This document shows positions 1 to 64,000 of a DNA stretch of 64,000 bases, piece by piece; positions within the stretch are counted from its first letter, which is position 1; every line of letters starts with the position of its first letter. The notes beneath the pieces were generated by a model. The model did no database searches. It worked only from the letters and a program-made list of their open reading frames with translations, and was not told the origin of the DNA. The DNA lies in sequence record OQ031492. The stretch is one strand, 5' to 3'. This DNA is from Escherichia phage MRostami-2023b. Both the position numbers and the translations under genes were made by a program.

Positions 1-1
1 A

Positions 2-538
2 TCTAACAGATGGTCAGAAGTGTACGCATCTACAGGAACCATTAATACTTCAGATGGAACATTAAAAACTAAACCTACAGAGATTGAAGATATTTTACTG
101 AAAGCATGGGAAGATATTCATGTAATCTCTTACCAATGGCTTAGTGCTGTCGCGGAGAAAGGAGATTCTGCGCGTATTCATTTTGGTGTTATAGCTCAAG
201 ACGTAAGAGATATTCTGATTAATTATGGTTTAATGGATGAAAATAGCACTGATTGTAAGTATGCTTTTCTGTGTTATGATGAATACCCTGCTATGTACGA
301 TAGTGTTGTTACGGGACAAAAAGAAATCCCTTTATTTGATGATGAAGGGAATGTTGTAATTGATGAAGAAGGTAATCCAGTAACAATCGTAGAAGATGTT
401 GTAGAAACTATCGAAATAATTCCAGCAGGATCGCGATGGGGTATCCGCGCTGACCAAATGTTTTTTATTGAGATGGCTTATCAACGTAAAAAGTTAAAAG
501 CTCTTGAAGAAAGGCTTGCAACCCTAGAAAGTAAATAA
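2..538 (+). CDS. Tail fibre/spike C-terminal fragment with intramolecular chaperone-like domain (5' end outside window)
   Basis: Frame open to window edge; C-terminal region resembles auto-cleaving chaperone domains of phage fibres/endosialidase-type spikes (IHFGVIAQDV..., coiled-coil tail). Confidence 0.5.
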   Translation, partial: SNRWSEVYASTGTINTSDGTLKTKPTEIEDILLKAWEDIHVISYQWLSAVAEKGDSARIHFGVIAQDVRDILINYGLMDENSTDCKYAFLCYDEYPAMYDSVVTGQKEIPLFDDEGNVVIDEEGNPVTIVEDVVETIEIIPAGSRWGIRADQMFFIEMAYQRKKLKALEERLATLESK

Positions 539-586
539 TACCGCTTAGGCGGTATTTCAATCTTTATATCTCACTTAGAGGTACTC

Positions 587-850
587 ATGGCTAAAGAGAA
601 AAACGGTTTTAAAAAATTTATTCGCGGAATGTTCTGCACTTACCCCGGCAACGGGGTAAGCTCTACGAAAGTCTGGAACGCTGTAGGCATGTCTGTTATG
701 ACAGGTATGTTTATCTTTTTAGGAATAGAAAAAGAAATTCCTGAATGGATGGGTTGGGCTTTTGTTTTCATGATAACCCCTTCTCGCCTCATGAAAAATC
801 TTGTTGATTTACGTTGGGGCAGATCACAATCTACCAAAGAGGATGACTAA
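587..850 (+). CDS. Small membrane protein
   Basis: 87 aa ORF, hydrophobic segments, RBS agagg upstream, stop overlaps next start. Confidence 0.4.
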   Translation: MAKEKNGFKKFIRGMFCTYPGNGVSSTKVWNAVGMSVMTGMFIFLGIEKEIPEWMGWAFVFMITPSRLMKNLVDLRWGRSQSTKEDD

Positions 851-2337
851 TGGACGAATATGGTTTGACAGATGCGGGATTTGTAATCCCAACTTTTGAC
901 GATGTTTTAAACAACTACATGACAGCAGTAAAAAACACATTTGGTGCAGATGCAGCCACTTCGGAAGATACTGTGATCGGACAACTGTTTAGAATAATTG
1001 CATACACAGATTACACATTGTGGGAAGGTATGCAAGGGGTCTATAATACTCAAACACTGGATGGTGCAGAAGGTATTTATCTTGACGAAATCTTTTCTAA
1101 ACGCGGTTTCTATCGAGCAGGGGCAGCAGCAAGTACAGGCTATGCGTATGTTAAGAGTAATAACAAAGCAGCTTGGACTTATGAGCTAGGCACAGATATT
1201 TACTTCAACTCTGATAGTGATATGAACTACTATGTTAGCACACCAACTATGTTGAATGCTAAGATTGCGGCTTATCAAATCTCTCGTGCTAATGCAACTG
1301 CTACAGGTGTTCCAAATATTACTTTTTATGCACAAAGTGCGGTAGACGGAGGGCTAAACAGTAAAACACTTGCACCTGGTTCTTCTACATTTATAACCGA
1401 TCTTGAAACTTTTATCAAGGCGAATTTAACAGAAGCTGATCGTAGTCTTGTATTTTCTGATTCAGGTAACTTATCAATTGGTTTTACTTCTTTAACCAGT
1501 GATACTCCAGTGGGACTAGTAACTCCTATCAAATTTTATGCCAGTGTTCCAGTTGGAACCAAATGGAGTGAAATTCCAGTAGTTGCAGCAGAGAAAGGAT
1601 ACAATCCTGTTGGTGTGGAGTCTATTACAGGGATATCTTCTACCTTTACAGGTTATCTTGACAGTGGTAACTTTTATTCATTTTCTCCTGGTCGGGATGT
1701 TGAGACAGACGCAGAATTCCGCTCTCGTTTCAATGACAACGTTGATGAAGCTAATGCGGGGACACGAGCAGCTATTGTGAAAGCACTACTGCTTACAGAT
1801 GGTGTTACCAAAGTGAAAATCTACGATAACCCCACATTACACGATCAAGAACATGCTCCAGCTATGACTTTCCAGACCATAGTTTATGGTGGCAGTGCAG
1901 AAGAAATTGCAAATGTTATCTATAAAACCAAACCAATCAACACTTTGACACACGGAACAACTAACATAACAGTTACAACAGAAGATGGAGGACAAGAAAT
2001 TATTCGCTTCTCTCCTGGTGCTTCTGCTATGTATTCTGTAAAACTTGTTTATCAAACTGTCAACGGAACAACTTTAAGTGGAACAGAAAAACAAAACATT
2101 GTAGAAGCTTTACAAAACCTGCAAGCTTACTTTGAATTAGGTTCTTCAGTAACGAACGATCAAATCAAAGGTGTTATTTATGCAGCACTTGCTTTTGGAC
2201 GCTTGACTTCTCTTCGTGTTTATGTTAAACTTAATACTGAGGATGACAGTAAATATACAGAGAATAATATAGTTCCTGCTTATAATGTTGTCCCTTCTTT
2301 TGACCTTGATAACATTTCTTACGAGTATGGAGTGTAA
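850..2337 (+). CDS. Baseplate J-like structural protein
   Basis: 495 aa; order J-like/I-like/fibre/assembly-chaperone mirrors P2-type baseplate-fibre cassette; start overlaps upstream stop. Confidence 0.45.
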   Translation: MDEYGLTDAGFVIPTFDDVLNNYMTAVKNTFGADAATSEDTVIGQLFRIIAYTDYTLWEGMQGVYNTQTLDGAEGIYLDEIFSKRGFYRAGAAASTGYAYVKSNNKAAWTYELGTDIYFNSDSDMNYYVSTPTMLNAKIAAYQISRANATATGVPNITFYAQSAVDGGLNSKTLAPGSSTFITDLETFIKANLTEADRSLVFSDSGNLSIGFTSLTSDTPVGLVTPIKFYASVPVGTKWSEIPVVAAEKGYNPVGVESITGISSTFTGYLDSGNFYSFSPGRDVETDAEFRSRFNDNVDEANAGTRAAIVKALLLTDGVTKVKIYDNPTLHDQEHAPAMTFQTIVYGGSAEEIANVIYKTKPINTLTHGTTNITVTTEDGGQEIIRFSPGASAMYSVKLVYQTVNGTTLSGTEKQNIVEALQNLQAYFELGSSVTNDQIKGVIYAALAFGRLTSLRVYVKLNTEDDSKYTENNIVPAYNVVPSFDLDNISYEYGV

Positions 2338-2339
2338 AA

Positions 2340-2969
2340 ATGGCAGTGAGTGTTGACCATGTAACAACTTGGGCCAGTATCAATGAAGATGTTAAAAACC
2401 TTCTGATTGAAGATTTTAAATCTTCTCCTAACATTGTCAAGCTCCTCTACATCGTATCCAGTGAAAAGCAAAAGATAGATCAGGCAATGATCTATCTTGC
2501 TAAACACCGCTTGATCTCTACAGCCACAGGCAAATACCTAGATATTCTAGGGGAAGAAATGGGGATCGAACGGAATGGCTCTGATGATGAAGAGTATAGA
2601 ACAATATTAAAAATCAGGGCTTACCGCGTAGCCTCATCGGGGACTCGTGGTGACATAATTGATATCTTCGCCCGTTTCACAGGAACAGAGCGTGAAACGC
2701 TTAATACTTACGTAGGTTTGAATAAAACCTTTGATGTGTTTTTCTACAACCTGTGTCTTCAATCTGATCAAGCTTTAGAGCAGTTGCTAAGTGTTTTCCC
2801 TATTATTAGTAGCTACCGTCTTGGAGCAAAAGCAGGATCAGCTTTTGGTTTTAGTTCTTATTATGCTACCAAACCGCCTCATGGTATTGGTGGTTTAGGT
2901 TCCCTGTACATGGAATCTACTGGGGATGAAACAGGACGCATGTGTACGCTTCTCAAGCAAATAGATTAA
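2340..2969 (+). CDS. Baseplate/tail protein (P2 gpI-like position)
   Basis: 209 aa, positional analogy, tightly coupled to flanking structural genes. Confidence 0.4.
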   Translation: MAVSVDHVTTWASINEDVKNLLIEDFKSSPNIVKLLYIVSSEKQKIDQAMIYLAKHRLISTATGKYLDILGEEMGIERNGSDDEEYRTILKIRAYRVASSGTRGDIIDIFARFTGTERETLNTYVGLNKTFDVFFYNLCLQSDQALEQLLSVFPIISSYRLGAKAGSAFGFSSYYATKPPHGIGGLGSLYMESTGDETGRMCTLLKQID

Positions 2970-2978
2970 GGAGTTTAA

Positions 2979-4040
2979 ATGGCGAAGCCAATATATTATC
3001 CTGACTGGGCTACACAAACTGTAACGCTCCCAGGAACTTTAAACACAAACAAAATTAGACCTAAAGAAACCATCCGCACAATTGGTATGGATTATGGTCA
3101 AATCATGACTTGCGAAGAAATGAACTGGATTCTTAATAATATCGGTTTATGGATTCGCTATTTGGTGGATGACTTTCTTCCAACTTTACCTAATACCTAC
3201 TTGCCTTTAGTGGGAACTAAGATTACAATGGCAGGTGATGCTACTGGTGAGGCTACTTGGAACGGTAACAAAGAAGTTACTTTATCTATCCAGGTTCAAG
3301 ATAACAGTCATAATCACTTGTCGGCAAACATTACAGATGCCACTAGTTCAACAGTAACACCAAACGTGTTGGTAAAACGTGATGCGGGTGGTGCTATTTA
3401 TGGTGGCGATGTTTATGTTAACGGTACTTCCACAACAGATCCTGCAACACTGTTCTTCAAAAACTTTGCAGGACAAACAAATGGTGAGATTTCTGCCGAG
3501 TATCAAAGCGGAGGTCAGCTTTACATCTATCGTAGAAATCCTAGCACAGGTAGTGTATCGGCAGGTATTCGTTTATATGACGCAGGTTATGTTCTAATAG
3601 ATAATCCAAGATCAAACAGTGGACAAGATACTTCTAACGGAAATGCTTTAGTTCGTTTAGATTATCTGAACTCTCGTTTGACTTCCCTTCAGAACACATT
3701 GCAGACGAATATTAACACTGTTCAAAACAACTTGAATAATGTTAACAACAACCTCTCTTCTCGTATAAACAATGTAGAAAGTAATCATCAAAGTCAGATT
3801 ACAAATAACTACAACTATGCTAACGGAACCTTTGTAAGAGATATTCGTTATACTAGCCAAGGTGTGTATTATCCACCAGGGAACGAGGTTTCTTGGACTT
3901 ATATCTGTTCTTCTGGTTATGTTCTTTCTGGTATTATCGTACAGGAAACAGGACGTAGCTCTGCGGATAACATCGGTGGGGTTTACTTCAAACGCCTCCA
4001 GCGCAACGTTAACGGAAACTGGTACGACATTGGAGGCTAA
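2979..4040 (+). CDS. Tail fibre protein with coiled-coil segment
   Basis: 353 aa; N/Q-rich heptad-like stretch LNSRLTSLQNTLQTNINTVQNNLNNVNNNL typical of fibre shafts. Confidence 0.5.
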   Translation: MAKPIYYPDWATQTVTLPGTLNTNKIRPKETIRTIGMDYGQIMTCEEMNWILNNIGLWIRYLVDDFLPTLPNTYLPLVGTKITMAGDATGEATWNGNKEVTLSIQVQDNSHNHLSANITDATSSTVTPNVLVKRDAGGAIYGGDVYVNGTSTTDPATLFFKNFAGQTNGEISAEYQSGGQLYIYRRNPSTGSVSAGIRLYDAGYVLIDNPRSNSGQDTSNGNALVRLDYLNSRLTSLQNTLQTNINTVQNNLNNVNNNLSSRINNVESNHQSQITNNYNYANGTFVRDIRYTSQGVYYPPGNEVSWTYICSSGYVLSGIIVQETGRSSADNIGGVYFKRLQRNVNGNWYDIGG

Positions 4041-4586
4041 ATGATATTTACAAACTTTAAAAAATATATTCCTGAAGACCCTGAACTAAAAGAATTGGTA
4101 GAAGCAGAGAACATTCTTTTTCTTCGTTGCGATCAAGGTTACGATTGGTATGATTTACGTAGCACAGAATTCAATAACGATAAAATGAAAGTCGTTTTTG
4201 ATGATCAAAATCGTATTGTGTTTTGGAATACTGATCCTACACTACTTTGCCCTGAAGATCTTTCTATAGCACAAGTAGACTTTAATATAGATACTTTTGA
4301 GGATATTAGGAACAAGGTTCTGGATTTAGAAACCTTAACTCTTAAGGATAAAGAGTATTCCCGTGAAGAGTTGATGACACAAGCTAGTGCAAAAATTCGC
4401 TCTTTACAAGAAACAGCGGTAGCACTTATAACACCTTTACAGTATGCTAAAGATTTAGAAATGGCTACTGAAGACGAATTAGCTTATCTTAAAAATCTTC
4501 AAGTTTATGTAGTTAAACTAAATCGTGTTCCGCTTCAAAAAGACTATCCTTACGCTATAGATTGGCCTACATTACCGACAGAATAA
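4041..4586 (+). CDS. Tail fibre assembly chaperone-like protein
   Basis: 181 aa immediately downstream of fibre gene (stop/start abutting); size and position typical. Confidence 0.4.
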   Translation: MIFTNFKKYIPEDPELKELVEAENILFLRCDQGYDWYDLRSTEFNNDKMKVVFDDQNRIVFWNTDPTLLCPEDLSIAQVDFNIDTFEDIRNKVLDLETLTLKDKEYSREELMTQASAKIRSLQETAVALITPLQYAKDLEMATEDELAYLKNLQVYVVKLNRVPLQKDYPYAIDWPTLPTE

Positions 4587-4595
4587 GGGATCACT

Positions 4596-4931
4596 ATGGA
4601 ATTTCAAGAAGCATGGGGACTTGCAAAGGATGCAATAATCCCTTTAATCGGAGTCATCTGGTTCTTTTTCAAACAAAAAATGGATAAATTCGGCTCTGAT
4701 CTTGAGGAAATGGAGGAGAAAAGTCGAGAGCTAGAGAAGAAGTTGGTCTTTGTTGAATCAACTTATGCAACTAAAGCCGAACTTACCCAGATGCTAAATC
4801 AAATTAACTCTACATTAATGGCAAATAATAACACCCTTGAGCAAAAAATTGAAAAGATTATGGACCTCAAGAATGCGACTATCCAAATGATGCTAGATGA
4901 CATAGTTAAACGTACACAGAATAAGGGGTAA
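4596..4931 (+). CDS. Hypothetical protein with N-terminal TM segment and coiled coil
   Basis: 111 aa ORF, hydrophobic N-terminus. Confidence 0.4.
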   Translation: MEFQEAWGLAKDAIIPLIGVIWFFFKQKMDKFGSDLEEMEEKSRELEKKLVFVESTYATKAELTQMLNQINSTLMANNNTLEQKIEKIMDLKNATIQMMLDDIVKRTQNKG

Positions 4932-4934
4932 TTA

Positions 4935-7900
4935 ATGGCAACATTCCCAACATATCCAGCAACGTCTCTCGAACAGGGCGTAGACCTGGTTATTTTCTCA
5001 TCTAACCAACTCCATGATGTTATTAATGGAAGTGCTACAGAGAGTATTGAAACAGAATCAGGGTTGATACCAACCCTGAGAAAAGCCCTTGTTGACAACT
5101 TTTTCTTTAAAAGCCCATTGGATTGGGCGCAAGGCACAAACGAAACAGTTTTTAACCAACTTCGTTATTTCCAGAATGGAGTATTGAGCGGTTATTACTA
5201 TGCCCCTAACGCTACATTGGTTAACCCAATCCCTATGCAAGGGACTCCAGTAGGAGATAACAACTGGGTATTGTGGGGACTGAAGACAGAACAATTGGCA
5301 ACAGAAGTCACCCCTTGGGTATATTCTGGTGCAACTGGTTATGAAACAGTAATTAGTCCTCCTTACATCTTTGATAGTGCTATTGTTACGATCAATGGTG
5401 TTATTCAGGTTCTGGGGGAAGCTTTCCGTATAGAAGATAGTAAGATCATCTTATCTGAACCTTTGGGACACGATCCTGCAACAGGACTGCCAAACAAACT
5501 TTTTGCTTATATTGGCAAAATCGTAGCTTCAGCAGATACAGATCCTAATCTAGAGAACCGTCTTGTTAGTTTAGAAACAAAAACGGAAGAACTAACAGAA
5601 AGCATGGATAAAGTCCCTCTGCAAACTATTGCTCGTAAGTATGGTTTGTTAGATGATGAGGTGGCTTACGCAACAGCAGGTCAATCGTTAACAGGGATTA
5701 AAGCTCTGTATGATCCGGTAGCACAGTCTTCCTACACATTACCTCCTAACATCACAGGAACTTTAACATCCTTATCTGTTTCTGGAGTAATGACTTATTC
5801 TGGAGGATCTGTAGACCTTTCTGCACTGGCTGTTGAGCGTGGACAGTTTGTTCATTTGCCTACAAGCTTTGGTAATAACGTAACTCTGACAGCTAAAAAT
5901 CAGACGATTGGACGTGGTGCTGGTCGTTATCGTTGGGCTGGAAGTTTACCAAAAAGTATTTTGGCCTCTGATACATTGGAGACAAGCGGAGGATTAGGTC
6001 CAAATGCATGGGTTCTGACTAATACAGAAGGACTGTTAACTCCTCGTGGTGGAACATACAACGATCTATTCGATGTTGTCTACTTGTCAGAATTTGCTAA
6101 CAATACAACTACCTATACCACACCAGAAGCAGCTTTCCAGGCGGCACTGTTAGCAGCAAAAGCTTCGAAAAGCAAGATTCTCGATGCTTACGGTTGCGAC
6201 ATGACTTTCACGACAAGCTCTTTTGATATTCAAGATATCACTTTGCGTGGTGGTGTGTTCCGTGGTCAACGCGACTATCGTGTGCAGAATGCTACAGTAG
6301 AAGGCACAACTTTCCGTAACTCTCGTGTTATGTATTGGGGTGGTGCTGTGCGCATGTTCGATTGTTTGTGGGACGGTGCTCCTCGCGCAGGTCAAGTTGG
6401 TAGCTTGGTATTCCAAGGCAACCCAATATCAGGTACTTTTGAAATTGATAATTGTACTTTTAAAAACGGGTTATATGGCATTCTTCAACAAGGAACAGGG
6501 GAACCAGTAACACGCGGTGTCTTCCGTAACCTTACCTTCATGGACATGCAAGGTGATGCAATAGAACTGAACGTCATCAATAAACATTATGACGATGGTT
6601 GTGTGATTGAGAATATTTACCTGTCTAATATCGATGGGACTAACGCTCCTATTCCTCTGTCCAACTGGGGTATCGGTATCGGTGTAGCTGGTAAAGGACC
6701 ATATGGTTACGGAATCCCTGATGATCAATATTGTAAGAACATTACAATTCGTAACGTTTTTGCAAAACGTTGTCGTCAGATTGTCCACGTAGAAGTTGGT
6801 CGTAATATCTCTATCGAAAACATTCATGGCGATCCAGATCAAACCGTATCTGTTGGGACAGGTTTGGCAACTGGCGCAGTTGTAATGTATGGAAGTAAAG
6901 ACTTTACGATTGATGGTGTTTATGGAGAGCCTAAAACAGACGGTAGCACACTTGCAAGTAATATCCGTATGATTTACTTGGAGTGGGGAACTAACGCAGT
7001 TCTGGATGAAGAGGGTAATCCGGTAGTTCCGGCACAGGGCAGACCTTCAAACCCATGCTTTAACTATTCTGTTCGTAACATTCACACCAAAACTGGGCGT
7101 GTTTTTGCGGGAGTTTCCGCTGGGCCAGGTTATGAAAACAGAGTTAGCTTTGAAAATATTCGTTGCGCTGCCTTGCAGTTGTTCGGTATAGCTTCTTGGC
7201 TTTCAATGTCTAACATCACCTGTAATATCTTCGATTGTGTTGGTCAACCTGAATCTGGTCCAGGGACATTTTATGATGGATTCTTCCGTAGAGAAAAATC
7301 TGTTCTTGAAATGGTTAACGTAAACTGTTACCCAGATGGCAAGACGATGGTTACTGGTCGTCCACAGTGGAGCCGTTGCCGTTACTCGGATATTCATCGT
7401 GTCAACTGTAATGTTGAAGCTAATATGTATACCAATATCGCAGGTGGTATTGGAGCTATTGTAGGGACAACGGGCAAAGTTTATTACTTAGAGCCTAATC
7501 CTAGTCGAAACATTGATGGAATGCATTTCCCAACAGGGAAAGAGTTTGACAAAGGGGATATGATAGTCAAGGCGGATAATACGTTCTTCCTTGTAACAAC
7601 AAGTGGGGCATATATTCCAGATATCCCAGCTTTCGGTATTCGAGCTACACAGGCAGGAGATACCTTCCTGACACAGAACTTGACTCCTAACGGGACAGCA
7701 ACAAATGCTTCTTGGTTGTATCATTACCCTCTGTCAGCAGGGACACGTATCCGTATTCCTGGCGCTGGTGTAGGTGGAGCAGATTTGGACACAGTTATTA
7801 CTCGTGCACCTTATCAAGATAATGATACGTGGACTAACCCAGTTAAAATAGACATTGCAGATCCAATTGTAACGCCTACAAGTGCTGGAGTTAGAATTAA

Positions 7901-7988
7901 AACCATACCTAATGATTCCAGTAATGTTTCTGTAGGTAATACTGCGGTTATTCGCCCAACGCCAGTAGTAGATGTGCCAACAACCTAA
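4935..7988 (+). CDS. Tailspike/large receptor-binding protein with right-handed beta-helix (pectate-lyase-like) region
   Basis: 1017 aa; repeated N-I-x-I-x-N motifs (NITIRNVFAKRC...ISIENIHGD) characteristic of parallel beta-helix depolymerase spikes. Confidence 0.55.
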   Translation: MATFPTYPATSLEQGVDLVIFSSNQLHDVINGSATESIETESGLIPTLRKALVDNFFFKSPLDWAQGTNETVFNQLRYFQNGVLSGYYYAPNATLVNPIPMQGTPVGDNNWVLWGLKTEQLATEVTPWVYSGATGYETVISPPYIFDSAIVTINGVIQVLGEAFRIEDSKIILSEPLGHDPATGLPNKLFAYIGKIVASADTDPNLENRLVSLETKTEELTESMDKVPLQTIARKYGLLDDEVAYATAGQSLTGIKALYDPVAQSSYTLPPNITGTLTSLSVSGVMTYSGGSVDLSALAVERGQFVHLPTSFGNNVTLTAKNQTIGRGAGRYRWAGSLPKSILASDTLETSGGLGPNAWVLTNTEGLLTPRGGTYNDLFDVVYLSEFANNTTTYTTPEAAFQAALLAAKASKSKILDAYGCDMTFTTSSFDIQDITLRGGVFRGQRDYRVQNATVEGTTFRNSRVMYWGGAVRMFDCLWDGAPRAGQVGSLVFQGNPISGTFEIDNCTFKNGLYGILQQGTGEPVTRGVFRNLTFMDMQGDAIELNVINKHYDDGCVIENIYLSNIDGTNAPIPLSNWGIGIGVAGKGPYGYGIPDDQYCKNITIRNVFAKRCRQIVHVEVGRNISIENIHGDPDQTVSVGTGLATGAVVMYGSKDFTIDGVYGEPKTDGSTLASNIRMIYLEWGTNAVLDEEGNPVVPAQGRPSNPCFNYSVRNIHTKTGRVFAGVSAGPGYENRVSFENIRCAALQLFGIASWLSMSNITCNIFDCVGQPESGPGTFYDGFFRREKSVLEMVNVNCYPDGKTMVTGRPQWSRCRYSDIHRVNCNVEANMYTNIAGGIGAIVGTTGKVYYLEPNPSRNIDGMHFPTGKEFDKGDMIVKADNTFFLVTTSGAYIPDIPAFGIRATQAGDTFLTQNLTPNGTATNASWLYHYPLSAGTRIRIPGAGVGGADLDTVITRAPYQDNDTWTNPVKIDIADPIVTPTSAGVRIKTIPNDSSNVSVGNTAVIRPTPVVDVPTT

Positions 7989-7994
7989 TGGAAT

Positions 7995-8019
7995 AGAGGG
8001 GGGAATCCCCCTCTTCTTC
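7995..8019 (+). terminator. Hairpin terminator-like element
   Basis: gaggggg-gaat-ccccctc stem-loop followed by T-rich tract right after spike stop. Confidence 0.45.
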
Positions 8020-8050
8020 CAATAGAATGGTCTAATGATAGGAGAGATAA

Positions 8051-10075
8051 ATGAATTTAACAAGACCTAATAGTGCGATAGCCGATCTGGTAGAAGCTAC
8101 TTATCGAAAACGTCGCAGCTTTGAGGCAGGTTTTACATTACGTAATTCCCGTGAAGTTTTGCTGTTAGCAGCAGAAGGGAATTATTACCAATGGAAAGGA
8201 ACTTTTCCTAAAGTAGTTCCAGCAAACTCTACGCCAGCCACCACAGGTGGTATTTCTTCCCTTGCATGGCAAAATGTTGGGACCGCTGATGATATAGCAA
8301 TTATCAATGCCAAGTTTACGGCAATGCAGCAACAGATTGATGATCTGTCGGAAACAATACCTGAAGCTGGTAAATCGGCTTATCAGATCGCACTTGATAA
8401 TGGTTTTGTTGGAACAGAAGCACAATGGCTTGCTTCTTTGAAAGGGGATACTGGTGCTCAACTTAATATTAAAGGATCATTAGCAAACACTAGTGAACTA
8501 CCATCCACAGGTAACGTTGCAGGGGATGGTTATATCGTAGGTGATGTAATCTACGCTTGGGATGGTTCTGTTTGGAAACTTATTTCTTCTCTTGGGCCAG
8601 AAGGTAAATCAGCTTACGAGGTATGGTTGGCAGATGGTAATACAGGATCTGTTTATGATTTTCTTACCTCTATAAAAGGTGATAAAGGTGATGTTGGTCC
8701 TACAGGGCCACAGGGAGCACCTGGTGTTAACGCCAATGGTTTTGATTATCGTGGGGATTTGCCTTCTACAAGTAACTTACCACAACCAAACTCTGAAAAC
8801 GTAAGTCAAGCTTATTCTATCAATGGTAATCTTTATGTCTCTAATGGGACAGCTTGGGTCAACATGGGTAATATTGTTGGTCCTCAAGGTCCACAAGGTG
8901 AGGCAGGTAAAGACGGTCTTGATGGAACAGATGGAGATGAAGGGAAATCTGCATATCAAAGTTGGCTGGATGCTGGTAATGAAGGGACAGAAGTAGATTT
9001 TATTGCCTCACTTAAAGGTCCAAAAGGAGACAAAGGTGATCAAGGAGAGCGAGGTCCACAAGGTGAACTAGGTCCACAAGGACCAGTGGGTGCAACAGGA
9101 TCAGGCTTAGATATTATCGGGGTTCTGAACAGTGAAGCTGAACTTCCTCCTACCGGAGAAGTAGGTGATGCATATAAAATTAATAATGATTTATATGTTT
9201 GGGTTCAAGATGCTACGGAATGGATGAATGTTGGCAGTCTTGGAGGAACATCAATTACAGCTAAAGGTCATGTTCCGAACAGTGAAGCTCTCCCTGTTTA
9301 TAATAACTATGGCGATGCCTACTTAACTGAAGACACTAGTAATCTTTACATCTATACCTACGATCAAGACACCAATTCCGCATCTTTTGTTGACATGGGA
9401 AGTATTAAAGGCGACAAAGGTGAAAAAGGGGATAAAGGAGATAAGGGTGATCCTGGAACAAACGGAACCAACGGTACTGATGGGACCAACGGTAAGGACG
9501 GCGCACAGTGGTTTGTAGCAACAACTAATCCAGTTGCAGGAGACGGTGTTATCAATGATTACGCCTTCAATACTACCACTGGAGCAGTGTTTAAGAAAAC
9601 AGATTCTTCTACGTGGACGCTTATAGGCACTCTTCCTAGTATACCAGAAGCCCCTCAAGACGGCTTGACGTATGGTCGGTCTGATGGAAACTGGATCGAA
9701 ATATCAGGATCAGATCCTACGGAAGCTATAACACCAACTAGAGTTACAGCAGGTTTCATGGAACTTGAAACAACTACTGCCAACTCTGGAGCATCTTGGA
9801 CTCCTTCTGGAACTTCCAATATGTATGTTGTTACAGTGACTGATGCTCTGACAGTTGGAGCATGGCCTGGTGTCACTGGCTCTACTAAACCTAAAGCGTT
9901 TTCAGCAATGATTTATTTGATTCAAGATACAACGGGACACACGGTTACACTAGATGCGTCTTATGGAGCACTAAATGATACAGAAATAGCAACTACTGCT
10001 AACGCAGTAACAATTTTGCAATTAACGTATCCTGGTGTGGGTAATGTCGTGGACATGGTTGTTGTAACACGATAA
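8051..10075 (+). CDS. Tail fibre with collagen-like Gly-X-Y repeats
   Basis: 674 aa; several G-X-Y runs (GPQGPQGEAGKDGLDGTDGDEGK; GPKGDKGDQGERGPQGELGPQGPVG; KGDKGEKGDKGDKGDPGTNGTNGTDGTNGKDG). Confidence 0.6.
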   Translation: MNLTRPNSAIADLVEATYRKRRSFEAGFTLRNSREVLLLAAEGNYYQWKGTFPKVVPANSTPATTGGISSLAWQNVGTADDIAIINAKFTAMQQQIDDLSETIPEAGKSAYQIALDNGFVGTEAQWLASLKGDTGAQLNIKGSLANTSELPSTGNVAGDGYIVGDVIYAWDGSVWKLISSLGPEGKSAYEVWLADGNTGSVYDFLTSIKGDKGDVGPTGPQGAPGVNANGFDYRGDLPSTSNLPQPNSENVSQAYSINGNLYVSNGTAWVNMGNIVGPQGPQGEAGKDGLDGTDGDEGKSAYQSWLDAGNEGTEVDFIASLKGPKGDKGDQGERGPQGELGPQGPVGATGSGLDIIGVLNSEAELPPTGEVGDAYKINNDLYVWVQDATEWMNVGSLGGTSITAKGHVPNSEALPVYNNYGDAYLTEDTSNLYIYTYDQDTNSASFVDMGSIKGDKGEKGDKGDKGDPGTNGTNGTDGTNGKDGAQWFVATTNPVAGDGVINDYAFNTTTGAVFKKTDSSTWTLIGTLPSIPEAPQDGLTYGRSDGNWIEISGSDPTEAITPTRVTAGFMELETTTANSGASWTPSGTSNMYVVTVTDALTVGAWPGVTGSTKPKAFSAMIYLIQDTTGHTVTLDASYGALNDTEIATTANAVTILQLTYPGVGNVVDMVVVTR

Positions 10076-10078
10076 CAG

Positions 10079-10103
10079 AAGCCCCGAAAGGGGCTTTCTT
10101 TTT
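10079..10103 (+). terminator. Rho-independent terminator
   Basis: aagcccc-gaaa-ggggctt hairpin followed by tttctttttat. Confidence 0.75.
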
Positions 10104-10116
10104 ATGGAGGGTTTAA

Positions 10117-12789
10117 ATGTTTCCAATTCCAATATTTACTATTATGACCAGCACTGGTGTCGTTCCTCTGCCAGCAGGTATTGTTAAAAAAGTAATCACT
10201 TTAGATTACCCAGATAACGCTGGTAATTCTAACAGCAGTTTAGCAATTTTGCTTAATGATGGTAGATTGTTTACTCAAGGCGCAAACCTCTTTGGTGAGA
10301 TTGCAGATGGAACTCGTAGTGCACGATTCAATAATTTCTACTTAGCTTCTACTGTAGTAGCGGATGTGTTTACCGCAGATCGTTGTTTTGTTATTAAAAC
10401 TAACAGCGGGGGATGGCAATATTCAGGATTGACAGCAGGGTTGGTAGGATCTATAGCAGCAGGTGGTACGGATGCATGTGTAACTACTTGGACCAGCTTT
10501 CCATCTGTAATAACAGGGACTATCTCTTTAGCCAATCTTAAAGAGGTTAAGGGAGGATATAACAACACTCTCTGGTTAATGAATAGTGGTGTTCTTTATG
10601 GATCAGGTCAAAACACAGTAGGCAGTTTAGGTGCAAGTACTACTAACGAAGTTTCTACTCCTCGTCAGATAACAAGTTCAGCAGTTGCTTTTGATGCAGG
10701 TTACAACCAATGCTCTTATGTCAACAATGTGGGAACCTTGCGTGTTTGTGGAGCTAGTAAAGGTTTAGCAGGTAATAATAACACAACAACCGCTTTTGTC
10801 AATGCCACGATATCCACTACTGAAACAGTGTATGTCAAAGATTACATCAATACAGTTTCCCAGACAATAGTTGTAGGAGATACCTCCGGTGGCGCGGGTA
10901 CAGTAAACTACTTATATGTTAGATCTAATACAGAAACAACCTACACTAAACTGGACACCTTTGCAGCAGGTTTCTCAACATGGAAATTTCCACCAAGCCG
11001 CCACTCTTTTTTCGTTGGGATCAATAATTCCTTGTGGGCTATTGGTAAGAACTACACTGCAAACTTAGGTTTGGGATATGATTCTGCGAGCGGAGATCCA
11101 CTCCAAGTGGGAAAACCAGTTAAACCTGAAGGAGTGGGTTCCTGGGATATAAACAAGCTCACAAGCGTTCATACGTTGAATATGGATATTACTAACCAAT
11201 TAGGTTATCAAGGAACCTTTTTCGTTTATAACGGGGATATGTATTATTCCGGTATTTGGAAAGATGGGAAAGCCTCGTATCTGTTCAATAGTGGTCTAAA
11301 CTATAATAAATTCACACCAATAGCAAGCTCCGTGATTACGGGGGATGTTCTGGCAACTGGCTTAACTACAGATTCTTTAGGAATTTGTATTGTAGGTGGA
11401 ACTAAACAGTTGACACATTCTGTTAGCCCAGAAGGAGGTAAACTTTTCAATATTAAATACACTTCTTCTGCCCCTGCAAACATGACAATATCATCTACTG
11501 GTTTAATGACTTTCCATGCAGAAGGTGGTTTTGATGCAGGTATGACAGCCTTAAACGCTGAAGGAACAACTTTATCAGATACCTCTGGAGGATATGCTTC
11601 AACATTGAGTGTTTACACCCCTAGCTTATCTGCGATGGATGTAGGAACAACACAAACAATGGTAGCAGAAATAACGCCAACAGGAGCAGCAAGCTTACCT
11701 GGTATGGTTGTTGAGTATACAACTACAGATCCTAATGTTGCTACAGTAGATCCTACAACTGGTGTAATAACTGGTGTTGGTGATGGTGGTTGTAGAATTG
11801 GTTGCACAGCTACATATCAAGGTGTTGTTACCGCTTCTGATAGTTCTTATTTAACGGTGAACGCTGTTGCGGGAAAGGAGTTAGCTCCATCTCCGAGTAG
11901 TAGTTTAACGGTTCTAAACGGATATTTCAACCACTCGGCAGATGGGGCAATTACGTTCCCAATTTTATCGGGTACTGTCACACCAGCTAACTTTGTAGTT
12001 AAGGTGGATGACGTTGTAATACCTTCAAATAAAGTAATATTTAGAAATAAAGCTTTCTCTACAGTGGATAGTTATCCAGCAGGAGAATATAGACTGGCTA
12101 TTGAATTTGCAAGTGCTTCAGTAGTGAATAGTGTTGATGTGTCTATGGAAGCAAATCCAGATCTTTTAGAATTATGGGGCGGCAACAGAATTGGTTATTC
12201 TACAAGCCCAGCCTCACAATTCTTAAAAGGTTGTGCTAACTTAAGACGAATAACTTCTGATTGTTTTAGTAACACATCTTACACCGGAACATCTATAAGT
12301 GGTATCTTCTCTGGCTGTACAAGTTTGACAGCTATCCCTGAAGGATTATTCAGTGATGCTTTATTTCCTTCAATGACAACAATGTCAAGCACGTTTGAAG
12401 GTTGTACATCTTTAACATCTATTCCTTCAGATTTATTTAAAAATCTATCAAAAGTTACAAGATATTCTTACACCTTTAAAGATTGCACCTCTCTTGCAGA
12501 AGTTCCAGCAGGAATGTTTGATAATATTCCAACGAAAGTGACCTCTTTAACAGCTACATTCCAAGGTTGTTTAGCACTTACAGATTTTAATAAAATCTTT
12601 AATGACAACCCAGGGTTAACTGTTTGTGGTAAACGTGGAGCATTATCTTCTTTCTTTAGTGGATGCACAAATCTTACAGGAACAGGAACAACATTAACAA
12701 ATACATTAGGCGGAGTAGCTAATAGTTACCTATTCAGGTATTGCACAAAACTTTCTGATTATAACAATATTCCTTCGGGTTATAAATAA
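10117..12789 (+). CDS. Tail fibre/adhesin with Ig-like region and C-terminal BspA-type leucine-rich repeats
   Basis: 890 aa; C-terminal repeats GCTSLTAIPEGLF / GCTSLTSIPSDLF / DCTSLAEVPAGMF / GCLALTDF / GCTNLTG. Confidence 0.5.
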   Translation: MFPIPIFTIMTSTGVVPLPAGIVKKVITLDYPDNAGNSNSSLAILLNDGRLFTQGANLFGEIADGTRSARFNNFYLASTVVADVFTADRCFVIKTNSGGWQYSGLTAGLVGSIAAGGTDACVTTWTSFPSVITGTISLANLKEVKGGYNNTLWLMNSGVLYGSGQNTVGSLGASTTNEVSTPRQITSSAVAFDAGYNQCSYVNNVGTLRVCGASKGLAGNNNTTTAFVNATISTTETVYVKDYINTVSQTIVVGDTSGGAGTVNYLYVRSNTETTYTKLDTFAAGFSTWKFPPSRHSFFVGINNSLWAIGKNYTANLGLGYDSASGDPLQVGKPVKPEGVGSWDINKLTSVHTLNMDITNQLGYQGTFFVYNGDMYYSGIWKDGKASYLFNSGLNYNKFTPIASSVITGDVLATGLTTDSLGICIVGGTKQLTHSVSPEGGKLFNIKYTSSAPANMTISSTGLMTFHAEGGFDAGMTALNAEGTTLSDTSGGYASTLSVYTPSLSAMDVGTTQTMVAEITPTGAASLPGMVVEYTTTDPNVATVDPTTGVITGVGDGGCRIGCTATYQGVVTASDSSYLTVNAVAGKELAPSPSSSLTVLNGYFNHSADGAITFPILSGTVTPANFVVKVDDVVIPSNKVIFRNKAFSTVDSYPAGEYRLAIEFASASVVNSVDVSMEANPDLLELWGGNRIGYSTSPASQFLKGCANLRRITSDCFSNTSYTGTSISGIFSGCTSLTAIPEGLFSDALFPSMTTMSSTFEGCTSLTSIPSDLFKNLSKVTRYSYTFKDCTSLAEVPAGMFDNIPTKVTSLTATFQGCLALTDFNKIFNDNPGLTVCGKRGALSSFFSGCTNLTGTGTTLTNTLGGVANSYLFRYCTKLSDYNNIPSGYK

Positions 12790-12791
12790 GA

Positions 12792-12819
12792 AAAGGAGCC
12801 ATTTGGCTCCTTTCTTTTA
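12792..12819. terminator. Bidirectional rho-independent terminator between convergent gene blocks
   Basis: aaaggagcc-attt-ggctccttt hairpin flanked by A-run and T-run; genes converge here. Confidence 0.75.
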
Positions 12820-12845
12820 TAAAAACTCTTTATAGATCAATAAGA

Positions 12846-13733
12846 TCAGAATGGAATATCATCATCGAAGTCCATTGGAGGTTCTTCTTGATTACTTGGA
12901 GTTGGTTCTGGTTGTGGTTCAGGTTTTTTAACTTCTTTCTTCTCTTCTTTCTTAGGTTGTTCTGCGGAACCACGAATGGCAGCAGCAACTTTATCAGACA
13001 AAGCTAGAACTTTACGAGCAGAGTCAATCAAATCTTCTACAGATACAGTCTTAATGGTATGGTCTTTACAAGCATTGAGGATAGCGTGACCAACAGATGC
13101 CCCAAGATCATAATCATTAATGTCAACGCCACGAGATTCAGCAATTTCCGATTTCAGCGTGACAGTTGCAGATTGAACAACCCCAGCGATATCGAAAGCA
13201 TCACCTTTAACACCATTACGAATCAGTTCCAGTGCACCATTTACTGCGTGACCAGTTTCCAGACCTACAGTATCACGTTTTTTATAGGACTGCTTAGGAG
13301 CAGCATCGTTGGAACCTTTATTGCCAGAAGATTTGTTAGACTTCTGAACACCATCGGTAGACAATACTGTAATACGAGATTTTTTAGTATTGTAGTAAGT
13401 TTTACCGCCTTTATTATCAACGCGATCAATATCAATACTTACTTCTACACCTTTTTCAATAGTGATCCAATTATCACCTTCTTTGACTTGCAGGTTTTCA
13501 TAACCTTCTTTCAGTTCAATGTCACCAAGAGAAATCCAAACACCTTTCTCATCTGGTTTAGCACCTTTCTCTTTCAGAACAAGAGAAGCTCGGTGAGTTG
13601 AAACAATCGTTTTTCCTTCCCAATGAAAAGTTTTAGGTTCAGCGAATTTATCCAGTTTAACGTAGTCTACGATACCAGTTGCATAAGTTACGGTTTTGCC
13701 TTTACGATCAGTTTCAGTATTAATTACGGACAT
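12846..13733 (-). CDS. ssb: Single-stranded DNA-binding protein with E. coli SSB-type acidic C-terminal tail
   Basis: 295 aa; C-terminus ...PPMDFDDDIPF identical in type to bacterial SSB-Ct; Pro/Glu/Lys-rich linker before tail. Confidence 0.6.
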   Translation of the reverse strand: MSVINTETDRKGKTVTYATGIVDYVKLDKFAEPKTFHWEGKTIVSTHRASLVLKEKGAKPDEKGVWISLGDIELKEGYENLQVKEGDNWITIEKGVEVSIDIDRVDNKGGKTYYNTKKSRITVLSTDGVQKSNKSSGNKGSNDAAPKQSYKKRDTVGLETGHAVNGALELIRNGVKGDAFDIAGVVQSATVTLKSEIAESRGVDINDYDLGASVGHAILNACKDHTIKTVSVEDLIDSARKVLALSDKVAAAIRGSAEQPKKEEKKEVKKPEPQPEPTPSNQEEPPMDFDDDIPF

Positions 13734-13749
13734 TATTATCTCCTCTACA

Positions 13750-14142
13750 TTACATTAATTTTGCACAGAAAGAGCGGAGTCTTTCCATATCATCTTGCTC
13801 TAACAGGTATTTACCTTTACCTATTCCAACTCCAATTTCACCATTAGGGAAATGAACTATTTGCACTGGAAAACCTCCGAGTTTAATTGTGGCAGCTTTG
13901 CCTTCTTCGTCTATAACGTTTCGGATTGTATCTTGCAGTGAAATGAATTCTTTGTTTGTAACAGTGGTTTCAATTATTTCAGATGTTTCAACACGAGCAG
14001 TTAGCTTCTTGTTTCCACCTTGAATAACCAAAATTTGAAAATAAAAAGAGTTGTCAAGACCTACAACATTTTTCTCAACTAGTGTCAAACTGGTATAGTT
14101 TCCATAAACAGTTTCAACAGCTATCTTAGAACGTTCAGTCAT
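13750..14142 (-). CDS. Hypothetical protein
   Basis: 130 aa ORF in replication operon. Confidence 0.4.
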   Translation of the reverse strand: MTERSKIAVETVYGNYTSLTLVEKNVVGLDNSFYFQILVIQGGNKKLTARVETSEIIETTVTNKEFISLQDTIRNVIDEEGKAATIKLGGFPVQIVHFPNGEIGVGIGKGKYLLEQDDMERLRSFCAKLM

Positions 14143-14187
14143 TGAATGCTATCCTATCATAAAATGTTTAATATTGTCAAGCTTTAA

Positions 14188-14781
14188 TTACCAAGGAATA
14201 TCCTCTTCTTCCAATCTGGTATCTACTTGAGGTGGACGTGGAACCTTAACCTCTTTCACAAAACGAAGATATGGGAAACGTGTAGCAATTTTAATAACGT
14301 GTTTGGCATCTTCTCTAACGTCTTTGTGCAAGAAGCAGATCCCTGTTTCCAAGGTTGTTTCAAAATCTTTAGAATAATAACAATCCTTCCCATCAAATGC
14401 AGCCTGGCAGATGGACAGATCGAACTCATTTAGAAAGGTTGTCATTACGCTTGGTTCCATAATCATAAGGTTGCAAAGCTGACCATCACGTTCAAACTCA
14501 AAAACGTGTTTAAGACCAGTAACACCTTCATAATTGTCAGAAGCCTCTTTGTTTCCTAGTTTACGAATATTGGTTCCCATTAAAGCAGATGCAATTAATC
14601 CTTGTATTTGTTCTTCAGTCCGATGTGCAGGAAGGGATGTATAGAAATCAAGATCACGTCCAGCAATATCAAGAATACGCCAATCACGAACAGCACCGCC
14701 AGCCAAGACAGAATTAGGATCAGCGATCTTTAATACGGTAAGAATTTCTTTGGCAATATTGATTTGTTTTGATTTAGTCAT
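14188..14781 (-). CDS. Pol-beta-superfamily nucleotidyltransferase (CCA-adding-enzyme head-domain-like) with SSB-tail-like C-terminus
   Basis: VLAGGAVRDWRILDIAGRDLDFY matches GGxVRD...DxD nucleotidyltransferase motif of class II tRNA nucleotidyltransferases; ends ...EEEDIPW. Confidence 0.5.
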   Translation of the reverse strand: MTKSKQINIAKEILTVLKIADPNSVLAGGAVRDWRILDIAGRDLDFYTSLPAHRTEEQIQGLIASALMGTNIRKLGNKEASDNYEGVTGLKHVFEFERDGQLCNLMIMEPSVMTTFLNEFDLSICQAAFDGKDCYYSKDFETTLETGICFLHKDVREDAKHVIKIATRFPYLRFVKEVKVPRPPQVDTRLEEEDIPW

Positions 14782-14992
14782 TGATACGCTCCACAGTTAC
14801 TTTTACAACATCATCCATATTAATCTCATCCCCCAAGACCTCAATAACACCTTCCTCATAAAGTCGAGCACATTCTTCCCACACTTCAGCTTCCGTCATT
14901 CCACCTGCAATCTTATTTGCAAGACCTTTAATAACATCTTCATTTTGTTCATCAACAAGAATTGAAACATTAAAGCTCACTAATTTACGCAT
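14774..14992 (-). CDS. Hypothetical protein
   Basis: 72 aa ORF, start overlaps downstream gene. Confidence 0.35.
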   Translation of the reverse strand: MRKLVSFNVSILVDEQNEDVIKGLANKIAGGMTEAEVWEECARLYEEGVIEVLGDEINMDDVVKVTVERIND

Positions 14993-15169
14993 TGTTTTCT
15001 CCTTATACTTCTAAACGGAAAGTTTCTTTAGATACAAAATCGTATCCACCTTTTTCAAGCCAGTCATTGTAAACCTCATCGGCTTGAGACTCTATCATAA
15101 AATACCGAGTGGTAACTTCGTCTCCGACAATACGCACAATTTTATAGCAAATCATGATACCATTTCCCA

Positions 15170-15362
15170 TTAATCTTCCTCCAGATCAATTTCATTATAA
15201 CAATGTATACAGAAACCATCATTGTGCATATGTTGTTCATAAGACATATCTTTACCACAAGACCAACAACGGATATCCCCATCGTCCCATTCACGTTCTT
15301 CTTCGCCTTCAAATTCATCTGGTAGGTAAGGCATACCAAAATAATCTAAATCGTAACTCATA
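15170..15362 (-). CDS. Small zinc-ribbon protein
   Basis: Start re-set to ATG after RBS aggaga (MSYDLDYFG...); CWSCG...CIHC Cys pairs; 9 N just upstream. Confidence 0.4.
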
Positions 15363-15410
15363 TCTTCTCCTANNNNNNNNNAGAAACTCCTTAAAAAGCA
15401 ATAGGTTAGA

Positions 15411-18400
15411 CTAATGGCAACTGGCCCAGGAATTTCCCACGTCATATCCAGCAGTAAGCTGAACATTAAGATTGTAAAATTCTCCAGCCTTAGTAACAGC
15501 TAAAGCAGCAAGTTCACCTGCCCGACTATAAGCTGTAAACCATCCACCTTTGGGAGATTCATGAATGTTAGCCCAAATTTGCCCTGTCTCTTTTTCCTTA
15601 TTATGCTTCCATTCTTCGACTTTAGCAAGGCATTCTTTATCAATTTTCTTTTGTTCTTCAGGATCGTCTACTTTCTTCCAACCTAATGATTCAGGTGAAA
15701 ACCATTTGAATTCTACAAGGTTACGAGAAACTTCAAGCTGGGCTTCATCGTGGTATGCAATCATTTGTTGCACGAAGTCTTTATTCTTCCAGTCATCTTT
15801 AAAGAAGTCAACACTTAGCCCTTCTTCTTCGATCATGTCATCATAAATAACCATTGCACGTTTAGCACAGATAACCCCACCGCTTTGGAACAGAGAGTTA
15901 AGAATCGCGTGAGCAGAACGAGTAGGAACCTTACGACCGTCAATACCCAAAACATATTGTTTACCAGTCTTAACCCAAAAATCGTTTAAACGTTCTTTAA
16001 GACGCGCCAATGGGAATGCAGCTTCCCAGAAAGCATCAAACACCAATTGACCTGTAAACTTATCGCTACCAATTGTTTTAGCAACCTTGTCGGCTTGTGC
16101 ACCATAGGTAATACCATACTTAACAGATTTAGCAGGACTACGTTCAAATTTACGTCCAATAGTTTCAGTGATACGTTTTGCCATCATTGTGTGAACATCG
16201 TTAGGTTTCTCTAACAACAGAGCGTTACAATATTCGTGTGGCTCCGGCTCGTACCGCCAACAGTTNNNNNNNNNNNNNNNNNNNNNNNNNNNNNNNNNNN
16301 NNNNNNNNNNNNNNNNNNNNNNNNNNNNNNNNNNNNNNNNNNNNNNNNNNNNNNNNNNNNNNNNNNNNNNNNNNNNNNNNNNNNNNNNNNNNNNNNNNNN
16401 NNNNNNNNNNNNNNNNNNNNNNNNNNNNNNNNNNNNNNNNNNNNNNNNNNNNNNNNNNNNNNNNNNNNNNNNNNNNNNNNNNNNNNNNNNNNNNNNNNNN
16501 NNNNNNNNNNNNNNNNNNNNNNNNNNNNNNNNNNNNNNNNNNNNNNNNNNNNNNNNNNNNNNNNNNNNNNNNNNNNNNNNNNNNNNNNNNNNNNNNNNNN
16601 NNNNNNNNNNNNNNNNNNNNNNNNNNNNNNNNNNNNNNNNNNNNNNNNNNNNNNNNNNNNNNNNNNNNNNNNNNNNNNNNNNNNNNNNNNNNNNNNNNNN
16701 NNNNNNNNNNNNNNNNNNNNNNNNNNNNNNNNNNNNNNNNNNNNNNNNNNNNNNNNNNNNNNNNNNNNNNNNNNNNNNNNNNNNNNNNNNNNNNNNNNNN
16801 NNNNNNNNNNNNNNNNNNNNNNNNNNNNNNNNNNNNNNNNNNNNNNNNNNNNNNNNNNNNNNNNNNNNNNNNNNNNNNNNNNNNNNNNNNNNNNNNNNNN
16901 NNNNNNNNNNNNNNNNNNNNNNNNNNNNNNNNNNNNNNNNNNNNNNNNNNNNNNNNNNNNNNNNNNNNNNNNNNNNNNNNNNNNNNATCGCCAAACAGTA
17001 GTGTGATTCAATTTTTGCTTCCAAAGAGTCGAAGTCGTAGCCGATCTGGAAGTATTTAGGAACTTCTACACCAAACAAGTTACGCATCTCCCATCCAAAC
17101 AAAGATGTGACACGAGGAATATTAGCTACAGATCTATGCTTCATACGAGAGGTTGCAGCATCACATGTAGCGGCTGGGGTAGGAATACGCCCATCCGCCC
17201 TTACTGCGGCTAAGAAACCTTTGTCATATTCTTGATCTTCCTCATCTTCTTCCCAATCAGCACCACCGCCTAAAATAGAGTTTCTACGATGCTTATACGT
17301 TAAGTATTCTACAATCTGTGTAGCATAAGGGAATTTCTCACCTAAAGCTTGCAGGTTAGGACAGATTTCTTTTTCCTGACCTTTGGTAAAACATGGGTTA
17401 GTCAATACTTTAAGACCGCGACCCTTACCTTTTGCTATACGCTCTTGAATCTTCCTTTCCAAGGTTTCCGGTGTGCACTCCAGATGATCACAACGGTCCT
17501 GACAAAAATTAGAAGATAGAGTTTGCTCAACGTAAGCTCGAATACCTTTCTGAAGTTCTTCCTCGCTCTTTTTAATCTTGGTGCCAGATTTAAGAGTCAA
17601 GTCTTTATCTTTATATTCAGACGGTACCCAACCTAATCCTACAAGCCAGTTTTTAATATGGGTTGTATCGTTCAATGTTGCAGGGATGTTAGGATCACAC
17701 AGAGGCTCATCTGCTGCAACTGGCAGTTTCCACTCTTTCCCCAACATAACTAACCACCAATCGCCATCCCTCTCTTCCAAATGACCATCATGTTTCTTAG
17801 CAAAATTGATCATATGGTTAGTTGGCTCTAAGTTCTTTTTAATTTGCAACTTAGGTGGAATAAAAGCTTTAAGATAACCTTTTGTTGCTGGTTTAGGTGG
17901 CAAAATAGGCTCAACGAGTAAACGAAGACGCTCCATTTCTGCATCCAAAAAAGCAAGGTTCTCTTCTGCTTGTTTCATGTTAAAAGCAAACCCACGGTGT
18001 TCCTGGCGTGTAATAATGTCTGCTACACGTTGTTCAAGTTCAAATGGACCTTCCCATTTATCATAATCACCCCATTCTTCCATAAGGTAATTATATACGC
18101 TCGTATTGGCTTTGTTGTCATAGATACAGTAATAAAGCATATCCGCAGCAAAAGTCTTAAATCGATCTTCTTCTGGAATCTCTTTACGGAAATCTATTTT
18201 TACATCACCACCTGCTTTTCGAGAAAGTGCTGCCAAGCTATGTCCTGATTTGCCCTCAATCTTTCGATCTGGGTTTAACACTTTACTCAAAATCAAGGAG
18301 TCAATAAGTTTTACCTTATTTTTGCCCCACGTATTATATTTAACACTGTAATCTAATCCATAAAACAGTTTTGTAGCCAACCAGTCGTAGTTGATACCGT

Positions 18401-18743
18401 TGTGAGCCACAGCCATTTCAACCAGATATTCAGGCTTGTCTTTAAAATAACCTTCATGATTAATAAAATCTGGGAAATCTTTTAGTTGAAAATGTGTGTA
18501 ATCTTGCGCCACATACTCTTTAAGAACATATGTGTATTTACCATCTGACTCTTCATAAGGACGCCCATCAAAGATGTATTTAGGGCCATCGTGGAAAGCT
18601 ATTATTTCTCCTGTTTCATGGTTCTCTAAGACAATACAGTGCATTTGAAATGTGTCTTTGAGACGATAAGGACTAGCTAAATAATCAATAGTGTCATTAT
18701 TCAACAATCCGTTTGCTTCAATATCCCATGTAAACTTACTCAC
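15411..18743 (-). CDS. DNA polymerase, family A (PolI/T7-like) with N-terminal 3'-5' exonuclease; interior masked by 721 N
   Basis: Exo I motif WDIEANGL; motif B RSPAKSVKYGITYGAQ; motif C HDEAQLEV; 1110 codons including N run 16266-16986. Confidence 0.85.
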   Translation of the reverse strand: MSKFTWDIEANGLLNNDTIDYLASPYRLKDTFQMHCIVLENHETGEIIAFHDGPKYIFDGRPYEESDGKYTYVLKEYVAQDYTHFQLKDFPDFINHEGYFKDKPEYLVEMAVAHNGINYDWLATKLFYGLDYSVKYNTWGKNKVKLIDSLILSKVLNPDRKIEGKSGHSLAALSRKAGGDVKIDFRKEIPEEDRFKTFAADMLYYCIYDNKANTSVYNYLMEEWGDYDKWEGPFELEQRVADIITRQEHRGFAFNMKQAEENLAFLDAEMERLRLLVEPILPPKPATKGYLKAFIPPKLQIKKNLEPTNHMINFAKKHDGHLEERDGDWWLVMLGKEWKLPVAADEPLCDPNIPATLNDTTHIKNWLVGLGWVPSEYKDKDLTLKSGTKIKKSEEELQKGIRAYVEQTLSSNFCQDRCDHLECTPETLERKIQERIAKGKGRGLKVLTNPCFTKGQEKEICPNLQALGEKFPYATQIVEYLTYKHRRNSILGGGADWEEDEEDQEYDKGFLAAVRADGRIPTPAATCDAATSRMKHRSVANIPRVTSLFGWEMRNLFGVEVPKYFQIGYDFDSLEAKIESHYCLAXXXXXXXXXXXXXXXXXXXXXXXXXXXXXXXXXXXXXXXXXXXXXXXXXXXXXXXXXXXXXXXXXXXXXXXXXXXXXXXXXXXXXXXXXXXXXXXXXXXXXXXXXXXXXXXXXXXXXXXXXXXXXXXXXXXXXXXXXXXXXXXXXXXXXXXXXXXXXXXXXXXXXXXXXXXXXXXXXXXXXXXXXXXXXXXXXXXXXXXXXXXXXXXXXXXXXXXXXXXXXXXXXXXXXXXXXXXXXXXXXNCWRYEPEPHEYCNALLLEKPNDVHTMMAKRITETIGRKFERSPAKSVKYGITYGAQADKVAKTIGSDKFTGQLVFDAFWEAAFPLARLKERLNDFWVKTGKQYVLGIDGRKVPTRSAHAILNSLFQSGGVICAKRAMVIYDDMIEEEGLSVDFFKDDWKNKDFVQQMIAYHDEAQLEVSRNLVEFKWFSPESLGWKKVDDPEEQKKIDKECLAKVEEWKHNKEKETGQIWANIHESPKGGWFTAYSRAGELAALAVTKAGEFYNLNVQLTAGYDVGNSWASCH
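16266..16986. other. Masked sequence (721 N) inside DNA polymerase gene
   Basis: N run. Confidence 0.9.
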
Positions 18744-19537
18744 TATTCCTCCTTTCTAATGTTCTCCAGAACCCACTGAAGTTCTTTTAAACTTAAGCTT
18801 CTTACTCCCGCAGTTTTACTAGCTTCAGCTTTAAGTAACGGGTAAGCCTCAATGATACGTGTTTTAAGATCAGAAGTCAAGGCTTTTAAAAAGTAGGTAG
18901 ATGCTTCAGATAAAGAATCTTCTTCTGATAACACTTTACCTGCACTTGCTCCCGCTCTCCTAACGGCTATGTCGTAGTCTTTACTGTTGCCTAATACGAA
19001 TAGTCGATTTTCTCCTAAAACAACGGGAGAACGCTTCTCGTTGCGTTTAATCCATATCTGGAATACACAAGGAACATCCCAAGGTTCTCCATGAAGAATA
19101 AAAGATCCTTTTGGACATTCTTCTTCGTAAAGAAGATGCATGTGGGGATTTAGTTTGTGTGCAAAAAAGATTTTTTGAAATGTGCGAGGCAAGATAAAAC
19201 AAATACCACCTTCGTTATCCAACATTTCAGCACAATGGTTAAAGAACTTAATGGCAAGACTGGCATTTTTTCCAAACGGAGGATTACCGACAAAAGCAGT
19301 TACACTACCAACAGACTCAACAGATTGAGCTAAAAAATCTGCCTCAATACAATCTTCAAACTTAGGGTCAATATCAAAAGAAGTTATGTTTTTAAAACAA
19401 GAAGAGAAAGCTCCTTCTCCCGCAGATGGTTCTACGTAGTTAGCTTCCTCTCCAAAAATTTCTTTGATCTTATCACATAAGAACCCCGCATAAGCGGGGT
19501 TAGTGTAATATTGATCAAGTGTATTCAACTTGCTCAA
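18743..19537 (-). CDS. N6-adenine DNA methyltransferase-like protein
   Basis: SAM motif EPSAGEGAF followed by catalytic NPPFG motif; stop overlaps polymerase start. Confidence 0.55.
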   Translation of the reverse strand: MSKLNTLDQYYTNPAYAGFLCDKIKEIFGEEANYVEPSAGEGAFSSCFKNITSFDIDPKFEDCIEADFLAQSVESVGSVTAFVGNPPFGKNASLAIKFFNHCAEMLDNEGGICFILPRTFQKIFFAHKLNPHMHLLYEEECPKGSFILHGEPWDVPCVFQIWIKRNEKRSPVVLGENRLFVLGNSKDYDIAVRRAGASAGKVLSEEDSLSEASTYFLKALTSDLKTRIIEAYPLLKAEASKTAGVRSLSLKELQWVLENIRKEE

Positions 19538-19546
19538 TAGTCCTCC

Positions 19547-19978
19547 TTAGTTGTTAGCGAACTCAATAGTGAGGTCAACTTTACCATCGTCAGAAATAAC
19601 CATGTTTTTGGTATTTTTAAAGATGATATCTACTTTACCTTCACTTACACGACAGAATGCGACACCATCTGCAACTTTATCGATATAATATTTGTAAGAA
19701 AGAATACCCACTTTACTACGACCAGCACCTTTTGTGAAAGAAGGGCTTACATCGAAACGGAAACCTTTAGAAGAAACAACACGGTAAGAACGTCCAGTTG
19801 GAAGATGTTCAATAACAGAGACATTGTTCTCAACAACTTTTACAGCAAACTCTTCAGGATGATCCTCAACAATCATATGTGGGATGGCAAATGCCAACGC
19901 TTGTTTGTGTTTAATAACACCAGCACCCAGAGCACCAGCAGCTTTAACTTTTGCATTCAGATCGATTGTCATACGCAT
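19547..19978 (-). CDS. Hypothetical protein
   Basis: 143 aa ORF with RBS agaggaga. Confidence 0.4.
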   Translation of the reverse strand: MRMTIDLNAKVKAAGALGAGVIKHKQALAFAIPHMIVEDHPEEFAVKVVENNVSVIEHLPTGRSYRVVSSKGFRFDVSPSFTKGAGRSKVGILSYKYYIDKVADGVAFCRVSEGKVDIIFKNTKNMVISDDGKVDLTIEFANN

Positions 19979-20011
19979 TTTTACTTCTCCTCTTGTTTGG
20001 TTGATGAGACA

Positions 20012-20040
20012 AGTATAAGTCCCTTCCGTAAAGTTGTCAA
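20012..20040 (-). promoter_or_regulatory. Sigma70-like promoter (TTGACA-17-TATACT) on minus strand
   Basis: Reverse complement reads TTGACAactttacggaagggactTATACT upstream of gene at 19978. Confidence 0.45.
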
Positions 20041-20047
20041 CAGGTAT

Positions 20048-20072
20048 TTTTAATAAAAGGGCCGAAGCCCTT
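20048..20072 (-). terminator. Hairpin terminator after primase-helicase
   Basis: aagggc-cgaa-gccctt stem-loop followed on minus strand by U-rich tract. Confidence 0.5.
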
Positions 20073-21849
20073 AATAGTTGCTATCCGTAGGCAAATTAGC
20101 AGGATTGTTGAAATACTGCTCTTTGTCATGCAGGGTTGCAGTTCTAATGTCATAGTAAAACTGCCCTGCCGGACCAGTTTCCGAGAACTCACGGTTTTTT
20201 AGGATAAAACAATGAGTCGTATTGCGTTCTACAGGGTCTTCAGCGGCTTTATCTCGTTCCAAAGCCAAGGTAATACCAGCACCTTTAGCCAAGAAACTAC
20301 TACCCATTGCATCGTCCTCTGTTAAGTGTTCATTGCCACCATTAGCCGATTTCTTAACGTGTGAGATGACGATAATAGTTATAGCATACTCTTTCATGAT
20401 GCGCTTCAACCATGTTGCTAACTCTTCCTGGGCTTGAACATCCATACCAGAAAGCAAATCAGAATAAGGGTCGATAACAAGAATTGTTACTCCAAAATAG
20501 ATGATCATCTCCAAAACTTTTTCTTTGATAGACTCCACATCTGCTCCACGATCATCACACACATAAAAACGTGGTGATCCATCTTCTCTTTCGTAAAAAT
20601 CTAGGATTTTTTCTTTATTCTCTTCCAAGATTTGAAATTTCTCTTCCGGTGTTTTCCTGTGTAGAGGAATATGCAGGAACGAGGACAACAGGTTACGAGA
20701 ATATTTCTTATAAGTTGCTTCCAAGGATAAAATGCCTAGGGTATGTTCTGGGTGCGCAACAATAATATGTTTGGTGATCTCGTTCACCATCAAAGTTTTA
20801 CCGATACTGGTCTTTGCCAGGATGACGGTAATCTCTTCCTCTACTAAACCACCACCCAGCATATTTGCAGCAACACGCATAAAAGGAGGCAAGGTAATCA
20901 TCTTGGATTCCAAGCATTCTAATGCGGCTTCATACAAGACATTAGAAGCATAAACACCTGCTGGGGTGTATAGACGAGCACTCCAAAAAGCTTTTACGAA
21001 GTCTTTTGCACGACCTTCTTCCAGATATTGATTGGCATCCTTAAGATCCATCTGCATACGGTAGACTTTGTTACGAGGCAGCACCTTAACAATATTTTCA
21101 AATGCCTCATTACCAGCTTTGTCATTATCCATGCAAACAATAATCTTCTTAAATTTTTCAAAGAAGGGATATTGTGCCTGAACTTGTTTATACATACTGG
21201 TTTCACCAGTTGTGCCACTAACTACTGCTGGAAGTTCATATTTGTTGTCCAAGTTTTCAGACAGCATTTGATAAGCTGCCAGAGCATCGTGTTCACCACC
21301 TGTAATTACCACAGTATGAGAACGGTCTGCAAAACGAATTTGTCCAAAAAGATCTACATCTTTACCTACTTGACCAATAGGTTTACTGAAATCTTTAGGA
21401 TGAATACGACGCTTAAAACCAACCAATTCTTTACCGATAGTAGTTGGATATAAACAACTTTCTACTACCATCTGATCCCCTTCCTGACGGTATTCATAAC
21501 GAACACCATAGAAAGATGAAACTTTTTCTTTAATACCTCGATAACCACGTGGGTTGGTTGATGTTTCTTGAACAATTTTACGATGAATCTGTTTATTAAA
21601 TTCCGAACCCACAATCTCCTCCTCTTCTTCTAAAACTTCACCATTTTCTCGTAACCATTCTACGCTAGGAATAGTGTATTCACACGCAAAGCACTTAGCA
21701 CCTTTATGCTCTCCATTAGAATCTAATCCATAAACCATCAGGTTATTACGAGAGCGATCCTTGCCATTTTTCATGCAGCGCGGACAACCTGTATGCCCTT
21801 CCTTGCTAAGATCAACATCAAATCCATATTTAGTTATAATGTGCGACAC
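20071..21849 (-). CDS. Bifunctional primase-helicase (T7 gp4-like)
   Basis: N-terminal Cys4 zinc ribbon (CPRC...CFAC), TOPRIM-like CMDNDKAG, Walker A AKTSIGKT in C-terminal helicase domain. Confidence 0.8.
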   Translation of the reverse strand: MSHIITKYGFDVDLSKEGHTGCPRCMKNGKDRSRNNLMVYGLDSNGEHKGAKCFACEYTIPSVEWLRENGEVLEEEEEIVGSEFNKQIHRKIVQETSTNPRGYRGIKEKVSSFYGVRYEYRQEGDQMVVESCLYPTTIGKELVGFKRRIHPKDFSKPIGQVGKDVDLFGQIRFADRSHTVVITGGEHDALAAYQMLSENLDNKYELPAVVSGTTGETSMYKQVQAQYPFFEKFKKIIVCMDNDKAGNEAFENIVKVLPRNKVYRMQMDLKDANQYLEEGRAKDFVKAFWSARLYTPAGVYASNVLYEAALECLESKMITLPPFMRVAANMLGGGLVEEEITVILAKTSIGKTLMVNEITKHIIVAHPEHTLGILSLEATYKKYSRNLLSSFLHIPLHRKTPEEKFQILEENKEKILDFYEREDGSPRFYVCDDRGADVESIKEKVLEMIIYFGVTILVIDPYSDLLSGMDVQAQEELATWLKRIMKEYAITIIVISHVKKSANGGNEHLTEDDAMGSSFLAKGAGITLALERDKAAEDPVERNTTHCFILKNREFSETGPAGQFYYDIRTATLHDKEQYFNNPANLPTDSNY

Positions 21850-21861
21850 TTTGTTCTCCTG

Positions 21862-22140
21862 TTAAAATGGTTCGTTAGTCTCCATCATATATTCTGCTTC
21901 TAGTTCTTCCATATGCTTTCTAAATTGGAAAGCAATTTCTGCTACAGTTACATTTAAATCTTTTTCAAAAACTTCTGTAGAGCCTTCATAAAAACGAATA
22001 CCGTCAATTAAAAGCCCTCCGTGGTAATCCCAATCACTTTCACGAGAAAGCGGGTTAGGCTCTTCATAATAGTAATCCACCTCCACGACTAAAGCTTTCC
22101 CGTTACGAGTGGTGTATTCAAAATCAAAAGTGTTAATCAT
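21862..22140 (-). CDS. Hypothetical protein
   Basis: 92 aa ORF. Confidence 0.35.
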   Translation of the reverse strand: MINTFDFEYTTRNGKALVVEVDYYYEEPNPLSRESDWDYHGGLLIDGIRFYEGSTEVFEKDLNVTVAEIAFQFRKHMEELEAEYMMETNEPF

Positions 22141-23085
22141 TATAGCTCCTCAAATAAAAGTCTACGACGCTCATTCAACACATCAATGTGATAATGAGTC
22201 CTGACATACTTAGCTAATGCTAATCCTTTCTCCATGCAAACATCGGGAGCACTTAATAAGTATTCCGTAATATCTTTCCACTCGGAAGGTGTTTCAGCAA
22301 AGAATAACAAATCTTTAAACTCTTGTGTATGATAATTCTCACGAGGAGAACAGATCAAAGGTAAACCCTTAGCACCTGCCTCAAGAATTTTTAAGATTGC
22401 TTTTTGCATTATTAAACACGTTATCAATCAATGGCGCAAGACTGATTTGATGACCATCGTAAGATTCCATGTAGTTGGCATATGGTCTTACACCTTCATA
22501 AACACAAGTTGGTGCTACATTTTCTCTGATCACAGACCATTCACGACTACTTAAAACTTCAGAATCCCTACGAAAACCACATATTGTAAGATCTTTACCA
22601 AAATCGGGCAAGATAGCCAAATCTTGTTTATGTGTTTCACTTCCAGCCCAGACTAATGGAGTTTTGGAGTAGCGATCACGGGTCAACACAAATTGACCTT
22701 CATCGTAAGGAAGACCATTAGGGATTATGTGCACATTATCATTGTATTGTGAAAGTTCAACTTGCAAAGCAGGTGTCGTAGTTGTAACAAGATCGCTGTG
22801 CTCTAAAAACCATTTTAAATGTTCACGAATACCTGATTCAAAAATACCTTCTAACATGTGTCCTTTTGGAATAACTAAAGAGTCATCCAAATCCATAACC
22901 ATTTTAAAGCCTAGGTTTTTAAGGGCTAAAAAGCCCTCTTTACCTTTTGTTGGCACTCCGTTAAAAACGAAAACGTTGTGTTTAGGTTGTGAAGAGAACT
23001 GCCTTGAGTAAGGCAGCACTACCCTATGGAAATCGCAGACACTATAATTGATTCCGTTACGATTGTCAAGAATTATTTGTCCCAT
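22140..23085 (-). pseudogene. Glycosyltransferase paralogue interrupted by a frameshift (two overlapping ORFs 22381-23085 and 22140-22427)
   Basis: Both pieces align colinearly to the intact neighbour 23093-23920 (…DNVFNNAKSNLK | ILEAGAKGLPLICS…); frame changes within 22381-22427. Confidence 0.5.
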
Positions 23086-23092
23086 ACTTCAC

Positions 23093-23920
23093 CTACAAAC
23101 TTTCAATAACCTGGCGTCGCAACTCGTTTGCATCTGCCAGATTATAATGTGTTCGAACATGTTCAGCCAAGAACAAGCCACGATCTTCCCGATAGTTTGG
23201 ATTGCGAAGAAGCTTAACAATTTCGTAATGCCATTCTGCTTTATTCTCTGCGTAAGCAACAGCGCGAGCATCTACAGGGTTAAAATAAGGTAATACCTTA
23301 GAACAAACAATTGGAATACCTTTTGCTCCAGCTTCCAGGATTTTGAGATTACTTTTACAATTATTAAAATCATTATCTACCAAAGGAGCTATAGCAATAG
23401 CATGACTTTCGTAAACACTCATGTAATTATCTAAATCTTTTACAGCGGCTTTATATTTAGCATTTGGTAAATTTCTGCGAATCTTAATCCACTCTTGTCC
23501 CGTGATGCTTTGTGATGCTTCATATCCCGCAATAGTAAGAAGTTCATCATCGAAAGTATTAGAGACTAGTCGTAAGTCTGGTTCGTGACTAGCACCGCCA
23601 GCCCATACAACAGGGGTACCTGATGAACGATCATTTGACAAAGTGAATTGTCCGCTATCAAAAGGAAGTGCATTTCGGATCACAACAACATTCCTATTTA
23701 AGTGACGGATCTTATATGCCAAATATTCCGTAGTCACAATAACCACATCAGCAAGCTTAACCATAGCTACAATAGCATGAGTGTTTGACTCGTATAGACT
23801 TGCTAAATAATGTTCTGGATTAAGTTGGTAGAAATCATCTAAATCTACAACAATCTTAACACCTTGACGTTTCAAAGATAAAACGTATTCTGCACCTTTA
23901 GAATGGATACGGTTAAACAC
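23093..23920 (-). CDS. Glycosyltransferase (GT-B/GT4-like C-terminal motif)
   Basis: 275 aa; KILEAGAKGIPIVCS resembles the E-A-x-A-x-G-x-P-V-V donor-binding motif of GT1/GT4 enzymes; paralogue of adjacent gene. Confidence 0.45.
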   Translation of the reverse strand: MFNRIHSKGAEYVLSLKRQGVKIVVDLDDFYQLNPEHYLASLYESNTHAIVAMVKLADVVIVTTEYLAYKIRHLNRNVVVIRNALPFDSGQFTLSNDRSSGTPVVWAGGASHEPDLRLVSNTFDDELLTIAGYEASQSITGQEWIKIRRNLPNAKYKAAVKDLDNYMSVYESHAIAIAPLVDNDFNNCKSNLKILEAGAKGIPIVCSKVLPYFNPVDARAVAYAENKAEWHYEIVKLLRNPNYREDRGLFLAEHVRTHYNLADANELRRQVIESL

Positions 23921-24028
23921 AACAACATCTTTCTTAGGTTGAATATTATTGTTGTTAAATGGTATAACAATACGATGATAGTCACAACCGCTGTGAGGTT
24001 TTGCATCAATTTTAGTTTAGACCATTTT

Positions 24029-24712
24029 TTATTTGACATGTGCTAGTGCCTCCTCATAGGAAATTCGGATTTTCCCATTTTTAATATCTTCTAAAGATGC
24101 TTTATATTCTTCCCAGTTAATCCCAATAGCAGCCTCTTTCTCTTCTTTTGTCAGGTTAGCAAAAGGCATAGGATTGTTTCCAAAAACATCGTCTGGGTGG
24201 ATATAAGCCATGATACGAAGTGGACAAGGTGTTGCCTGAATACCATGATTCAAACCAGCAGCTTGCAAACGGTGTCCCCATTCAGCATCTTCAAAACCAT
24301 AACCGTGAGTGTAAGGACGGAAATAACCCATCTTCTCAACAACGGCACGAGAATACATTGCAAATTGACACATTGCAAGTTCCCAGAGAATAACTTCTCC
24401 TTTGCTTCCAACAACTTTATCTTTGAAGTACTCCGGCATACCAAAGAAATCCCATCCTCCAGAGACAGCTTGATCTACAAAATATGTTTCCCATCCCTCC
24501 ATGACTGGGTAGCAATCGTCGTCAAAAATAAACCAATAATCATAACCTTCTTCATAAAACTGGTGCATAAGTTCATTTCTGGCATAAGCTACACCTTTAC
24601 GATCTGGATCGTTGAATACTCGAAAATCTGCACGTGGATCTGTTACAAGGTAGTCTTTAAGTGGACGGACACCTACAGTGATAACACCCACTCCGATTTT
24701 AATATTTTCCAT
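24029..24712 (-). CDS. Glycosyltransferase (GT-A fold, DxD motif)
   Basis: 227 aa; hydrophobic strand followed by FIFDDDCYP. Confidence 0.45.
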   Translation of the reverse strand: MENIKIGVGVITVGVRPLKDYLVTDPRADFRVFNDPDRKGVAYARNELMHQFYEEGYDYWFIFDDDCYPVMEGWETYFVDQAVSGGWDFFGMPEYFKDKVVGSKGEVILWELAMCQFAMYSRAVVEKMGYFRPYTHGYGFEDAEWGHRLQAAGLNHGIQATPCPLRIMAYIHPDDVFGNNPMPFANLTKEEKEAAIGINWEEYKASLEDIKNGKIRISYEEALAHVK

Positions 24713-24720
24713 TTTCTCTC

Positions 24721-25284
24721 CTAAATAGTTTTACTGTGATCATGACAGTGTAATAAATGATGTATAGACCGTTGAGGATTTGTTTGACCTAATCTGTAAA
24801 TGTGAAACAGATACATTCCCCGCATCAATCCTAACCTCTTTCCTTTTTCATGTAAAGTGCGAGAGAAAATTAAGTCGAATTGGATAGATTTTTCTTCGAA
24901 AGGAATTTCATTCCACAATGATTTTCTAAAAAGCAAAAAGAAACCTGCCAGAGGTGTTCCGAAAGGAACTTCTTCAACACTTACTTTATGATATTCTCTT
25001 GCAATCTTAGCATATTCTATATGGTTTAGAATATCTGGATCATCGTTAATTTGGTTAGAGAAAAGCTGATAACCACTGCCTAACCTGTTACAAGTTGCAC
25101 CTATTACATCAAAAGGCGGGTTTGACATAACAAGCTCTTCAAGCATAGATGGTTGATCAGGTAGGAGGAACATTGTATCGGTATCTCTTAAACACACCCA
25201 ACTATCATCTGGAAGAACGGCAATGGCTTCATTGATAGCCTTGCCGATATTTCCTGTCAGATAGGGAGTAATATAATAAATCAT
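24721..25284 (-). CDS. Putative glycosyltransferase-like protein
   Basis: 187 aa; CLRDTDTMF DxD-like motif; weak. Confidence 0.3.
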   Translation of the reverse strand: MIYYITPYLTGNIGKAINEAIAVLPDDSWVCLRDTDTMFLLPDQPSMLEELVMSNPPFDVIGATCNRLGSGYQLFSNQINDDPDILNHIEYAKIAREYHKVSVEEVPFGTPLAGFFLLFRKSLWNEIPFEEKSIQFDLIFSRTLHEKGKRLGLMRGMYLFHIYRLGQTNPQRSIHHLLHCHDHSKTI

Positions 25285-25300
25285 TCTCCCCTCCGTTATA

Positions 25301-25492
25301 TTAACTGTCAGCTACAATCCCACGTTTAATCATTTCTTGTTGGATTTGGATCACACGATCTCGTGCTTCCATATATTCTTTAAAAGATTCTTGGAGATGG
25401 TCACGGGCTACGTCCCGTAGTTTAATCAGTTTGTCGTTTGTCACTTCTTGAAGTTCAATCTCGCCAGTTTCATTGGTCCCAAGCGTTTTCAT
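25301..25492 (-). CDS. Hypothetical small protein
   Basis: 63 aa ORF. Confidence 0.3.
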   Translation of the reverse strand: MKTLGTNETGEIELQEVTNDKLIKLRDVARDHLQESFKEYMEARDRVIQIQQEMIKRGIVADS

Positions 25493-25700
25493 TTACAACC
25501 TCCTTAATAGCTACTGCACAGTTCTTACAAATACATTGACCTTTGTTCTTAGAAATTTCAATGTAAGGTTCATTTTCGTTTTCTCCGCGTCGTGAGTCGT
25601 ATATTACTGTATTGAAGCAGACAACGCAAATGTTTTTAATAACGACATATTTTTGCACTTTCTGTTTAGTGCGAAAATTGACTTCAATGACTTCTCCCAT
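25470..25700 (-). CDS. Small Cys-rich (zinc-binding?) protein
   Basis: Start placed at internal ATG with RBS aggggag; CVVCFN...CICKNC. Confidence 0.35.
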   Translation of the reverse strand: MGEVIEVNFRTKQKVQKYVVIKNICVVCFNTVIYDSRRGENENEPYIEISKNKGQCICKNCAVAIKEVVNENAWDQ

Positions 25701-25984
25701 CAATGAATCTCCCCTAAAATGTTGTTTTGAGACATTACTGCGGAGCATTCTACAGCATCATGAGTCCTTGCAAAACGCTCCCACAACACAGCATCTACTT
25801 TAAGAACCATACAAGGATAAATACTGTCGTTGATCATGTCAATGCTATATTTATCTACATCCTTTTCATCTTCCATAAACAAAGTAGCGTATGCTTCTAA
25901 ATGCTTACGGGTGTAGTATACATCCTCTTCAGTAAGACCGACAACCAGGTAACTTGCTACAACAACAGTATTATCTTCTTGCAT
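25700..25984 (-). CDS. Hypothetical protein
   Basis: Start placed at ATG preceded by GGGGAG RBS; ATGA overlap with downstream gene. Confidence 0.35.
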   Translation of the reverse strand: MQEDNTVVVASYLVVGLTEEDVYYTRKHLEAYATLFMEDEKDVDKYSIDMINDSIYPCMVLKVDAVLWERFARTHDAVECSAVMSQNNILGEIH

Positions 25985-25985
25985 T

Positions 25986-26507
25986 TTAACTCCCCTTTGG
26001 TAGATAGAAACCATGCACTTTATCTCGATAAACAAGACGCATATCACGTTCCCAGTGTGTTCTTATATTCCGTTTCTTGAAGTATAGAGCACCTTTAGTA
26101 ACATCTAAAACAGACCGCAATTCAGGAAAATGTTTCTCTAAATAAAGTAAACGCTCCGCTATTGCTTTTGCTTCCTGCCACTTATCTTTCTCTGTTACGT
26201 TAAAAGTTTTCGCATATGAGAATTGCCCTTTCTGGAACAAGACTCCTCTGACTGTGTTAGGGAAGTAGGTATCATTTCTTCTGTTGATTACCACATTCCC
26301 AACGGCATTCATTCCTTTTTTACCCAGACCGCGACCTTCTGCGTAAATTGCACAAGCTAATAGAATTTTATCATTATATTGCTTTGTACATTTGTGAACT
26401 ACTTTAGCGGTTTTTACGTTTGCAGCTTCGGCTTTCGCCACAACAGGTGTAAATGTAAAAGCAGTTAAGGATAGTAACGCAACTGTTACAAAGTTTTTTA
26501 TCAGCAA
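25986..26507 (-). CDS. Secreted cell-wall hydrolase (SleB/Hydrolase_2-like), candidate endolysin
   Basis: N-terminal signal peptide (…PVVAKAEA); CAIYAEGRG…NAVGNVVINR…FPNTVRGVLFQKGQFS matches SleB-type motif. Confidence 0.65.
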   Translation of the reverse strand: MLIKNFVTVALLSLTAFTFTPVVAKAEAANVKTAKVVHKCTKQYNDKILLACAIYAEGRGLGKKGMNAVGNVVINRRNDTYFPNTVRGVLFQKGQFSYAKTFNVTEKDKWQEAKAIAERLLYLEKHFPELRSVLDVTKGALYFKKRNIRTHWERDMRLVYRDKVHGFYLPKGS

Positions 26508-26567
26508 ATTTTGCCTCCTTTTTAAGTTAACGAATTTCTAGTATAACACGATAGAGGCTTTATTGCA

Positions 26568-26587
26568 AGAGGGGGATTTCTCCCCCT
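26568..26587. other. G-run hairpin between TerD-like gene and hydrolase gene
   Basis: gaggggga-tttc-tccccctc perfect 8-bp stem; no clear U-tract. Confidence 0.3.
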
Positions 26588-26606
26588 CAAAATCATTTGT
26601 TAATTA

Positions 26607-27209
26607 TTACGGACATTCATACCATTCTTTTTTACCACCAAAGGCCATCACCACATCACAAATATCCAGACCAGCTTTACCTACACCATATGCTTTCAGC
26701 TTCCATTCCCCATCTTCACGAACCAAGGAAGCCACGTGGCAGATTGTGTTGCCAGCTACTTCAGGAGCCAGGAAGTCAAAATCCAGAATTTCCACATTGC
26801 GCTCGGAGTCGAAGATTTTAAGCATACCTTCAGAAGCATGACCAAAACGTTTCAGACCTGTATCATCATCAATGGTCAGAACAAAGGCAATCTCTTGTGC
26901 ATCAGGAGAGATTTTAGCCAGAGTAATATCAATCTGCTCCATGCTGCCAGTTCCATCACGAACATCGTCACCAGCGAAGGTAGAACGTTCAGGATCAAAC
27001 TTGTTAGCATAGCAAACCAGATGACGTGCAGACAGCATTTCAGGATTGCCAGCGGCATTGTGACGACAAACCAGTGCACTTACATCCAGATCTAGTTTAG
27101 AATCAGATTTCCAAGAGAATTCCAGGCGCAGTTCTTTCAGAGCCGGAGCAACTTTCTTCAGGGAAATTTTTTCGCTAGAGCCTTTTTTCAGGGAAATTTT
27201 ATCAGTCAT
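26607..27209 (-). CDS. TerD-domain protein
   Basis: 200 aa; N-terminus KISLKKGSSEKISLKK and GDDVRDGTGS Ca-binding-like motif typical of TerD/TerE family. Confidence 0.65.
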   Translation of the reverse strand: MTDKISLKKGSSEKISLKKVAPALKELRLEFSWKSDSKLDLDVSALVCRHNAAGNPEMLSARHLVCYANKFDPERSTFAGDDVRDGTGSMEQIDITLAKISPDAQEIAFVLTIDDDTGLKRFGHASEGMLKIFDSERNVEILDFDFLAPEVAGNTICHVASLVREDGEWKLKAYGVGKAGLDICDVVMAFGGKKEWYECP

Positions 27210-27224
27210 TTTTTGTCTCCTCTA

Positions 27225-27494
27225 TTATTTAAGTGTAATACCAGTTACAGTCAATTCTACTTCCAAAAGCTTAGATGTGTTTTGGATTGATACTAATTGT
27301 GCATGATGGTTTAGTTCTACAGCAGAATAATCATTTTCCCCATCATCTACTTTTAAATAAACAATGATTTCACTAAGGTCTAAACCATTTTCGTCAAATG
27401 CATTTTCATAGACGAAAGTATCTCCTACATCCAAATCTTTAATGGTAAGGCATCGTTTATTTACTTTTTGCTCATCAATTTCGAAGTTTAACAC
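27225..27494 (-). CDS. Hypothetical protein, paralogue of 28516-28794
   Basis: LDVGDTFVYENAFDENGLD…VELTVTGITLK parallels the other copy. Confidence 0.4.
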   Translation of the reverse strand: MLNFEIDEQKVNKRCLTIKDLDVGDTFVYENAFDENGLDLSEIIVYLKVDDGENDYSAVELNHHAQLVSIQNTSKLLEVELTVTGITLK

Positions 27495-27723
27495 TTCTTC
27501 CTCCTAATGTTATCTCCGGTTTGTATATACGAAGAATTATAGCATTTTCATTTTCTTTGTCAACCAATTCTTCATAATCAGGCCATACATGAATCTCTAC
27601 TCTACTTACAATATCTTCCATTCGCACAGTCCCAATGAAATACTCTTTGAGACTGCGCATAATGAAAGCTTCTCTCTCGCGCCAATAATTTTCTATGACT
27701 TGAGAGGCAAGCTCGTCGATCAT
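27475..27723 (-). CDS. Hypothetical protein
   Basis: 82 aa, translationally coupled. Confidence 0.35.
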   Translation of the reverse strand: MIDELASQVIENYWREREAFIMRSLKEYFIGTVRMEDIVSRVEIHVWPDYEELVDKENENAIILRIYKPEITLGGRSVKLRN

Positions 27724-28514
27724 TTTTTAGCACCTACTTTAACAACCCACTCTCCGAACTCTTCAGATAAGAGTTTGTCATAAAGCTCTGAATCTGTCAA
27801 GTCTAAATCTTTAATGCCAATAAAACCAACATTATCATAAGCATTTGCCAGTTCTTTCAGGAAGCCAAACTTCTCATTACCAACGCCAACCATGAACCAA
27901 TAAATAGGTTTATTCTTATTCTCTTCGATAAGACGACGAACAGCACTAGGATCACCATTCTCACCATCAGTCTGGAAGAATACAACACCAGGGGTAACGT
28001 CAGCACCTGGTTCAGATACAGCTACAACTTTTTCACGCTCTACAGACACTGTTTCAGTTTTACCAAGCAGACGATTAAAGAAGCCTTTCTTTGGAGCCTC
28101 CTCTTGTACCACTTGTTTAGTGGTAATATATTTAGTAACAGTGCCAAAATACTCATCGTAGATATCTGCCATTACAGGGGCGTAATTTGTTCCACCTCCG
28201 ATACGAACATTACGCATACATTTACCAACATAATCGTCGTAAACATTTGCTGTTGCTGGAGTAAGCTCTTGGGAACTCGTATTGAAGGCCCACATATCAA
28301 TTTGTTGATTATCGTCGAACAGCATACCAAAAGGAAGCAGTTTACCTACAAAATCACTCACTACCCCACTAGAATATAGACCATGCATACTACCAGAAAT
28401 ATCTAGAGCACATGCTACACGAAGAACAATCTTACCTTCATTCAGGTTCTTATTCTTTTTCAGAGAGAAAGCAAGGTTTTCTTGACGTTTTTTCAGGCTG
28501 ATTTTCTCGGACAT
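27720..28514 (-). CDS. von Willebrand factor A (vWA) domain protein with TerD-like N-terminal motif
   Basis: MIDAS motif DISGSM; N-terminus MSEKISLKK. Confidence 0.6.
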   Translation of the reverse strand: MSEKISLKKRQENLAFSLKKNKNLNEGKIVLRVACALDISGSMHGLYSSGVVSDFVGKLLPFGMLFDDNQQIDMWAFNTSSQELTPATANVYDDYVGKCMRNVRIGGGTNYAPVMADIYDEYFGTVTKYITTKQVVQEEAPKKGFFNRLLGKTETVSVEREKVVAVSEPGADVTPGVVFFQTDGENGDPSAVRRLIEENKNKPIYWFMVGVGNEKFGFLKELANAYDNVGFIGIKDLDLTDSELYDKLLSEEFGEWVVKVGAKK

Positions 28515-28515
28515 A

Positions 28516-28794
28516 TTATTTCTCCTTCTTAAGTGTAATATTGGTAACTTCTAAATCTACTTCCACCATATTTGTATCTGGTGGGATGCAATGAGTATAG
28601 CCTCGTTGTGCTAGTGATCCATTAATACAAATCGCACTGTTTGTGGAATTTTTAATGAACACCAAGTTACGGTAGGTATCCAACCCTGCGTCTTCATAGG
28701 CATCATAATACATGAATGTGGCCCCTACGTCAAGATCTTCGAAAGCAATAGGTAAATCCTGACTTTTTTCTTCTTGAATATTGAATCTAAACAC
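28516..28794 (-). CDS. Hypothetical protein, paralogue of 27225-27494 (GTG start)
   Basis: Start re-set to GTG after gaggagg RBS giving M-FRFNIQEE… matching MLNFEIDEQ… of paralogue. Confidence 0.4.
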   Translation of the reverse strand: MFRFNIQEEKSQDLPIAFEDLDVGATFMYYDAYEDAGLDTYRNLVFIKNSTNSAICINGSLAQRGYTHCIPPDTNMVEVDLEVTNITLKKEK

Positions 28795-29350
28795 ACATAC
28801 CTCCTCTACCAATTTTGAAGCCCAAATCGTAAGCTTCCTTAGTGATCTTTTGTAACTCACTTATAGGAAGTGTTACAAGAGGATCATCTTCTTCAATTTC
28901 CATCTTGTCATCTTCTGTTTCAATGAGAGTATTATGCACTTTGTGATAAGGGTTGTCAACACGTTTAAACTTATTCTTTTCTGTGCTGAAAAAACAATCT
29001 GGATCTTCTTCACCATCACCCCAACCTTGGTTAGGATCTCCGTCAGATTGTTCTGTAGGGATTTCACCTGTAAAGTACTCTTCCAGCACCATAGCGATAC
29101 CGTCCCTTGGATTTGAGGAATGCATCAAATCACAAACCTTACTCCAATCCATAGCCCATTCAAATCGTTCACGAACACCATTTTCATCCTCCTTTCCAGA
29201 GAAAACACAACCATAACTATCATAGTTGCCATACATCTCTTCAATAACAACACCATCCTTCAAAAGAAAGAGGTAGCAAGGCGATCCGTCGAAAGAAGTA
29301 GAAAGGGCAGCTTTGCCCGATTCTTTGCACAAAAAACTAAAACAACCCAT
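28787..29350 (-). CDS. Hypothetical acidic protein
   Basis: 187 aa ORF. Confidence 0.4.
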   Translation of the reverse strand: MGCFSFLCKESGKAALSTSFDGSPCYLFLLKDGVVIEEMYGNYDSYGCVFSGKEDENGVRERFEWAMDWSKVCDLMHSSNPRDGIAMVLEEYFTGEIPTEQSDGDPNQGWGDGEEDPDCFFSTEKNKFKRVDNPYHKVHNTLIETEDDKMEIEEDDPLVTLPISELQKITKEAYDLGFKIGRGGMCV

Positions 29351-29544
29351 TACAAACCCTCCTTCAGATTATCAAGAGCTACAGTGGTTTCACAAAATTC
29401 TCCATAAGCTTTATGATGTTCCAGAAAAGCTTCGGGTCCACCCCAGTCATTATCTTGTGTATTCCAGCCATCAATAAAAGCATCTTCAATGATTGTGATC
29501 AGTTCTTGTCGAGTCAACTGGANNNNNNNNNNNNNNNNNNNGTA

Positions 29545-29718
29545 TTATACATCTTCTTCCTCCTCTAAGATATGGAACCCGTAATTACAATAATCCTGAA
29601 AGGTTTCGTGTGCAAGATCTTCTATATCTTCTTGAGACATATCATCTTCAATTTCGATATCTACAACCTCATTGCATCCACACCAAGCAGTTTCAATATT
29701 CACTCGTAATATTTTCAT
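29545..29718 (-). CDS. Hypothetical small acidic protein
   Basis: 57 aa, RBS ggaggagg, ATG; not in ORF table (<60 aa). Confidence 0.35.
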   Translation of the reverse strand: MKILRVNIETAWCGCNEVVDIEIEDDMSQEDIEDLAHETFQDYCNYGFHILEEEEDV

Positions 29719-29915
29719 TACTCCTCCTCCTCATTGAAGTCAATATCTGCAAGGAGTTCGAATTTACGGAAGTTACGACAACCTTCATAAATATAACAAT
29801 CACGACAAACTGCTAGAACACTTGGGGGATATATGCCTCCCATCGGTGCGAATCGTTTTTCGTCATCATAACGGACACCAATGTCTTCATCAATTATATA
29901 GATACGGATTCTCAT
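29718..29915 (-). CDS. Hypothetical small protein
   Basis: 65 aa, overlaps neighbours by 1-4 nt. Confidence 0.35.
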   Translation of the reverse strand: MRIRIYIIDEDIGVRYDDEKRFAPMGGIYPPSVLAVCRDCYIYEGCRNFRKFELLADIDFNEEEE

Positions 29916-31024
29916 TTACCAAGCCCTCGTTTCACAGCAGCTACCATCCCGTCTTCCAGAGATTGAACTTCATTAATATAATCAACACGAGCAGCACGGG
30001 CTTCCGTATTGATGCGGTTAGTTTCTTCCAACATCTTAACCAAGTTTTCCTGATCGTGACGCAGAGTTTCAATATCCAACACTTGACGGTTAGCCAGTGC
30101 TGCTGCTTCGATCTGATTCTGTGTGGCAAGATCGCTACCCAGTTTAATTGCCAGGTTAAATTCATCAAGAACGTTATTCTGCGTCTCTGCTGCTTTCATT
30201 TGACGTAAGCTCTCGATATACATTGAGAAGTTAGCAGAGTAAGCAGGAATAACATTATTTACTATGTTACGCGCAGATCGCATTAAGCTTGCAGAAACTT
30301 TTTGCATACCTTGTACACGCGGTCCCATTTGGACACACAGTAGGCGCAATGCTTTTAAATCTGCAATACGAATCTCCAGAAGATCCAAAGTATCTCGGAT
30401 CACTTGTCGCTGTTCTACTGCATCTTCTGGAAGAGCAGCCAAAGCTTGTTCTTCTTTTTCATAGGTTGCTGTTAGAAGCTGCATATCTCGGTTCAAACTT
30501 GCAGCATATTGTCCAATAGCTTGATGTAGCTTTTCAAGATATACCAAGGAATCTTCTTCTTTGCGAATATCCATTTGAAGGTTCTTTACCAACTCTTCAA
30601 TACGGTTATTAACATTATCAAACTCCCCAAACAGATCTTCTTTCATACCCATAACTTTTTTAATGAGTTTAGTAATACCCTTGCTTTGTTTAATAGAGTT
30701 TGGATCAAGTTGTTTTGCCTGTTTAATCAAAGCTGTGAGTCGTTCACTCATCTGATCGCCTTGATTACTACGTTGATGTTTTAATACCTCGGCATTCAAG
30801 GAACGCAAGGTTGTTCCTGCCTCTGCCCCAATCTCTTCAATCTCTTGTCGGGTCATAGAAGGCAAAACTGGAACTTCTTGCGGTGCCGCTGGTGCATAAA
30901 CAGGACTGGCATCTAACACGCTTGGAGCGAATACAGATTTACTTGCATCGGTTGTTGCAGCAAATACGCTCATTTCAGGCTTCTTCTGACCACCAGTAGC
31001 TGCTTTTAAAAATGGACTTGTCAT
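29912..31024 (-). CDS. TelA-like (toxic anion resistance / KlaA family) protein
   Basis: 370 aa, alpha-helical composition; size and Ter-gene context; by-eye only. Confidence 0.4.
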   Translation of the reverse strand: MTSPFLKAATGGQKKPEMSVFAATTDASKSVFAPSVLDASPVYAPAAPQEVPVLPSMTRQEIEEIGAEAGTTLRSLNAEVLKHQRSNQGDQMSERLTALIKQAKQLDPNSIKQSKGITKLIKKVMGMKEDLFGEFDNVNNRIEELVKNLQMDIRKEEDSLVYLEKLHQAIGQYAASLNRDMQLLTATYEKEEQALAALPEDAVEQRQVIRDTLDLLEIRIADLKALRLLCVQMGPRVQGMQKVSASLMRSARNIVNNVIPAYSANFSMYIESLRQMKAAETQNNVLDEFNLAIKLGSDLATQNQIEAAALANRQVLDIETLRHDQENLVKMLEETNRINTEARAARVDYINEVQSLEDGMVAAVKRGLGK

Positions 31025-31611
31025 TCTTCATTCTCCTCTTCTGCATCTCTTATATATGGTGAAACACCGTACTCTTTAGCTACTTTAACCCAATCGTCCC
31101 ATTTATACAACCATAATTTTCCTTCGGTCCCTTCTTTATCTGATTTCAACCACATATTAGGTTGCTTACCTGGGTGCATGCGATTAGGTTTACGATTATA
31201 ACCTCTAACACATCTTGTCGCAAACCTATCTACCAGAACAAGAACATATTTATATTCGTGGTTCAACGGCTCTTTGGAAGTGGCTTTAGGATTAGCCCCT
31301 AATTCTGCTGCCAGTTTTTGCCAATGAGCACCGTGCCTACTAAACTTACCCATACAACCATCAATAGCATGAGCAATTTCGTGCTTCATTGTATCCACGA
31401 TCATATCTCTTGTGGAGTTCTTATGCAAGTGCCAATTTACAACAACAATTTTATCTCGGTAGTTGCACCAACCGAAAGAGTTATTCACTTTGTTTCTAAC
31501 ACAAGCTTTATATCCTGCTTCACGTAACATGTTGTAGTAAACAGGAAAATCTTCTTTTATTTCCTGCATCACTTCCCACCACAAGAGTTGCAAGTCTCTC
31601 TCGGTATACAT
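31021..31611 (-). CDS. SprT-like zinc metalloprotease domain protein
   Basis: HEIAHAI (HExxH) followed by SRHGAHWQKLAAELG as in SprT-like domains. Confidence 0.55.
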   Translation of the reverse strand: MYTERDLQLLWWEVMQEIKEDFPVYYNMLREAGYKACVRNKVNNSFGWCNYRDKIVVVNWHLHKNSTRDMIVDTMKHEIAHAIDGCMGKFSRHGAHWQKLAAELGANPKATSKEPLNHEYKYVLVLVDRFATRCVRGYNRKPNRMHPGKQPNMWLKSDKEGTEGKLWLYKWDDWVKVAKEYGVSPYIRDAEEENEE

Positions 31612-31614
31612 AAC

Positions 31615-32208
31615 TTACACCTTAAAAGTGAAATGCGTGGTCGTGGCTTCAAAATCAGGGCCAGATAAACGTGCACTGAAATCTGAAATATTTGTAATTA
31701 AAAAGCTTTTATGCATACCTAACACAGCCACGCTTTCAATATCTTCTACTAACATTTCAATCATGTTAGAAACATGGCTGAACGTAGAGTTTTGTTTTTT
31801 GATGGTGTAGAAAGAAAGATTCCCACCTGCTGTATAAGATACCTCTTCAAAATCTTTAATCGTATATTGTGTACCATCAGTAAAGAAAATGGTAGCTTTA
31901 TTAGTAGCACGTTTCTTGTTTTTTGGTCCTTTTTTACGTTTACTGCGAGTAGGCAAACCGTTTGGGAACACCGTAGCTACAAATTCTTCAGGGGAAACCT
32001 CCTTACCGAAATCATAATCGTAAGAAACAGCGTCTATACACTCGTCGTCTTCATTTTTAAAATAATGAAAATAGGGCCAATTTGAGAGATTATCGAGCAT
32101 CTTATGCGCATCCACAACAGAGAACGTATCCCTCAAAGCACGTGTGATTTGCAAAGCATTAGGCAAACTTTTAACACCTGTAATGGAAGTACGAATAGAA
32201 ATTGTCAT
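31615..32208 (-). CDS. Hypothetical protein
   Basis: 197 aa ORF. Confidence 0.4.
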   Translation of the reverse strand: MTISIRTSITGVKSLPNALQITRALRDTFSVVDAHKMLDNLSNWPYFHYFKNEDDECIDAVSYDYDFGKEVSPEEFVATVFPNGLPTRSKRKKGPKNKKRATNKATIFFTDGTQYTIKDFEEVSYTAGGNLSFYTIKKQNSTFSHVSNMIEMLVEDIESVAVLGMHKSFLITNISDFSARLSGPDFEATTTHFTFKV

Positions 32209-32222
32209 TGTTTTTCTCCTTA

Positions 32223-32660
32223 TTAACGTCGCTTGCTACGAGATGAACTCTTTTTACTTAAAGGGCTATTGTAAGATTTACGAGTTGTATAGCTACTATT
32301 TGTTTTAAAAGTTTGTCTCGGCTTTTCATAAGTTTTTATCTCTTGTTTAGGCTTACCATAAAAATTAGTTTTCGGTTTAGGTGTATTATAATGCTTATTA
32401 ATAATCGTTCTGTTATCGTTATAATCCCCACTGCTACGATTACTACCACCACTCATCATATGCCCTAACAACATACCTGTAGCAAACTCACCAACACCGC
32501 TACTACTAGAACCGCCACCATTGTTGATAATAGTTGTATCTCCGTCAGATCCTTGTTGAGCGTATTGTTGAGGAGGTTGTTGGTATTGTGCAGGATTTGT
32601 TTCATCCTCGCAAGCTGTTAAAAAGATACAACCAATTAAAATCAGGGCTAGTTTTTTCAT
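32223..32660 (-). CDS. Lipoprotein
   Basis: Start at MKKLALILIGCIFLTAC (lipobox LTAC) after RBS aggaaa; Gly/Ser-rich. Confidence 0.5.
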   Translation of the reverse strand: MKKLALILIGCIFLTACEDETNPAQYQQPPQQYAQQGSDGDTTIINNGGGSSSSGVGEFATGMLLGHMMSGGSNRSSGDYNDNRTIINKHYNTPKPKTNFYGKPKQEIKTYEKPRQTFKTNSSYTTRKSYNSPLSKKSSSRSKRR

Positions 32661-32847
32661 ATTTGCTTTCCTCATTTTGACTATTAATACATCTGTGTTT
32701 GAAATCTCCAGAGAAGCAATAAAGTTGCTCTCCATCTCGGTATAAACTCACTTTACTGCCGTTGATTACGCTTGTCAATACAAAAATTACAACAAACAAC
32801 CCTATTGCAAAACAAATATTTTCAAACACAACCAACAAGTATTTCAT
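32602..32847 (-). CDS. Putative small membrane protein (overlaps lipoprotein start)
   Basis: 81 aa, hydrophobic segment, RBS gaggt. Confidence 0.3.
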   Translation of the reverse strand: MKYLLVVFENICFAIGLFVVIFVLTSVINGSKVSLYRDGEQLYCFSGDFKHRCINSQNEESKYEKTSPDFNWLYLFNSLRG

Positions 32848-33194
32848 TTTAAAAATACCTCATCATCAGTCTCATTATCCCAGAAGAACAAATCCCAACC
32901 ATTCGGATCATTCCATTTGGCTGCTGGAGAAGTCCATATTTGTTCGATATCAATATTCAAAACTTCACCGTTTCGTTTTGAAACAGCTTTAGTTAATTCC
33001 CAACGAGATACAGGCTCTACTTCCCCTGAACCACTCCCACAACAAGCTACCACGTTAGGAGGCAAATTAATTGGATCTTTGGTCACGATCATAACGCTTA
33101 CCCCAGGGTAAACTTTTGAAAGATAATCTAAAACGTAATCCACATCACCAGATAAATCCCAAACAAGTTCTTGAATTTCATCAAAATTATTCAT
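32844..33194 (-). CDS. Hypothetical acidic protein
   Basis: 116 aa ORF. Confidence 0.4.
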   Translation of the reverse strand: MNNFDEIQELVWDLSGDVDYVLDYLSKVYPGVSVMIVTKDPINLPPNVVACCGSGSGEVEPVSRWELTKAVSKRNGEVLNIDIEQIWTSPAAKWNDPNGWDLFFWDNETDDEVFLK

Positions 33195-33212
33195 AAGTCT
33201 CTCCTATAAAAT

Positions 33213-33230
33213 AGCCTCCCGAAGGAGGCT
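33213..33230 (-). terminator. Hairpin (terminator-like) after TerC
   Basis: agcctcc-cgaa-ggaggct; U-rich on minus strand. Confidence 0.45.
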
Positions 33231-33236
33231 CATCTA

Positions 33237-34211
33237 TTAAACAGCAGCTTCTTCTTTTTCAGGGAAGATAAAGCTTGCAATAACACCAAGAGCTAATGTG
33301 CCTAGAACAATCATCAGGCTTACGTTAGGGGAAATATCATGCGGGAGGAATGACCACTTGGCATGAAGTGTTTCACCGAACGGGTGATACATAAGTTTAG
33401 CACCAACAAACACCAGAACCACAGCAACAGCTTTCTCTAAGTGAACCAGATATTTCACAGCTACACTTAACACAAAGAAAAGTGCACGTAAACCAAGAAC
33501 AGCCATCAGCATTGCAGAATAAACTAGCAGAGGTTCTTGTGTCACACCGATCACAGCCGGAACTGAATCAAAAGAGAAGACAATATCTGTAAGCTCAATA
33601 ACAAACACACAAAGAATAGCAGGAGTTGCATATTTAATACCATTCTTAATGGTGATGAACTTTTCACCATCCAGTGCATTGTGCACAGGCAGAACTTTAC
33701 CTACTAAACGAACAGCCCAATGCTTAGAGTAATCAATATCCTCTTCTTCGTCACCACCTTTGATGATAGCCACGGCAGACCAAGCTACAATCAAACCGAA
33801 CAACACTTGGACCGACCAATGAAGGTTAAACAAAGCGGTCCCTGCTGCAACAAAAATACCTCGGAAGACAATGGCTCCTGCAATCCCCCAAAGTAAAATC
33901 TTATGTTGGAGATGTGTGCTCTTAATTCCAAAGCTTGCAAAAATTGCCATGAACACCATCAGGTTATCTACAGAAAGACTCTTTTCCAACACATAGCCAC
34001 TTAGGAAAAGCGCGGCAAACTCTTTACCATGTTCTACCCAAATGAATGCGTAATATCCTAAAGCTAAAGCAATCCAAAAAACAGACCAAAGCAAAGCAGA
34101 TTTAATTCCAATTTCTTTATTCTCTTTGTGACCAAAGAAATCAATACCAATAGACAATGCTAAAATACCAACTAAAACAACTACATCAATAATTGGGAAA
34201 CCAAGTTGCAT
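33237..34211 (-). CDS. TerC-family integral membrane protein
   Basis: 324 aa multi-TM protein with EKSLSVDN signature typical of TerC/Alx family. Confidence 0.7.
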   Translation of the reverse strand: MQLGFPIIDVVVLVGILALSIGIDFFGHKENKEIGIKSALLWSVFWIALALGYYAFIWVEHGKEFAALFLSGYVLEKSLSVDNLMVFMAIFASFGIKSTHLQHKILLWGIAGAIVFRGIFVAAGTALFNLHWSVQVLFGLIVAWSAVAIIKGGDEEEDIDYSKHWAVRLVGKVLPVHNALDGEKFITIKNGIKYATPAILCVFVIELTDIVFSFDSVPAVIGVTQEPLLVYSAMLMAVLGLRALFFVLSVAVKYLVHLEKAVAVVLVFVGAKLMYHPFGETLHAKWSFLPHDISPNVSLMIVLGTLALGVIASFIFPEKEEAAV

Positions 34212-34228
34212 TCTTTTCTCCTCTCTTT

Positions 34229-34288
34229 GCGGGGAACTATTCCCCGCTTCATGTGATATATCTTACTCTTTTTAAGAACTATGTCAAC
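34229..34288 (-). promoter_or_regulatory. Promoter plus leader hairpin of the same class as the 55.8-62.4 kb array, upstream of TerC
   Basis: Minus strand reads TTGACA-N17-TAAGAT-atatcac-…GCGGGGAAtagTTCCCCGC then RBS and ATG. Confidence 0.5.
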
Positions 34289-34290
34289 AC

Positions 34291-34512
34291 TTATTTTGTT
34301 GAATGAGAGGAAAAGATTCCTCGTAATACAGCCAGAATAAACGAAACACAAACCACGGTCCAGAAGGTTACTGGGACAGTGATATCTGCATGACCCATAA
34401 CTTCAGCAACATAGTTGTAAGCCAGCAACAGTAACCAAGCTGGAATCAAACTAAGCATAAAAGCAATAACAAAAAAGCTTACCACTGCAACAATACCTGC
34501 AAAAACACCCAT
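34291..34512 (-). CDS. Small membrane protein
   Basis: 73 aa, two hydrophobic helices. Confidence 0.4.
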   Translation of the reverse strand: MGVFAGIVAVVSFFVIAFMLSLIPAWLLLLAYNYVAEVMGHADITVPVTFWTVVCVSFILAVLRGIFSSHSTK

Positions 34513-34524
34513 ACTAATCTCCTC

Positions 34525-34998
34525 TTAAAGTTTATAAATAGTCACATCGTGACCTGTTTTTACTAAAGTTTCTTCAATCATCACTTGGATGATAGCCCAA
34601 TTACCTCCAGCATATCCAGCGCCAATCATAGGTAAGCCGATCTTACATTTTTGGTCACGGAGAAGCAAATCGTTAGCCATAGCTATTAGTGCATCGTAAA
34701 GTGCATCATAGTCCAACTGACGACCTTTAGCATTGTATCCGTAACGGTATTGCCCGTATAGATTATATACCAAAGGGTCTGATTGTTCGTCTGGCACCCC
34801 TAAACTAAAACAACCTAGTTTACTTTGATCACCAGCCATTGTGTCTAAGTCTGCTGCATATGCGTAAGGAAATGCTTGTTTGATTTGTGGGGCAATACCT
34901 GCCCCCATATTACACATACAGTTGCAACAATGAGCAATAACAGTTACTTCACCTGCTTTAGCGGCATCAATAAGATTACCTGTTTTCATTTTAAGCAT
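34525..34998 (-). CDS. Macro-domain (ADP-ribose binding/processing) protein
   Basis: Start set at MLKMKTG after RBS; VIAHCCNCMCNMGAGIA…LPMIGAGYAGGNW pattern. Confidence 0.55.
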   Translation of the reverse strand: MLKMKTGNLIDAAKAGEVTVIAHCCNCMCNMGAGIAPQIKQAFPYAYAADLDTMAGDQSKLGCFSLGVPDEQSDPLVYNLYGQYRYGYNAKGRQLDYDALYDALIAMANDLLLRDQKCKIGLPMIGAGYAGGNWAIIQVMIEETLVKTGHDVTIYKL

Positions 34999-35011
34999 TT
35001 TTAGCTCCTTA

Positions 35012-35839
35012 TTACAGAATGTGTTGTTTTGTGTAACGATCCAAGAATTCAAAGTTTTCAGCATACTTTGAAATTCGGTTGTAACCTTCTCCCAAGCATC
35101 CAAAGAAAAGTTGCTCTACATAGTAATGTGGCAATTGGCTAAGAATGATTTTGAAGTCTTCATGATTTTGGCCCATAAGATACTTAATAGGACGAACAAG
35201 ACACTGTGCATCACGTTCTTCATTAATCATTTTAACAAACGCTTCTGGTGTATTAATGTAGTTAAAATTCAGTTTAGCTTCGGTATCTGCTTGATTACCT
35301 TCGTATTTTGCAAAATACAAGAAGTAAACATCATTTTTAACTTGATTTTCATCAAGGATCTCAATCAGTTTGTCTTCATGCGTTCCAGTGATATTTACAT
35401 CATCAATGAATACAAGCTTCTTATCACCCCAGAATTCTTTGTTGCAGTAGAATGTATCCCCATCAATAAGTTTCTTACGACTAGCTTTATCCAAGAAGCC
35501 ATAATCGTTAATATAGCTAACTTTACGATGAATAATATCCAGTTCTGCTGAACGACCTTGATCATATTGTGCTTGCAACATATTAAAGTAATTAATAAAA
35601 TGATCTGTCATCATTGTTGCAGCATTATGCACATGGTTGTAAGGAGAAGGAATGATAACAAATTGTTCCCCAATATGTTTCATTGCCACTTGAGCAAAAA
35701 ACTGAAGTGCCAATTCTTTACCCATACGACGCGCGGCTTGGTTACTACCAAATTTCAATTTTGAATAATCTTGGATATCAAAAGTAGCAGTTTCCAGGTC
35801 ATCAAATTTATTTGCAAAAATTTGAGTTTGATTACGCAT
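35012..35839 (-). CDS. Type I phosphoribosyltransferase-like protein
   Basis: PRPP-binding motif KLVFIDDVNITGTHE. Confidence 0.5.
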   Translation of the reverse strand: MRNQTQIFANKFDDLETATFDIQDYSKLKFGSNQAARRMGKELALQFFAQVAMKHIGEQFVIIPSPYNHVHNAATMMTDHFINYFNMLQAQYDQGRSAELDIIHRKVSYINDYGFLDKASRKKLIDGDTFYCNKEFWGDKKLVFIDDVNITGTHEDKLIEILDENQVKNDVYFLYFAKYEGNQADTEAKLNFNYINTPEAFVKMINEERDAQCLVRPIKYLMGQNHEDFKIILSQLPHYYVEQLFFGCLGEGYNRISKYAENFEFLDRYTKQHIL

Positions 35840-36488
35840 TTACAATTTCTCCTCTTTTAAGTTTCTCTAGTAAGTCGTTAGGGTTCTTAATATGACAGAA
35901 GTTAAATCCTAAGTCAACACATTTTCCATCATATTCTTCACTATCGCCTACGTGCAACACTTCGTGCCCTAACAGAGGGATCGGAGAATACGTGAGCGTG
36001 CGAGCAAAGAATCGCGGATCTGGTTTACAAAGTAAAGCTTCATCCGAGAAATGGGTGAACTCAAAACAATTCCAACTATCAAACTTACAAGCACGACGCA
36101 GGATATCCCCTGATATGAAGTTGGTATTGCTCTTAATACTCAAATCATAACGCCCCGAAAGATACAGCAAGTACATCGGTAGATCCACAGCTACATGAGG
36201 TGGAAACTTAAGGAACCATTGTTCACACTCGAAACGNNNNNNNNNNNNNNNNNNNNNNNNNNNNNNNNNNNNNNNNNNNNNNNNNNNNNNNNNNNNNNNN
36301 NNNNNNNNNNNNNNNNNNNNNNNNNNNNNNNNNNNNNNNNNNNNNNNNNNNNNNNNNNNNNNNNNNNNNNNNNNNNNNNNNNNNNNNNNNNNNNNNNNNN
36401 NNNNNNNNNNNNNNNNNNNNNNNNNNNNNNNNNNNTTTGCAGTGATCAGTGTGTTCCATACATCAAAAGAGATATGTTTAATAGTCAT
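35832..36488 (-). CDS. HAD-superfamily hydrolase-like protein (interior masked by N)
   Basis: N-terminal ISFDVWNTLI (motif I-like), later KPDP and GDS; 199 N inside. Confidence 0.4.
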   Translation of the reverse strand: MTIKHISFDVWNTLITAXXXXXXXXXXXXXXXXXXXXXXXXXXXXXXXXXXXXXXXXXXXXXXXXXXXXXXXXXXXXXXXXXXXRFECEQWFLKFPPHVAVDLPMYLLYLSGRYDLSIKSNTNFISGDILRRACKFDSWNCFEFTHFSDEALLCKPDPRFFARTLTYSPIPLLGHEVLHVGDSEEYDGKCVDLGFNFCHIKNPNDLLEKLKRGEIVNA

Positions 36489-36489
36489 A

Positions 36490-37095
36490 TTAAGCCCACC
36501 ATGCGTCTAAGTTAAGATTACTGTCCACTACCACTTGTTCTATGTGGTAGCCTTTTATCTGTATCCCACTGTTCAAGAGCATATCATACGCTTCATTGAA
36601 ACGCAACTTATCTTCTGCGGAATATAAGCGAGCATTATAAAATCGGTAATCAACTTCTTCAGCATTAGAAGAAATACGGAAGAAGTTTGTTTCTACTTCG
36701 GGATCACTTGCTGAAGTCTTAATGTGAACTTCTCCGTAATTTTCTTTACTTAGATCCATGAAAAGAACACAGGCAACATGTTTAAACATTCGTTCCAGTT
36801 TGTAACGAACAACATTGAAACCTGCATTCTCAAGTTTTTCTACACACTGCAACATTAAAGTAGTGTCGAGATCGCTTTGATATTTTGTTAACATACGATC
36901 ACGTTGAGACTTTGTATCCCGATGTAAATCAATTGTTGTGCATTTGGCACCAATAATCTTAGCTGCTTTCATCAACTCTCCAGAACTAACGTTAGATAAA
37001 GTAAGATGAAAATGGGCTTTCCACACTTTTTTAGCAGGGACACCAAAAGATTTATCCCCACTATTCGGCATGTTGACTACTACACTATGTTGCAT
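36490..37095 (-). CDS. Hypothetical protein (weak H-x-T-x motif)
   Basis: 201 aa; HFHLTL motif; weak. Confidence 0.35.
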   Translation of the reverse strand: MQHSVVVNMPNSGDKSFGVPAKKVWKAHFHLTLSNVSSGELMKAAKIIGAKCTTIDLHRDTKSQRDRMLTKYQSDLDTTLMLQCVEKLENAGFNVVRYKLERMFKHVACVLFMDLSKENYGEVHIKTSASDPEVETNFFRISSNAEEVDYRFYNARLYSAEDKLRFNEAYDMLLNSGIQIKGYHIEQVVVDSNLNLDAWWA

Positions 37096-37110
37096 TACTT
37101 ATCTCCTCAC

Positions 37111-37335
37111 TTAAAATGGAAGTCTTTGAAGTTCATCTCCTCCGATATCAAGTAATTTAGCAACATCTCGATCAGAAAGCAACTCTTTTCTTTGTAAAAT
37201 ATCCACAAGGGTTGCAAGAATGTCCTTAACGTCCCGATCACTGTTCTTCAAAAGTTCTCCTGCCGTCCCTACTCTATCTCCTACAGCAAAATATGTAACC
37301 ATGAAACCTCCTAAGTTAATCTGATTGCCAACCAC
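37111..37335 (-). CDS. Hypothetical small protein
   Basis: 74 aa ORF overlapping nrdG start. Confidence 0.3.
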   Translation of the reverse strand: MVGNQINLGGFMVTYFAVGDRVGTAGELLKNSDRDVKDILATLVDILQRKELLSDRDVAKLLDIGGDELQRLPF

Positions 37336-37786
37336 TTGCCGTTTTGGTCCATAATCTTTGATTATCTGACCCTCTGAAAGGTTTTGTAGTTGGATTGTTT
37401 ATTTCATACTTTCCGTCTACAATAATGTCAACAAGATTTTTAATATACAAAGGCACTTCCTCAAAAGTATATCCTGTATACACCATTATATCTTTGCTTG
37501 ACCCATAAACGTCTCTAACCTTTTCTATAAGGTTTTTAACATTGTAAATATTCTGCGGATCTAATGGCTCTCCTCCTAAAATTGTTAAACCTTTTACAAA
37601 CGGTCTTGACAAATCTTTTAAAACTTGCTCTACATTTTCGTGAGTAAACGGTTTCCCATAAGAATAAGACCAGGCTTTTTGGTTAAAACAGCCACGACAA
37701 CCGTGGCTACAACCACTAACCCAGAGGGAGCACCTAACTCCCTCACCATTAATAAGATCTACAGGTTCGTATCCTGCAAAATTCAA
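37316..37786 (-). CDS. nrdG: Anaerobic ribonucleotide reductase activating protein (radical SAM)
   Basis: CSHGCRGCFN (CxxxCxxC) motif; overlaps nrdD stop. Confidence 0.8.
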   Translation of the reverse strand: MNFAGYEPVDLINGEGVRCSLWVSGCSHGCRGCFNQKAWSYSYGKPFTHENVEQVLKDLSRPFVKGLTILGGEPLDPQNIYNVKNLIEKVRDVYGSSKDIMVYTGYTFEEVPLYIKNLVDIIVDGKYEINNPTTKPFRGSDNQRLWTKTASGWQSD

Positions 37787-39597
37787 AAATGTTTCTCCCT
37801 TTGCAAAACTTCCTGCATTTTACCTTTGTTATAAGGCCGTGAATTAGGGGCAGAAAGATACCCTGATACACGTCTAACTACAGAAATAGTTTCTTCTTCA
37901 TGGTTGCCACAATCAGGACACTCAAACCCTTTAGCCGTTGCCTTAAATTCCCCATGAAAACCACACTTAAAGCATTGATCCACGGGCTGATTAATACCAA
38001 AATAGTGAATATGTTCATAAGCGTAGTCTACTAAAGTCTCCAAAGCTTCTAAGTTATTCTTTAAGTTTGGTGTTTCGACATAACTTATGTTACCACCATT
38101 ACTAATCTGTGCAAAACCTGCTTCATAATCCCATTTTTCAAAAGGGTTTGTTACCAACCACACAGGTTGATGAAAAGAGTTAGTAAGATAGTCTCTTTCT
38201 ACCAAACCTGGGTATTTTTCATTTAAAGCTGTTGCAAACTTATAGCACAAAGATTCTGCTGGAGTTCCATAGAGACTAAACGCCAAATTAGATCGTTCTT
38301 TAAACACAGCACACACATCTTTCATATGTTGCAGAATGTTTTTACCAAGTTCCTTTTTATCTTTTTCTTCTGGATAAAGGATTTCCAAAGCTTCGGCAAG
38401 ACCTACATAACCAATACTAATAGAAGCATAACCACCTTCAAACAAAACACCAATTTCATCGTTGGCATTTAAACGCGCTAAAGCCCCTTCCATGAAAAGA
38501 ATAGGGTTTTCAGATGCTTTGGTATGTCTGATACGGTTTACACGTAGCATGTGAGCATCGTAGGCTATCTCCATATGTTTATTAAGAAGATCGGTGAAAG
38601 ATTCTCCTTTACTTCTCGCTTCCGCAGCGATCAGAGGTAAGTTGATAGAAACTACTCCAAGGTTGAATCGTCCATCGTATTTTTCTCCTTGTTCTGTGAC
38701 ATAGTACGACAAAAAGGAACGACAACCCATACTCGTAACAGTGCCATCTGCTGATCCCGTAACTTCTTTGTTCAAAGGAACAGAAATAAAATCTGGATAA
38801 ATACGATCAGCACAACATGCCAAAGCTTGTTGCTTAAGGTCATAGTTAGGATCACTAGGTTTCATGTTAACACCTTCTTGTAAAAAGAAAATAACTTTAG
38901 GGAATACAGGCGTTACATGATCTTTGCCTAGACCATTACTATGCACTTTAAGATAGTTAGCTGTGATCATTCTGCCAAAAACAGAGGTATCCAGACCCAT
39001 ACTGATTGTAATAAAAGGAGATTGTCCATTAACACTCATTAAAGTATTAACCTGATACAAGAGAGTTTGCATAGCATCATATACATCTTGTTCGGTCATT
39101 TTTAGGGCTTCTTTCCTTGCATAACAACCGTAGCGACGTTTGGTTATCTCCATGTTTTTAAGGAAACTAGCTTCAACATAAGGACTAAGACCTTTATCAA
39201 TGTGCGCACACGTCTGACCTCCATACTGACTGGAGGCAACAGCTTGGATGATTTGAGTTAGCACTGTGGTAGCTACTCCAATAGATTTTGGTTTTTCTAT
39301 CTGTGCGGCACCGATTTTAAAACCATTTTCTAACATATCTTGATAATTAACAAGACAACAGTTTGTAAGAGGAGAGAGCAGATAATCCAAGTCGTGAATA
39401 TGTCCAAAACCTTCTGTATGCCACTCTGACAAGTTTTTTGGCAGTATCTGTGTCATTGCCATATGTTTGCTTAAAATCCCCGCCAAGAGATCCCTATGCG
39501 TGTTAACGAGGTGGGAAGGTTTGTTTGCATTCTCTCTAGTGTATGTTTCTGAAGTACGATCTAAAAAAGAAAAAACATCTTGGTACAAATCTTTCAT
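37783..39597 (-). CDS. nrdD: Anaerobic ribonucleoside-triphosphate reductase
   Basis: 604 aa; C-terminal Zn ribbon CFKCG…CPDCG and glycyl-radical motif RRVSGYL. Confidence 0.9.
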   Translation of the reverse strand: MKDLYQDVFSFLDRTSETYTRENANKPSHLVNTHRDLLAGILSKHMAMTQILPKNLSEWHTEGFGHIHDLDYLLSPLTNCCLVNYQDMLENGFKIGAAQIEKPKSIGVATTVLTQIIQAVASSQYGGQTCAHIDKGLSPYVEASFLKNMEITKRRYGCYARKEALKMTEQDVYDAMQTLLYQVNTLMSVNGQSPFITISMGLDTSVFGRMITANYLKVHSNGLGKDHVTPVFPKVIFFLQEGVNMKPSDPNYDLKQQALACCADRIYPDFISVPLNKEVTGSADGTVTSMGCRSFLSYYVTEQGEKYDGRFNLGVVSINLPLIAAEARSKGESFTDLLNKHMEIAYDAHMLRVNRIRHTKASENPILFMEGALARLNANDEIGVLFEGGYASISIGYVGLAEALEILYPEEKDKKELGKNILQHMKDVCAVFKERSNLAFSLYGTPAESLCYKFATALNEKYPGLVERDYLTNSFHQPVWLVTNPFEKWDYEAGFAQISNGGNISYVETPNLKNNLEALETLVDYAYEHIHYFGINQPVDQCFKCGFHGEFKATAKGFECPDCGNHEEETISVVRRVSGYLSAPNSRPYNKGKMQEVLQREKHF

Positions 39598-39667
39598 TAT
39601 TAATCCTTATTTTGTGAGTAGAACTATTATTCTACCTCTTCCAACCGAAAAAAGCTTTGAGGAAAAT

Positions 39668-39693
39668 CAAAAAAAGGCGCAAAGTGCGCCTTT
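39668..39693 (-). terminator. Rho-independent terminator
   Basis: ggcgca-aag-tgcgcc hairpin flanked by A8 (U-run on minus transcript). Confidence 0.75.
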
Positions 39694-39698
39694 AAGTT

Positions 39699-41087
39699 TT
39701 ATCGTTTGGAGAGGAATTGTCTTCCCATGATCTTACCGTTCTTTACAGCGGTCCCATCGTGTCCATTATAATCCCAAGTTCCATCAATGTTACGCAAGAA
39801 GCTATCACGAACAGTGTAGGCTTTACCGTTCTCTACTTTACTTTCTTCAACAATGATTGCCATAACAAGCTTATTTTCAATTTCGGTAGTAACCGATTCT
39901 TTAATACCCTCTGTAACTTCACGATCATATTGGATATAAACTCGCTCCTCGGTTACTTGCACATCAACCACATTTTTAAATGTGTATGTCTGTTGTGTAG
40001 TGTAGAGGACACGAACGACACTCTTCTTACCTACCGGAGGCTTCTTACGAGGCTTACGGTAACGTGGTTTAGGGTTGTTAGTTGGAAGCCAACCAACAAT
40101 ATCCCGATCATATCCAACATGACCCCAAGTGAAATGCGTAGCCGATCCACTATCCGTAGTTCCGTCACGAAAGAGAACTTCTACGTGACCACCACAAGGG
40201 CGGTGTCCACCATTATTATAGTTGTATTTTGCCGTGCGCGGGAGAATGAAGTATTCTTTAATCGCCCACTCTTCCAGATTGTCGATATTCCAAGTGAATA
40301 CTGTTCCCTTAGCAACATCTGTTTGACCATTGTTGAAGCGAACCTGCACGAAATCTTCTGAAGGCATAACACCTGTGTTCGGCAGATATTCAAATGCAGT
40401 ATCTTCCGCTACAAACTGTTCTTCCTCTTGCTCCTCAATACTTGGCACAGGCGCAGCTTCATCGTATTTCGCAGCAAACATATTTTTAAATTCTTGAGCC
40501 GTGACTTCTACAAGGCCGCGATCACCAGTAGCAGCAGAGTGTGGGCGTGGTAAATCCCCAACTTCAATATGCATTGCATCTAAGCCTGCTTGACGATCAA
40601 AGAAGATAACCTTGCGGAATTGTTTATCTTTATATTGTGGCAGTTCATACATACTTGGGTCGATTGTCTTCAAACGTTCAGCATCTTCTGGCTTCCAGAA
40701 GCTTTTACCTGTTGCAAATCTAAAGTCTACCAGTAGTTTAATAACATCTCCTAATGATAACCTATCTGCATCTACGAAAACGTCTTCGATTCCCAATAAC
40801 CCTGATTTCTTAAGAATCAGATCTAACATGTAACCTCCTGTGGTTTGTTCTGCGTCTGGATAACGATCAACACTGGTGCTGGTTACACCGTTTATTTCAC
40901 CAGTGGAGGCATTGTAGGAAATATATGGGAAGGTCATATCGTTCATTGCAAAATCACCTGAACAGGTTGGATCATCTTCTCCCTCCCAGCCATACACCTT
41001 CACAATACCTTCACACAATTTGTCATACACACCAGCGCGACGTGCTGCTTCAGCAACTTCCTGTTTACGGGCAAATTTATTAATCAT
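39699..41087 (-). CDS. Large hypothetical protein
   Basis: Start set at MINKFARK after AGGAGG RBS; ~462 aa. Confidence 0.45.
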   Translation of the reverse strand: MINKFARKQEVAEAARRAGVYDKLCEGIVKVYGWEGEDDPTCSGDFAMNDMTFPYISYNASTGEINGVTSTSVDRYPDAEQTTGGYMLDLILKKSGLLGIEDVFVDADRLSLGDVIKLLVDFRFATGKSFWKPEDAERLKTIDPSMYELPQYKDKQFRKVIFFDRQAGLDAMHIEVGDLPRPHSAATGDRGLVEVTAQEFKNMFAAKYDEAAPVPSIEEQEEEQFVAEDTAFEYLPNTGVMPSEDFVQVRFNNGQTDVAKGTVFTWNIDNLEEWAIKEYFILPRTAKYNYNNGGHRPCGGHVEVLFRDGTTDSGSATHFTWGHVGYDRDIVGWLPTNNPKPRYRKPRKKPPVGKKSVVRVLYTTQQTYTFKNVVDVQVTEERVYIQYDREVTEGIKESVTTEIENKLVMAIIVEESKVENGKAYTVRDSFLRNIDGTWDYNGHDGTAVKNGKIMGRQFLSKR

Positions 41088-41637
41088 GATTCCTCCTGTT
41101 AATTGCCATAGATGCACGAGGTTCGGCTATGGCTGTTGCATAAATATATGGATGACCTTGTGGGGACAATCTTGTTCCGAATGACCCTAATTCTAAACCA
41201 TTCATGTCTTCCACGTCAAGCCCTATTTCTGTTTCTACAATTCTTGTTTGGACTTTGTAGTAGGTCCAGAAGAAGTATCGCATTTCTTCGGCATACTCTT
41301 TCACTTCACCAAAGCTGGGATAGAACTCAATCAACTCCAGCTTCAAGAAGATGTTGAAGTGAGAATCATCCAACACTTCCTCTGTGCGGTAACATGGTGT
41401 CAGGGCCATGTAGGGATGACCAGCGATAAACTCGTAGCCATCCTTTTCCATTTGCAAGAATGATTGCTCGGCACTGGCAACATAAAACTTCCCATTAGGA
41501 TGCCCCAAAGGAGCATCTTCTTTGCCAGGTGGCAGTGTGAATGCCAAAATATCTGCATCCACTAAATAAGGAACATCTAACATTTCAGCAAAGCGTCCAT
41601 AACTCTGGATGGCTTCGGCAATCACACCTGTGTTCAT
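41080..41637 (-). CDS. Hypothetical protein
   Basis: 185 aa ORF. Confidence 0.4.
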   Translation of the reverse strand: MNTGVIAEAIQSYGRFAEMLDVPYLVDADILAFTLPPGKEDAPLGHPNGKFYVASAEQSFLQMEKDGYEFIAGHPYMALTPCYRTEEVLDDSHFNIFLKLELIEFYPSFGEVKEYAEEMRYFFWTYYKVQTRIVETEIGLDVEDMNGLELGSFGTRLSPQGHPYIYATAIAEPRASMAINRRNHD

Positions 41638-41885
41638 GACCTTCCTCCTGTGCGAAACGCACGTTTAGTAATGTTGGACATAATGATTAAATCTTGTAAA
41701 GTCATATCTGGGAACTGTTGTTCTAAAACTCCCTCAACAGCACCTATAATATCCGATAATTCAACAAGTTGCATTATTTTGCAATCCTGTTCAACAGCAT
41801 CAAAAAGTTCTTCTACTTCCTCTTTAATCTTTTCTATGCTGCCATAAGGTTGTTTCTTAATGTCTGTTATGTGATACCCCGCCAT
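41634..41885 (-). CDS. MazG-like nucleotide pyrophosphohydrolase (all-alpha NTP-PPase)
   Basis: 83 aa; EKIKEEVEELFDAVE…ELSDIIGAVEGVLEQ resembles EExxE / ELxDxL MazG motifs. Confidence 0.4.
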   Translation of the reverse strand: MAGYHITDIKKQPYGSIEKIKEEVEELFDAVEQDCKIMQLVELSDIIGAVEGVLEQQFPDMTLQDLIIMSNITKRAFRTGGRS

Positions 41886-43478
41886 TTAACGATCCTCTCT
41901 GATTTGATTAATCTTACGAGCAAGGGCAGCTATAAGCTTATCTTCTTCGGATACAGGAGCCGTGCTCTTACCTAAACGATGCATGTCTAGAATCTCTTGA
42001 ACAGTCCGGTTCCATTGTAGACATTTAATACAACGTGTATGTGCAACATACAGAAGATTTCGTTCTGATTCTTCAAGACCTACCCATTCACCCTTCTTAT
42101 CATAATTAGAAGGGAAGTCATTTGCAACAATAACCTGATCCCATTCCAAACCTTTTGATTTGTGGGCTGTAGTTAAAGTAACTTTAGCCGTTGGAGAGTT
42201 ACGGTGCATACGTAAAGTGTATGCAATATTATTAGCTTTACCAGAAACAACAATGTTTAAAAGTCGTTTTGCATCAGGATCTGATTCTGCACACTCTACA
42301 AATTCTTCCCAAGAAGTGTAAGGGAGAACTGTCTCATGCTTAACTTTGTCCAAATCACCTCTACGTAAAGCATTAACACTATCAACCATAGAAATGAAAT
42401 CTTTGGTATCTACGTTAATAATAATCTCTTCTCCGTTAGCGATTCGGTCCATAGCTTCGAGCAACAGAGTCAAATTCTTACGGAAAATAATGGTGTAAGG
42501 TTTACTATAATCTACCACATCAGAATGAAAACTTCCAGTGACAGTATCATAACCTTTGCCTACCAGCGGATGCTTCAGAGGTGAACGATCAGAAAGGATC
42601 GCATTAGCAATGTCCGCAACTTTAGGACCAAAACGAAAACAAGCTGTCAGAGGCAACTCAACCCCATATGTAGCTGTTTGCTTCATCATGTTCTGGCTTC
42701 CACGGAACTGATAAATACTCTGAAATTCATCACCCACAACAACAATACGTTTAGCCGATTTAGCATTACGAAGGATAGACAGGAATGCAGGGTTAACATC
42801 CTGGAATTCATCTCCAAAAATAATATCGTATCCTAAATCTTCTTTGCTCAATTCAAAGAGTTTCACATAGGTGTCATGAGTCATAATGGTTTCTGATTTA
42901 GGATCAATACGCTCACGCCAAAGTTGCTTCGCATATTTAACAACTTCGTTAATAAGTTTTTGTTCGTTGATGTTTTTACGTTTTAGGTCTGACATGTGCA
43001 CTTTAGGAAAATGTTTATGTCCGATATGTTCATCGTCAGAAAACTCATATTTAGCTAAAGTTTGTTTTACCATTAACCCGATCATTGCACGAGTCAGTAG
43101 CACTTTACCATTCTTATCGATCAAGTTCTGAATCTTGAATTTCTTGGCAATCTCACTACCAGTTCCAGCTACGTTAACATATTGACCTTCTGGACGAGAT
43201 AATTTGTGTCGAAGGTTTTGTGGAAGACGCTGGTAACAGATAGAATGTAGCGTTCGGCACATAACATTAGGCGGCATTTTACGTCGAGCTTCCTCTGCCA
43301 TACTTTTGTTAAATGCCAAGTATAGAATACTATCATTTGTGCCATTAGCCAACATATACAGTGTTGACGTTTTACCTGATCCAGATTTAGCTTGAATTGT
43401 AACGAAACGATTTTCTTTATACCCGCTTTCAATAGCGTATTGTTCCTCGGTAGGTGTAAAACTCAATTGTGTAGACAC
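41886..43478 (-). CDS. UvrD/Rep-type SF1 DNA helicase
   Basis: Walker A AKSGSGKT; motif III VVVGDEFQSIYQFRG; motif VI TAHKSKGLEWDQV. Confidence 0.75.
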   Translation of the reverse strand: MSTQLSFTPTEEQYAIESGYKENRFVTIQAKSGSGKTSTLYMLANGTNDSILYLAFNKSMAEEARRKMPPNVMCRTLHSICYQRLPQNLRHKLSRPEGQYVNVAGTGSEIAKKFKIQNLIDKNGKVLLTRAMIGLMVKQTLAKYEFSDDEHIGHKHFPKVHMSDLKRKNINEQKLINEVVKYAKQLWRERIDPKSETIMTHDTYVKLFELSKEDLGYDIIFGDEFQDVNPAFLSILRNAKSAKRIVVVGDEFQSIYQFRGSQNMMKQTATYGVELPLTACFRFGPKVADIANAILSDRSPLKHPLVGKGYDTVTGSFHSDVVDYSKPYTIIFRKNLTLLLEAMDRIANGEEIIINVDTKDFISMVDSVNALRRGDLDKVKHETVLPYTSWEEFVECAESDPDAKRLLNIVVSGKANNIAYTLRMHRNSPTAKVTLTTAHKSKGLEWDQVIVANDFPSNYDKKGEWVGLEESERNLLYVAHTRCIKCLQWNRTVQEILDMHRLGKSTAPVSEEDKLIAALARKINQIREDR

Positions 43479-43492
43479 GTATTTCTCCTCTC

Positions 43493-44008
43493 TTAATAAA
43501 AACTCTTGACAATCCTCATCATTTCCTTAGCTCTGCTGGCATAAGGTTCTTTTAGATTAGGTGGCAAATGTGCATTAATGTACCCCATTTGTTTTTCCCA
43601 TGTCCACTTATCTTTAAATCTTGGCATGGTGTCTCCTGCTAAACTGTTTTCTTTTCGTGTTTGAATAATCCAATTGCATGGAAAATGCACACCACCCTTA
43701 CGGAAGGGAATATAATGTCCCAATGTGAATGCCTTATTGTTCTTTAAACGTCCAGCTAAATTAAGATTAACAATAAGACTACGAAACACGTAGTATTGAT
43801 AAAGATTGTCAACAGTATATACAGAGTAGTATGCTCTAAGTGCATTATCTCTACTAAGATTACCAACATCCAAACTGCACCAGTTTAAATTACTTGGATC
43901 GTAGTTGTGATTATCAATCCATTCTTCTCTTTCCTCAAATTCTGCATTAACAGCAGACTGCCCTGCTGTAGATACAAAAAGAGAATTTGCATCAAAGAAC
44001 ATACTCAC
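43493..44008 (-). CDS. Hypothetical protein (possible degenerate HNH-like segment)
   Basis: 171 aa; GHYIPFRKGGVHFPCNW; weak. Confidence 0.35.
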   Translation of the reverse strand: MSMFFDANSLFVSTAGQSAVNAEFEEREEWIDNHNYDPSNLNWCSLDVGNLSRDNALRAYYSVYTVDNLYQYYVFRSLIVNLNLAGRLKNNKAFTLGHYIPFRKGGVHFPCNWIIQTRKENSLAGDTMPRFKDKWTWEKQMGYINAHLPPNLKEPYASRAKEMMRIVKSFY

Positions 44009-44015
44009 TCCCCCT

Positions 44016-44426
44016 TTAGTTTACATCGTTTAGAGCATTACCAATCTTTAAGATAATAACATCATTAAGAGCTTCTTCTCCATTAAGGCCAGAGAAAGCA
44101 GGAGTAACGAAAGTTACCATATAATAATGGTCTTCTTGTAGAATTGCGATAACGCCGTCTAGTTTAACATCTCCTGTGAAACGAAAAACTTTCAACTTTT
44201 GTTCTAAAGGAAGATCTCCTTCAACATTTAAAACCATATCTCCGACACCAAACTTTTCTGCCCCGATGTAGATGTAAGCTTGGTCCTCTTTTTTATGATA
44301 ATACAGTGTTGCTTGTTTGTCTTGTAGTGTTGTGATACCAAACACATCTACATCAATAATATTTTTCAAAAATTCTCCTCCCAAATCCAATAATTGTCTA
44401 CATAAGTAGGATGCTTTTTGTCCCAC
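44016..44426 (-). CDS. Hypothetical protein
   Basis: 136 aa ORF (start uncertain). Confidence 0.3.
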   Translation of the reverse strand: MGQKASYLCRQLLDLGGEFLKNIIDVDVFGITTLQDKQATLYYHKKEDQAYIYIGAEKFGVGDMVLNVEGDLPLEQKLKVFRFTGDVKLDGVIAILQEDHYYMVTFVTPAFSGLNGEEALNDVIILKIGNALNDVN

Positions 44427-44734
44427 TCTTTTCTAGCCCAAGCTACGGCTGCTACCAATACATCTCCATGACAAGGTTGAGGTGAGCAGAAGCAAACTAA
44501 ATCTTTCCCTTCTAACTCTAATAAATCTTCAAGAGTGATCTTACCACAACGAATTTGCTCCCACAACCACTCTTTATACCTTTTTATGGTTGATCCTCGT
44601 GGTTCATCATCTTTTAACTTAAAAGGATTTGCAAACTTAGAGGCTTTTAGTCCCATATGTGGCATTGCTCTACCAATATAAACAGCACCCTCTGGGATTG
44701 TTTTGCCTAAATGGTAAAAGTTTAATACCTTCAT
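44366..44734 (-). CDS. Hypothetical protein (Cys/His-containing, DUF4326-like)
   Basis: 122 aa; CFCSPQPCHGDVL motif. Confidence 0.35.
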   Translation of the reverse strand: MKVLNFYHLGKTIPEGAVYIGRAMPHMGLKASKFANPFKLKDDEPRGSTIKRYKEWLWEQIRCGKITLEDLLELEGKDLVCFCSPQPCHGDVLVAAVAWARKEWDKKHPTYVDNYWIWEENF

Positions 44735-44735
44735 A

Positions 44736-45098
44736 TTAACCTAAACACATACGTGCGATCAGACCCTGGATGAGTTTATCTGCTTCTTCGCGATCATAGT
44801 CGGTATCTTCTATACCACCATCTTCGTCACGATAAACTTTACCTTCCAGGTACCCAGCATCGATCAAACCAATAATCAAATCGAACTGCCAGCAAGAGTT
44901 ACCGAAAGGGCGTTTTCCACTGAAGCTATCTTCTTCTTCCCAAAGCGTAGAGAGCAGTCGTCTGAAATATTCACGCACAGTAACAGTGCCAAGATCATCG
45001 TCTTCAAAAACAACATCTAAAGCATCTGGTTCAGCTTTCTCTACAACAGGCACATAACGTTGACCATTAATAACAACATCTACGATTGTTTCTCTCAT
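44736..45098 (-). CDS. Hypothetical acidic protein
   Basis: 120 aa ORF. Confidence 0.4.
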   Translation of the reverse strand: MRETIVDVVINGQRYVPVVEKAEPDALDVVFEDDDLGTVTVREYFRRLLSTLWEEEDSFSGKRPFGNSCWQFDLIIGLIDAGYLEGKVYRDEDGGIEDTDYDREEADKLIQGLIARMCLG

Positions 45099-45454
45099 TT
45101 TTCCTCCTTTTTGTATTCAATGAACATATCTGCATAGTAAGCTTTACGTTCTTCAAATTTAGCAGGGTTTACCACAATGAAAANNNNNNNNNNNNNNNNN
45201 NNNNNNNNNNNNNNNNNNNNNNNNNNNNNNNNNNNNNNNNNNNNNNNNNNNNNNNNNNNNNNNNNNNNNNNNNNNNNNNNNNNNNNNNNNNNNNNNNNNN
45301 NNNNNNNNNNNNNNNNNNNNNNNNNNNNNNNNNNNNNNNNNNNNNNNNNNNNNNNNNNNNNNNNNNNNNNNNNNNNNNNNNNNNNNNNNNNNNNNNNNNN
45401 NNNNNNNNNNNNNNNNNNNNNNNNNNNNNNNNNNNNNNNNNNNNCTTTGCTCAT
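45095..45454 (-). CDS. Hypothetical protein, mostly masked by N
   Basis: Only termini readable. Confidence 0.25.
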   Translation of the reverse strand: MSKXXXXXXXXXXXXXXXXXXXXXXXXXXXXXXXXXXXXXXXXXXXXXXXXXXXXXXXXXXXXXXXXXXXXXXXXXXXXXXXXXXXXXXXXFIVVNPAKFEERKAYYADMFIEYKKEEK

Positions 45455-45762
45455 TACATCTCCTCGTCGGACTTCAAGGCTTTAGAGAATACTACGTTAA
45501 ACGTTTCACCGCAACCATTATTAACATAATACATGATGTAATTGTCATCTTCGTCTACAGGCGCACGATACTCCAGTTCATAACTGTATAAATTAGAATT
45601 ACTTGTGCAACCTTGTGGATACCAAAAGTAGAGTTCATCCCCAGATTCTACCCATTTAAGACCAGTCCGATCTTCAAATACTAATGTAGATGGATTTTCT
45701 GAATCTTTTACAGCTTCTTCGTAATACTGGTGCACCGTAACTGCTAATGATAATGTACTCAT
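45454..45762 (-). CDS. Hypothetical protein
   Basis: ATG start one codon inside the listed GTG start. Confidence 0.4.
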   Translation of the reverse strand: MSTLSLAVTVHQYYEEAVKDSENPSTLVFEDRTGLKWVESGDELYFWYPQGCTSNSNLYSYELEYRAPVDEDDNYIMYYVNNGCGETFNVVFSKALKSDEEM

Positions 45763-45935
45763 CACGCCTCCAAATAGTGTTTACAAATGACAAAACGCCA
45801 TGTTTGTTTATAATAGTCTCTTTTTTCAAGAGCCTCTTTGTAAGAGGGTATACGTTGCGACAGAAGCATCCATTCACAATCTGCACCCATTCTTCCATAA
45901 AGCGCGTAACGGATGTTACTTTGTTTATCTCCCAT
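45762..45935 (-). CDS. Hypothetical small protein (not in ORF table)
   Basis: 57 aa MGDKQSNIRYALYGRMGADCEWMLLSQ… with AAGGAGG RBS. Confidence 0.35.
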   Translation of the reverse strand: MGDKQSNIRYALYGRMGADCEWMLLSQRIPSYKEALEKRDYYKQTWRFVICKHYLEA

Positions 45936-45978
45936 AAACGCCTCCTTAATCTTGTTTACAAGTATACCCTCTAATTAG

Positions 45979-46176
45979 TTACACTTTTTCCCAAGTACCA
46001 AAAGCACAGGAAGGGTAGATTCCAACTTGAGGGTTTCCGTTATCATCTTTGAAAGTAAAACTGTTGTTGTCTTTATCAAGAACTGTAGAATAAATCTTAC
46101 CAACAGTAACGCAGTTGGAAGCTTGACCCAGTTCAGTGAGAGTAAGACATTTCATTTTCTGTTTCTTTGTAGCCAT
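45979..46176 (-). CDS. Hypothetical small protein
   Basis: 65 aa ORF. Confidence 0.3.
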   Translation of the reverse strand: MATKKQKMKCLTLTELGQASNCVTVGKIYSTVLDKDNNSFTFKDDNGNPQVGIYPSCAFGTWEKV

Positions 46177-46258
46177 TTATAAAATCTCCTTAGTAAGTGA
46201 ATCTTTATTCTACACAAAGAGCTTTGCACATGTCAAGTAACTCTTTGTCAGATTAGTC

Positions 46259-46528
46259 TTAATGATTGGTGATGTTGATGACAATCTTAGTTTCAACCTT
46301 AGCCCAACAGTAATCTGCTTCATTAAAACGACTAGTCACAATGTATTCTCCTGCACGAGAACCTGTTAAGCACACTGCACCTGTATCTGTAGCTAAGTAG
46401 TAGTCCCGTTCTTGTTCACTTACTTCTGAATCGTAGTAGTAGAAAACAGACATAGGTTCAATTTCAGATAAACGGTATAACTTTGGAACAGGGGATTTCT
46501 CGATAAACTCAACAGAAGTTTTACTCAT
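46259..46528 (-). CDS. Hypothetical protein
   Basis: 89 aa ORF. Confidence 0.35.
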   Translation of the reverse strand: MSKTSVEFIEKSPVPKLYRLSEIEPMSVFYYYDSEVSEQERDYYLATDTGAVCLTGSRAGEYIVTSRFNEADYCWAKVETKIVINITNH

Positions 46529-46761
46529 TTGTTTTCTCCTAGATCTAAACTAATTAAGAAGTCACGAAGGATGATCATTTGTTCTGTAGACAATGATAAT
46601 ACACCTTCTCCATAAATATCACCAGACCATTCAGCAGTTAGATCTAGTGTACCAGTACCAGGAAACCAATCAACAGTGATCTGATTACCATTAGAGTCAG
46701 GTAGTATTTCACTGACTAACATAACACACTCTCCTATTATTGTTCTTGATCTTACGATCAT
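46525..46761 (-). CDS. Hypothetical protein
   Basis: 78 aa ORF, ATGA overlap with downstream gene. Confidence 0.35.
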   Translation of the reverse strand: MIVRSRTIIGECVMLVSEILPDSNGNQITVDWFPGTGTLDLTAEWSGDIYGEGVLSLSTEQMIILRDFLISLDLGENK

Positions 46762-46898
46762 CTACCGATAAGAACAAGTACTTAAATCTCTGTTCTTCGA
46801 ACATCTAACGATAGAGATTAATCTATTACATAATCTATACTCGCTATCGCTCGACCCTTCGGGGTTAGGGTAGCATATTTTTTGAAAAAAGTCAACAC

Positions 46899-47249
46899 TT
46901 ATTTTTTGGTAAGTAGATAAATCAATTGTTCACCTGCTTCTGGTGCATATAGTGTTTTAGTATCGAAGTCAAAGAAGTGAGTGACTCCTGTTACTTTGGA
47001 TGCATGAATAGATAATCGTGCAAGCTTAAGCAGATTATCCATTTCCGCAATCTTTGCACGAAATACTGCACGTGTAGCGTCAAAAGCTGCATGTGGCATG
47101 TATTTACGATTTAGACTACTACGTTTAAATTTACGATAATCTGCAATGATCCTGTTACGTTCTTTGTTCAAGTGCTTTACCAGTGCAGTATATACATGTG
47201 GTTCTTTGTTAGCCATTGTTAATCTCCTCTTCATATGTTGGTAGTGCAT
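46899..47249 (-). CDS. Hypothetical basic protein
   Basis: 116 aa ORF. Confidence 0.35.
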   Translation of the reverse strand: MHYQHMKRRLTMANKEPHVYTALVKHLNKERNRIIADYRKFKRSSLNRKYMPHAAFDATRAVFRAKIAEMDNLLKLARLSIHASKVTGVTHFFDFDTKTLYAPEAGEQLIYLLTKK

Positions 47250-47421
47250 GGTATGCTATCACAGGTGCCAAGTCAAAATAAAAATGACCATTGATAACAG
47301 CTATCGTGCCATTGCGTGTTTTGTTAACTTCACAGAATCCCTTCTTGCCGTTTGCCATGATTACAAGCCACTCTCCGATAGGAACATCCTCGGTACCAGA
47401 TACTTTAATCCATCCACTCAC
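47209..47421 (-). CDS. Hypothetical protein
   Basis: 70 aa ORF. Confidence 0.3.
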   Translation of the reverse strand: MSGWIKVSGTEDVPIGEWLVIMANGKKGFCEVNKTRNGTIAVINGHFYFDLAPVIAYHALPTYEEEINNG

Positions 47422-47678
47422 TTTACTTCCCCTTTGTAATCGGACACTATACCAGGTCTTACTTTTGCCTTAAGATGTTTCAACTCTGCCATAGGAGTTG
47501 CTACTTGTATAAGGTTAATAATTTCAACCTCGTAGATAGTATACTCATAACCCGCATACTTCCCGATGGAATGCAGGTATTTGATAGCATGTTCAGGTGA
47601 ATCTGCTTCAACATACCCCAAATCTTTTGTAGTGCGGCCTTCACAGTCGCCTTCTGTAGTTACGTGATAAAGTGTCAT
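47418..47678 (-). CDS. Hypothetical protein
   Basis: 86 aa ORF. Confidence 0.35.
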   Translation of the reverse strand: MTLYHVTTEGDCEGRTTKDLGYVEADSPEHAIKYLHSIGKYAGYEYTIYEVEIINLIQVATPMAELKHLKAKVRPGIVSDYKGEVK

Positions 47679-47998
47679 AAAACCTCCTCCTTGTTGGCTG
47701 CTTCAATCATAGCGTTAAGAGTCTCCATACCACTTTCAACTGCTTGAGCAATCTCTTGGAACACAGTTTTCTTAAAGATGTATAAAGATCCTGCCTGTAA
47801 GCGTTGCACACAGCATAAGATGGTTTGGTGATCCATAACAAAATCACCATAAGCACAATCAATTTTCCCTGTGATTNNNNNNNNNNNNNNNNNNNNNNNN
47901 NNNNNNNNNNNNNNNNNNNNNNNNNNNNNNNNNNNNNNNNNNNNNNNNNNNNNNNNNNNNNNNNNNNNAATTGACACGCTAAACAGACTGTTTGACAT
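47675..47998 (-). CDS. Hypothetical protein (92 N inside)
   Basis: 107 codons incl. masked part. Confidence 0.3.
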   Translation of the reverse strand: MSNSLFSVSIXXXXXXXXXXXXXXXXXXXXXXXXXXXXXXXITGKIDCAYGDFVMDHQTILCCVQRLQAGSLYIFKKTVFQEIAQAVESGMETLNAMIEAANKEEVL

Positions 47999-48144
47999 TA
48001 AACCTCCTCATAGTAAGGTAAAGCCTTGATCAGTTGTTCTGAAGTGCCATTTTGCACCCACGTAACACCCTTGTCAAGAGAAACATACCCTTTCTTATTG
48101 ATAAATTTACGGAGACAACCAGTGAACTTGTTTTTGTAGATCAT
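47998..48144 (-). CDS. Hypothetical small protein (not in ORF table)
   Basis: 48 aa MIYKNKFTGCLRKFINKKGYVSLDKGVTWVQNG…; TAATG and ATGA overlaps. Confidence 0.3.
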   Translation of the reverse strand: MIYKNKFTGCLRKFINKKGYVSLDKGVTWVQNGTSEQLIKALPYYEEV

Positions 48145-48575
48145 TTCTTCTTTCCTTTCTTTAATTTGTTGTGACCTTTACCCTTATAAAGCTTGTGATT
48201 ACGAGCAGACGGGTTATTTTGGTTCTCCAGTCGGCTAACAGGTGTATTCCAAAGGTTTCCTGCTACAAAAGATGCTGCCACAAGTTCTTCCAGGTATACA
48301 AAATCCAAAGCAGGTATCTTTGTTTCCCTCCTCTCGTGTTCTACATTAGACAACACACCTTCTTCCTTACTGTCTTCTTTTTCAATTACAGACCAACCCT
48401 CTTCCTGCCAAGCTTCCCCTCTGAACCAAGTTTCCATGTTATAACCTTGTTCGTCGAGAATAACACCATCTCGCATTTCAAACCATTCGCCACCACAAAA
48501 ATGGCGGTGCTCAACACGTCTACCTTCCTTCATTGCTTCTTTAGCTTCGGGCCAAGTCAGTTTGATGTTTTGCAT
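48141..48575 (-). CDS. DUF2829-like protein with Lys-rich C-terminal tail
   Basis: N-terminal LTWPEAKEAMKEGRRVEHRHFCGGEWF resembles FxEAlxalKxGKRVxRxxW motif of DUF2829 phage proteins. Confidence 0.4.
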   Translation of the reverse strand: MQNIKLTWPEAKEAMKEGRRVEHRHFCGGEWFEMRDGVILDEQGYNMETWFRGEAWQEEGWSVIEKEDSKEEGVLSNVEHERRETKIPALDFVYLEELVAASFVAGNLWNTPVSRLENQNNPSARNHKLYKGKGHNKLKKGKKK

Positions 48576-48689
48576 TTGTTTTCTCCTTTTGTTTGGTAGG
48601 AGTTGATCTTAACAAGATTAAAAAGTATGTCAATACTTGATCTGAAATTATTTTCAGGTATCATGTATGAACATTAACAAGAGAGGTAG

Positions 48690-48983
48690 ATGATGAACAT
48701 TACTTTAGCAACTAAGAATATTTCTGAAACAATTAACGGTTTTGGTGTGATTGTAGCCTTGCACGGTAACAATGAGAAATGGTTGGCTTCTTTTGAAGAG
48801 GATCGTCAACACAACATTATTTTAGATGCTCCTATAAAAGTTATGCATATCGTTGGTGAAAGCAAAGTGCTTACTTCCTCCCGTTCAAAAGAACAAATTA
48901 CAAATGAATTAGTAAAACTGCTTGACAATGTTCTTAACATGTTTGATAATGCACCCATCGACACAAAACGTGTCTTAATGTGA
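48690..48983 (+). CDS. Hypothetical protein
   Basis: 97 aa, first gene of plus-strand block. Confidence 0.4.
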   Translation: MMNITLATKNISETINGFGVIVALHGNNEKWLASFEEDRQHNIILDAPIKVMHIVGESKVLTSSRSKEQITNELVKLLDNVLNMFDNAPIDTKRVLM

Positions 48984-48995
48984 AAGGAGAACCAA

Positions 48996-49283
48996 ATGTA
49001 TTATTCACAAGACGAAGTAGCAAACATTAAACTGGCAGTTGGCGATCTTATTGTGTCACCTAACTACTATTGGGATAACACAGATTTGGTTGAAGTAGTA
49101 ACCTATGTTGGAGTTGAAGGTATTGTGCTCTACACACTAGGTGGAGGTGTTGTTGGGGAAATGGAACGTTATACGACAACGAAGAAACTGGTAAGCTCTT
49201 ATCACATGTTTTTACACCAAGGTTCGGAAGAGTATACAGCTTTCTTGTTGAAATTAGATGCAGATCGGGAGAAGGCACGATGA
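48996..49283 (+). CDS. Hypothetical protein
   Basis: 95 aa, RBS aaaggaga. Confidence 0.4.
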   Translation: MYYSQDEVANIKLAVGDLIVSPNYYWDNTDLVEVVTYVGVEGIVLYTLGGGVVGEMERYTTTKKLVSSYHMFLHQGSEEYTAFLLKLDADREKAR

Positions 49284-49636
49284 AAATTGTACACGATGAA
49301 ATTCAAATAGAAGAAAGTGACCTGATGGATTTGGATGCAGCTTTGGGGAAGGTAATCTATGCAGGAATTAAAGCCTTCCGTGAGAAGGCAAACAATAGCA
49401 CGTTTGTCATGATCCCCACTAAACTGATGCGTGTTTTGTATCCAAATAGAAGTGCGCCGTATACAGATGAAGAAGAGGAGACAGGTAGAAGAGAGTGGTT
49501 AAATATTTTAGAAAAGATGGAGAATGCTTTTATTGATAGTGGTAATCCAGAAATCGTGTATGCTGAAGATCAAAGGAAGGCACGATTAGAAGGCCGTCTT
49601 TTATTCGCTAGTTATTTTGATAATCTTTGGAGCTAA
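49280..49636 (+). CDS. Hypothetical protein
   Basis: 118 aa, ATGA overlap. Confidence 0.4.
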   Translation: MKIVHDEIQIEESDLMDLDAALGKVIYAGIKAFREKANNSTFVMIPTKLMRVLYPNRSAPYTDEEEETGRREWLNILEKMENAFIDSGNPEIVYAEDQRKARLEGRLLFASYFDNLWS

Positions 49637-49638
49637 AT

Positions 49639-49815
49639 ATGTCTGAATTCTTCACAATGGCTTTCTTAGGGATCTATTTGATTATTAGTGCTGTTGGCTT
49701 AATCATGTCTCTAATAGAGGAAATGGGAATTAAGTGGAACTGTGCATTCGGTATAGCTCTTATGCTCACTCCGGTTTGGATCTACATCTGCAAATCGGTT
49801 GAACTAATTGGTTAA
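49639..49815 (+). CDS. Small membrane protein
   Basis: Start at MSEFFT; two hydrophobic helices. Confidence 0.35.
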   Translation: MSEFFTMAFLGIYLIISAVGLIMSLIEEMGIKWNCAFGIALMLTPVWIYICKSVELIG

Positions 49816-49825
49816 TGGAGGTAAT

Positions 49826-50164
49826 ATGTTTAGTAAAGAAATGAGAGAGGTGATCGCTACTCTGGTAGTTGATCATGGTGTTGAAGTTGAGCGTCACGTT
49901 TGGAAAGATGAGCCTCCTTTCTTTGATTTGGCATCACGGGCTAAAAGTCACATGTATCTCCTTGAAGATGATAAGGATTTTATTCTGCGTATGCGTTATG
50001 ATCGAGAGTTTAGAATTCCTCTTGACACAGATCCTGATGATGTAGTATTGTGGTTGGCAGAGCATTTCGCATTTAACGCTCTACATGGAAGAAGTTTTGG
50101 TAATGAACGTTGGGATACCATTTGTCGTAAACATAATATTGAACCAGAATACGGGAGTATGTAA
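49826..50164 (+). CDS. Hypothetical protein
   Basis: Start at ATG after ggaggt RBS. Confidence 0.4.
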   Translation: MFSKEMREVIATLVVDHGVEVERHVWKDEPPFFDLASRAKSHMYLLEDDKDFILRMRYDREFRIPLDTDPDDVVLWLAEHFAFNALHGRSFGNERWDTICRKHNIEPEYGSM

Positions 50165-50415
50165 TGTTAAGCGTTAAGCCTAAGATGATCAGTGAAGACC
50201 AGAAAGATTTCATTTACAAGTGTGGACGAATCTGGAGAGAGTATACCAAGGGTAACGAGGTCGTGGTGGTTACTGAACACCAGATTGAAATCTCTGATCT
50301 TTTCGGTGATTATTTGCAAGTGATCAAATTAGGCATTGACAGAGGTTTGGTGCAGGTGTTAACATTATCCCAAGTTGAAGCAGAACACTTAGACAAAATC
50401 ATTGTCGAGTTCTAA
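50164..50415 (+). CDS. Hypothetical protein
   Basis: 83 aa. Confidence 0.4.
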   Translation: MLSVKPKMISEDQKDFIYKCGRIWREYTKGNEVVVVTEHQIEISDLFGDYLQVIKLGIDRGLVQVLTLSQVEAEHLDKIIVEF

Positions 50416-50428
50416 GAGGAGAAAGAAT

Positions 50429-50593
50429 ATGATCTCTTTAGAATCAATAGCTTTTAAGAAAGGGTATACCGCAGGGTTCAAGTTTGGTATGTTTAATAAA
50501 GTAAATCCATATTGTCCAAAGACACACAAAAAGGAATTCGAAGAATGGGAAGATGGATTTTCTAAAGGCTACCAGGCAAAGGGTTGGTTGTAA
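50429..50593 (+). CDS. Hypothetical small protein
   Basis: Start at MISLESIAF after agaggaga RBS. Confidence 0.35.
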   Translation: MISLESIAFKKGYTAGFKFGMFNKVNPYCPKTHKKEFEEWEDGFSKGYQAKGWL

Positions 50594-50602
50594 GGAGAGA
50601 AT

Positions 50603-50767
50603 ATGATTTTAAACTTCATCATCAATTTGTGTTTGACATTGGGACTACTTTGTGCAATAGTATCCCCTCTGGTTGGTGAATATTGTTCAGAACTGGCGAT
50701 GTTTATAGTTCTTGGTGCGGCTATTGCTAATATGTTTGTCGCTGCGATTTGTATGTTGTGGGAATAG
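50603..50767 (+). CDS. Small hydrophobic membrane peptide (not in ORF table)
   Basis: 54 aa MILNFIINLCLTLGLLCAIVSPLVGEY… with aaggagag RBS. Confidence 0.35.
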   Translation: MILNFIINLCLTLGLLCAIVSPLVGEYCSELAMFIVLGAAIANMFVAAICMLWE

Positions 50768-50778
50768 GAGGGAAGTTT

Positions 50779-51135
50779 ATGAAAAAATTAATCTTAGCCA
50801 CATTGCTGGCTACCGTAAGCTTCACCACTTACGCTCAAAAATTTGTAGCAGTTAAAACGGATATTGGTAAAGATGTTGTGATCACAGGCAACAAATTTTA
50901 CTATACACCTGGAAATGGTGTTCTGGAAGAGTGCCAAGATGTTGAGGCATATACAGGAAAAGAAGATAACACGGAACGTCCTTTTTATTCGATTATAGCT
51001 ACTTGCAAAAATGAAATAGTAGCTATTAAACAATACAAAGATGCACCTGGAGGAGAGTACTTATTAATCAAGAATATTAAGAGTGAAAAAACTGCAAAGT
51101 TTACAGTAATTATTTTAAAAGGAGAAACGTTCTAA
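50779..51135 (+). CDS. Secreted/periplasmic protein with signal peptide
   Basis: MKKLILATLLATVSFTTYAQK… after ggaggg RBS. Confidence 0.45.
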   Translation: MKKLILATLLATVSFTTYAQKFVAVKTDIGKDVVITGNKFYYTPGNGVLEECQDVEAYTGKEDNTERPFYSIIATCKNEIVAIKQYKDAPGGEYLLIKNIKSEKTAKFTVIILKGETF

Positions 51136-52274
51136 TGAAATACACTATTTTTGGAGATGTGGCTGTTGTAAATAAGGAATATGGTGTTGAAGCTAATAAA
51201 CTTCCTGCTGGAGTTTGGGTTGTCAACTGCGATCCGCACGGTAACTACTCTTTAGTGCGTGGCGAAAGTTTCTCTCTTCCGAACACTCTTTATGGGGAAA
51301 CTAAAGACCGCGCCGCACATGTTATTAAAACATTTGCTCGTCGTAGTAAAGAAGGTAAAAATACTGGGGTGTTACTGACAGGGACAAAGGGCAGTGGTAA
51401 GACGATGTTAGCTAAACTGATTAGCATGTCCCTAATGTCCACAGAAGGTTTAGGTATTCCAACCATTTTGGTGACACAGCCTTACACAGATGCTGGATTC
51501 TTAGAATTTATGAGTAAAATTACAGATCGTGCTGTTGTTTTATTTGACGAGTTTGATAAAGTGTACGCTAAGAAAGAAGATCAGGAAGCACTGTTGACCT
51601 TGTTGGATGGAACAGGAAGTGGGAATAAACTTTACATCCTCACTAAAAATAGTGGTTATATCTCGGAATATTTTGTAAACCGTCCTAGTCGTATCTACTA
51701 CAGTTTCAATTACGATAAACTGTCTAGTGAAACTATGTTAGATTATTTGGATAAGAACTTGGTAAATAAAAAGCACGTAGATAACTTCCAACGTTTATGG
51801 GATGTTAGCACAGAGTTGTCTTTCGATGTTATTCAAGGCATTGTAGAAGAATTGAATTTCTATCCAAAAATGACTTTTAAAGAATGTCTTGAAATGATGG
51901 GTATTTCTTTAGGCAACGATGCTAAATGGAATGTGGCTTCTATCGTAGCTAATGGCAAAACGCTGAAGGTGAATTGGATCAATAACTGGCACGACTTCAC
52001 CCCTACTAAGTTTTTGTCGGGTGCTTGTTCCCTGAACATCTATCTGCAAAGCTTGAAAGATGATGAAGTGGAAGCAATGGAAACCAACAGTTATGTTATC
52101 CTGGATGAAGATGGCGATGCACATATTGATCTATGTGCAACTGCTGATGGTCTAACTTGTGATCTGATTGAAGGTGGTAAGATTCTGGTGATGAGCACTA
52201 CACCAGGAAACACTCTGCGAGTGGTGCTGGAGCCTGTAACACAACGTTCCACCACATTAGGTAGCGTGTTCTAA
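51135..52274 (+). CDS. AAA-type P-loop ATPase
   Basis: Walker A GTKGSGKTMLAK, Walker B-like VVLFDEFDK. Confidence 0.55.
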   Translation: MKYTIFGDVAVVNKEYGVEANKLPAGVWVVNCDPHGNYSLVRGESFSLPNTLYGETKDRAAHVIKTFARRSKEGKNTGVLLTGTKGSGKTMLAKLISMSLMSTEGLGIPTILVTQPYTDAGFLEFMSKITDRAVVLFDEFDKVYAKKEDQEALLTLLDGTGSGNKLYILTKNSGYISEYFVNRPSRIYYSFNYDKLSSETMLDYLDKNLVNKKHVDNFQRLWDVSTELSFDVIQGIVEELNFYPKMTFKECLEMMGISLGNDAKWNVASIVANGKTLKVNWINNWHDFTPTKFLSGACSLNIYLQSLKDDEVEAMETNSYVILDEDGDAHIDLCATADGLTCDLIEGGKILVMSTTPGNTLRVVLEPVTQRSTTLGSVF

Positions 52275-52282
52275 TAAAGATG

Positions 52283-53191
52283 NNNNNNNNNNNNNNNNNN
52301 NNNNNNNNNNNNNNNNNNNNNNNNNNNNNNNNNNNNNNNNNNNNNNNNNNNNNNNNNNNNNNNNNNNNNNNNNNNNNNNNNNNNNNNNNNNNNNNNNNNN
52401 NNNNNNNNNNNNNNNNNNNNNNNNNNNNNNNNNNNNNNNNNNNNNNNNNNNNNNNNNNNNNNNNNNNNNNNNNNNNNNNNNNNNNNNNNNNNNNNNNNNN
52501 NNNNNNNNNNNNNNNNNNNNNNNNNNNNNNNNNNNNNNNNNNNNNNNNNNNNNNNNNNNNNNNNNNNNNNNNNNNNNNNNNNNNNNNNNNNNNNNNNNNN
52601 NNNNNNNNNNNNNNNNNNNNNNNNNNNNNNNNNNNNNNNNNNNNNNNNNNNNNNNNNNNNNNNNNNNNNNNNNNNNNNNNNNNNNNNNNNNNNNNNNNNN
52701 NNNNNNNNNNNNNNNNNNNNNNNNNNNNNNNNNNNNNNNNNNNNNNNNNNNNNNNNNNNNNNNNNNNNNNNNNNNNNNNNNNNNNNNNNNNNNNNNNNNN
52801 NNNNNNNNNNNNNNNNNNNNNNNNNNNNNNNNNNNNNNNNNNNNNNNNNNNNNNNNNNNNNNNNNNNNNNNNNNNNNNNNNNNNNNNNNNNNNNNNNNNN
52901 NNNNNNNNNNNNNNNNNNNNNNNNNNNNNNNNNNNNNNNNNNNNNNNNNNNNNNNNNNNNNNNNNNNNNNNNNNNNNNNNNNNNNNNNNNNNNNNNNNNN
53001 NNNNNNNNNNNNNNNNNNNNNNNNNNNNNNNNNNNNNNNNNNNNNNNNNNNNNNNNNNNNNNNNNNNNNNNNNNNNNNNNNNNNNNNNNNNNNNNNNNNN
53101 NNNNNNNNNNNNNNNNNNNNNNNNNNNNNNNNNNNNNNNNNNNNNNNNNNNNNNNNNNNNNNNNNNNNNNNNNNNNNNNNNNNNNNNNNNN
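52283..53191. other. Masked sequence (909 N)
   Basis: N run; content unknowable. Confidence 0.9.
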
Positions 53192-53524
53192 AATCAACAG
53201 CAATGTTACATTAACTATGTCTATGATGAACAAGGTGTTCTCTGTGCCTTGAAATTTGGCATTACTAAAGATAGCGATAGGCGTATTAAAGAACAAAATA
53301 GCCATAATGTGTTAACTATGAAACAACACCAAGTGTGGCACTTCCCTACTGTTAAGCAGTGCAAAGATGCAGAGAGTCGTTGTAAGCGTATTCTTGATAC
53401 GGAAGCAGTGAGCAAATATGCTATGCCAGATGGCTACACAGAAACAGTAGAGTTATCTTGCATGGCATCAATACAAAACATTTATAAACTTTATGGTGGA
53501 ACATTACAGGAGGAAACATGTTAG
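53192..53524 (+). CDS. C-terminal part of a protein with T5orf172/GIY-YIG-like segment (5' part masked)
   Basis: YINYVYDEQGVLCALKFGITKDSDRRIKEQN; frame continuity across N unverifiable. Confidence 0.3.
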   Translation, partial: NQQQCYINYVYDEQGVLCALKFGITKDSDRRIKEQNSHNVLTMKQHQVWHFPTVKQCKDAESRCKRILDTEAVSKYAMPDGYTETVELSCMASIQNIYKLYGGTLQEETC

Positions 53525-53883
53525 TTGATGTTCAAATTATGCGCAATGAAAGGATGGACTTCTTTGAAGCAGTAGAGAAACATCTGATCCGATGGGACTA
53601 TGAATTTGTTCCTGCTGGATGTGGACCAGTAGAGCATTTAGCGGAAGACGACGATGTATACATGATCATTCGTCAAGTGTACCAGACAGACCAGTGCGAA
53701 GAAACTCCCGAACTGATTTTGTTTGAGTGTAAAGATCTTGCAAAATATTTTGACTATGGCGGAAAAGAGGGTCATAATCTCTCCAGATACAATAAACGTC
53801 TACTTATCTTAGACTACATGCGGAACAACAAACACAAACTCATCGACGCAGACGCAGTTTATGGCTACTGGTGGATGGATTAA
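53518..53883 (+). CDS. Hypothetical protein
   Basis: 121 aa, RBS aggagg. Confidence 0.4.
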   Translation: MLVDVQIMRNERMDFFEAVEKHLIRWDYEFVPAGCGPVEHLAEDDDVYMIIRQVYQTDQCEETPELILFECKDLAKYFDYGGKEGHNLSRYNKRLLILDYMRNNKHKLIDADAVYGYWWMD

Positions 53884-53896
53884 CAAAGGAGAAACT

Positions 53897-54085
53897 ATGG
53901 CACGTTTAGCAGATCATGAAATCTTTAAACCTATTCTGAACCACTATGATGAACTTAAAGCAGTGTTGGATTGTTATAGAGAGGATGAAGAACTCTTGGA
54001 GACAAACCTTAAAGTAGTTCTGATGAAAGCCTATCAGCAAGGGCAACGTGAAATTTTGGAGAGTATGAAAAATGCGAATAACTGA
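53897..54085 (+). CDS. Hypothetical small protein
   Basis: Start at MARLADHE after aaggaga RBS. Confidence 0.35.
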   Translation: MARLADHEIFKPILNHYDELKAVLDCYREDEELLETNLKVVLMKAYQQGQREILESMKNANN

Positions 54086-54614
54086 TGATTATGTATTCTT
54101 CTTTTCACATAAAGATGTTTTTAGTAATTGGTATATTGCACCCTTTACAGAAACCGAACCAGGTTACAATCAGACATTTAATTGTGTCGAACAATACATG
54201 ATGTGGCGTAAAGCTTTGCTTTTTAATGATCACAACACTGCACAGGCTATTCTGACTCATAGTTTGATACGGAAAGATGAGAAGATCCAAGCTTATTACA
54301 AACGTATGGGTAGGGCAGTGTCGGATTTTGATAACAATGTATGGGAAGAGAACCGTGAGCGTATTGTTATGCGAGGTTTATGCTTGAAATATGTACAGAA
54401 TCCAGATTTGTATGCAGACTTACACCTTTACCAATACAAAACGTTTGTTGAAGCAAGCCCCTACGATAAGGTTTACGGAATTGGAATGGGGATGTATGAA
54501 CCAGGGGTGCTAAACCCTGCCACCTGGAAAGGGCAGAATCTTTTAGGTAAATATCATAATAAACTGATCGAAATACTTTTCCCAGACAGAATACCGCAAA
54601 GACGATATTTGTGA
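54072..54614 (+). CDS. NADAR-domain protein (YbiA-like)
   Basis: FFFSHKDVFSNWY…EQYMMWRKALLF…DKVYGIGMG…GQNLLGKYHNKL matches NADAR/DUF1768 landmarks. Confidence 0.65.
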   Translation: MRITDDYVFFFSHKDVFSNWYIAPFTETEPGYNQTFNCVEQYMMWRKALLFNDHNTAQAILTHSLIRKDEKIQAYYKRMGRAVSDFDNNVWEENRERIVMRGLCLKYVQNPDLYADLHLYQYKTFVEASPYDKVYGIGMGMYEPGVLNPATWKGQNLLGKYHNKLIEILFPDRIPQRRYL

Positions 54615-54857
54615 TATTTTAACTTTTTTCATTTTTAGAACAAAGGTGTCACTTTGTAGCACAGAAATAAGGCTCCTACAGCACCGTAGAGAGCCTGTTA
54701 TTTTGTCCTATACAAACCCTTATCTTTTTCAGTTTGCATCACTAGGATTCGATCTAAGTGGGTTCCTGAAGGTCTACTAATAAGATTAAAGGTTATCTCA
54801 AATTCCCATTACCTATTATCTCAAAAATCCCTCAAATTATTTAAACTTTTTAAGAAT

Positions 54858-54895
54858 TTACAAAAGTGAAAGTTGAAAACCAAAATTTAAAGTTT
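54858..54895. repeat. A-rich direct repeat copy 1 in non-coding control region
   Basis: tacaaaagtgaaagttgaaaaccaaaatttaaagttta; near-copies at 54998-55035 and partial at 54937-54966. Confidence 0.5.
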
Positions 54896-54997
54896 AGGAA
54901 AATTATCTTAAAATGTTAGATACAAAACAAAACTCAAAAGTCAAGGAAAATTTTAAAAATTTTGCGCGCCCACAGTATTTAAAGTTTTTTTGCTTTT

Positions 54998-55035
54998 ACA
55001 AAAATGAAAGTACAAAAGCAAAATTTAAAGTTTAC
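54998..55035. repeat. A-rich direct repeat copy 2
   Basis: tacaaaaatgaaagtacaaaagcaaaatttaaagttta. Confidence 0.5.
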
Positions 55036-55039
55036 AAAA

Positions 55040-55175
55040 ATTTTTATGCAGGTGAGAATGAGAAGAGTTCTCATATGGAAATGCAAATGATAATGATTCG
55101 CATTTAAGTTTATAAATGAGATTGATTCTTATTTAATAAGGTAAATGATAACCATTCTCATTTAGAGAATGACGC
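55040..55175. promoter_or_regulatory. Cluster of palindromic operator-like sites
   Basis: gagaatgagaagagttctcat; aaatgc-aaatgataatgatt-cgcattt (Fur-box-like GATAATGAT core); cattctcatttagagaatg. Confidence 0.4.
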
Positions 55176-55420
55176 GCAGGGGCGGTGTTTGTCTCGCGCT
55201 CCCGTGTCCCCTCGCCATGTAATAAGAATAACAGATCCAGCCAGGAAAGCAAGCGATTATTTTATCTTTACATTTCTTTACAAATATATAGCGCCCAGCC
55301 TACCGGCGATCAACCTTCCAACCAGCGCCCTGGTATGTTAGCCCCGCCTTTACGCCGTGGGGTGGCGCTTCCTCTTCTGTATGTAAAACAGTATAAGCCC
55401 TATCCCTGGGCTTGTCAAGA

Positions 55421-55687
55421 TTATTTTTTGTTTTCTTGCCAGGTCAGGACACCTAGCCAAAAATGAATATCACCTTTTCCCCAATGTGGTATATTGCTTT
55501 CNNNNNNNNNACTGCAAGCCCATAGATAACCATTTGCGAACGTATCAAAATGATCTATATCCTCGACCTTATAATCTGATAGGTTGAGAACGGTTTCAAC
55601 CTTTAAGCCCGTTGCGCTTGCTACCTGGTGCACCGTGCCGCCTTGCCAGCCCAATGAGTGCATAAGGTGTAATGTAGTATTTGTCAT
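55421..55687 (-). CDS. Hypothetical protein divergent from the early-gene array (8 N inside)
   Basis: 88 aa ORF; possible TTGCTA-17-TATCAT promoter upstream. Confidence 0.3.
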   Translation of the reverse strand: MTNTTLHLMHSLGWQGGTVHQVASATGLKVETVLNLSDYKVEDIDHFDTFANGYLWACSXXXESNIPHWGKGDIHFWLGVLTWQENKK

Positions 55688-55796
55688 GGTATCGCCCTTT
55701 CTTTGATGTGCGCCCTGGTTGGCGCGGTAGAAAGATGATAGCCCTTTCTTTTATATATAGCAAGCAAAAAGAAAATAAAAAAGATTGAAAAAGTGA

Positions 55797-55854
55797 TTGA
55801 CGTTCGCCAGGTGGCGGCATAATATTTACCACGTAGGGCGGCAATGGTGCCGCT
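55797..55854 (+). promoter_or_regulatory. Sigma70-type promoter (TTGACG-17-TAATAT) plus conserved leader hairpin
   Basis: -10 followed by ttaccacGTAGGGCGGCAatggTGCCGC. Confidence 0.6.
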
Positions 55855-55874
55855 CATTATTTGGAGTTAAAATC

Positions 55875-56072
55875 ATGGCAACATTGCACATTGTGGCGAA
55901 AGCTGGACAAATAAACGTGGTAGTAAACGGTTTTACTGAGTTCAGTCATCCCCAGGATGATCATGAAACGGTTTTATCTTTCATTGATTCACTGTTAGAA
56001 ATGGGAGTAATTACAGAAGACCAGCACGCTACAAAATGCAAACGCGTTAATCAAATTGCAGGGATAGAATAA
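55875..56072 (+). CDS. Small early-type protein
   Basis: 65 aa from ATG after ggagtt RBS. Confidence 0.4.
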   Translation: MATLHIVAKAGQINVVVNGFTEFSHPQDDHETVLSFIDSLLEMGVITEDQHATKCKRVNQIAGIE

Positions 56073-56078
56073 AAAGTA

Positions 56079-56137
56079 TTGACAACAAACAACAACCTGA
56101 TAAGATGTATCACATAGGGCGGGAAGTGGTTTCCCGC
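56079..56137 (+). promoter_or_regulatory. Promoter (TTGACA-16-TAAGAT) plus leader hairpin
   Basis: gtatcacATAGGGCGGGAAgtggtTTCCCGC. Confidence 0.55.
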
Positions 56138-56162
56138 TCGTAACAGAAGAGAGATTATCATC

Positions 56163-56435
56163 ATGGCATCATATAGCGCAACAATGATCGTAGCTGGCAC
56201 CACTGGTAAACCTATGTGCGGTGGCGGATCTTTCGCAAATATCAACATTGACGGGCGTTTATCCCTGGACGCAGCGATCACCGTGGCGCGGGAAACATTT
56301 AAGAAAGAATGTAAATTCAATAAACAAGATTATCTCGGTTTTGCTATTGAAAAAACCGCGCGCTTTGTTGATTATAAAAGCCCGAAAATGGTTGACACTA
56401 CATTAAAAGCGCAAGATGTAGCGTTTTTGCTTTAA
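56163..56435 (+). CDS. Small early-type protein
   Basis: 90 aa, RBS agaagagag. Confidence 0.4.
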   Translation: MASYSATMIVAGTTGKPMCGGGSFANINIDGRLSLDAAITVARETFKKECKFNKQDYLGFAIEKTARFVDYKSPKMVDTTLKAQDVAFLL

Positions 56436-56438
56436 GGC

Positions 56439-56494
56439 TTGACATTAACGACTAATTTGTTAATATGTTACATAAAGCGGGAATAGTTCCCGCT
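56439..56494 (+). promoter_or_regulatory. Promoter (TTGACA-16-TAATAT) plus leader hairpin
   Basis: AGCGGGAAtagTTCCCGCT after -10. Confidence 0.55.
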
Positions 56495-56511
56495 ATTTGT
56501 AAGGTGGTAGA

Positions 56512-56769
56512 ATGTTTTACATCAAATTAAAAGGTCACGTGATCGCGTTCAAAGATAACGCTTTTTACAGATTAGCAAAATATGCGTTAATACATCCCCA
56601 CTATGTTTATATAAGGGGGCGTGATGAAATAAATATCTTTGATCAAACAACATGCGAGAACATCGAGATCCGCAAGGTTGGCGTACGTGATTATCGTACA
56701 TCTTTCTACCCTTGCAAGGATTCAGCAAGTCTTTTCAAAGTATGCCAATTGTTGAAAAAAGGTGGTTAA
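56512..56769 (+). CDS. Small early-type protein
   Basis: 85 aa, RBS aaggtgg. Confidence 0.4.
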   Translation: MFYIKLKGHVIAFKDNAFYRLAKYALIHPHYVYIRGRDEINIFDQTTCENIEIRKVGVRDYRTSFYPCKDSASLFKVCQLLKKGG

Positions 56770-56770
56770 T

Positions 56771-57328
56771 ATGGGCCGCGAATATGTGATCCAGTCTTGG
56801 GTAAAACATGAAGCAGATGATCCGCGCATCATTCCCGATCATCTTATCGATGAATCCACGGGATATAGCGGTGAGCAAATAGGTAACAGATTAGCACGTA
56901 GTAACGGCAACGTAAAAGCACGTTATGTGCGCCCTGGCTGGCTGGCAAATGGTAACGCTGATTTATCCAGTGCGGAAGATGCGAGCGACGGCGCGAAAGA
57001 TAATCCTTTGTACAAAGTTGATCCGGCTTTTCGTGTCCTGGATGAATACCCCAGCAAGATAGCGGCGCTCGATCAGGCCCTGGAAAGTAAGCGCATCACC
57101 TGGACCGCTTACAACATGGCAAAAAACGTACTTGATGGTAAATTGATTCAAGCTGAAAGAAAATTAGCCAAAATTGCAGCTATAGCCCAGGAGGAAGACG
57201 AGGAGACAACGGAAGAGGAAGAGTACGAAGAGATCCCGCCGTTGTTGTGTGTTGATGCTTTTCCTGATTATCAGCCGACAGAGGAAGAAAAAAGGATCGC
57301 ACTAGAAAACTTTGAAAATAGTCTTTGA
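56771..57328 (+). CDS. Acidic hypothetical protein
   Basis: 185 aa from MGREYVIQ; Glu-rich C-terminal tract. Confidence 0.4.
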   Translation: MGREYVIQSWVKHEADDPRIIPDHLIDESTGYSGEQIGNRLARSNGNVKARYVRPGWLANGNADLSSAEDASDGAKDNPLYKVDPAFRVLDEYPSKIAALDQALESKRITWTAYNMAKNVLDGKLIQAERKLAKIAAIAQEEDEETTEEEEYEEIPPLLCVDAFPDYQPTEEEKRIALENFENSL

Positions 57329-57382
57329 CATATCGCCGCCACTGGCATAATATTTACCACGTAGGGCGGCAATGGTGCCGCT
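57325..57382 (+). promoter_or_regulatory. Promoter (TTGACA-17-TAATAT) plus leader hairpin
   Basis: Near-identical to 55797-55854 element. Confidence 0.55.
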
Positions 57383-57410
57383 CATAGTAAAATTATGCAA
57401 GAGGTTTGCA

Positions 57411-57506
57411 ATGATTAATAAAGAAAATAGCTTGACGGTTGGAACGATTAACGCTATCATTTTCGCCGTTCCATTTTGGGTTGTAGTAGCGGCTATTATT
57501 TTCTAA
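57411..57506 (+). CDS. Tiny hydrophobic peptide (31 aa)
   Basis: MINKENSLTVGTINAIIFAVPFWVVVAAIIF; own promoter-hairpin. Confidence 0.3.
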   Translation: MINKENSLTVGTINAIIFAVPFWVVVAAIIF

Positions 57507-57515
57507 AAAATATTC

Positions 57516-57576
57516 TTGACAACGTTTTTTAATCTGATAAGATGTATCACATAGGGCGGCGGAATACTTCCCCGCC
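57516..57576 (+). promoter_or_regulatory. Promoter (TTGACA-16-TAAGAT) plus leader hairpin
   Basis: gtatcacATAGGGCGGCGGAAtacTTCCCCGCC. Confidence 0.55.
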
Positions 57577-57597
57577 AAAACAAAAAAGGGTAACACA

Positions 57598-57960
57598 ATG
57601 AGCAAGCAAATCAGTACTATCATGTTTAATCTGGTATCTTTCCGCGATGATATGAAAAATTTACCACGTGAAACGGTTGATATTCATGTTTCAGCTTATC
57701 GCGCCCTTATTGACATGTTACCGCTAAAACGTGATCAACATGCCGCTAATATGATGCTTAATGCTATGCTTAAAAAGATGATTCAAACTGATCTCACCCT
57801 GGCATATGAGTATCAAGGGCGCTTATATGCAACTTACAACAAAACGGTACCTGGTTTGGGAAGTACCGAAGAGTTGCACGGCTTAAACCTGGATCAAAAC
57901 ACTTGGGATAGTATGCGCCGCGTTATGGTATGGGCCGAAAGCGGTAAAATTTACGAATAA
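57598..57960 (+). CDS. Small early-type protein
   Basis: 120 aa. Confidence 0.4.
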   Translation: MSKQISTIMFNLVSFRDDMKNLPRETVDIHVSAYRALIDMLPLKRDQHAANMMLNAMLKKMIQTDLTLAYEYQGRLYATYNKTVPGLGSTEELHGLNLDQNTWDSMRRVMVWAESGKIYE

Positions 57961-57966
57961 AAACGG

Positions 57967-58023
57967 TTGACACTGTTTAAACTTCTGGTATAGTTTATCA
58001 CGTAGGGCGGCAATGGTGCCGCC
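57967..58023 (+). promoter_or_regulatory. Promoter (TTGACA-16-TATAGT) plus leader hairpin
   Basis: ttatcacGTAGGGCGGCAatggTGCCGCC. Confidence 0.55.
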
Positions 58024-58043
58024 AACAATAAAAGGTTAACACC

Positions 58044-58409
58044 ATGGCTATTAATATCAATGTTTCCGCTTATGCTACCCTGGCTAACACGGCTAAAATC
58101 GAATTATCCAGCATTGAGGCGGTGCATATTAGCGCCCGTCGCTGGTTTCAAAAGTCTTATGGTAATACTTATTTCTCTTTGATGGTTGACGTTGAGATCG
58201 GCGGTAAATTGATCGAAGTGGTTAACGTTCCGTTTCAATATGGCTATGGTGATCATTTTGATACCGTCGCCCTGGAAGAATTTAGCAAGGTTATCAACCT
58301 TGAGGGCAAGGAATTTTCACGCGGCGCGTATCTTTCCCGTTTTTGCCGTGACAATGGGATCACTGTATACAGTCATGCAAGCGATGTTAAACGTAAAAAA
58401 GATCTATAA
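58044..58409 (+). CDS. Small early-type protein
   Basis: 121 aa. Confidence 0.4.
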   Translation: MAININVSAYATLANTAKIELSSIEAVHISARRWFQKSYGNTYFSLMVDVEIGGKLIEVVNVPFQYGYGDHFDTVALEEFSKVINLEGKEFSRGAYLSRFCRDNGITVYSHASDVKRKKDL

Positions 58410-58415
58410 AAAGCA

Positions 58416-58475
58416 TTGACAGCACGAATAAAAAGCGTAAAATGTTTTATATCGAGAGCGGGAACACTTCCCGCC
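58416..58475 (+). promoter_or_regulatory. Promoter (TTGACA-16-TAAAAT) plus leader hairpin
   Basis: GCGGGAAcacTTCCCGC after -10. Confidence 0.5.
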
Positions 58476-58498
58476 TCACTGAAAAAGAGAGAAAAATC

Positions 58499-58738
58499 AT
58501 GGCTAAATCTAAAATGTACAACGGTCACAAAAACAAAACTCATTGGAATGTAAGCCTTTGGATTAATAACGATGAATCGTTATACCGGTTGGCCCAAGAT
58601 TTTATTAACGCTAATGCTAATCGTAATGATGCGGCGCGGGATATGATGCTTTTTCTGGAACAAACTGGACAAGATAAAACGCCAGACGGTTTCAAATATA
58701 GCACTACTGCGATCCGTGCCGCGATGGTTGGAATGTAA
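58499..58738 (+). CDS. Small early-type protein
   Basis: 79 aa from MAKSKMY. Confidence 0.4.
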   Translation: MAKSKMYNGHKNKTHWNVSLWINNDESLYRLAQDFINANANRNDAARDMMLFLEQTGQDKTPDGFKYSTTAIRAAMVGM

Positions 58739-58746
58739 TAAAAACA

Positions 58747-58805
58747 GTTGACAACGTTTAAAATTAGTGTAAGATGTATCACATAGGGCGGGAAGTGGTT
58801 TCCCG
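58747..58805 (+). promoter_or_regulatory. Promoter (TTGACA-16-TAAGAT) plus leader hairpin
   Basis: Near-identical to 56079-56137 element. Confidence 0.55.
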
Positions 58806-58828
58806 CCAAAACAGAGAGATTAAAGATT

Positions 58829-59056
58829 ATGGCTATCAATATTGTTCGCGTATCCGGCACCGTTGGCACTTCACAGGTTATTGCAGTCGTCACNNNNNNN
58901 NNNNNNNNNNNNNNNNNNNNNNCCTTGAATAAGTGGGCTATTGCTAATTTTGGGGAATATGCAAGCGTCGAGTACATCGAATCCTACCAGGTGCCAACCA
59001 TCAGCCTAACCGATCTCAACGTTGATCGCCTGTTATGCCTGGATGAATTAATCTGA
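58829..59056 (+). CDS. Small early-type protein (39 N inside)
   Basis: 75 codons incl. masked part. Confidence 0.3.
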   Translation: MAINIVRVSGTVGTSQVIAVVXXXXXXXXXXXLNKWAIANFGEYASVEYIESYQVPTISLTDLNVDRLLCLDELI

Positions 59057-59065
59057 AAAAGATTG

Positions 59066-59122
59066 TTGACACGGGAAAGAAAAAGAGTAAACTATATTAC
59101 GTAGGGCGGCAATGGTGCCGCT
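59066..59122 (+). promoter_or_regulatory. Promoter (TTGACA-16-TAAACT) plus leader hairpin
   Basis: atattacGTAGGGCGGCAatggTGCCGC. Confidence 0.5.
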
Positions 59123-59143
59123 CACAACAGAAGAGAGATTATC

Positions 59144-59339
59144 ATGNNNNNNNNNNNNNNNNNNNNNNNNNNNNNNNNNNNNNNNNNNNNNNNNNNNNNN
59201 NNNNNNNNNNNNNNNNNNNNNNNNNNNNNNNNNNNNNNNNNNNNNNNNNNNNNNNNNNNNNNNNNNNNNNNNNNNNNNNNNNNNNNNNNNNNNNNNNNNN
59301 NNNNNNNNNNNNNNNNNNNNNNNNNTTATAAAATAAAGC
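59144..59339 (+). CDS. Small ORF, start only; remainder masked
   Basis: ATG after agaagagagattatc RBS; 179 N follow. Confidence 0.2.
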
Positions 59340-59401
59340 TTGACAATAATTTGTTATCTAGTAAAGTGTACGACATAGGGCGGGGCAATAAGGCAACGCC
59401 C
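59340..59401 (+). promoter_or_regulatory. Promoter (TTGACA-16-TAAAGT) plus leader hairpin variant
   Basis: gtacgacATAGGGCGGGG…CGCCC. Confidence 0.45.
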
Positions 59402-59419
59402 ACTAATGAGGGTAAAATC

Positions 59420-59524
59420 ATGTTAGAGAAAATTTTCACGGTTGCAGTGGTTGGCCTGGCGTTATCGGTTGGAGTGGTTGCAACTATGGCTAACATGATC
59501 CTATCTTCCCACGGTATCGGCTAA
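59420..59524 (+). CDS. Tiny hydrophobic peptide (34 aa)
   Basis: MLEKIFTVAVVGLALSVGVVATMANMILSSHGIG. Confidence 0.3.
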   Translation: MLEKIFTVAVVGLALSVGVVATMANMILSSHGIG

Positions 59525-59534
59525 GGTGAAACAA

Positions 59535-59750
59535 ATGATCACGAATAAGACAGGTAAAACGGAATTTTTACGCGGCTTGCAAGTTGGTAAACCTGAGATC
59601 TGGCATTGTACTAAATCCGCACACAATGAAATGAAAGACTTTACCGCTAGTTTACAACGTGTTAAAATATCTATTACGCAGAAAAAAGCCTTGATAGTTG
59701 CAGAAAACGAGATCCCGCAAACCATTATTATTGTCGAGCGTACAGCATGA
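59535..59750 (+). CDS. Small early-type protein
   Basis: Start at ATG after aaggtg. Confidence 0.35.
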   Translation: MITNKTGKTEFLRGLQVGKPEIWHCTKSAHNEMKDFTASLQRVKISITQKKALIVAENEIPQTIIIVERTA

Positions 59751-60133
59751 AAACAGAAATCATTAACGAAATCATCAACGGCTATAAAGAAGCCTTTATT
59801 TTTGCTGAATCAGCAAGGGATCATGAAGGTAATTTTATTGATAACTTAGACGATTATGATTTTTCTCCTAGCGCGGACAAACGGATCGCCCAGGATGTAA
59901 CAGCCTTTATTAATGCTAATCTTGCCGCTATCTCTGAGGCAATGAGCGACGGCGCAACAGCCAACCAGATCGGCAATGATTTACATTTTACCCGTAACGG
60001 TCACGGCGTAGGCTTTTGGGATCGCCTTGAAATCTACACCACTAACACGGCGAACCGCCTAACCAATGCAGCTAAGTTTATGCCGAACGTGTCGGCTTAC
60101 ATTGGTGAAGATAATTTGATTTATATTGAATAA
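59747..60133 (+). CDS. Small early-type protein
   Basis: 128 aa, ATGA overlap. Confidence 0.4.
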   Translation: MKTEIINEIINGYKEAFIFAESARDHEGNFIDNLDDYDFSPSADKRIAQDVTAFINANLAAISEAMSDGATANQIGNDLHFTRNGHGVGFWDRLEIYTTNTANRLTNAAKFMPNVSAYIGEDNLIYIE

Positions 60134-60139
60134 AAAGTA

Positions 60140-60252
60140 TTGACACAGATCGCCAGTGTGATAATATTTACCACGTAGGGCGGCAATGGTGCCGCTGACA
60201 CAGATCGCCAGTGTGCTTATATTTAATGCGTAGGGCGGCAATGGTGCCGCCG
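60140..60252 (+). repeat. Tandem duplication of promoter plus leader hairpin unit (two ~56-bp copies)
   Basis: ttgacacagatcgccagtgtg…gtagggcggcaatggtgccgc followed by ctgacacagatcgccagtgtg…gtagggcggcaatggtgccgcc. Confidence 0.6.
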
Positions 60253-60269
60253 ATAATGAGGAAAGTAAA

Positions 60270-60569
60270 ATGGAAACTATCGCTATTGTTACCGTAGAAA
60301 AACTGGTTGTTGGTGATGTATTCGCGTTAATGGTGCCTAACAGCAGCAAGCTGGGCGCTTATGAAGTAATGGATCATAAAAATGAATCATTTGGCGACGG
60401 TTGCACAATGGCGGTAAAATCTTTAAAGGATGGAATCATCCGCCAGGCTAACTGGCACAAAGGGAATCAAGTCGGATTAATATCAGCTAATTTCTTGCCA
60501 GAAGAGCAAACGTTAGACCAACTATCAGGCGGTAAGACGTTAGCCGAACTACTGGAAACAGCGATCTAA
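60270..60569 (+). CDS. Small early-type protein
   Basis: 99 aa. Confidence 0.4.
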   Translation: METIAIVTVEKLVVGDVFALMVPNSSKLGAYEVMDHKNESFGDGCTMAVKSLKDGIIRQANWHKGNQVGLISANFLPEEQTLDQLSGGKTLAELLETAI

Positions 60570-60577
60570 TCAACAAA

Positions 60578-60593
60578 GGGGCGGCAACGCCCC
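60578..60593 (+). other. GNRA-loop hairpin in intergenic leader
   Basis: GGGGCG-gcaa-CGCCCC; no U-tract. Confidence 0.4.
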
Positions 60594-60613
60594 ACGTCAG
60601 AAAGGAAAAGATT

Positions 60614-60850
60614 ATGAGTATTGCAACAGTATTAAACGCCGTTAAAACCGCTGAATCATCCGGCTTACATGTTGAGCTTATAGATCAACCAGGTGGCGAT
60701 CTCCTTGTCCAGGTTTACCCGCCGAAAGTAGGGGATGATCATTATTGGTGCTATTCTGATACGTTCGAACAAGTAGACACGAAAGCGATCACGGCTTTTA
60801 TTTTAAAAGCTATTGAAGAAAATAACTTTCATTATAACATCAATCAATAA
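60614..60850 (+). CDS. Small early-type protein
   Basis: 78 aa. Confidence 0.4.
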   Translation: MSIATVLNAVKTAESSGLHVELIDQPGGDLLVQVYPPKVGDDHYWCYSDTFEQVDTKAITAFILKAIEENNFHYNINQ

Positions 60851-60859
60851 ACCATAAGC

Positions 60860-60875
60860 GGGGCGGTAACGCCCC
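60860..60875 (+). other. GNRA-loop hairpin in intergenic leader
   Basis: GGGGCG-gtaa-CGCCCC. Confidence 0.4.
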
Positions 60876-60905
60876 ATTAAACGCAATAGGAAGAGGCTAG
60901 AAAGC

Positions 60906-61190
60906 ATGAAAAAGATGATCGCAGTAGTTGCCCTGGTTGTTGGTATTAACGCGCCTGTACTGGCTAATGAGTTGCCAGAATCCATCACGTTAACCGATAT
61001 TAACGCAGTGAATCGGATCGGTGTTAATTATCGCCTATGCCTTGCCGCTAAAACTTTCCAGGACGGCACAACAGAGTACTACGGATTCGAGGGTATCCGC
61101 TGCGGTGAGCTTTCACGCGACCTTAAGGAAGATCCAGACCTTGAGGCCATACCGATGACCGTAAACGGTAAAGCCCACGTAAACCGCTAA
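60906..61190 (+). CDS. Small secreted protein with signal peptide
   Basis: MKKMIAVVALVVGINAPVLA…. Confidence 0.4.
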   Translation: MKKMIAVVALVVGINAPVLANELPESITLTDINAVNRIGVNYRLCLAAKTFQDGTTEYYGFEGIRCGELSRDLKEDPDLEAIPMTVNGKAHVNR

Positions 61191-61192
61191 CC

Positions 61193-61327
61193 ATGAGAAA
61201 GGTAATCATCACAATGGGGATCGTAGTAGCAACGCTGGCGCTTATCCCTTTCATGGTTGAACATGTGCTGATCAATGTTGTCCTGGTAGTCAGTGACCTA
61301 TTGGAAACGGTTGGCAACTGGTTTTAA
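61193..61327 (+). CDS. Small hydrophobic membrane peptide (not in ORF table)
   Basis: 44 aa MRKVIITMGIVVATLALIPFMVEHVLINVV…. Confidence 0.3.
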   Translation: MRKVIITMGIVVATLALIPFMVEHVLINVVLVVSDLLETVGNWF

Positions 61328-61335
61328 GATAATAA

Positions 61336-61362
61336 ATAGGGCTTGCAATAGTCCTATTTTTT
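61336..61362 (+). terminator. Rho-independent terminator
   Basis: atagggc…gtcctat stem followed by tttttt. Confidence 0.5.
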
Positions 61363-61501
61363 GTTATACTTATTGAACGGGCGGCACCTGGGAGCAGGGG
61401 AAGATAATCACCAGAAGACCCCGCTATATATTGATAACTAACGCCTATCAAACAACAAAACATCAAAGGAACAAACTATCAAATCTTTACAATTCTACCT
61501 A

Positions 61502-61551
61502 TTGACACCGGATCACGCTTACATTATTATTTATCACGTAGGGCGAGAATG
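61502..61551 (+). promoter_or_regulatory. Promoter (TTGACA-17-TATTAT) plus start of leader, truncated by N run
   Basis: ttatcacGTAGGGCGAG then masked. Confidence 0.45.
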
Positions 61552-61825
61552 NNNNNNNNNNNNNNNNNNNNNNNNNNNNNNNNNNNNNNNNNNNNNNNNN
61601 NNNNNNNNNNNNNNNNNNNNNNNNNNNNNNNNNNNNNNNNNNNNNNNNNNNNNNNNNNNNNNNNNNNNNNNNNNNNNNNNNNNNNNNNNNNNNNNNNNNN
61701 NNNNNNNNNNNNNNNNNNNNNNNNNNNNNNNNNNNNNNNNNNNNNNNNNNNNNNNNNNNNNNNNNNNNNNNNNNNNNNNNNNNNNNNNNNNNNNNNNNNN
61801 NNNNNNNNNNNNNNNNNNNNNNNNN
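61552..61825. other. Masked sequence (274 N) bounded by near-identical promoter-leader copies
   Basis: Both flanks read attattatttatcacgtagggcgag. Confidence 0.8.
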
Positions 61826-61874
61826 TCATGTTAAATTATTATTTATCACGTAGGGCGAGCAATACAGCAAGCCC
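61826..61874 (+). promoter_or_regulatory. Second copy of -10 plus leader element (-35 masked)
   Basis: tattat-ttatcac-gtagggcgagcaatacagcaagccc. Confidence 0.4.
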
Positions 61875-61891
61875 ACAAAGAGGAAAAGAAG

Positions 61892-62260
61892 ATGAGCAAA
61901 TCAGCAATTAAAGCAGTTGAAAAAGCGCAAGAAGTGATCGCAACGTCCACCACTGGCGCAAAGGTTAATCTCGTTGGTTATCTGACAGATGAAACTATCC
62001 GTAAAAATTGGCGTAATGCTGATTTACTGGCTTGCTTATTGATTAATAGTGTCGCTAATGCTTTCCAGTGTGAAACAGCCGAGAGCCTGGAGGAAAACTT
62101 GTTTGATAATATGGATCAAGCCATTGAAACCTATATACAATCAAACCTGGATAGCTGGAACAGTAAAACATGGCCCGACAATTTACGCGATACAACTGAT
62201 CAACTGATCCGCCTTGCTGTGATGGTTGAACGCGATAACGTTTACAACAGCACAAAGTAA
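61892..62260 (+). CDS. Small early-type protein
   Basis: 122 aa. Confidence 0.4.
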   Translation: MSKSAIKAVEKAQEVIATSTTGAKVNLVGYLTDETIRKNWRNADLLACLLINSVANAFQCETAESLEENLFDNMDQAIETYIQSNLDSWNSKTWPDNLRDTTDQLIRLAVMVERDNVYNSTK

Positions 62261-62269
62261 GATTATACA

Positions 62270-62290
62270 AGGGCGCACCAAGCGCCCTTT
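62270..62290 (+). terminator. Hairpin terminator (weak U-tract), same stem as 62828-62861
   Basis: agggcgc-accaa-gcgccct. Confidence 0.4.
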
Positions 62291-62325
62291 AACGTAAAGA
62301 AATGTAAATAATGCGCTATCCCCTA

Positions 62326-62354
62326 TTGACAGGGGATCGGCGTTATATTATATT
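62326..62354 (+). promoter_or_regulatory. Sigma70-type promoter (TTGACA-17-TATATT) with -35 embedded in palindrome
   Basis: atcccctaTTGACAggggat inverted repeat around -35. Confidence 0.45.
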
Positions 62355-62399
62355 TAACTCACTGGCAGCAAACAACGAAACGAAACAAAGGACAATACC

Positions 62400-62819
62400 A
62401 TGAACATTAAATCAAATAATCCAGCTTACTCCTTCGATAACGCTTTTTGTCACGGTAGCGCCGCCAAAGGCTTCGAAATCGATGGTAAATTGGTTATCGT
62501 GAACGTTGACGGGGAAGAGGTTGCAGTATATCCGGTAAACGATGTTAAAAGCCGTTTACAATGCCGCATGGATGTTACCGCGTATCAGCTTGATCCGATC
62601 CGTGTAGTTGCCCTGGTCCTGGAAGAAGAGATCAAAGCAATGCATCATAGTAACAAGTTTATTGGTGACGCGCAGGACAATATGAAAGTATGCCGCAGTA
62701 AAGTTAATGAAGCCTTGAAAGAATGCGGTTTTAAGGATCTGATGATTAAACGTGATGAAAAATTCCGCTTTCGTAATGACCTGGCGAACCGGATCTACTC
62801 AATATATGAAGCGTTATAA
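62400..62819 (+). CDS. Small early-type protein
   Basis: 139 aa. Confidence 0.4.
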   Translation: MNIKSNNPAYSFDNAFCHGSAAKGFEIDGKLVIVNVDGEEVAVYPVNDVKSRLQCRMDVTAYQLDPIRVVALVLEEEIKAMHHSNKFIGDAQDNMKVCRSKVNEALKECGFKDLMIKRDEKFRFRNDLANRIYSIYEAL

Positions 62820-62827
62820 TTGACAAC

Positions 62828-62861
62828 AAAAAAAGGGGCGCACCAAGCGCCCTTTCTTTTT
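62828..62861 (+). terminator. Rho-independent terminator
   Basis: aaaggggcgc-accaa-gcgccctttcttttt. Confidence 0.75.
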
Positions 62862-62879
62862 GCCCGAATAATGTTGATA

Positions 62880-63440
62880 GCTTTCGCCTATGAAAAACCG
62901 ACACAGAACAAAACTGAATAGATCGCGGTATCGAGCTAATCAACCATTAAACGAATAACCATACCTCCCAGGGTAACAGGTTGTTAGAGAGCCATTTAGA
63001 GCGGTTAAAATCGATCAACAACCAACAACAAACCATCAAAAACACCCTTTTACCTCCTTTCTAGTGCAATGATAACCATTATCATCTATCCATGTTTATC
63101 TATGCAATATAAGTGCATAACTATAATGTTGATAATAGTTCGCAACAACTAACTAACCAACAACCTAAAACAATAAGCAAACTAATCATAATCAAAGGAA
63201 TAATAGCAAGATGATTGATAACGACAAACAATCAAACCATGATGAATACTAAGCAAGATAACGATAACACGACAAAACAACCAACTAACGAACAATAACA
63301 AACGAAACCATTAAAATAATAACTATTGCCATAATAGTGACTGAATGAAATCATTACAAAACGAATCATTCCCAGGATCATCATTAGCACGCTATGCCGG
63401 ACACATAGCGAGCTAATAATAAGCCAACTACACCCCAACA
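62880..63440. other. ORF-free A/C-skewed low-complexity tract
   Basis: Plus strand almost devoid of G runs; repeated aacaa/ccaacaa/ataacga units; no credible ORF. Confidence 0.5.
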
Positions 63441-64000
63441 ATCATAACCATCGGTGACGGTTATTTCTTGTTATTGCGTAGCTTGCAATAATTGCAAGCG
63501 TAATTACGCTTACACTTATTGCGCTGGCTTATTATTAGCATTATATGTAATTACCAAGATCATAACATTAGCGCAATAACAATAATCATTGTGATAATTA
63601 CATAAGGAAATAATTAGCATGGCAATAATTATGGGGGCAATGGGAGGATGATTATCATCATTCCGATACATTGCACACTATGCACATAATAGAATAAAAG
63701 TCAATAATTTTGGGGGCGAAATGTTACCGCCACAGGCGGGAATGTTGAGCATCTTCTCTTAAACGTAAATAAAATCAGAAAATTCTTGATTTATTCTAGT
63801 TTTTATGTTAATAAACGTTTAAATAATAATCATTCTCATATAAATAATAGTCTGCTTGTCATGAGTGGGATTAGTTGACAGTGTTCCGTCATATGATGAA
63901 GTTGCCAAACCATTGATAAATAAGTGTTTGTGTGATTTATAATCAAGTGGCCCACCTTGTCGCTATGTTGGCATGAGCCTTGCATAAGTCATTGAATACG

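What the first reader, a model, noticed from the sequence alone, without database searches (positions are those of the whole stretch)
48141..48575. DUF2829-like protein, possible immune-signal sponge
The N-terminal motif resembles DUF2829, a family that includes Tad2-type proteins which sequester cyclic-nucleotide immune signals. This copy carries an unusual Lys-rich C-terminal tail and is the last gene of the long minus-strand block.
Basis: inference. Interest (0 to 1): 0.55.

Follow-up and report, generated by a model that had tools for sequence, protein, structure and literature searches.

The report
Minimal Tad2-fold phage protein, basic tail
This early gene of a large E. coli phage encodes a stripped-down, highly diverged relative of the Tad2 "immune-signal sponge" fold, fused to a conserved basic C-terminal module; it lacks the residues Tad2 uses to bind its ligands, so it is a plausible but untested counter-defence protein.

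Summary
The ORF at 48141-48575 (minus strand, 144 aa) is real, conserved and under purifying selection. The window is a Phapecoctavirus (phAPEC8-like coliphage), and the gene is the phAPEC8_00241 homolog.

The domain is a minimal 65-aa Tad2 core. It has no β2-β3 insertion, and the ligand motifs GWNG and W-x-x-S-x-x-D are replaced by a family-specific signature (H23, F26, E30, E42, G44, W61). At least 177 clusters share this domain, mostly as 60-70-aa stand-alone phage proteins.

The C-terminal ~55 aa, ending in an invariant KGxGHNKLxKxKKK, is a separate module. It also occurs on an unrelated 102-aa Mydovirus protein.

In transcription order the gene is the first, not the last, of the minus-strand block. 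Sponge function is plausible but unproven, and a canonical gcADPR pocket is not supported. I rate it a new variant of a known kind, of moderate interest.

The parts
48141..48575 (-). CDS, 144 aa (phAPEC8_00241 / ASO2A_246 homolog; phrog_22208). The stop TGA at 48141-48143 overlaps the ATG of the next gene (ATGA).
   Evidence: dN/dS 0.24
48378..48575 (-). Residues 1-66: minimal Tad2/DUF2829-fold domain. Helix 8-16, strands 20-23, 32-35, 38-41, short helix 55-58, strand 61-64. Acidic (pI 4.9), with 9 aromatic residues. Family signature: A11, G18, H23, F26, E30, E42, G44, G60, W61.
48306..48377 (-). Residues 67-90: acidic linker, variable in length and predicted disordered.
   Evidence: alignments; pLDDT 55-59; pI 4.8
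48144..48305 (-). Residues 91-144: C-terminal module. It has a conserved helix D-[FY]-x-x-L-E..A-A-S-F (93-103), a spacer and a basic end. It is homologous to the C-terminal half of the unrelated 102-aa Mydovirus protein phrog_27594.
   Evidence: BLASTP E 2e-4 over 45 aa, plus the tail
48144..48185 (-). Residues 131-144: KGKGHNKLKKGKKK. The motif K-G-x-G-H-N-K-L-x-K-x-K-K-K is invariant even in homologs of 37-48% identity.
   Evidence: invariant columns; synonymous-only variation; found at a C-terminus in only two protein families across viral, metagenome and genome collections
48583..48588 (-). Shine-Dalgarno AAGGAG, 7 nt upstream of the ATG.
   Evidence: read directly from the sequence
48606..48633 (-). 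Sigma70-type promoter-like site: TTGACA, 16 nt spacer, (TGT)TAAGAT. 10 of 12 matches plus an extended -10 TG. A promoter is annotated at the same place in phage ASO2A.
   Evidence: consensus match only; no transcript data

Best explanation
SHOWN. The gene encodes a two-module protein of a phAPEC8-like coliphage.
- Module 1 (aa 1-66) is a minimal, highly diverged member of the Tad2/DUF2829 fold superfamily: helix alpha1 plus the antiparallel sheet, with the beta2-beta3 insertion reduced to a tight hairpin.
- Module 2 (aa ~91-144) is a mostly disordered, lineage-restricted module ending in the invariant basic peptide KGxGHNKLxKxKKK. In Mydovirus phages it sits on a separate 102-aa protein encoded about 800 bp from a stand-alone copy of module 1.
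- The gene lies immediately downstream of a host-type promoter at the head of a block of small accessory genes.

INFERRED (most likely mechanism). Module 1 is made early and acts as a small ligand-binding counter-defence protein of the sponge type. It would use the same face as Tad2: the beta1-beta2 loop, the beta3-beta4 turn and the loop before the last strand. All of its most conserved residues sit in these elements: H23, F26, E30, E42, G44, Y45, W50 and W56. The chemistry is re-tooled, though. The aromatic residues are kept (W25->F26, W73->W50), while Asn, Ser and Asp are replaced by His, Glu and Glu. Its ligand is therefore probably not bound the way Tad2 binds 3'cADPR, and may be a different nucleotide-derived signal.

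Module 2 is a second, separable functional unit, fused as other sponge domains are fused to each other. It either tethers the protein to a polyanionic site (nucleic acid or the inner-membrane surface) or binds a host partner.
For: Fold and homology:
- AF2 model with pLDDT 95-98, built from an MSA that contains no canonical Tad2.
- Foldseek: 11 of the top 12 hits are Tad2, TM up to 0.63.
- hhalign 93.5% probability.
- 51 of 142 relatives hit PF11195 weakly.
- A profile of the close family has SptTad2 as its top PDB hit.

Functional precedent: every characterised protein of this fold is a signal sponge, and the family switches ligands readily (3'cADPR, His-ADPR, N7-cADPR, cyclic dinucleotides, cUMP).

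Context:
- Promoter-proximal gene after a sigma70-like promoter.
- The stand-alone homolog in the T5-like phage Seafire lies inside the terminal repeat, which in T5-like phages is the pre-early (first-step-transfer) region.
- Patchy distribution as a 60-70-aa accessory protein in 469 phage records and at least 177 50%-identity clusters.
- Purifying selection.

Residues and fusion logic:
- The aromatic positions equivalent to Tad2 W25 and W73 are conserved.
- Sponge domains are commonly fused to other anti-defence modules.
- Module 2 is separable.
Against: - The polar ligand contacts of Tad2 (N26, S76, T78, D79; HgmTad2 N22, S90, T92, D93) are not conserved.
- The insertion that provides the alpha2 dimer interface and the cyclic-dinucleotide pocket is absent, so even the tetramer cannot be assumed.
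- Pfam, NCBIfam and PADLOC give nothing.
- The deep family profile does not retrieve Tad2 from PDB sequences.
- The domain is acidic (pI 4.9).
- Family members carry C-terminal appendages unusual for sponges: basic tails, SEC-C motifs, TM anchors.
- All neighbours are of unknown function.
- There is no experimental or literature evidence for this family.
Confidence: 0.4

Rival explanations
1. It is a host-takeover or inhibitor protein, not a sponge. The Tad2-like core is a small scaffold that binds a protein (or nucleic acid) through its conserved acidic and aromatic face. The C-terminal module localises it to the nucleoid, RNA, the ribosome or the inner membrane. The target is a host factor, not a small signalling molecule.
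For: - The canonical ligand residues and the oligomerisation insertion are lost.
- The acidic domain is paired with an invariant basic tail.
- Other family members carry SEC-C motifs (4), tail-anchor TM helices (2), other basic ends and Cys motifs. This looks like a domain delivered to different cellular sites.
- The C-module is predicted disordered, as partner-binding linear motifs usually are.
- In some alleles (P0015, P0026) the N-domain carries an internal deletion while the C-module is intact.
Against: - No precedent for a non-sponge function in this fold, apart from the unexplained AcrIIA7 phenotype.
- Half of the family (65 of 133 representatives) is the bare 60-70-aa domain without any appendage.
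- The conserved residues sit on the elements that form the Tad2 ligand pocket (inference).
Confidence: 0.35
2. It is a canonical Tad2: a homotetramer that sequesters 1''-3'/1''-2' gcADPR (and perhaps cyclic dinucleotides) and blocks type I Thoeris or CBASS.
For: Tad2 fold; early position; aromatic residues retained at the positions of W25 and W73.
Against: - The invariant R-x-GWNG and W-x-x-S-x-x-D motifs of all bona fide and all solved Tad2 proteins are absent.
- The insertion that forms the dimer interface and the cyclic-dinucleotide pocket is absent.
- It falls below the Pfam threshold.
Confidence: 0.1
3. The similarity is chance, or the ORF is a decaying or non-functional remnant.
For: Individual sequence E-values to Tad2 are weak; Foldseek E-values are 0.3-1.
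Against: - Independent methods converge on Tad2.
- The ORF is conserved in more than 100 phages with dN/dS 0.24, and the tail shows only synonymous change.
- A strong RBS and a promoter-like site are present.
Confidence: 0.02

Closest known systems
Tad2 (Thoeris anti-defence 2; SPO1 gp34.65, ModTad2; Pfam PF11195 Tad2-like/DUF2829)
   Different: 65 aa instead of about 89. There is no beta2-beta3 insertion or alpha2. GWNG is replaced by H-[YH]-F-x-x-x-E, and S-x-T-D is lost. There are new invariant residues H23, E30 and E42. It is not detected by the Pfam model. It carries an extra C-terminal module. Oligomeric state and ligand are unknown.
AcrIIA7 / HgmTad2 (PDB 8kbi, 8wjc)
   Different: HgmTad2 has a 41-residue insertion that forms the cyclic-dinucleotide pocket, and it has the canonical W21/N22 and S90/T92/D93 gcADPR site. 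Neither is present here.
PHROG 3474 (about 64-aa stand-alone proteins of Vequintavirinae/Mydovirus, Felix-O1-like, T5-like and T4-like Klebsiella phages; unknown function)
   Same: Clear homologs of residues 4-65 (E 5e-30). In Mydovirus the synteny is the same, followed by the same MIYKN... gene.
   Different: They stop after the domain. The window protein continues into a linker plus the C-module.
PHROG 27594 (102-aa Mydovirus protein, e.g. Klebsiella phages KB57, BIS47, Mydo)
   Same: It shares the C-terminal ~55 aa, including ...Y-x-x-F-K-I-x-KGRGHNKLKK-K(n), and lies in the same early gene cluster.
   Different: Its N-terminal 45 aa are unrelated to the Tad2 fold.
Fused sponge proteins (Tad2-Acb4, Tad2-Sequestin/PF21825)
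   Same: The architecture principle is the same: a Tad2-type domain fused to a second short module that also exists as a stand-alone gene.
   Different: The partner here matches no Pfam family, including PF21825 and PF13876. It is basic and predicted disordered, not a folded helical sponge.

Membership tests
Pfam PF11195 (Tad2-like / DUF2829) | Score at or above the curated gathering threshold (25 bits) of the family HMM | tested here: not met
   No hit for the window protein even at E<=10. 51 of 142 relatives hit only weakly, best E 2.9e-4; the one bit score I have is P0124 at 18.8 bits, below the 25-bit cut-off.
Tad2 superfamily (fold level) | [quoted passage not shown] | tested here: met
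Tad2 (functional family) | GWNG motif in the beta1-beta2 loop (SPO1 W25/N26; HgmTad2 W21/N22/G23), which contacts the gcADPR diphosphate | tested here: not met
   The motif is invariant in 11 bona fide and all solved Tad2 proteins. Here the sequence is H25-F26-C27-G28-G29. The family consensus is Y-F-[TSC]-x-[DG]-E.
Tad2 (functional family) | W-x-x-S-x-(T)-D motif before the last strand (SPO1 W73, S76, T78, D79) | tested here: not met
   Only the Trp (W50) is kept. S, T and D are replaced by R52-G53-E54-A55-W56.
Tad2 (functional family) | beta2-beta3 insertion carrying helix alpha2 (V-shaped dimer interface; cyclic-dinucleotide pocket in long forms) | tested here: not met
   The model shows strands 32-35 and 38-41 joined by a 2-residue turn. 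The insertion is described.
Tad2 (functional family) | Homotetramer with ligand pockets at protomer interfaces | not testable with these tools
   Only single-chain prediction was available, so there is no multimer modelling.
Tad2 (functional family) | Binds and sequesters gcADPR or another immune signal; rescues phage from Thoeris, CBASS or Pycsar | not testable with these tools
   This needs biochemistry and plaque assays.
PHROG 22208 / PHROG 3474 | Significant full-length match to the family profile | tested here: met
   phrog_22208: E 3.1e-98, residues 1-144 against profile positions 4-147 of 147. phrog_3474: E 4.8e-30, residues 4-65.
SEC-C motif proteins (PF02810) | C-x-C-x-S-G-x-K-[FY]-K-x-C-C zinc motif at the C-terminus | tested here: not met
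   Present in 4 other family members but not in the window protein, whose tail has no Cys.

The most novel reading that the evidence does not exclude
The gene represents a large clade of 'mini-Tad2' proteins that Pfam does not detect (at least 177 clusters at 50% identity). The clade is spread over T5-like (pre-early region), rV5/Mydovirus-like, Felix-O1-like, T4-like Klebsiella and phAPEC8-like phages. Its re-tooled His/Glu/Glu plus aromatic pocket would sequester an immune signal that canonical Tad2 does not handle, possibly one not yet identified. The fused KGxGHNKL module would be a previously unrecognised, separable counter-defence or targeting element. Following the fusion logic that uncovered Sequestin, this would flag the Mydovirus 102-aa protein as a new anti-defence candidate.
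Probability: 0.25. Interest if true: 0.72.

Novelty: new variant of a known kind. Interest (0 to 1): 0.45.

Why it matters
Tad2 is one of the most widespread phage sponge families, and recent work shows that its members keep acquiring new ligand specificities.

A whole sub-family that keeps the fold but has replaced every polar ligand contact, and that current HMM-based anti-defence finders miss, would matter in two ways. It would enlarge the known repertoire of sponges in therapeutic-type coliphages and Klebsiella phages. It could also point to a signal or defence system not yet matched to a sponge.

The portable basic C-module gives a concrete second-module hypothesis. It can be tested by deletion, localisation and pull-down.

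If the domain turns out not to bind small molecules, that would be the first evidence that the Tad2 fold has been co-opted for another job.

Tried and rejected
- Direct Pfam, NCBIfam, PADLOC and PDB-sequence searches with the single protein found nothing.
- The deep 142-sequence profile against PDB sequences returned no Tad2 hit, only noise at E>0.9. The close-family hit to SptTad2 (E 0.098) is therefore weak on its own.
- The first AF2 model, from a 19-sequence MSA, was mediocre (pLDDT 67). It gave Tad2 top hits only at E 0.24 and was superseded by the deeper model.
- The word-indexed protein search with the tail profile returned only 3 fragments of the same family. Two earlier attempts failed on parameter limits.
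- DNA-pattern scans for the tail in viral, metagenome and genome collections found no third family. The other matches were out of frame or internal chance matches.
- A weak phrog_21279 match of the 102-aa protein (E 0.002) was not followed up.
- No paralog of the mini-domain and no canonical DUF2829 is present elsewhere in the window.
- The ten neighbouring genes gave only unknown-function PHROGs, plus DUF7325 and Phage_tudor. There is no recognisable anti-defence island.
- Literature searches for the motif, the PHROG ids and Phapecoctavirus early genes gave nothing specific. The supplement of the Tad2-diversity paper is not held.
- A 2489-aa protein with Tudor, Agenet, SAM and EF-hand domains, apparently eukaryotic, hit the family profile in 15 stretches. 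I treated this as small-beta-barrel or compositional cross-talk, not homology.
- I considered resemblances of the tail to an AT-hook, uL15, the SmpB tail or the SecA C-terminal tail from memory only. None was tested, and none is claimed.

Full report
**What is there.** The window is a phAPEC8-like coliphage of the genus Phapecoctavirus (subfamily Stephanstirmvirinae). The 3 kb around the finding is 97.9% identical to Escherichia phage ECML-183-2 and similar to more than 100 related records. An ATG-initiated ORF of 144 aa occupies exactly 48141-48575 on the minus strand. An AAGGAG Shine-Dalgarno lies 7 nt upstream. The TGA stop overlaps the ATG of the next small gene.

The exact protein is in public collections. 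Members of its 90%-identity cluster, for example phAPEC8_00241, are all named 'hypothetical protein'. It matches phrog_22208 over its full length (E 3e-98). Its first 65 residues match phrog_3474 (E 5e-30). Both PHROGs are of unknown function.

Against a 74%-identical homolog, dN/dS is 0.24. In the last 19 codons there are 5 synonymous and 0 non-synonymous differences, so the tail is constrained as a peptide and not only as DNA.

**Position.** Minus-strand ORFs run from before 20 kb up to 48575, and plus-strand ORFs start at 48690. The gene is therefore last by coordinate but first in transcription order.

The 114-bp divergent intergenic region holds a sigma70-like site for the minus strand: TTGACA, 16 nt, an extended -10 TGT-TAAGAT, 10 of 12 matches, at 48633-48606. 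A promoter is annotated at the same place in phage ASO2A. Early, host-RNAP-driven expression is inferred from this, not shown.

**Is it DUF2829-like?** Pfam's PF11195 (now called Tad2-like) does not detect the protein, even at E<=10. A single-sequence search of PDB sequences found nothing.

Four independent lines nevertheless point to Tad2:
1. A profile of the close family has SptTad2 as its best PDB hit. It aligns both the N-terminal helix motif and the C-terminal W...W motif, but weakly (E 0.098).
2. An exhaustive HMM search found 177 clusters (50% identity) with E<=1e-3, mostly 59-70-aa stand-alone proteins. Of 142 of these scanned against Pfam, 51 gave sub-threshold hits to PF11195 (best E 2.9e-4). 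The next most frequent family had 7.
3. hhalign of this family against 11 bona fide DUF2829 proteins, which I collected from phage records and which include the SPO1-type Tad2, gave 93.5% probability and P 2.3e-7.

One caveat: the deep profile did not pull Tad2 out of PDB sequences.

I conclude that the N-terminal domain is a genuine but remote member of the Tad2 fold superfamily and lies outside the Pfam family as currently defined.

**How it differs from Tad2.** All 11 bona fide DUF2829 proteins I aligned and all solved Tad2 proteins share invariant R-x-G-W-N-G and W-x-x-S-x-x-D...D-W motifs. Published structures show what these do. W25, N26, W73 and D79 of SPO1 Tad2 make the gcADPR contacts, as do W21, N22, S90, T92 and D93 of HgmTad2. 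The beta2-beta3 insertion supplies the alpha2 dimer interface and, in long forms, the cyclic-dinucleotide pocket.

In the window protein the insertion is a two-residue turn. The two aromatic positions persist: W25 aligns with F26 (95% conserved in the family) and W73 aligns with W50. N26, S76, T78 and D79 have no counterpart.

The family has its own near-invariant set instead: A11, G18, H23 (86%), F26, E30 (99%), E42 (95%), G44, G60 and W61. By secondary-structure correspondence, these polar residues lie in the beta1-beta2 loop and the beta3-beta4 turn. Those are the elements that line the Tad2 pocket. This is an inference, because I had no coordinates to superimpose. The domain is acidic (pI 4.9) and has 9 aromatic residues in 66.

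**The C-terminal half.** Residues 67-90 form an acidic linker of variable length. Residues 91-144 hold one conserved helix (D-[FY]-x-x-L-E..AASF) and end in KGKGHNKLKKGKKK. The pattern K-G-x-G-H-N-K-L-x-K-x-K-K-K is invariant even in homologs of only 37-48% identity from Klebsiella Stephanstirmvirinae. AlphaFold gives this half pLDDT 49-68.

I scanned the viral, metagenome and genome collections with degenerate DNA patterns for the tail. It occurs at a C-terminus in only two protein families: this one, and a 102-aa protein of Mydovirus phages (phrog_27594; Klebsiella phages KB57, BIS47, Mydo and others). The N-terminal 45 aa of that protein are unrelated. Its C-terminal ~55 aa align with the C-module of the distant fused clade (BLASTP E 2e-4 over 45 aa, plus the tail).

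In Mydovirus, a stand-alone 63-aa copy of the mini-Tad2 domain is followed by the same small 'MIYKN...' gene as in the window. The 102-aa tail protein lies about 800 bp further along the same cluster. The window gene thus looks like a fusion of two modules that are separate neighbours elsewhere. That is a Rosetta-stone hint that they act together.

Other members of the domain family carry other C-terminal appendages: SEC-C motifs (4), other basic ends, two tail-anchor TM helices and several Cys motifs. 65 of 133 representatives are the bare domain.

**Context elsewhere.** The domain is found in 469 phage records (Klebsiella 169, Escherichia 132, Salmonella 73, among others). In the T5-like Salmonella phage Seafire, the 65-aa homolog is the last gene inside the terminal repeat. 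In T5-like phages this is the pre-early, first-step-transfer region devoted to host shut-off (established knowledge). The ten neighbouring genes in the window are all of unknown function.

**Mechanism.** My preferred reading (confidence about 0.4) is an early-expressed, sponge-type ligand binder. It would use the Tad2 face with changed chemistry, fused to a second separable module that localises it or adds a second activity. Three things support this: all characterised proteins of the fold are sponges, the family is known to switch ligands, and sponge domains are often fused to other short modules.

The main rival (about 0.35) is a non-sponge adaptor or inhibitor that binds a macromolecule. 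It is favoured by the loss of every polar ligand contact and of the oligomerisation insertion, and by the localisation-like appendages.

Chance similarity or a decaying ORF is effectively excluded.

**Novelty and verdict.** No paper or curated family describes this domain family or the tail. It is a new variant of a known kind: Tad2 fold, non-canonical pocket, new C-module. Interest is moderate. It would rise considerably if a ligand or a defence target were found.

Noticed in passing
window 15373-15381, 16266-16986, 29523-29541, 36237-36435, 45184-45444, 47877-47968, 52283-53191, 55502-55510, 58894-58922, 59147-59325, 61552-61825: There are eleven runs of N (2701 bases in all). One lies inside the gene two positions downstream of the finding (47675-47998), so that protein cannot be read completely.
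   Followed up: no
window 47998-48144 (-): A 48-aa gene (phrog_2381, 'MIYKNKF...') is translationally coupled to the finding through an ATGA overlap. The same gene directly follows the stand-alone mini-Tad2 gene in Mydovirus (L015 3313-3495), so the pair is syntenic across subfamilies.
   Followed up: partly
window 47418-47678 (-); L015 2791-3153: A small protein with a conserved 'TTEGDCEGRTTK' N-terminus (phrog_12401) is shared by the Phapecoctavirus and Mydovirus early clusters. Its function is unknown.
   Followed up: no
window 48690-48983 (+) and 48996-49283 (+): The first two genes of the divergent plus-strand block are a DUF7325 protein (E 5e-24) and a 'Phage_tudor' domain protein (E 8e-25).
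   Followed up: no
L015 4986-5597 (+): In Mydovirus, a 203-aa ORF just downstream of the tail protein looks by eye like a macro-domain (ADP-ribose-binding) protein (GHGCNCF...GSGIA). I did not check it with an HMM. If true, it is an ADPR-related function next to the mini-Tad2 cluster.
   Followed up: no
proteins P0015, P0026, P0021, P0045: Some phages carry alleles in which the mini-Tad2 domain has a 13-15-aa internal deletion, or lacks its first third, while the C-module stays intact. One allele is a truncated 60-aa form. These may be decaying N-domains, or the C-module may function on its own.
   Followed up: partly
protein P0056 (2489 aa) and P0088 (2128 aa): A giant protein with Tudor, Agenet, SAM and EF-hand domains, apparently eukaryotic, matches the family profile in 15 stretches (E 9e-8). 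This is probably small-beta-barrel or compositional cross-talk rather than homology.
   Followed up: partly
L026 161-655 (Dorea phage DO134P1): This 164-aa protein has a canonical Tad2 domain preceded by a short DUF2829-like half (FDKAFKIMKQGSKVKLPSWGG...EWVLAD). It is another example of shortened Tad2-like units.
   Followed up: no
Records labelled Acinetobacter phage vB_AbaM_ABPW7, several Campylobacter phages and 'Dompiswa phage TSP7_1' are 97% identical to this coliphage region. Their host labels look doubtful.
   Followed up: no
literature: AntiDefenseFinder reports Atd1 (anti-TIR, MazG-like) in Phapecoctavirus, so this genus is already known to carry counter-measures against TIR signalling. 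I did not locate Atd1 in the window.
   Followed up: no

Follow-up and report, generated by a model that had tools for sequence, protein, structure and literature searches.

A Phapecoctavirus NADAR-domain protein related to AdfN(Bas60) is a candidate eraser of DarT1-made ADP-ribose marks on guanine

The NADAR gene and its transcription unit

The window analyzed here is a 64,000-nucleotide stretch of DNA from Escherichia phage MRostami-2023b (sequence record OQ031492), which is a Phapecoctavirus (phAPEC8-like) within the Stephanstirmvirinae. The features at the locus are as follows.

53897..54085, plus strand: small ORF 5′ of the NADAR gene, 62 aa from the ATG at 53897, matching phrog_22330, which has no assigned function
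54058..54063, plus strand: Shine-Dalgarno-like GGAGAG, 8 nt 5′ of the NADAR ATG, from direct reading of the sequence
54072..54614, plus strand: NADAR-domain CDS, 180 aa and stop, from the ORF list, family profiles, fold and orthologs
54670..54706, plus strand: intrinsic-terminator-like hairpin (54670-54696) followed by the U-rich tail UGUUAUUUUG, from RNA folding

The NADAR gene runs on the plus strand from an ATG at 54072 to a stop codon ending at 54614 and encodes a single-domain protein of 180 aa. An earlier note on this DNA had pointed to NADAR (YbiA-like) landmarks in the ORF, and a profile search of the protein bears this out, with Pfam PF08719 (NADAR / DUF1768) matching at 124.2 bits (E=7.8e-36) against a gathering cut-off of 35.1 bits. 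The match aligns residues 11-161 with profile positions 3-154 and covers 152 of the 163 positions. The protein also scored 113.1 bits with TIGR02464 (ribofla_fusion, 'riboflavin biosynthesis intermediates N-glycosidase'; cut-off 73.7 bits), a model that appears to take in Glu-type NADARs generally. It further matched phrog_1017 (E=1e-51) and, in a sequence search of the PDB, the NADAR structure 8BAU (E=3.9e-15), and the predicted fold described below is of the same kind. The NADAR call exceeds chance by far, and we conclude that the ORF is a real gene that encodes a genuine NADAR protein. PADLOC was not discriminating: its single match was to PDC-M42C, a NADAR model for a candidate system, and this model matches YbiA and the Bas61 protein as well; none of the PADLOC DarG models matched. 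With the NCBIfam model DS32_2 'NADAR family anti-phage protein', the protein scored 17 bits where 240 are required, which excludes it from that family.

The start of the NADAR gene and the end of the small ORF overlap by 14 nt, which suggests that the two are co-transcribed and possibly translationally coupled. Annotations of phAPEC8, anhysbys and ETEC-TG give the small ORF as a CDS of 189 nt, and its phrog_22330 match starts at residue 13 of a longer, 74-aa version. Both genes belong to a plus-strand block that begins near 48690 and has the NADAR gene last. The neighbors encode an AAA ATPase, an endonuclease and small proteins without assigned function; no ART or DarT Pfam match was obtained among them, with N masking 909 bases of the endonuclease gene upstream.

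The hairpin at 54670-54696 folds with a dG of -22.6 kcal/mol (z=-5.6), none of 200 shuffled sequences was as stable, and its equivalent in phAPEC8 carries an ARNold terminator annotation. A bulge in its stem kept it from being listed by a simple terminator pattern scan, and direct folding recovered it. This terminator-like hairpin marks the end of the transcription unit containing the NADAR gene. Beyond it lies an AT-rich, repeat-bearing intergenic region (~54775-55165, 22-27% GC), and plus-strand genes restart ~1.2 kb downstream of the NADAR gene, from 55797. The earlier note had placed the gene last in the plus-strand block, ahead of a repeat-rich control region; this is broadly right, but what ends here is a transcription unit and not plus-strand coding as a whole, which resumes at 55797. 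An E-value-threshold Rfam scan of 53000-58000 returned no match, so no known RNA element lies over the NADAR gene or the downstream repeats. An ARAGORN scan of the whole window found no tRNA genes.

Fold and active site

The AlphaFold (AF2) model of the protein (pLDDT 95.8, pTM 0.89) has the YbiA-like alpha+beta fold, in which two small beta sheets flank a helical core. When the model was compared with the PDB using Foldseek, the best match was 8BAU, the ADP-ribose-bound structure of the Phytophthora nicotianae NADAR (PnNADAR; TM 0.78, E=2.8e-9), followed by YbiA (2B3W; TM 0.68, E=2.9e-6), and there was no further match with E<1.

Residues essential to NADARs are known from mutagenesis or from an ADP-ribose co-crystal (Schuller et al. 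2023, PMC11543638). Mapped from PnNADAR (Pn) and from the E. coli C7 protein (C7), they correspond to E40 (Pn E43 / C7 E88), K47 (Pn K50 / C7 K95), K77 (Pn K75 / C7 K115), R81 (Pn R79), W91 (Pn W89), R95 (Pn R93), E127 (Pn E125 / C7 D171) and D132 (Pn D130) of the phage protein. The catalytic and ADP-ribose-contact set (E40, K47, K77, R81, W91, E127 and D132) is thus complete, and five of these residues (E40, K47, W91, E127 and D132) are invariant across 62 homologs. The catalytic Glu/Lys pair, E40 and K47, aligns with the corresponding residues of 8BAU, YbiA, T4 gp30.3 (E36/K43) and Bas61, and the Glu at the Pn E125 position, E127, is invariant in the clade of the phage protein. Two other positions are altered relative to PnNADAR, where W133 corresponds to Y135 and D86 to N88.

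K77 is of particular interest, since its equivalent, C7 K115, is required in vivo for countering DarT1 (PMC11543638). The lysine is also present in Bas61, and the position is occupied by Ala in YbiA and by Gln in T4 gp30.3, two proteins that do not rescue DarT1 toxicity in uninfected cells (Cihlova et al. 2024, PMC11125620).

Orthologs, selection and allele exchange

The phAPEC8 ortholog, gp010 (YP_007348624.1), is 98% identical to the phage protein. At greater distance, bas61_0107 shares 58-59% identity over 172 aligned positions (E=6e-70), and the two loci have the same gene order, from AAA ATPase through endonuclease/hypothetical gene and NADAR to an AT-rich intergenic region. By similarity and synteny, we assign the gene as the ortholog of AdfN(Bas60) / phi92 gp223. 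Among the phages PaulScherrer, EmilieFrey (bas61 locus tags) and JohannJBalmer, NADAR identity is 98.9% or more in every pair.

Stand-alone, non-YbiA bacterial and phage NADARs share 41-47% identity with the protein, and its closest cellular homologs are stand-alone NADARs without adjoining NAD or riboflavin genes, which fits the published tree that places AdfN(Bas60) outside the YbiA-like group (Johannesman et al., PMC11825919). A profile of the phage clade scored 124.7 bits on PnNADAR versus 62.3 bits on YbiA.

The gene is under strong purifying selection, with dN/dS of 0.07-0.15 for four Phapecoctavirus alleles. A complete, invariant catalytic set under such selection is what would be expected of an active enzyme. 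Substitutions cluster at residues 52-94, where comparison of this phage with Schickermooser gave saturated dS and a dN/dS of ~0.08. Positive selection as the source of the cluster is ruled out by these two values, and the pattern indicates an exchanged, more diverged segment rather than adaptive change. The ADP-ribose-binding helix lies within the recombining central segment (residues 28-94), as does a basic loop specific to the clade, and this segment could adjust how different alleles recognize substrate or DNA.

A proposed role in countering DarTG1

We consider it likely that the protein, the Phapecoctavirus ortholog of AdfN(Bas60), is a free-standing, active NADAR ADP-ribosylglycohydrolase that erases DarT1 marks. 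During infection, the enzyme would bind ADP-ribose on guanine N2 in phage DNA, holding the diphosphate with K47, K77, R81, W91 and R95 and stacking the adenine on F86, while E40 and E127, placed on both sides of the distal ribose, would break the N-glycosidic bond. The replication-blocking marks left by DarT1-type ADP-ribosyltransferases would be erased in this way, and phage replication in DarTG1-carrying E. coli would follow. The protein would then serve as an orphan antitoxin turned to counter-defense.

We infer the catalytic activity, substrate and in vivo role of this allele from its relatives. AdfN(Bas60), the NADAR of the BASEL phages Bas60/61/62, neutralizes DarT1 toxicity in uninfected cells and restores plaquing of RB69, T5 and Bas25 on DarTG1 hosts; it does not act against the thymidine-specific DarTG2, on which T5 was not rescued (Johannesman et al. 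2025, Nat Commun 16:1598, PMC11825919). DarT1 neutralization together with phage rescue on DarTG1 has been demonstrated only for AdfN(Bas60), AdfN(Bas32) and AdfN(T4) (PMC11825919). All NADAR subfamilies tried so far remove guanine-linked ADP-ribose (G-ADPr) in vitro (PMC11125620, PMC12945103). Reversal of guanine ADP-ribosylation, which the earlier note had put forward as a candidate role, is therefore the best supported function, given the intact active site and the syntenic ortholog. Hydrolysis of G-ADPr in vitro is no guarantee of DarT1 protection in cells (Cihlova et al. 2024, PMC11125620). NADAR function of this kind has already been reported in the sister genus, and the gene described here is largely an expected family member.

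Several features of the protein were counted against an anti-DarT1 role: the 41% divergence from AdfN(Bas60), the passing TIGR02464 score, Y135 and N88, and also the lack of a basic N-terminal extension, which in DarG1-type NADARs is thought to bind ssDNA.

We also considered whether the substrate might be broader than, or other than, DarT1-made G-ADPr on DNA, for instance cytidine-linked ADP-ribose (C-ADPr), ADP-ribose on RNA bases, or soluble ADP-ribose-derived immune signals, in which case other ART- or NADase-based defenses would be countered. Glu-type 'NADAR family' and YbiA-type enzymes remove both C-ADPr and G-ADPr, from DNA and RNA, and DarG1-type and His-type T4 NADARs do not remove C-ADPr (PMC12945103). 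The phage protein has Glu at E127 and belongs to the clade whose profile lies nearer PnNADAR than YbiA, and all NADARs tried remove G-ADPr from RNA (PMC11833690). However, E. coli is not known to have an anti-phage system that produces C-ADPr, or that places G-ADPr on RNA, and the sole in vivo phenotype of the ortholog AdfN(Bas60) is anti-DarTG1 (PMC11825919). Of the neighbors examined, none was recognized as a Macro, SLOG, Nudix or NAD-salvage gene. We therefore regard this alternative as unlikely, and since extra substrates would add to an anti-DarT1 role, it partly overlaps the explanation that we favor.

Database names such as 'YbiA-like N-glycosidase' imply a YbiA-like housekeeping N-glycosidase, whose task in the infected cell would be to clear reactive intermediates of the riboflavin pathway. 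The protein clears the TIGR02464 cut-off, the Glu at E127 is common to the YbiA subfamily, and the ESCO5, TSP7_1, ABPW7 and EF1-1 records name the ortholog 'GTP cyclohydrolase II'. That label was probably carried over from RibA-NADAR fusion proteins, because the NADAR protein has no such domain; neither it nor its neighbors contain a Rib domain (RibA/RibD), and there are no riboflavin genes in the neighborhood or in ~55 kb of the phAPEC8 annotation. The protein is 30% identical to YbiA, less than to PnNADAR (35%) or to the stand-alone NADARs (41-47%), the profile score on PnNADAR is twice that on YbiA, and AdfN(Bas60) is itself placed outside the YbiA-like group (PMC11825919). It is also not obvious why a lytic phage would require control of flavin damage, and we find this reading very improbable.

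A non-enzymatic role, in which the protein binds ADP-ribose or an ADP-ribosylated effector and so inhibits a NADase-type defense in the manner of a phage NADAR-like inhibitor of Retron-Eco1, is equally hard to credit, as the catalytic set is complete, does not vary and is held under strong purifying selection, and the ortholog AdfN(Bas60) is effective against DarT1. In 2024, Carabias and colleagues reportedly described U56, a phage protein with ADPr-binding ability that is an inhibitor of Retron-Eco1. No solved structure of the Retron-Eco1-inhibitor type in the PDB matched the NADAR query or its profile.

Wider implications

Within the anti-DarT1 role, it is possible, though we hold it to be somewhat doubtful, that the Stephanstirmvirinae enzyme is a broad-spectrum nucleobase de-ADP-ribosylase acting on guanine and cytidine in both DNA and RNA, because its active site is of the Glu type and carries neither the Asp of DarG1 nor the His of T4 AdfN. 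If so, it would protect against DarTG1 and against undescribed enterobacterial ADP-ribosyltransferase defenses or toxins.

Confirmation of the anti-DarT1 role would give a function to a gene that is labeled 'hypothetical protein' or mislabeled 'GTP cyclohydrolase II' and that is present in well over a hundred genomes of phAPEC8-like and phi92-like coliphages, which are therapeutic candidates. It would also predict natural resistance of these phages to DarTG1-carrying E. coli, a prediction that bears on host-range forecasting in phage therapy. As a second, 41%-diverged allele in the Bas60-type AdfN lineage, the protein may help to map the surface residues needed for activity on DNA in vivo. K77 is a candidate for such a residue, as this protein and DarG1 have it and the NADARs without effect in uninfected cells do not.

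Comparison with known NADARs

By its sequence, the phage protein groups with the Glu-type 'NADAR family' and is neither DarG1-type nor T4-type. DarG1 is the DarT1-associated NADAR antitoxin of the BC4488 subfamily, known from E. coli C7 and Geobacter lovleyi (Schuller et al. 2023, Mol Cell 83:2303). The phage protein resembles it in fold, in the E/K catalytic pair (C7 E88, K95), in the K115 equivalent and in the predicted chemistry, which is hydrolysis of the guanine-N2-ADP-ribose bond. In contrast, DarG1 has an Asp (C7 D171, PMC11543638) where the phage protein has E127, and a basic N-terminal beta-beta-alpha extension, whereas the phage protein begins at the first core strand (MRITDDYVFFF) with residues 7-10 as the first strand and the first element of the model. 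The DarG1 gene adjoins DarT1, whereas the phage gene is an orphan in a lytic phage. DarG1-type sequences are too distant for sequence or profile searches of the PDB to find.

T4 AdfN (gp30.3) is likewise an orphan phage NADAR directed against DarTG1, and it keeps the E/K pair, but identity is 18%, with His at the E127 position and Gln at the K77 position. It depends on the context of T-even infection and alone gives no rescue of DarT1 toxicity (PMC11825919, PMC11125620), and it is considered an independent acquisition by Johannesman et al. (PMC11825919). YbiA has the same core fold, a Glu at the E127 position and a passing TIGR02464 score. However, it has Ala for K77 and Pro for F86, and it lacks the region of the 12-residue segment MYEPGVLNPATW that precedes the last helix. 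In the bacterial host, YbiA is moreover encoded by a housekeeping gene of an operon under LexA control, and it gives cells no protection from DarT1 (PMC11125620).

PnNADAR is the best PDB match by both structure and sequence, at 35% identity, and its ADP-ribose-contact residues match those of the phage protein nearly one for one. PnNADAR and the stand-alone bacterial NADARs are cellular proteins, and relative to them the phage protein carries clade-specific insertions at approximately residues 27-33 and 63-70.

The closest counterpart is AdfN(Bas60), found in PaulScherrer, EmilieFrey and JohannJBalmer of the genus Justusliebigvirus and belonging to the phi92 gp223 family. Erasure of DarT1 marks by orphan phage NADARs has been on record since 2025, and the protein reported here would not be a new category. 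Both proteins come from the subfamily Stephanstirmvirinae and the same genomic slot, both are single-domain proteins of 180-183 aa without an N-terminal extension, and both have the Glu-type active site, K77 and Y135. The two differ at 41% of residues; in the Bas61 protein the listed contact residues match except that F86 is Tyr and N88 is Glu. Near residue 30, a beta-hairpin insertion is longer by 6-7 aa in the Bas60-type protein, and compared with the Bas60-type locus, Phapecoctavirus has two small extra ORFs between the endonuclease and NADAR genes.

A NADAR gene at the end of a plus-strand transcription unit

The gene lies exactly where the earlier note had placed it, at 54072-54614 on the plus strand. 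The NADAR landmarks that the note had read in its sequence were confirmed by an HMM search, in which the protein spanned almost the full profile of Pfam PF08719 (124.2 bits, E = 7.8e-36, gathering threshold 35.1). It also matched NCBIfam TIGR02464 (113 bits, cut-off 73.7) and PHROG 1017 (E = 1e-51), and its sole significant PDB sequence match was 8BAU, the Phytophthora nicotianae NADAR with bound ADP-ribose (PnNADAR; E = 3.9e-15). An AlphaFold2 model based on 62 homologs was of high confidence (pLDDT 95.8, pTM 0.89), and Foldseek against the PDB at E < 1 returned two matches only, 8BAU (TM 0.78) and E. coli YbiA, 2B3W (TM 0.68). We conclude that the NADAR assignment is beyond chance resemblance.

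Features surrounding the NADAR gene
51135-52274, plus strand: AAA ATPase gene, before the NADAR gene
52283-53191, plus strand: first 909 bases, all N, of an endonuclease gene; readable C-terminus matches phrog_681 'endonuclease' and, weakly, T5orf172/MUG113
Between endonuclease and NADAR genes, plus strand: two small proteins, phrog_24465 and phrog_22330
53897-54085, plus strand: the phrog_22330 ORF, directly before NADAR, its end overlapping the NADAR start by 14 nt
8 nt 5′ of the NADAR ATG, plus strand: Shine-Dalgarno sequence GGAGAG
54072-54614, plus strand: NADAR CDS, from the ATG at 54072 to the end of the stop codon at 54614, 180 aa
54670-54696, plus strand: bulged GC-rich hairpin, then UGUUAUUUUG, 55 nt past the NADAR stop
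54833-54904 and 54971-55042: 72-nt direct repeat pair, 82% identity
Within 54775-55165: 29-nt repeat family, three copies
55057-55164: unit with the palindrome TAAATGAGA...TCTCATTTA, three copies at 29-nt spacing, with an inverted repeat at 55113-55135 / 55142-55164

The 2 kb surrounding the gene share 96-97% identity with many Phapecoctavirus genomes (subfamily Stephanstirmvirinae), including phAPEC8, ESCO5, nepoznato, anhysbys and iGC_PHA_EC001, and phAPEC8 gp010, annotated 'hypothetical protein', is the ortholog, with 98% amino-acid identity. For several near-identical genomes the record names a 'Campylobacter phage' or an 'Acinetobacter phage', a label that is hard to square with 96-99% identity to coliphages. 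In the window, as in phAPEC8, the NADAR gene closes a plus-strand run of small genes that starts near 48690. The endonuclease gene two genes 5′ of it is mostly removed by an N run and ranges from 999 to 1461 nt across relatives, a variation to be expected of a mobile homing-type endonuclease. Ten further N runs bring the window's total to 11 (15373-15381, 16266-16986, 29523-29541, 36237-36435, 45184-45444, 47877-47968, 55502-55510, 58894-58922, 59147-59325 and 61552-61825).

The hairpin past the NADAR stop has a fold energy of -22.6 kcal/mol, compared with -9.5 +/- 2.4 for shuffles (z = -5.6), and the equivalent site in phAPEC8 is annotated as a terminator. Beyond it, the repeats occupy an AT-rich intergenic stretch at about 54775-55165 (22-27% GC vs 39% for the window), suggestive of an iteron/origin-like or multi-operator region; phage anhysbys carries a 'repeat_region' annotation at the equivalent place, and an Rfam search of the stretch gave no match. 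The gene had been described as the last of the plus-strand block before the repeats. The end of a plus-strand unit and the repeats are both there, but plus-strand genes restart from 55797, so the NADAR gene ends a transcription unit and not the plus-strand coding region. Directly past the repeats is a GC-rich island (55170-55450, 45-51% GC) whose annotation differs among relatives: in phAPEC8 a plus-strand CDS, gp009, is called, and in anhysbys and Bas61 only minus-strand small genes are called, farther on, corresponding to 55421-55687 (minus strand, phrog_19316) in the window.

The catalytic set is intact and of the Glu type

Residues were mapped by a HMMER alignment to 8BAU and a nine-sequence MAFFT alignment onto the ADP-ribose-binding residues of 8BAU and the essential residues of the E. 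coli C7 DarG1-type NADAR, as reported by Schuller et al. 2023 (PMC11543638).

Active-site residues of the window protein, with equivalents in PnNADAR (Pn) and the C7 NADAR (C7)
E40: Pn E43, C7 E88; catalytic
K47: Pn K50, C7 K95; catalytic, phosphate
K77: Pn K75, C7 K115; needed in vivo against DarT1 (C7)
R81: Pn R79; phosphate
F86: Pn Y84; adenine stacking
N88: Pn D86; proximal ribose
W91: Pn W89
R95: Pn R93
E127: Pn E125, C7 D171; catalytic, subfamily marker
D132: Pn D130
Y135: Pn W133

A 62-sequence alignment shows no variation at E40, K47, G80, W91, E127 and D132, and it has K77 in 61 sequences and R81 in 60. At the marker position, Schuller et al. assign Glu to the YbiA and 'NADAR' families, Asp to DarG1/BC4488 and His to T4-like phage NADARs; the window protein has Glu, and His aligns there in T4 gp30.3. 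Identity to the window protein is 41-47% for stand-alone bacterial NADARs, 35% for PnNADAR, 30% for E. coli YbiA and 18% for T4 gp30.3, and its clade profile scored 124.7 bits on 8BAU vs 62.3 on YbiA. Two of its closest cellular homologs, one from Burkholderia in a prophage-like context and one on a Kofleriaceae chromosome, are both stand-alone, and ART, riboflavin and NAD-salvage genes were absent from among their neighbours. The Burkholderia multivorans homolog (P0100; L009 4001-4489) adjoins Gp3-like and DUF7696 genes and for this reason probably lies in a prophage.

Schuller et al. also describe C7 K115 as dispensable in vitro and required in cells to counter DarT1 (PMC11543638). YbiA and T4 gp30.3 hydrolyse guanine-linked ADP-ribose (G-ADPr) in vitro and do not rescue uninfected cells from DarT1 toxicity (PMC11125620). 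At the K77 position the window protein and the Bas61 NADAR have Lys, YbiA has Ala and T4 gp30.3 has Gln, which suggests that K77 may track, as a correlate, with DarT1 rescue in uninfected cells.

Purifying selection and a mosaic central segment

Four Phapecoctavirus alleles of the gene were compared (those of the window, phAPEC8, Schickermooser and ETEC-TG). Their Nei-Gojobori dN/dS of 0.07-0.15 indicates that the gene is maintained as a functional protein, and none of the catalytic residues was changed. Amino-acid changes are concentrated in residues 28-94 (54153-54353), the central third, where dS is saturated (>2, compared with 0.15-0.6 in the flanks) and dN/dS between the window and Schickermooser is about 0.08. 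This pattern indicates exchange of a more divergent segment by intragenic recombination; positive selection there was rejected on the saturated dS with low dN/dS. Within the segment are the helix that binds ADP-ribose (K77, R81) and a basic loop specific to the clade (residues 63-71).

An ortholog of a validated anti-DarTG1 factor

A tblastn search of 50,697 phage records with the window protein found a NADAR homolog in 718. Phapecoctavirus orthologs share 86-99% identity, and the next tier, at 59%, is Justusliebigvirus (phi92-like), which includes Escherichia phage EmilieFrey (locus tags bas61_xxxx). Its bas61_0107, a 'putative YbiA-like N-glycosidase' (BLASTP 102/172 identities, E = 6e-70), occupies the same genomic slot: an AAA/FtsH-like ATPase gene, one hypothetical gene, NADAR, then an intergenic region with small genes. 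PaulScherrer, EmilieFrey and JohannJBalmer carry NADARs that share at least 98.9% identity among themselves and with phi92 gp223. Johannesman et al. (Nat Commun 2025, PMC11825919) report that Bas60, Bas61 and Bas62 encode one NADAR, named AdfN(Bas60). In uninfected E. coli it neutralised the toxicity of DarT1, and on DarTG1 hosts it allowed RB69, T5 and Bas25 to form plaques again; T5 gained no protection from DarTG2, which is specific for thymidine. The window protein is thus the ortholog, in a sister genus, of a factor whose action against DarTG1 has been validated by experiment.

The homologs (phrog_1017) are found chiefly in large myoviruses that infect Staphylococcus (Kayvirus-like), Listeria, Enterococcus and Bacillus, and in Klebsiella and Cronobacter phages and Lak megaphages.

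Proposed mechanism and alternatives

Our analysis shows the family, the fold, a complete set of catalytic residues, the orthology, the purifying selection and that the gene closes a transcription unit. DarT1 produces guanine N2-linked ADP-ribose in DNA, which blocks phage DNA replication. We propose that the NADAR protein is made during infection and would bind ADP-ribose on guanine N2 of phage DNA; the E40/E127 pair would then hydrolyse the N-glycosidic bond, with K47, K77 and R81 on the diphosphate, releasing ADP-ribose and restoring guanine. Because the target is the product and not the toxin, it should be effective against any guanine-specific DNA ADP-ribosyltransferase. The window protein very probably hydrolyses G-ADPr in vitro, since every NADAR tested does so (PMC11125620, PMC11833690, PMC12945103), and its selected role is likely to be countering DarTG1-type defence.

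Substrates broader than, or different from, DarT1-made G-ADPr on DNA would be compatible with this role and seem rather unlikely. Glu-type NADAR and YbiA members, and not DarG1 or the T4 NADAR, also take cytidine-linked ADP-ribose off DNA and RNA (PMC12945103), G-ADPr RNA is a substrate of all NADARs tested (PMC11833690), and the chief targets suggested for phage NADARs by Iyer et al. are soluble ADPr derivatives (PMC9503650). A broad de-ADP-ribosylating activity on G and C in both DNA and RNA, tuned by the mosaic central segment, is a tentative idea and less likely than not. It is highly improbable that the protein is a non-enzymatic ADPr-binding inhibitor of NADase defence, as cited for a phage NADAR and Retron-Eco1 by Johannesman et al. 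(PMC11825919), because the invariant catalytic set points to an enzyme. YbiA-like riboflavin damage control, for which the sole support is the TIGR02464 match and transferred database names, is contradicted by phylogenetic affinity, genomic context and the lack of a Rib domain, and we give it very little credence.

Records for ESCO5, TSP7_1, ABPW7, EF1-1, AV123 and several Gram-positive phages name the ortholog 'GTP cyclohydrolase II', probably taken over from RibA-NADAR fusion proteins since the protein has no such domain, and many other records call it 'hypothetical protein'. Re-annotating both groups is of practical value, and DarTG1 resistance would become predictable in a phage group widely proposed for therapy.

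Comparison with known NADAR systems

The function of the Bas60-type lineage was already published in 2025; our literature search found nothing linking NADAR with phAPEC8 or Phapecoctavirus. The window protein is predicted to work like DarG1, the DarT1-associated antitoxin, yet it has Glu where DarG1 has Asp, lacks the N-terminal extension of DarG1 and, unlike DarG1, has no adjacent DarT, features that rule out membership of the DarG1 family. A T4-type AdfN is likewise ruled out by Glu in place of His and an identity of only 18%. Sequence and synteny instead make the window protein part of the AdfN lineage typified by Bas60, which belongs to the Glu-type 'NADAR family'.

Follow-up and report, generated by a model that had tools for sequence, protein, structure and literature searches.

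A phased array of Fur-box-like palindromes adjoins an unannotated structured RNA gene in a gene-free spacer of a Phapecoctavirus genome

Results

A gene-free spacer between convergent transcription units

The analysed window comprised 64,000 nucleotides of the genome of Escherichia phage MRostami-2023b (record OQ031492). Positions 54615-55180 form a gene-free spacer of about 560 bp, which is best explained, as far as the sequence can tell, as a non-transcribed zone between two convergent transcription units of Phapecoctavirus. It contains a phased array of palindromes that by their sequence are Fur boxes, and the array abuts the 3′ hairpin of a structured RNA gene on the minus strand. The explanation that we tentatively favor, with a confidence slightly short of even, is that the array coated with Fe-Fur acts as a barrier directly behind this hairpin and shields a module of AT-rich repeats; binding, roadblock, and the role of the repeats are what we infer from this arrangement.

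Phapecoctavirus comprises the phAPEC8-like E. coli myophages of the Stephanstirmvirinae, with genomes of about 150 kb. Many of these genomes are 94–97% identical over 2 kb around the spacer, and at least 80% of this 2 kb was covered in 68 records. A preliminary description of the region had claimed about 560 bp without a credible ORF, and this was verified. The spacer is devoid of any conserved ORF, its longest ORF has 64 aa (54913-55107) and crosses the repeats, and the longest spacer ORFs of four related genera were found at other positions and on other strands. The spacer is flanked, or entered, by the following features:

54072-54614, plus strand: gene for a NADAR-domain protein (Pfam E=8e-36), the last gene of the upstream operon; the spacer begins after its stop codon
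54670-54705, plus strand: intrinsic terminator of the NADAR operon, with the stem AGGCTCCTAC / GTAGAGAGCCT, followed by GTTATTTTG
55421-55687, minus strand: 88-aa ORF (phrog_19316), co-oriented with the ncRNA; it includes a 9-nt masked run at 55502-55510

In phAPEC8 the site homologous to the terminator is annotated as an ARNold terminator, which is the sole annotation of the spacer there, while the spacer of phage anhysbys is annotated with an unexplained 'repeat_region'. The gene blocks on both sides are encoded on the plus strand, and a short minus-strand unit, which consists of the ncRNA and the 88-aa ORF, is located between them. The layout is convergent, with the terminator at 54670-54705 opposite the conserved minus-strand promoter of the ncRNA. 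The spacer had been suggested to sit at a switch from a plus-strand block to the early-gene array. It does mark the border between a replication/nucleotide-metabolism block and the early-gene array, but both blocks have the same orientation and only the small unit between them is inverted. An ordinary 3′-UTR, named earlier as the alternative to a control region, was not what was found.

The early-gene array extends downstream from 55797 to 62819, and each of its small genes is equipped with a 5′ hairpin and a host promoter of the consensus type; these sigma-70 promoters are 0.6–7 kb away from the spacer. Beyond the early-gene array follows 1.2 kb of non-coding DNA with two further boxes. Direct terminal repeats are short in the Stephanstirmvirinae, with 342 bp in the member BME3, and by homology with the end of BME3 the genome terminus was extrapolated to about 64.1–64.3 kb, just outside the window. 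Measured from this extrapolated end, the palindrome array forms the inner border of a terminal early-gene block of about 9 kb. In BME3 the array is about 11.9 kb away from the genome end, equivalent to 8% of the genome. The possibility that the spacer itself is a genome terminus or a packaging site was ruled out, because the terminal repeat of the related genus is located elsewhere and the end is expected at about 64.1–64.3 kb.

The palindromes have the sequence of Fur boxes

The palindromes reported in the preliminary description were all recovered, and they turned out to be part of a regular arrangement:

55056-55076, 55085-55105, 55114-55134, and 55143-55163, no strand assigned: four 21-bp Fur-box-like palindromes with a period of 29 bp
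55154-55172, no strand assigned: overlapping palindrome CATTCTC-ATTTA-GAGAATG, with the arms GAGAATGA / TCATTCTC

The four palindromes together with the outer half-site GAGAATGA (55165-55172) are termed module 1. The consensus of the boxes is rAATGA[G/T]AATsATT[C/A]TCATTy, and the motif GATAATGAT is located at 55089-55097. A search with AAATGAGAATNATTCTCATTT at up to three mismatches yielded 4 matches in the window, compared to 0.02 expected, and 3 of these are in the array.

The Fur box consensus is given either as the 19-mer GATAATGATAATCATTATC or in the 7-1-7 form TGATAAT-n-ATTATCA. The four boxes match the 19-mer at 13–15 of its 19 positions, and their consensus includes TGAGAAT-s-ATTCTCA, which is the 7-1-7 form with one symmetrical change. 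The phage boxes thus have the same palindromic core as E. coli Fur operators, and AATGA[G/T]AATCATT fits 12 of the 13 consensus-core positions. The difference is that they favor G over T at the fourth heptamer position, so that their most common hexamer is GAGAAT and not the consensus GATAAT. GAGAAT is also present in the fhuA operator (ATAATAATCATTCTCGTTT), which is nearly identical to some of the phage boxes.

A weight matrix was derived exclusively from 47 distinct phage boxes and used to scan 80 kb of E. coli K-12 DNA. Between 603 and 633 kb the seven top-scoring positions were all in the fepB-entC, fepD-entS, and fepA-fes intergenic regions, which together make up only 726 of 30,001 bp (2.4%), and five of the seven scored far above the rest. 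Between 145 and 195 kb the best position was TTATAATAATCATTCTCGTTT, 55 nt upstream of fhuA. All four regions contain textbook Fur-regulated promoters. That a matrix made from phage DNA retrieved host iron operators bears out the resemblance to iron-regulator boxes that had been noticed before. The scores of the phage boxes equal those of the best host operators, and in the 64-kb window strong boxes were present only in the array and, within the non-coding DNA near the end, at 63067 and 63821. A BLAST search with a synthetic double box, too short a query to be telling, yielded no match in all complete E. coli genomes. Taken together, the palindromes are Fur boxes as judged by their sequence.

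The established role of Fur boxes is that of operators in promoters, those of iron genes in bacteria and those of a few cargo genes in prophages. They are often clustered, and the phage boxes share this property. In contrast to E. coli Fur boxes, however, the phage boxes are remote from promoters, have a regular 29-bp phase, and belong to a virulent phage, in which they occupy a spacer free of transcripts. The nearest conserved promoter does not overlap the array but is 230–360 bp away and directed at it.

A conserved structured RNA gene is encoded on the minus strand

The region 55165-55420 is unusually GC-rich and contains an element that is conserved across 233 phage records. It was also found in IMG/VR and metagenome contigs as well as in distant Aeromonas phages. 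The results summarized below showed that it is an RNA gene and that it is encoded on the minus strand:

55165-55383, minus strand: unannotated structured RNA gene (predicted start ~55383, predicted 3′ end ~55165)
55390-55418, minus strand: sigma-70 promoter of the ncRNA, with the −35 element TTGACA (55418-55413), a 17-nt spacer, and the −10 element TATACT (55395-55390)
55353-55356/55364-55367 and 55342-55345/55359-55362 (plus-strand coordinates): two stems of the 5′ domain, which we read as an H-type pseudoknot
55321-55325/55330-55334 (plus-strand coordinates): hairpin
55300-55317 (plus-strand coordinates): invariant core AAGGUnnAUCGCCGGUAG
~55171-55219, minus strand: GC-rich 3′ hairpin with the conserved loop GAGACAAACACC (RNA sense)

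An AU-rich linker connects the invariant core and the 3′ hairpin. The promoter matches the consensus at 11 of 12 positions. Of 37 dereplicated lineages, 36 have retained a promoter with nine or more of the 12 consensus positions, at a constant distance to the invariant core. The spacer between its two elements also serves the 88-aa minus-strand ORF as a terminator hairpin. Three helices were found to covary, with a score of 0.241 versus 0.072 ± 0.015 after shuffling (none of 500 reached the real value) and 0.011–0.085 for slid controls. Depending on the lineage the hairpin loops are GNRA or UUCG, only in the minus-strand reading, and the closing stem of the 3′ hairpin has many G·U pairs, again on the minus strand only. 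A plus-strand RNA had been considered first and was ruled out by the tetraloops, the G·U pairs, and the promoter. A protein-coding reading, annotated as phAPEC8_00257 on the plus strand, was ruled out by indels between lineages, the minus-strand promoter, the covariation, and the G·U pairs, and this ORF over the RNA gene is probably spurious.

The RNA gene is missing from Rfam and from the phage annotations that were inspected, and several genome records wrongly show a protein gene in its place. Searches of Rfam at gathering as well as permissive thresholds and scans for tRNA and tmRNA yielded nothing relevant. Folding of the single sequence gave z values of −0.75 and −0.40 for the two strands, neither of them significant. 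In a search of 185,579 bacterial and archaeal species genomes, one phage-derived contig was the only place with a genuine element, and hence no host homologue was detected. Long complementarity to the RNA, which might have indicated targets, was absent from the window, and a search for published transcriptomes or small RNAs of these phages yielded nothing usable.

The 3′ end of the RNA has a characteristic junction with the array. The 3′ hairpin lacks a U tract and is followed by UCAUUCU or UAUUCU, and the first box begins 8–10 nt later in every box-bearing lineage. In the phage analysed here, the UCAUUCUC tail behind the hairpin is provided by the outer half-site of module 1. The distance between the last box and the invariant core is 144–158 nt in most box-bearing lineages. 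In the Aeromonas phage versions of the RNA, a U-rich tail (AAUUGUUUG) follows the 3′ hairpin, and we interpret the two as an intrinsic terminator; boxes are absent from the vicinity of this RNA.

An A-rich direct-repeat module is located on the other side of the array

The remaining part of the spacer between the NADAR terminator and the array is dominated by one feature, termed module 2:

54833-55042, plus strand: A-rich direct-repeat module of about 2.5 units of about 70 bp (R1, a degenerate middle unit, and R2)

R1 (54833-54904) and R2 (54971-55042) are 82% identical over 72 nt, and the degenerate middle unit between them (54905-54970) has 74% identity over 54921-54954, in agreement with the three imperfect A-rich direct repeats described previously. 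The Justusliebigvirus and Klebsiella phage lineages have three good units with conserved distances. The core of the repeat is the 11-mer ATTTAAASTTT, exact copies of which are present on the same strand at 54839, 54885, 54977, and 55023 (spacing 46/92/46); this common orientation justifies calling the layout iteron-like. The window contains only these four exact copies, all inside the module, and a copy with one mismatch is present outside the module at 54616. With 78% A+T, positions 54831-55050 exceed every other 220-bp stretch of the unmasked window in AT content.

The position of the module is conserved, but the sequence of its repeats is lineage-specific, which suggests a phage protein as the ligand, and the repeats are presumably the binding site of such a protein. 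Two other interpretations were ruled out, i.e., curved DNA, as a 10–11-bp periodicity is absent, and promoters, as a conserved −35/−10 pair was detected on neither strand when the sequences were read by eye.

The same boxes occur in unrelated phage families, including T5-like phages

When the spacer was used as the query of a sensitive DNA search, the orthologous spacer in the Stephanstirmvirinae was retrieved. Via the palindromes alone the search also reached the orthologous spacers of Vequintavirinae and of Klebsiella, Serratia, Erwinia, and Pectobacterium phages, and T5-like Demerecviridae were matched through the boxes over up to 31 nt with 100% identity. By homology, boxes are also present in or beside the terminal repeat of BME3. 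Some relatives have GGAAAAATTTTTCC palindromes instead of the boxes at the same place, indicating that Fur as such is dispensable here and that the position matters more than Fur.

The T5-like phage saus111K has strong boxes at 9151 and 9508-9667, while elsewhere in its first 40 kb only weak copies were found. These boxes belong to Repeat Region 3, which is non-coding and close to the inner end of the left terminal repeat, and there they adjoin DnaA boxes, a LexA-type box, and TGTCGGATTCGCACA repeats (six copies detected). For T5 itself, Repeat Region 3 has been described to contain the direct repeats DRC1-4 and the palindromes palE-palJ, for which no binding protein was named (Davison, bioRxiv 10.1101/866236). 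By the order of the elements, rather than by T5's own coordinates, DRC and palE-palJ appear to be the boxes. A report that links the repeats of the T5 region to Fur was not found in the literature searched.

The two regions have several features in common. In both, the inner edge of a terminal early-gene block is marked by a long non-coding stretch with the same 21-bp boxes, lineage-specific direct repeats are located on the inner side of the array, and the proximal box is positioned right behind a GC-rich hairpin. An equivalent junction was found in the T5-like phage L004 at 1865-1935, where a hairpin is followed by AUUCUC (AAUUCUC) and a box; this GC-rich hairpin directly follows an unannotated ORF, which we read on the plus strand of the record. 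There are also differences. The T5 region is part of a terminal repeat of about 10 kb, whereas the terminal repeat of the genus related to the phage analysed here has 342 bp, and T5 has paired DnaA boxes, a LexA-type box, and the genes A1 and A2. DnaA and LexA boxes are absent from the spacer, and no A1 or A2 homologue was found in the window.

To compare the gene contents, 15 proteins of the T5-like terminal repeat were searched with tblastn against the window, i.e., 64 kb of a genome of about 150 kb, and no homologue of the T5 pre-early proteins, including A1 and A2, was found. A phage DNA-binding protein in common with T5 was likewise not found in the window. As the same boxes are shared by unrelated families and the window has no T5 pre-early homologue, a host protein is favored as the common ligand. 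The T5-like phages do not have the ncRNA, and their main array has no adjoining RNA gene; therefore, a function that is common to the families cannot be the termination of this RNA.

Discussion

The favored explanation starts with the assumption that dimers of host Fe(II)-Fur bind cooperatively to module 1 and coat about 120 bp. The coat would start 8–10 nt past the GC-rich and U-poor 3′ hairpin of the strongly promoted ncRNA, RNA polymerase would stall at the coat, and the result would be roadblock-assisted termination. In addition, the coat would exclude both convergent polymerase streams from module 2. Termination at protein roadblocks, e.g., at the lac repressor or at regulators of the CodY/CcpA type, has the same design, with a high-affinity operator a few nucleotides past a hairpin without a true U tract. 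In contrast to these systems, the roadblock role of the phage array is something that we purely infer, and to our knowledge a Fur array has not been described as a transcription roadblock. Two aspects are difficult to reconcile with termination as the only role. One box would be enough for a roadblock, and therefore the presence of four boxes needs another reason. Furthermore, a role in termination does not account for the boxes at 63067 and 63821 and for those in or next to the terminal repeat of BME3.

A possible but unlikely alternative is that the spacer is an origin of replication, as had also been considered in the preliminary description. The AT-rich module would then serve as unwinding element and initiator site, the palindromes would be auxiliary or iteron-like, and the ncRNA promoter would provide activation or a primer. 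Four palindromes adjoining an AT-rich stretch are also a feature of the lambda ori, and several aspects of the spacer recall it as well as T4 oriF/oriG and ColE1 RNA II, i.e., repeats that look like protein sites beside the AT-richest 220 bp of the window, a strong conserved promoter that faces them, and a putative replication ATPase gene in the neighborhood. This gene, 2.3 kb upstream, encodes an AAA+ ATPase with weak similarity to clamp loaders and DnaC-like proteins. The four to six short repeats share one orientation, are lineage-specific in sequence, and are conserved in position, and the spacer is otherwise untranscribed. However, the iterons of iteron origins have 17–22 bp and are arranged in helical phase, whereas here 11-mers have a spacing of 46/92 nt. 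None of the six TTWTNCACA matches of the window is in the spacer, and DnaA boxes are sporadic in the relatives. The cumulative GC skew, proposed earlier as a check, does not turn at the spacer and is positive on both sides of it; the extremes, near 13 and 49 kb, track the flips in gene orientation, although a skew switch is a weak criterion for origins of phages. In addition, the palindromes fit a host repressor site common to unrelated phages and not a phage-specific initiator site, and the RNA, with its conserved fold and, in Aeromonas phages, apparently its own terminator, resembles a stand-alone RNA more than a primer. Finally, the origins of T5 were mapped near the center of the genome and not in the region with the boxes (Davison, bioRxiv 10.1101/866236).

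Two further alternatives do without a barrier to RNA polymerase. It is improbable that the boxes are a decoy, which, on hundreds of replicating genomes, would titrate Fur and thereby de-repress host iron uptake for the benefit of iron-dependent phage enzymes, or a sensor of the iron status, so that their genome position would be incidental. This idea draws on the classical Fur titration assay, in which multicopy Fur boxes de-repress the Fur regulon, on the matrix scores, which are on a par with those of the best host operators, and on the number of strong boxes, at least six in 64 kb plus, by homology, others in or next to the terminal repeat of BME3. An incidental position is at odds with the strong conservation of the location, i.e., a fixed distance to the RNA core, a hairpin that always abuts, and a place that is always the border of the early block, and some relatives lack the boxes completely.

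We regard it as quite improbable, too, that the array halts the incoming DNA for a time, in the way suggested for the T5 injection stop signal, so that entry would stop behind the leading 9 kb or so of early genes until early functions act. According to this idea, the array would be the core of a border element common to T5-like siphophages and rV5/phAPEC8-like myophages, and Fur would load on the incoming genome at the inner edge of the early block that enters first, and would pause or gate entry or expression of the rest. The idea is attractive since the strong boxes in the first 40 kb of the T5-like saus111K are in Repeat Region 3, since the shear point of the first-step-transfer DNA was placed in this T5 region (Davison, bioRxiv 10.1101/866236), since the array is about 9 kb away from the extrapolated genome end here and about 11.9 kb away from the end in BME3, and since direct repeats specific to the lineage are located inward of the array in both phage groups. 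Against it stand the short terminal repeat of 342 bp in the related genus, instead of about 10 kb, the lack of A1/A2 homologues in the window, and the lack of DnaA and LexA boxes. Moreover, we know of no report of two-step DNA entry for these myophages. If it were true, the 60-year-old 'injection stop signal' of T5 would gain a molecular candidate, staged genome delivery would exist in a second, unrelated phage group, and the inward-directed ncRNA promoter might be a restart motor.

A classical operator function, in which Fur or a phage repressor on the palindromes switches a promoter for the early genes or for an antisense transcript, is very improbable: it is unlikely for a transcript-free spacer between convergent units, the weak plus-strand promoter-like matches over the first box (TTTACA-17-GAGAAT, 55031-55059, 9/12) are not conserved in Justusliebigvirus or KP2025, a transcript from there would have to cross the ncRNA and the 88-aa gene in antisense direction on its way to the early genes, and each early gene owns a consensus promoter. 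For the same reasons, namely convergent ends, early genes with their own promoters, and no conserved promoter over boxes or repeats, the earlier proposal of a master regulatory region is not supported.

Fur-type operators that are arrayed in phase, without a promoter, at a conserved place in phage genomes would represent a new use of a known site. The analysis has exposed a widespread structured phage RNA that is missing from Rfam. Phased Fur-box arrays away from promoters mark a conserved landmark in several virulent enterobacterial phage families, and one such landmark is the T5 region, the repeats of which have been catalogued for decades without a named binding protein. This bears on the two-step injection of T5, on the partition of early and later DNA in large lytic phages, and on whether phages read or manipulate the iron status of their hosts.

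A predicted RNA gene adjoins the Fur-like boxes

Immediately next to the box array of the spacer, a conserved structured RNA gene that had escaped annotation was predicted from the sequence:

55165-55418, minus strand, structured RNA gene (ncRNA) of about 215 nt with its promoter

The promoter is a near-consensus sigma-70 promoter, and the predicted RNA includes an H-type pseudoknot and a hairpin capped by GNRA/UUCG. Its core, AAGGUnnAUCGCCGGUAG, is invariant, and the loop of its 3′ hairpin, GAGACAAACACC, is conserved. The ncRNA was present in 233 phage records, also in Aeromonas phages, and Rfam contained no entry for it. The annotation phAPEC8_00257 and similar "hypothetical protein" calls across this stretch look spurious. 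In the T5-like phage saus111K (segment L004, 1865-1935; record about 9101-9171) the perfect 21-bp box AAATGAGAATCATTCTCATTT immediately follows a GC-rich hairpin, which ends an unannotated ORF of about 70 codons on the plus strand of the record. This hairpin-box junction is the same as that at the 3′ end of the ncRNA in the window.

Fur-like boxes and promoters of the early-gene block

Two further strong Fur-like boxes were located in the 1.2-kb non-coding stretch past the last early gene:

63067-63087, strong Fur-like box
63821-63841, strong Fur-like box

As judged from homology with phage BME3, both are situated beside or within the direct terminal repeat, and therefore the early block is flanked by boxes on both sides. 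Within the block (55797-62819) every gene has a TTGACA-N17-TAnnnT promoter, which is followed by the conserved 5′ hairpin AGGGCGGCAATGGTGCCGCTCA; these 5′ hairpins are labeled "PHIRE promoters" in the phAPEC8 record. The observation also covers four positions in segment L001:

4828-4847, 5467-5486, 6356-6375 and 7372-7391 (L001)

When 50 kb of E. coli K-12 were searched with the phage-box matrix, the second-best match was AATTGAGAATCATTCTGAATT in the map-rpsB intergenic region (L256, 44580-44600), a region for which we know of no Fur site.

Sequence and record quality

The window contains masked runs of N at the following positions:

15373-15381, 16266-16986, 29523-29541, 36237-36435, 45184-45444, 47877-47968, 52283-53191, 55502-55510, 58894-58922, 59147-59325 and 61552-61825

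One of them masks most of the endonuclease-like ORF 52280-53524, another 9 nt within the 88-aa minus-strand ORF, and the dips in GC that the composition profile seems to show are due to these runs. Records titled Campylobacter, Acinetobacter or Pseudomonas phage share about 95% identity with these coliphages, and thus the hosts given in their names look doubtful. The 4-kb contig L238, assigned to a "Proteobacteria" metagenome-assembled genome, is a Phapecoctavirus fragment. In the BME3 GenBank record about 0.8-1.3 kb of the start, with the 342-bp terminal repeat in two copies, recur at the end (L010, record 145871-147371, compared with L009), and therefore the deposited ends seem to be concatenated rather than of unit length.

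A possible alternative origin site and different elements in relatives

The DnaA-box match TTATTCACA (49001-49009) is located at a divergent strand switch at about 48-49.5 kb, the minimum of the cumulative GC skew, and this region may be an alternative candidate place for an origin. In Vequintavirinae (L005, 2740-2940; L007, 2740-2930) three GATC-rich direct repeats with the pattern GGGTCTCGATCG...TTTTC...ATCGTATT stand in place of the A-rich repeats, from which they differ; number and position of the repeats are kept, but the sequence is not. In the box-less relatives (L023, L096, L121, L125, L126, L142) repeated GGAAAAATTTTTCC palindromes occupy the equivalent position, 100-170 nt upstream of the CTACCGGCGAT anchor, which suggests that a different DNA-binding protein acts there.
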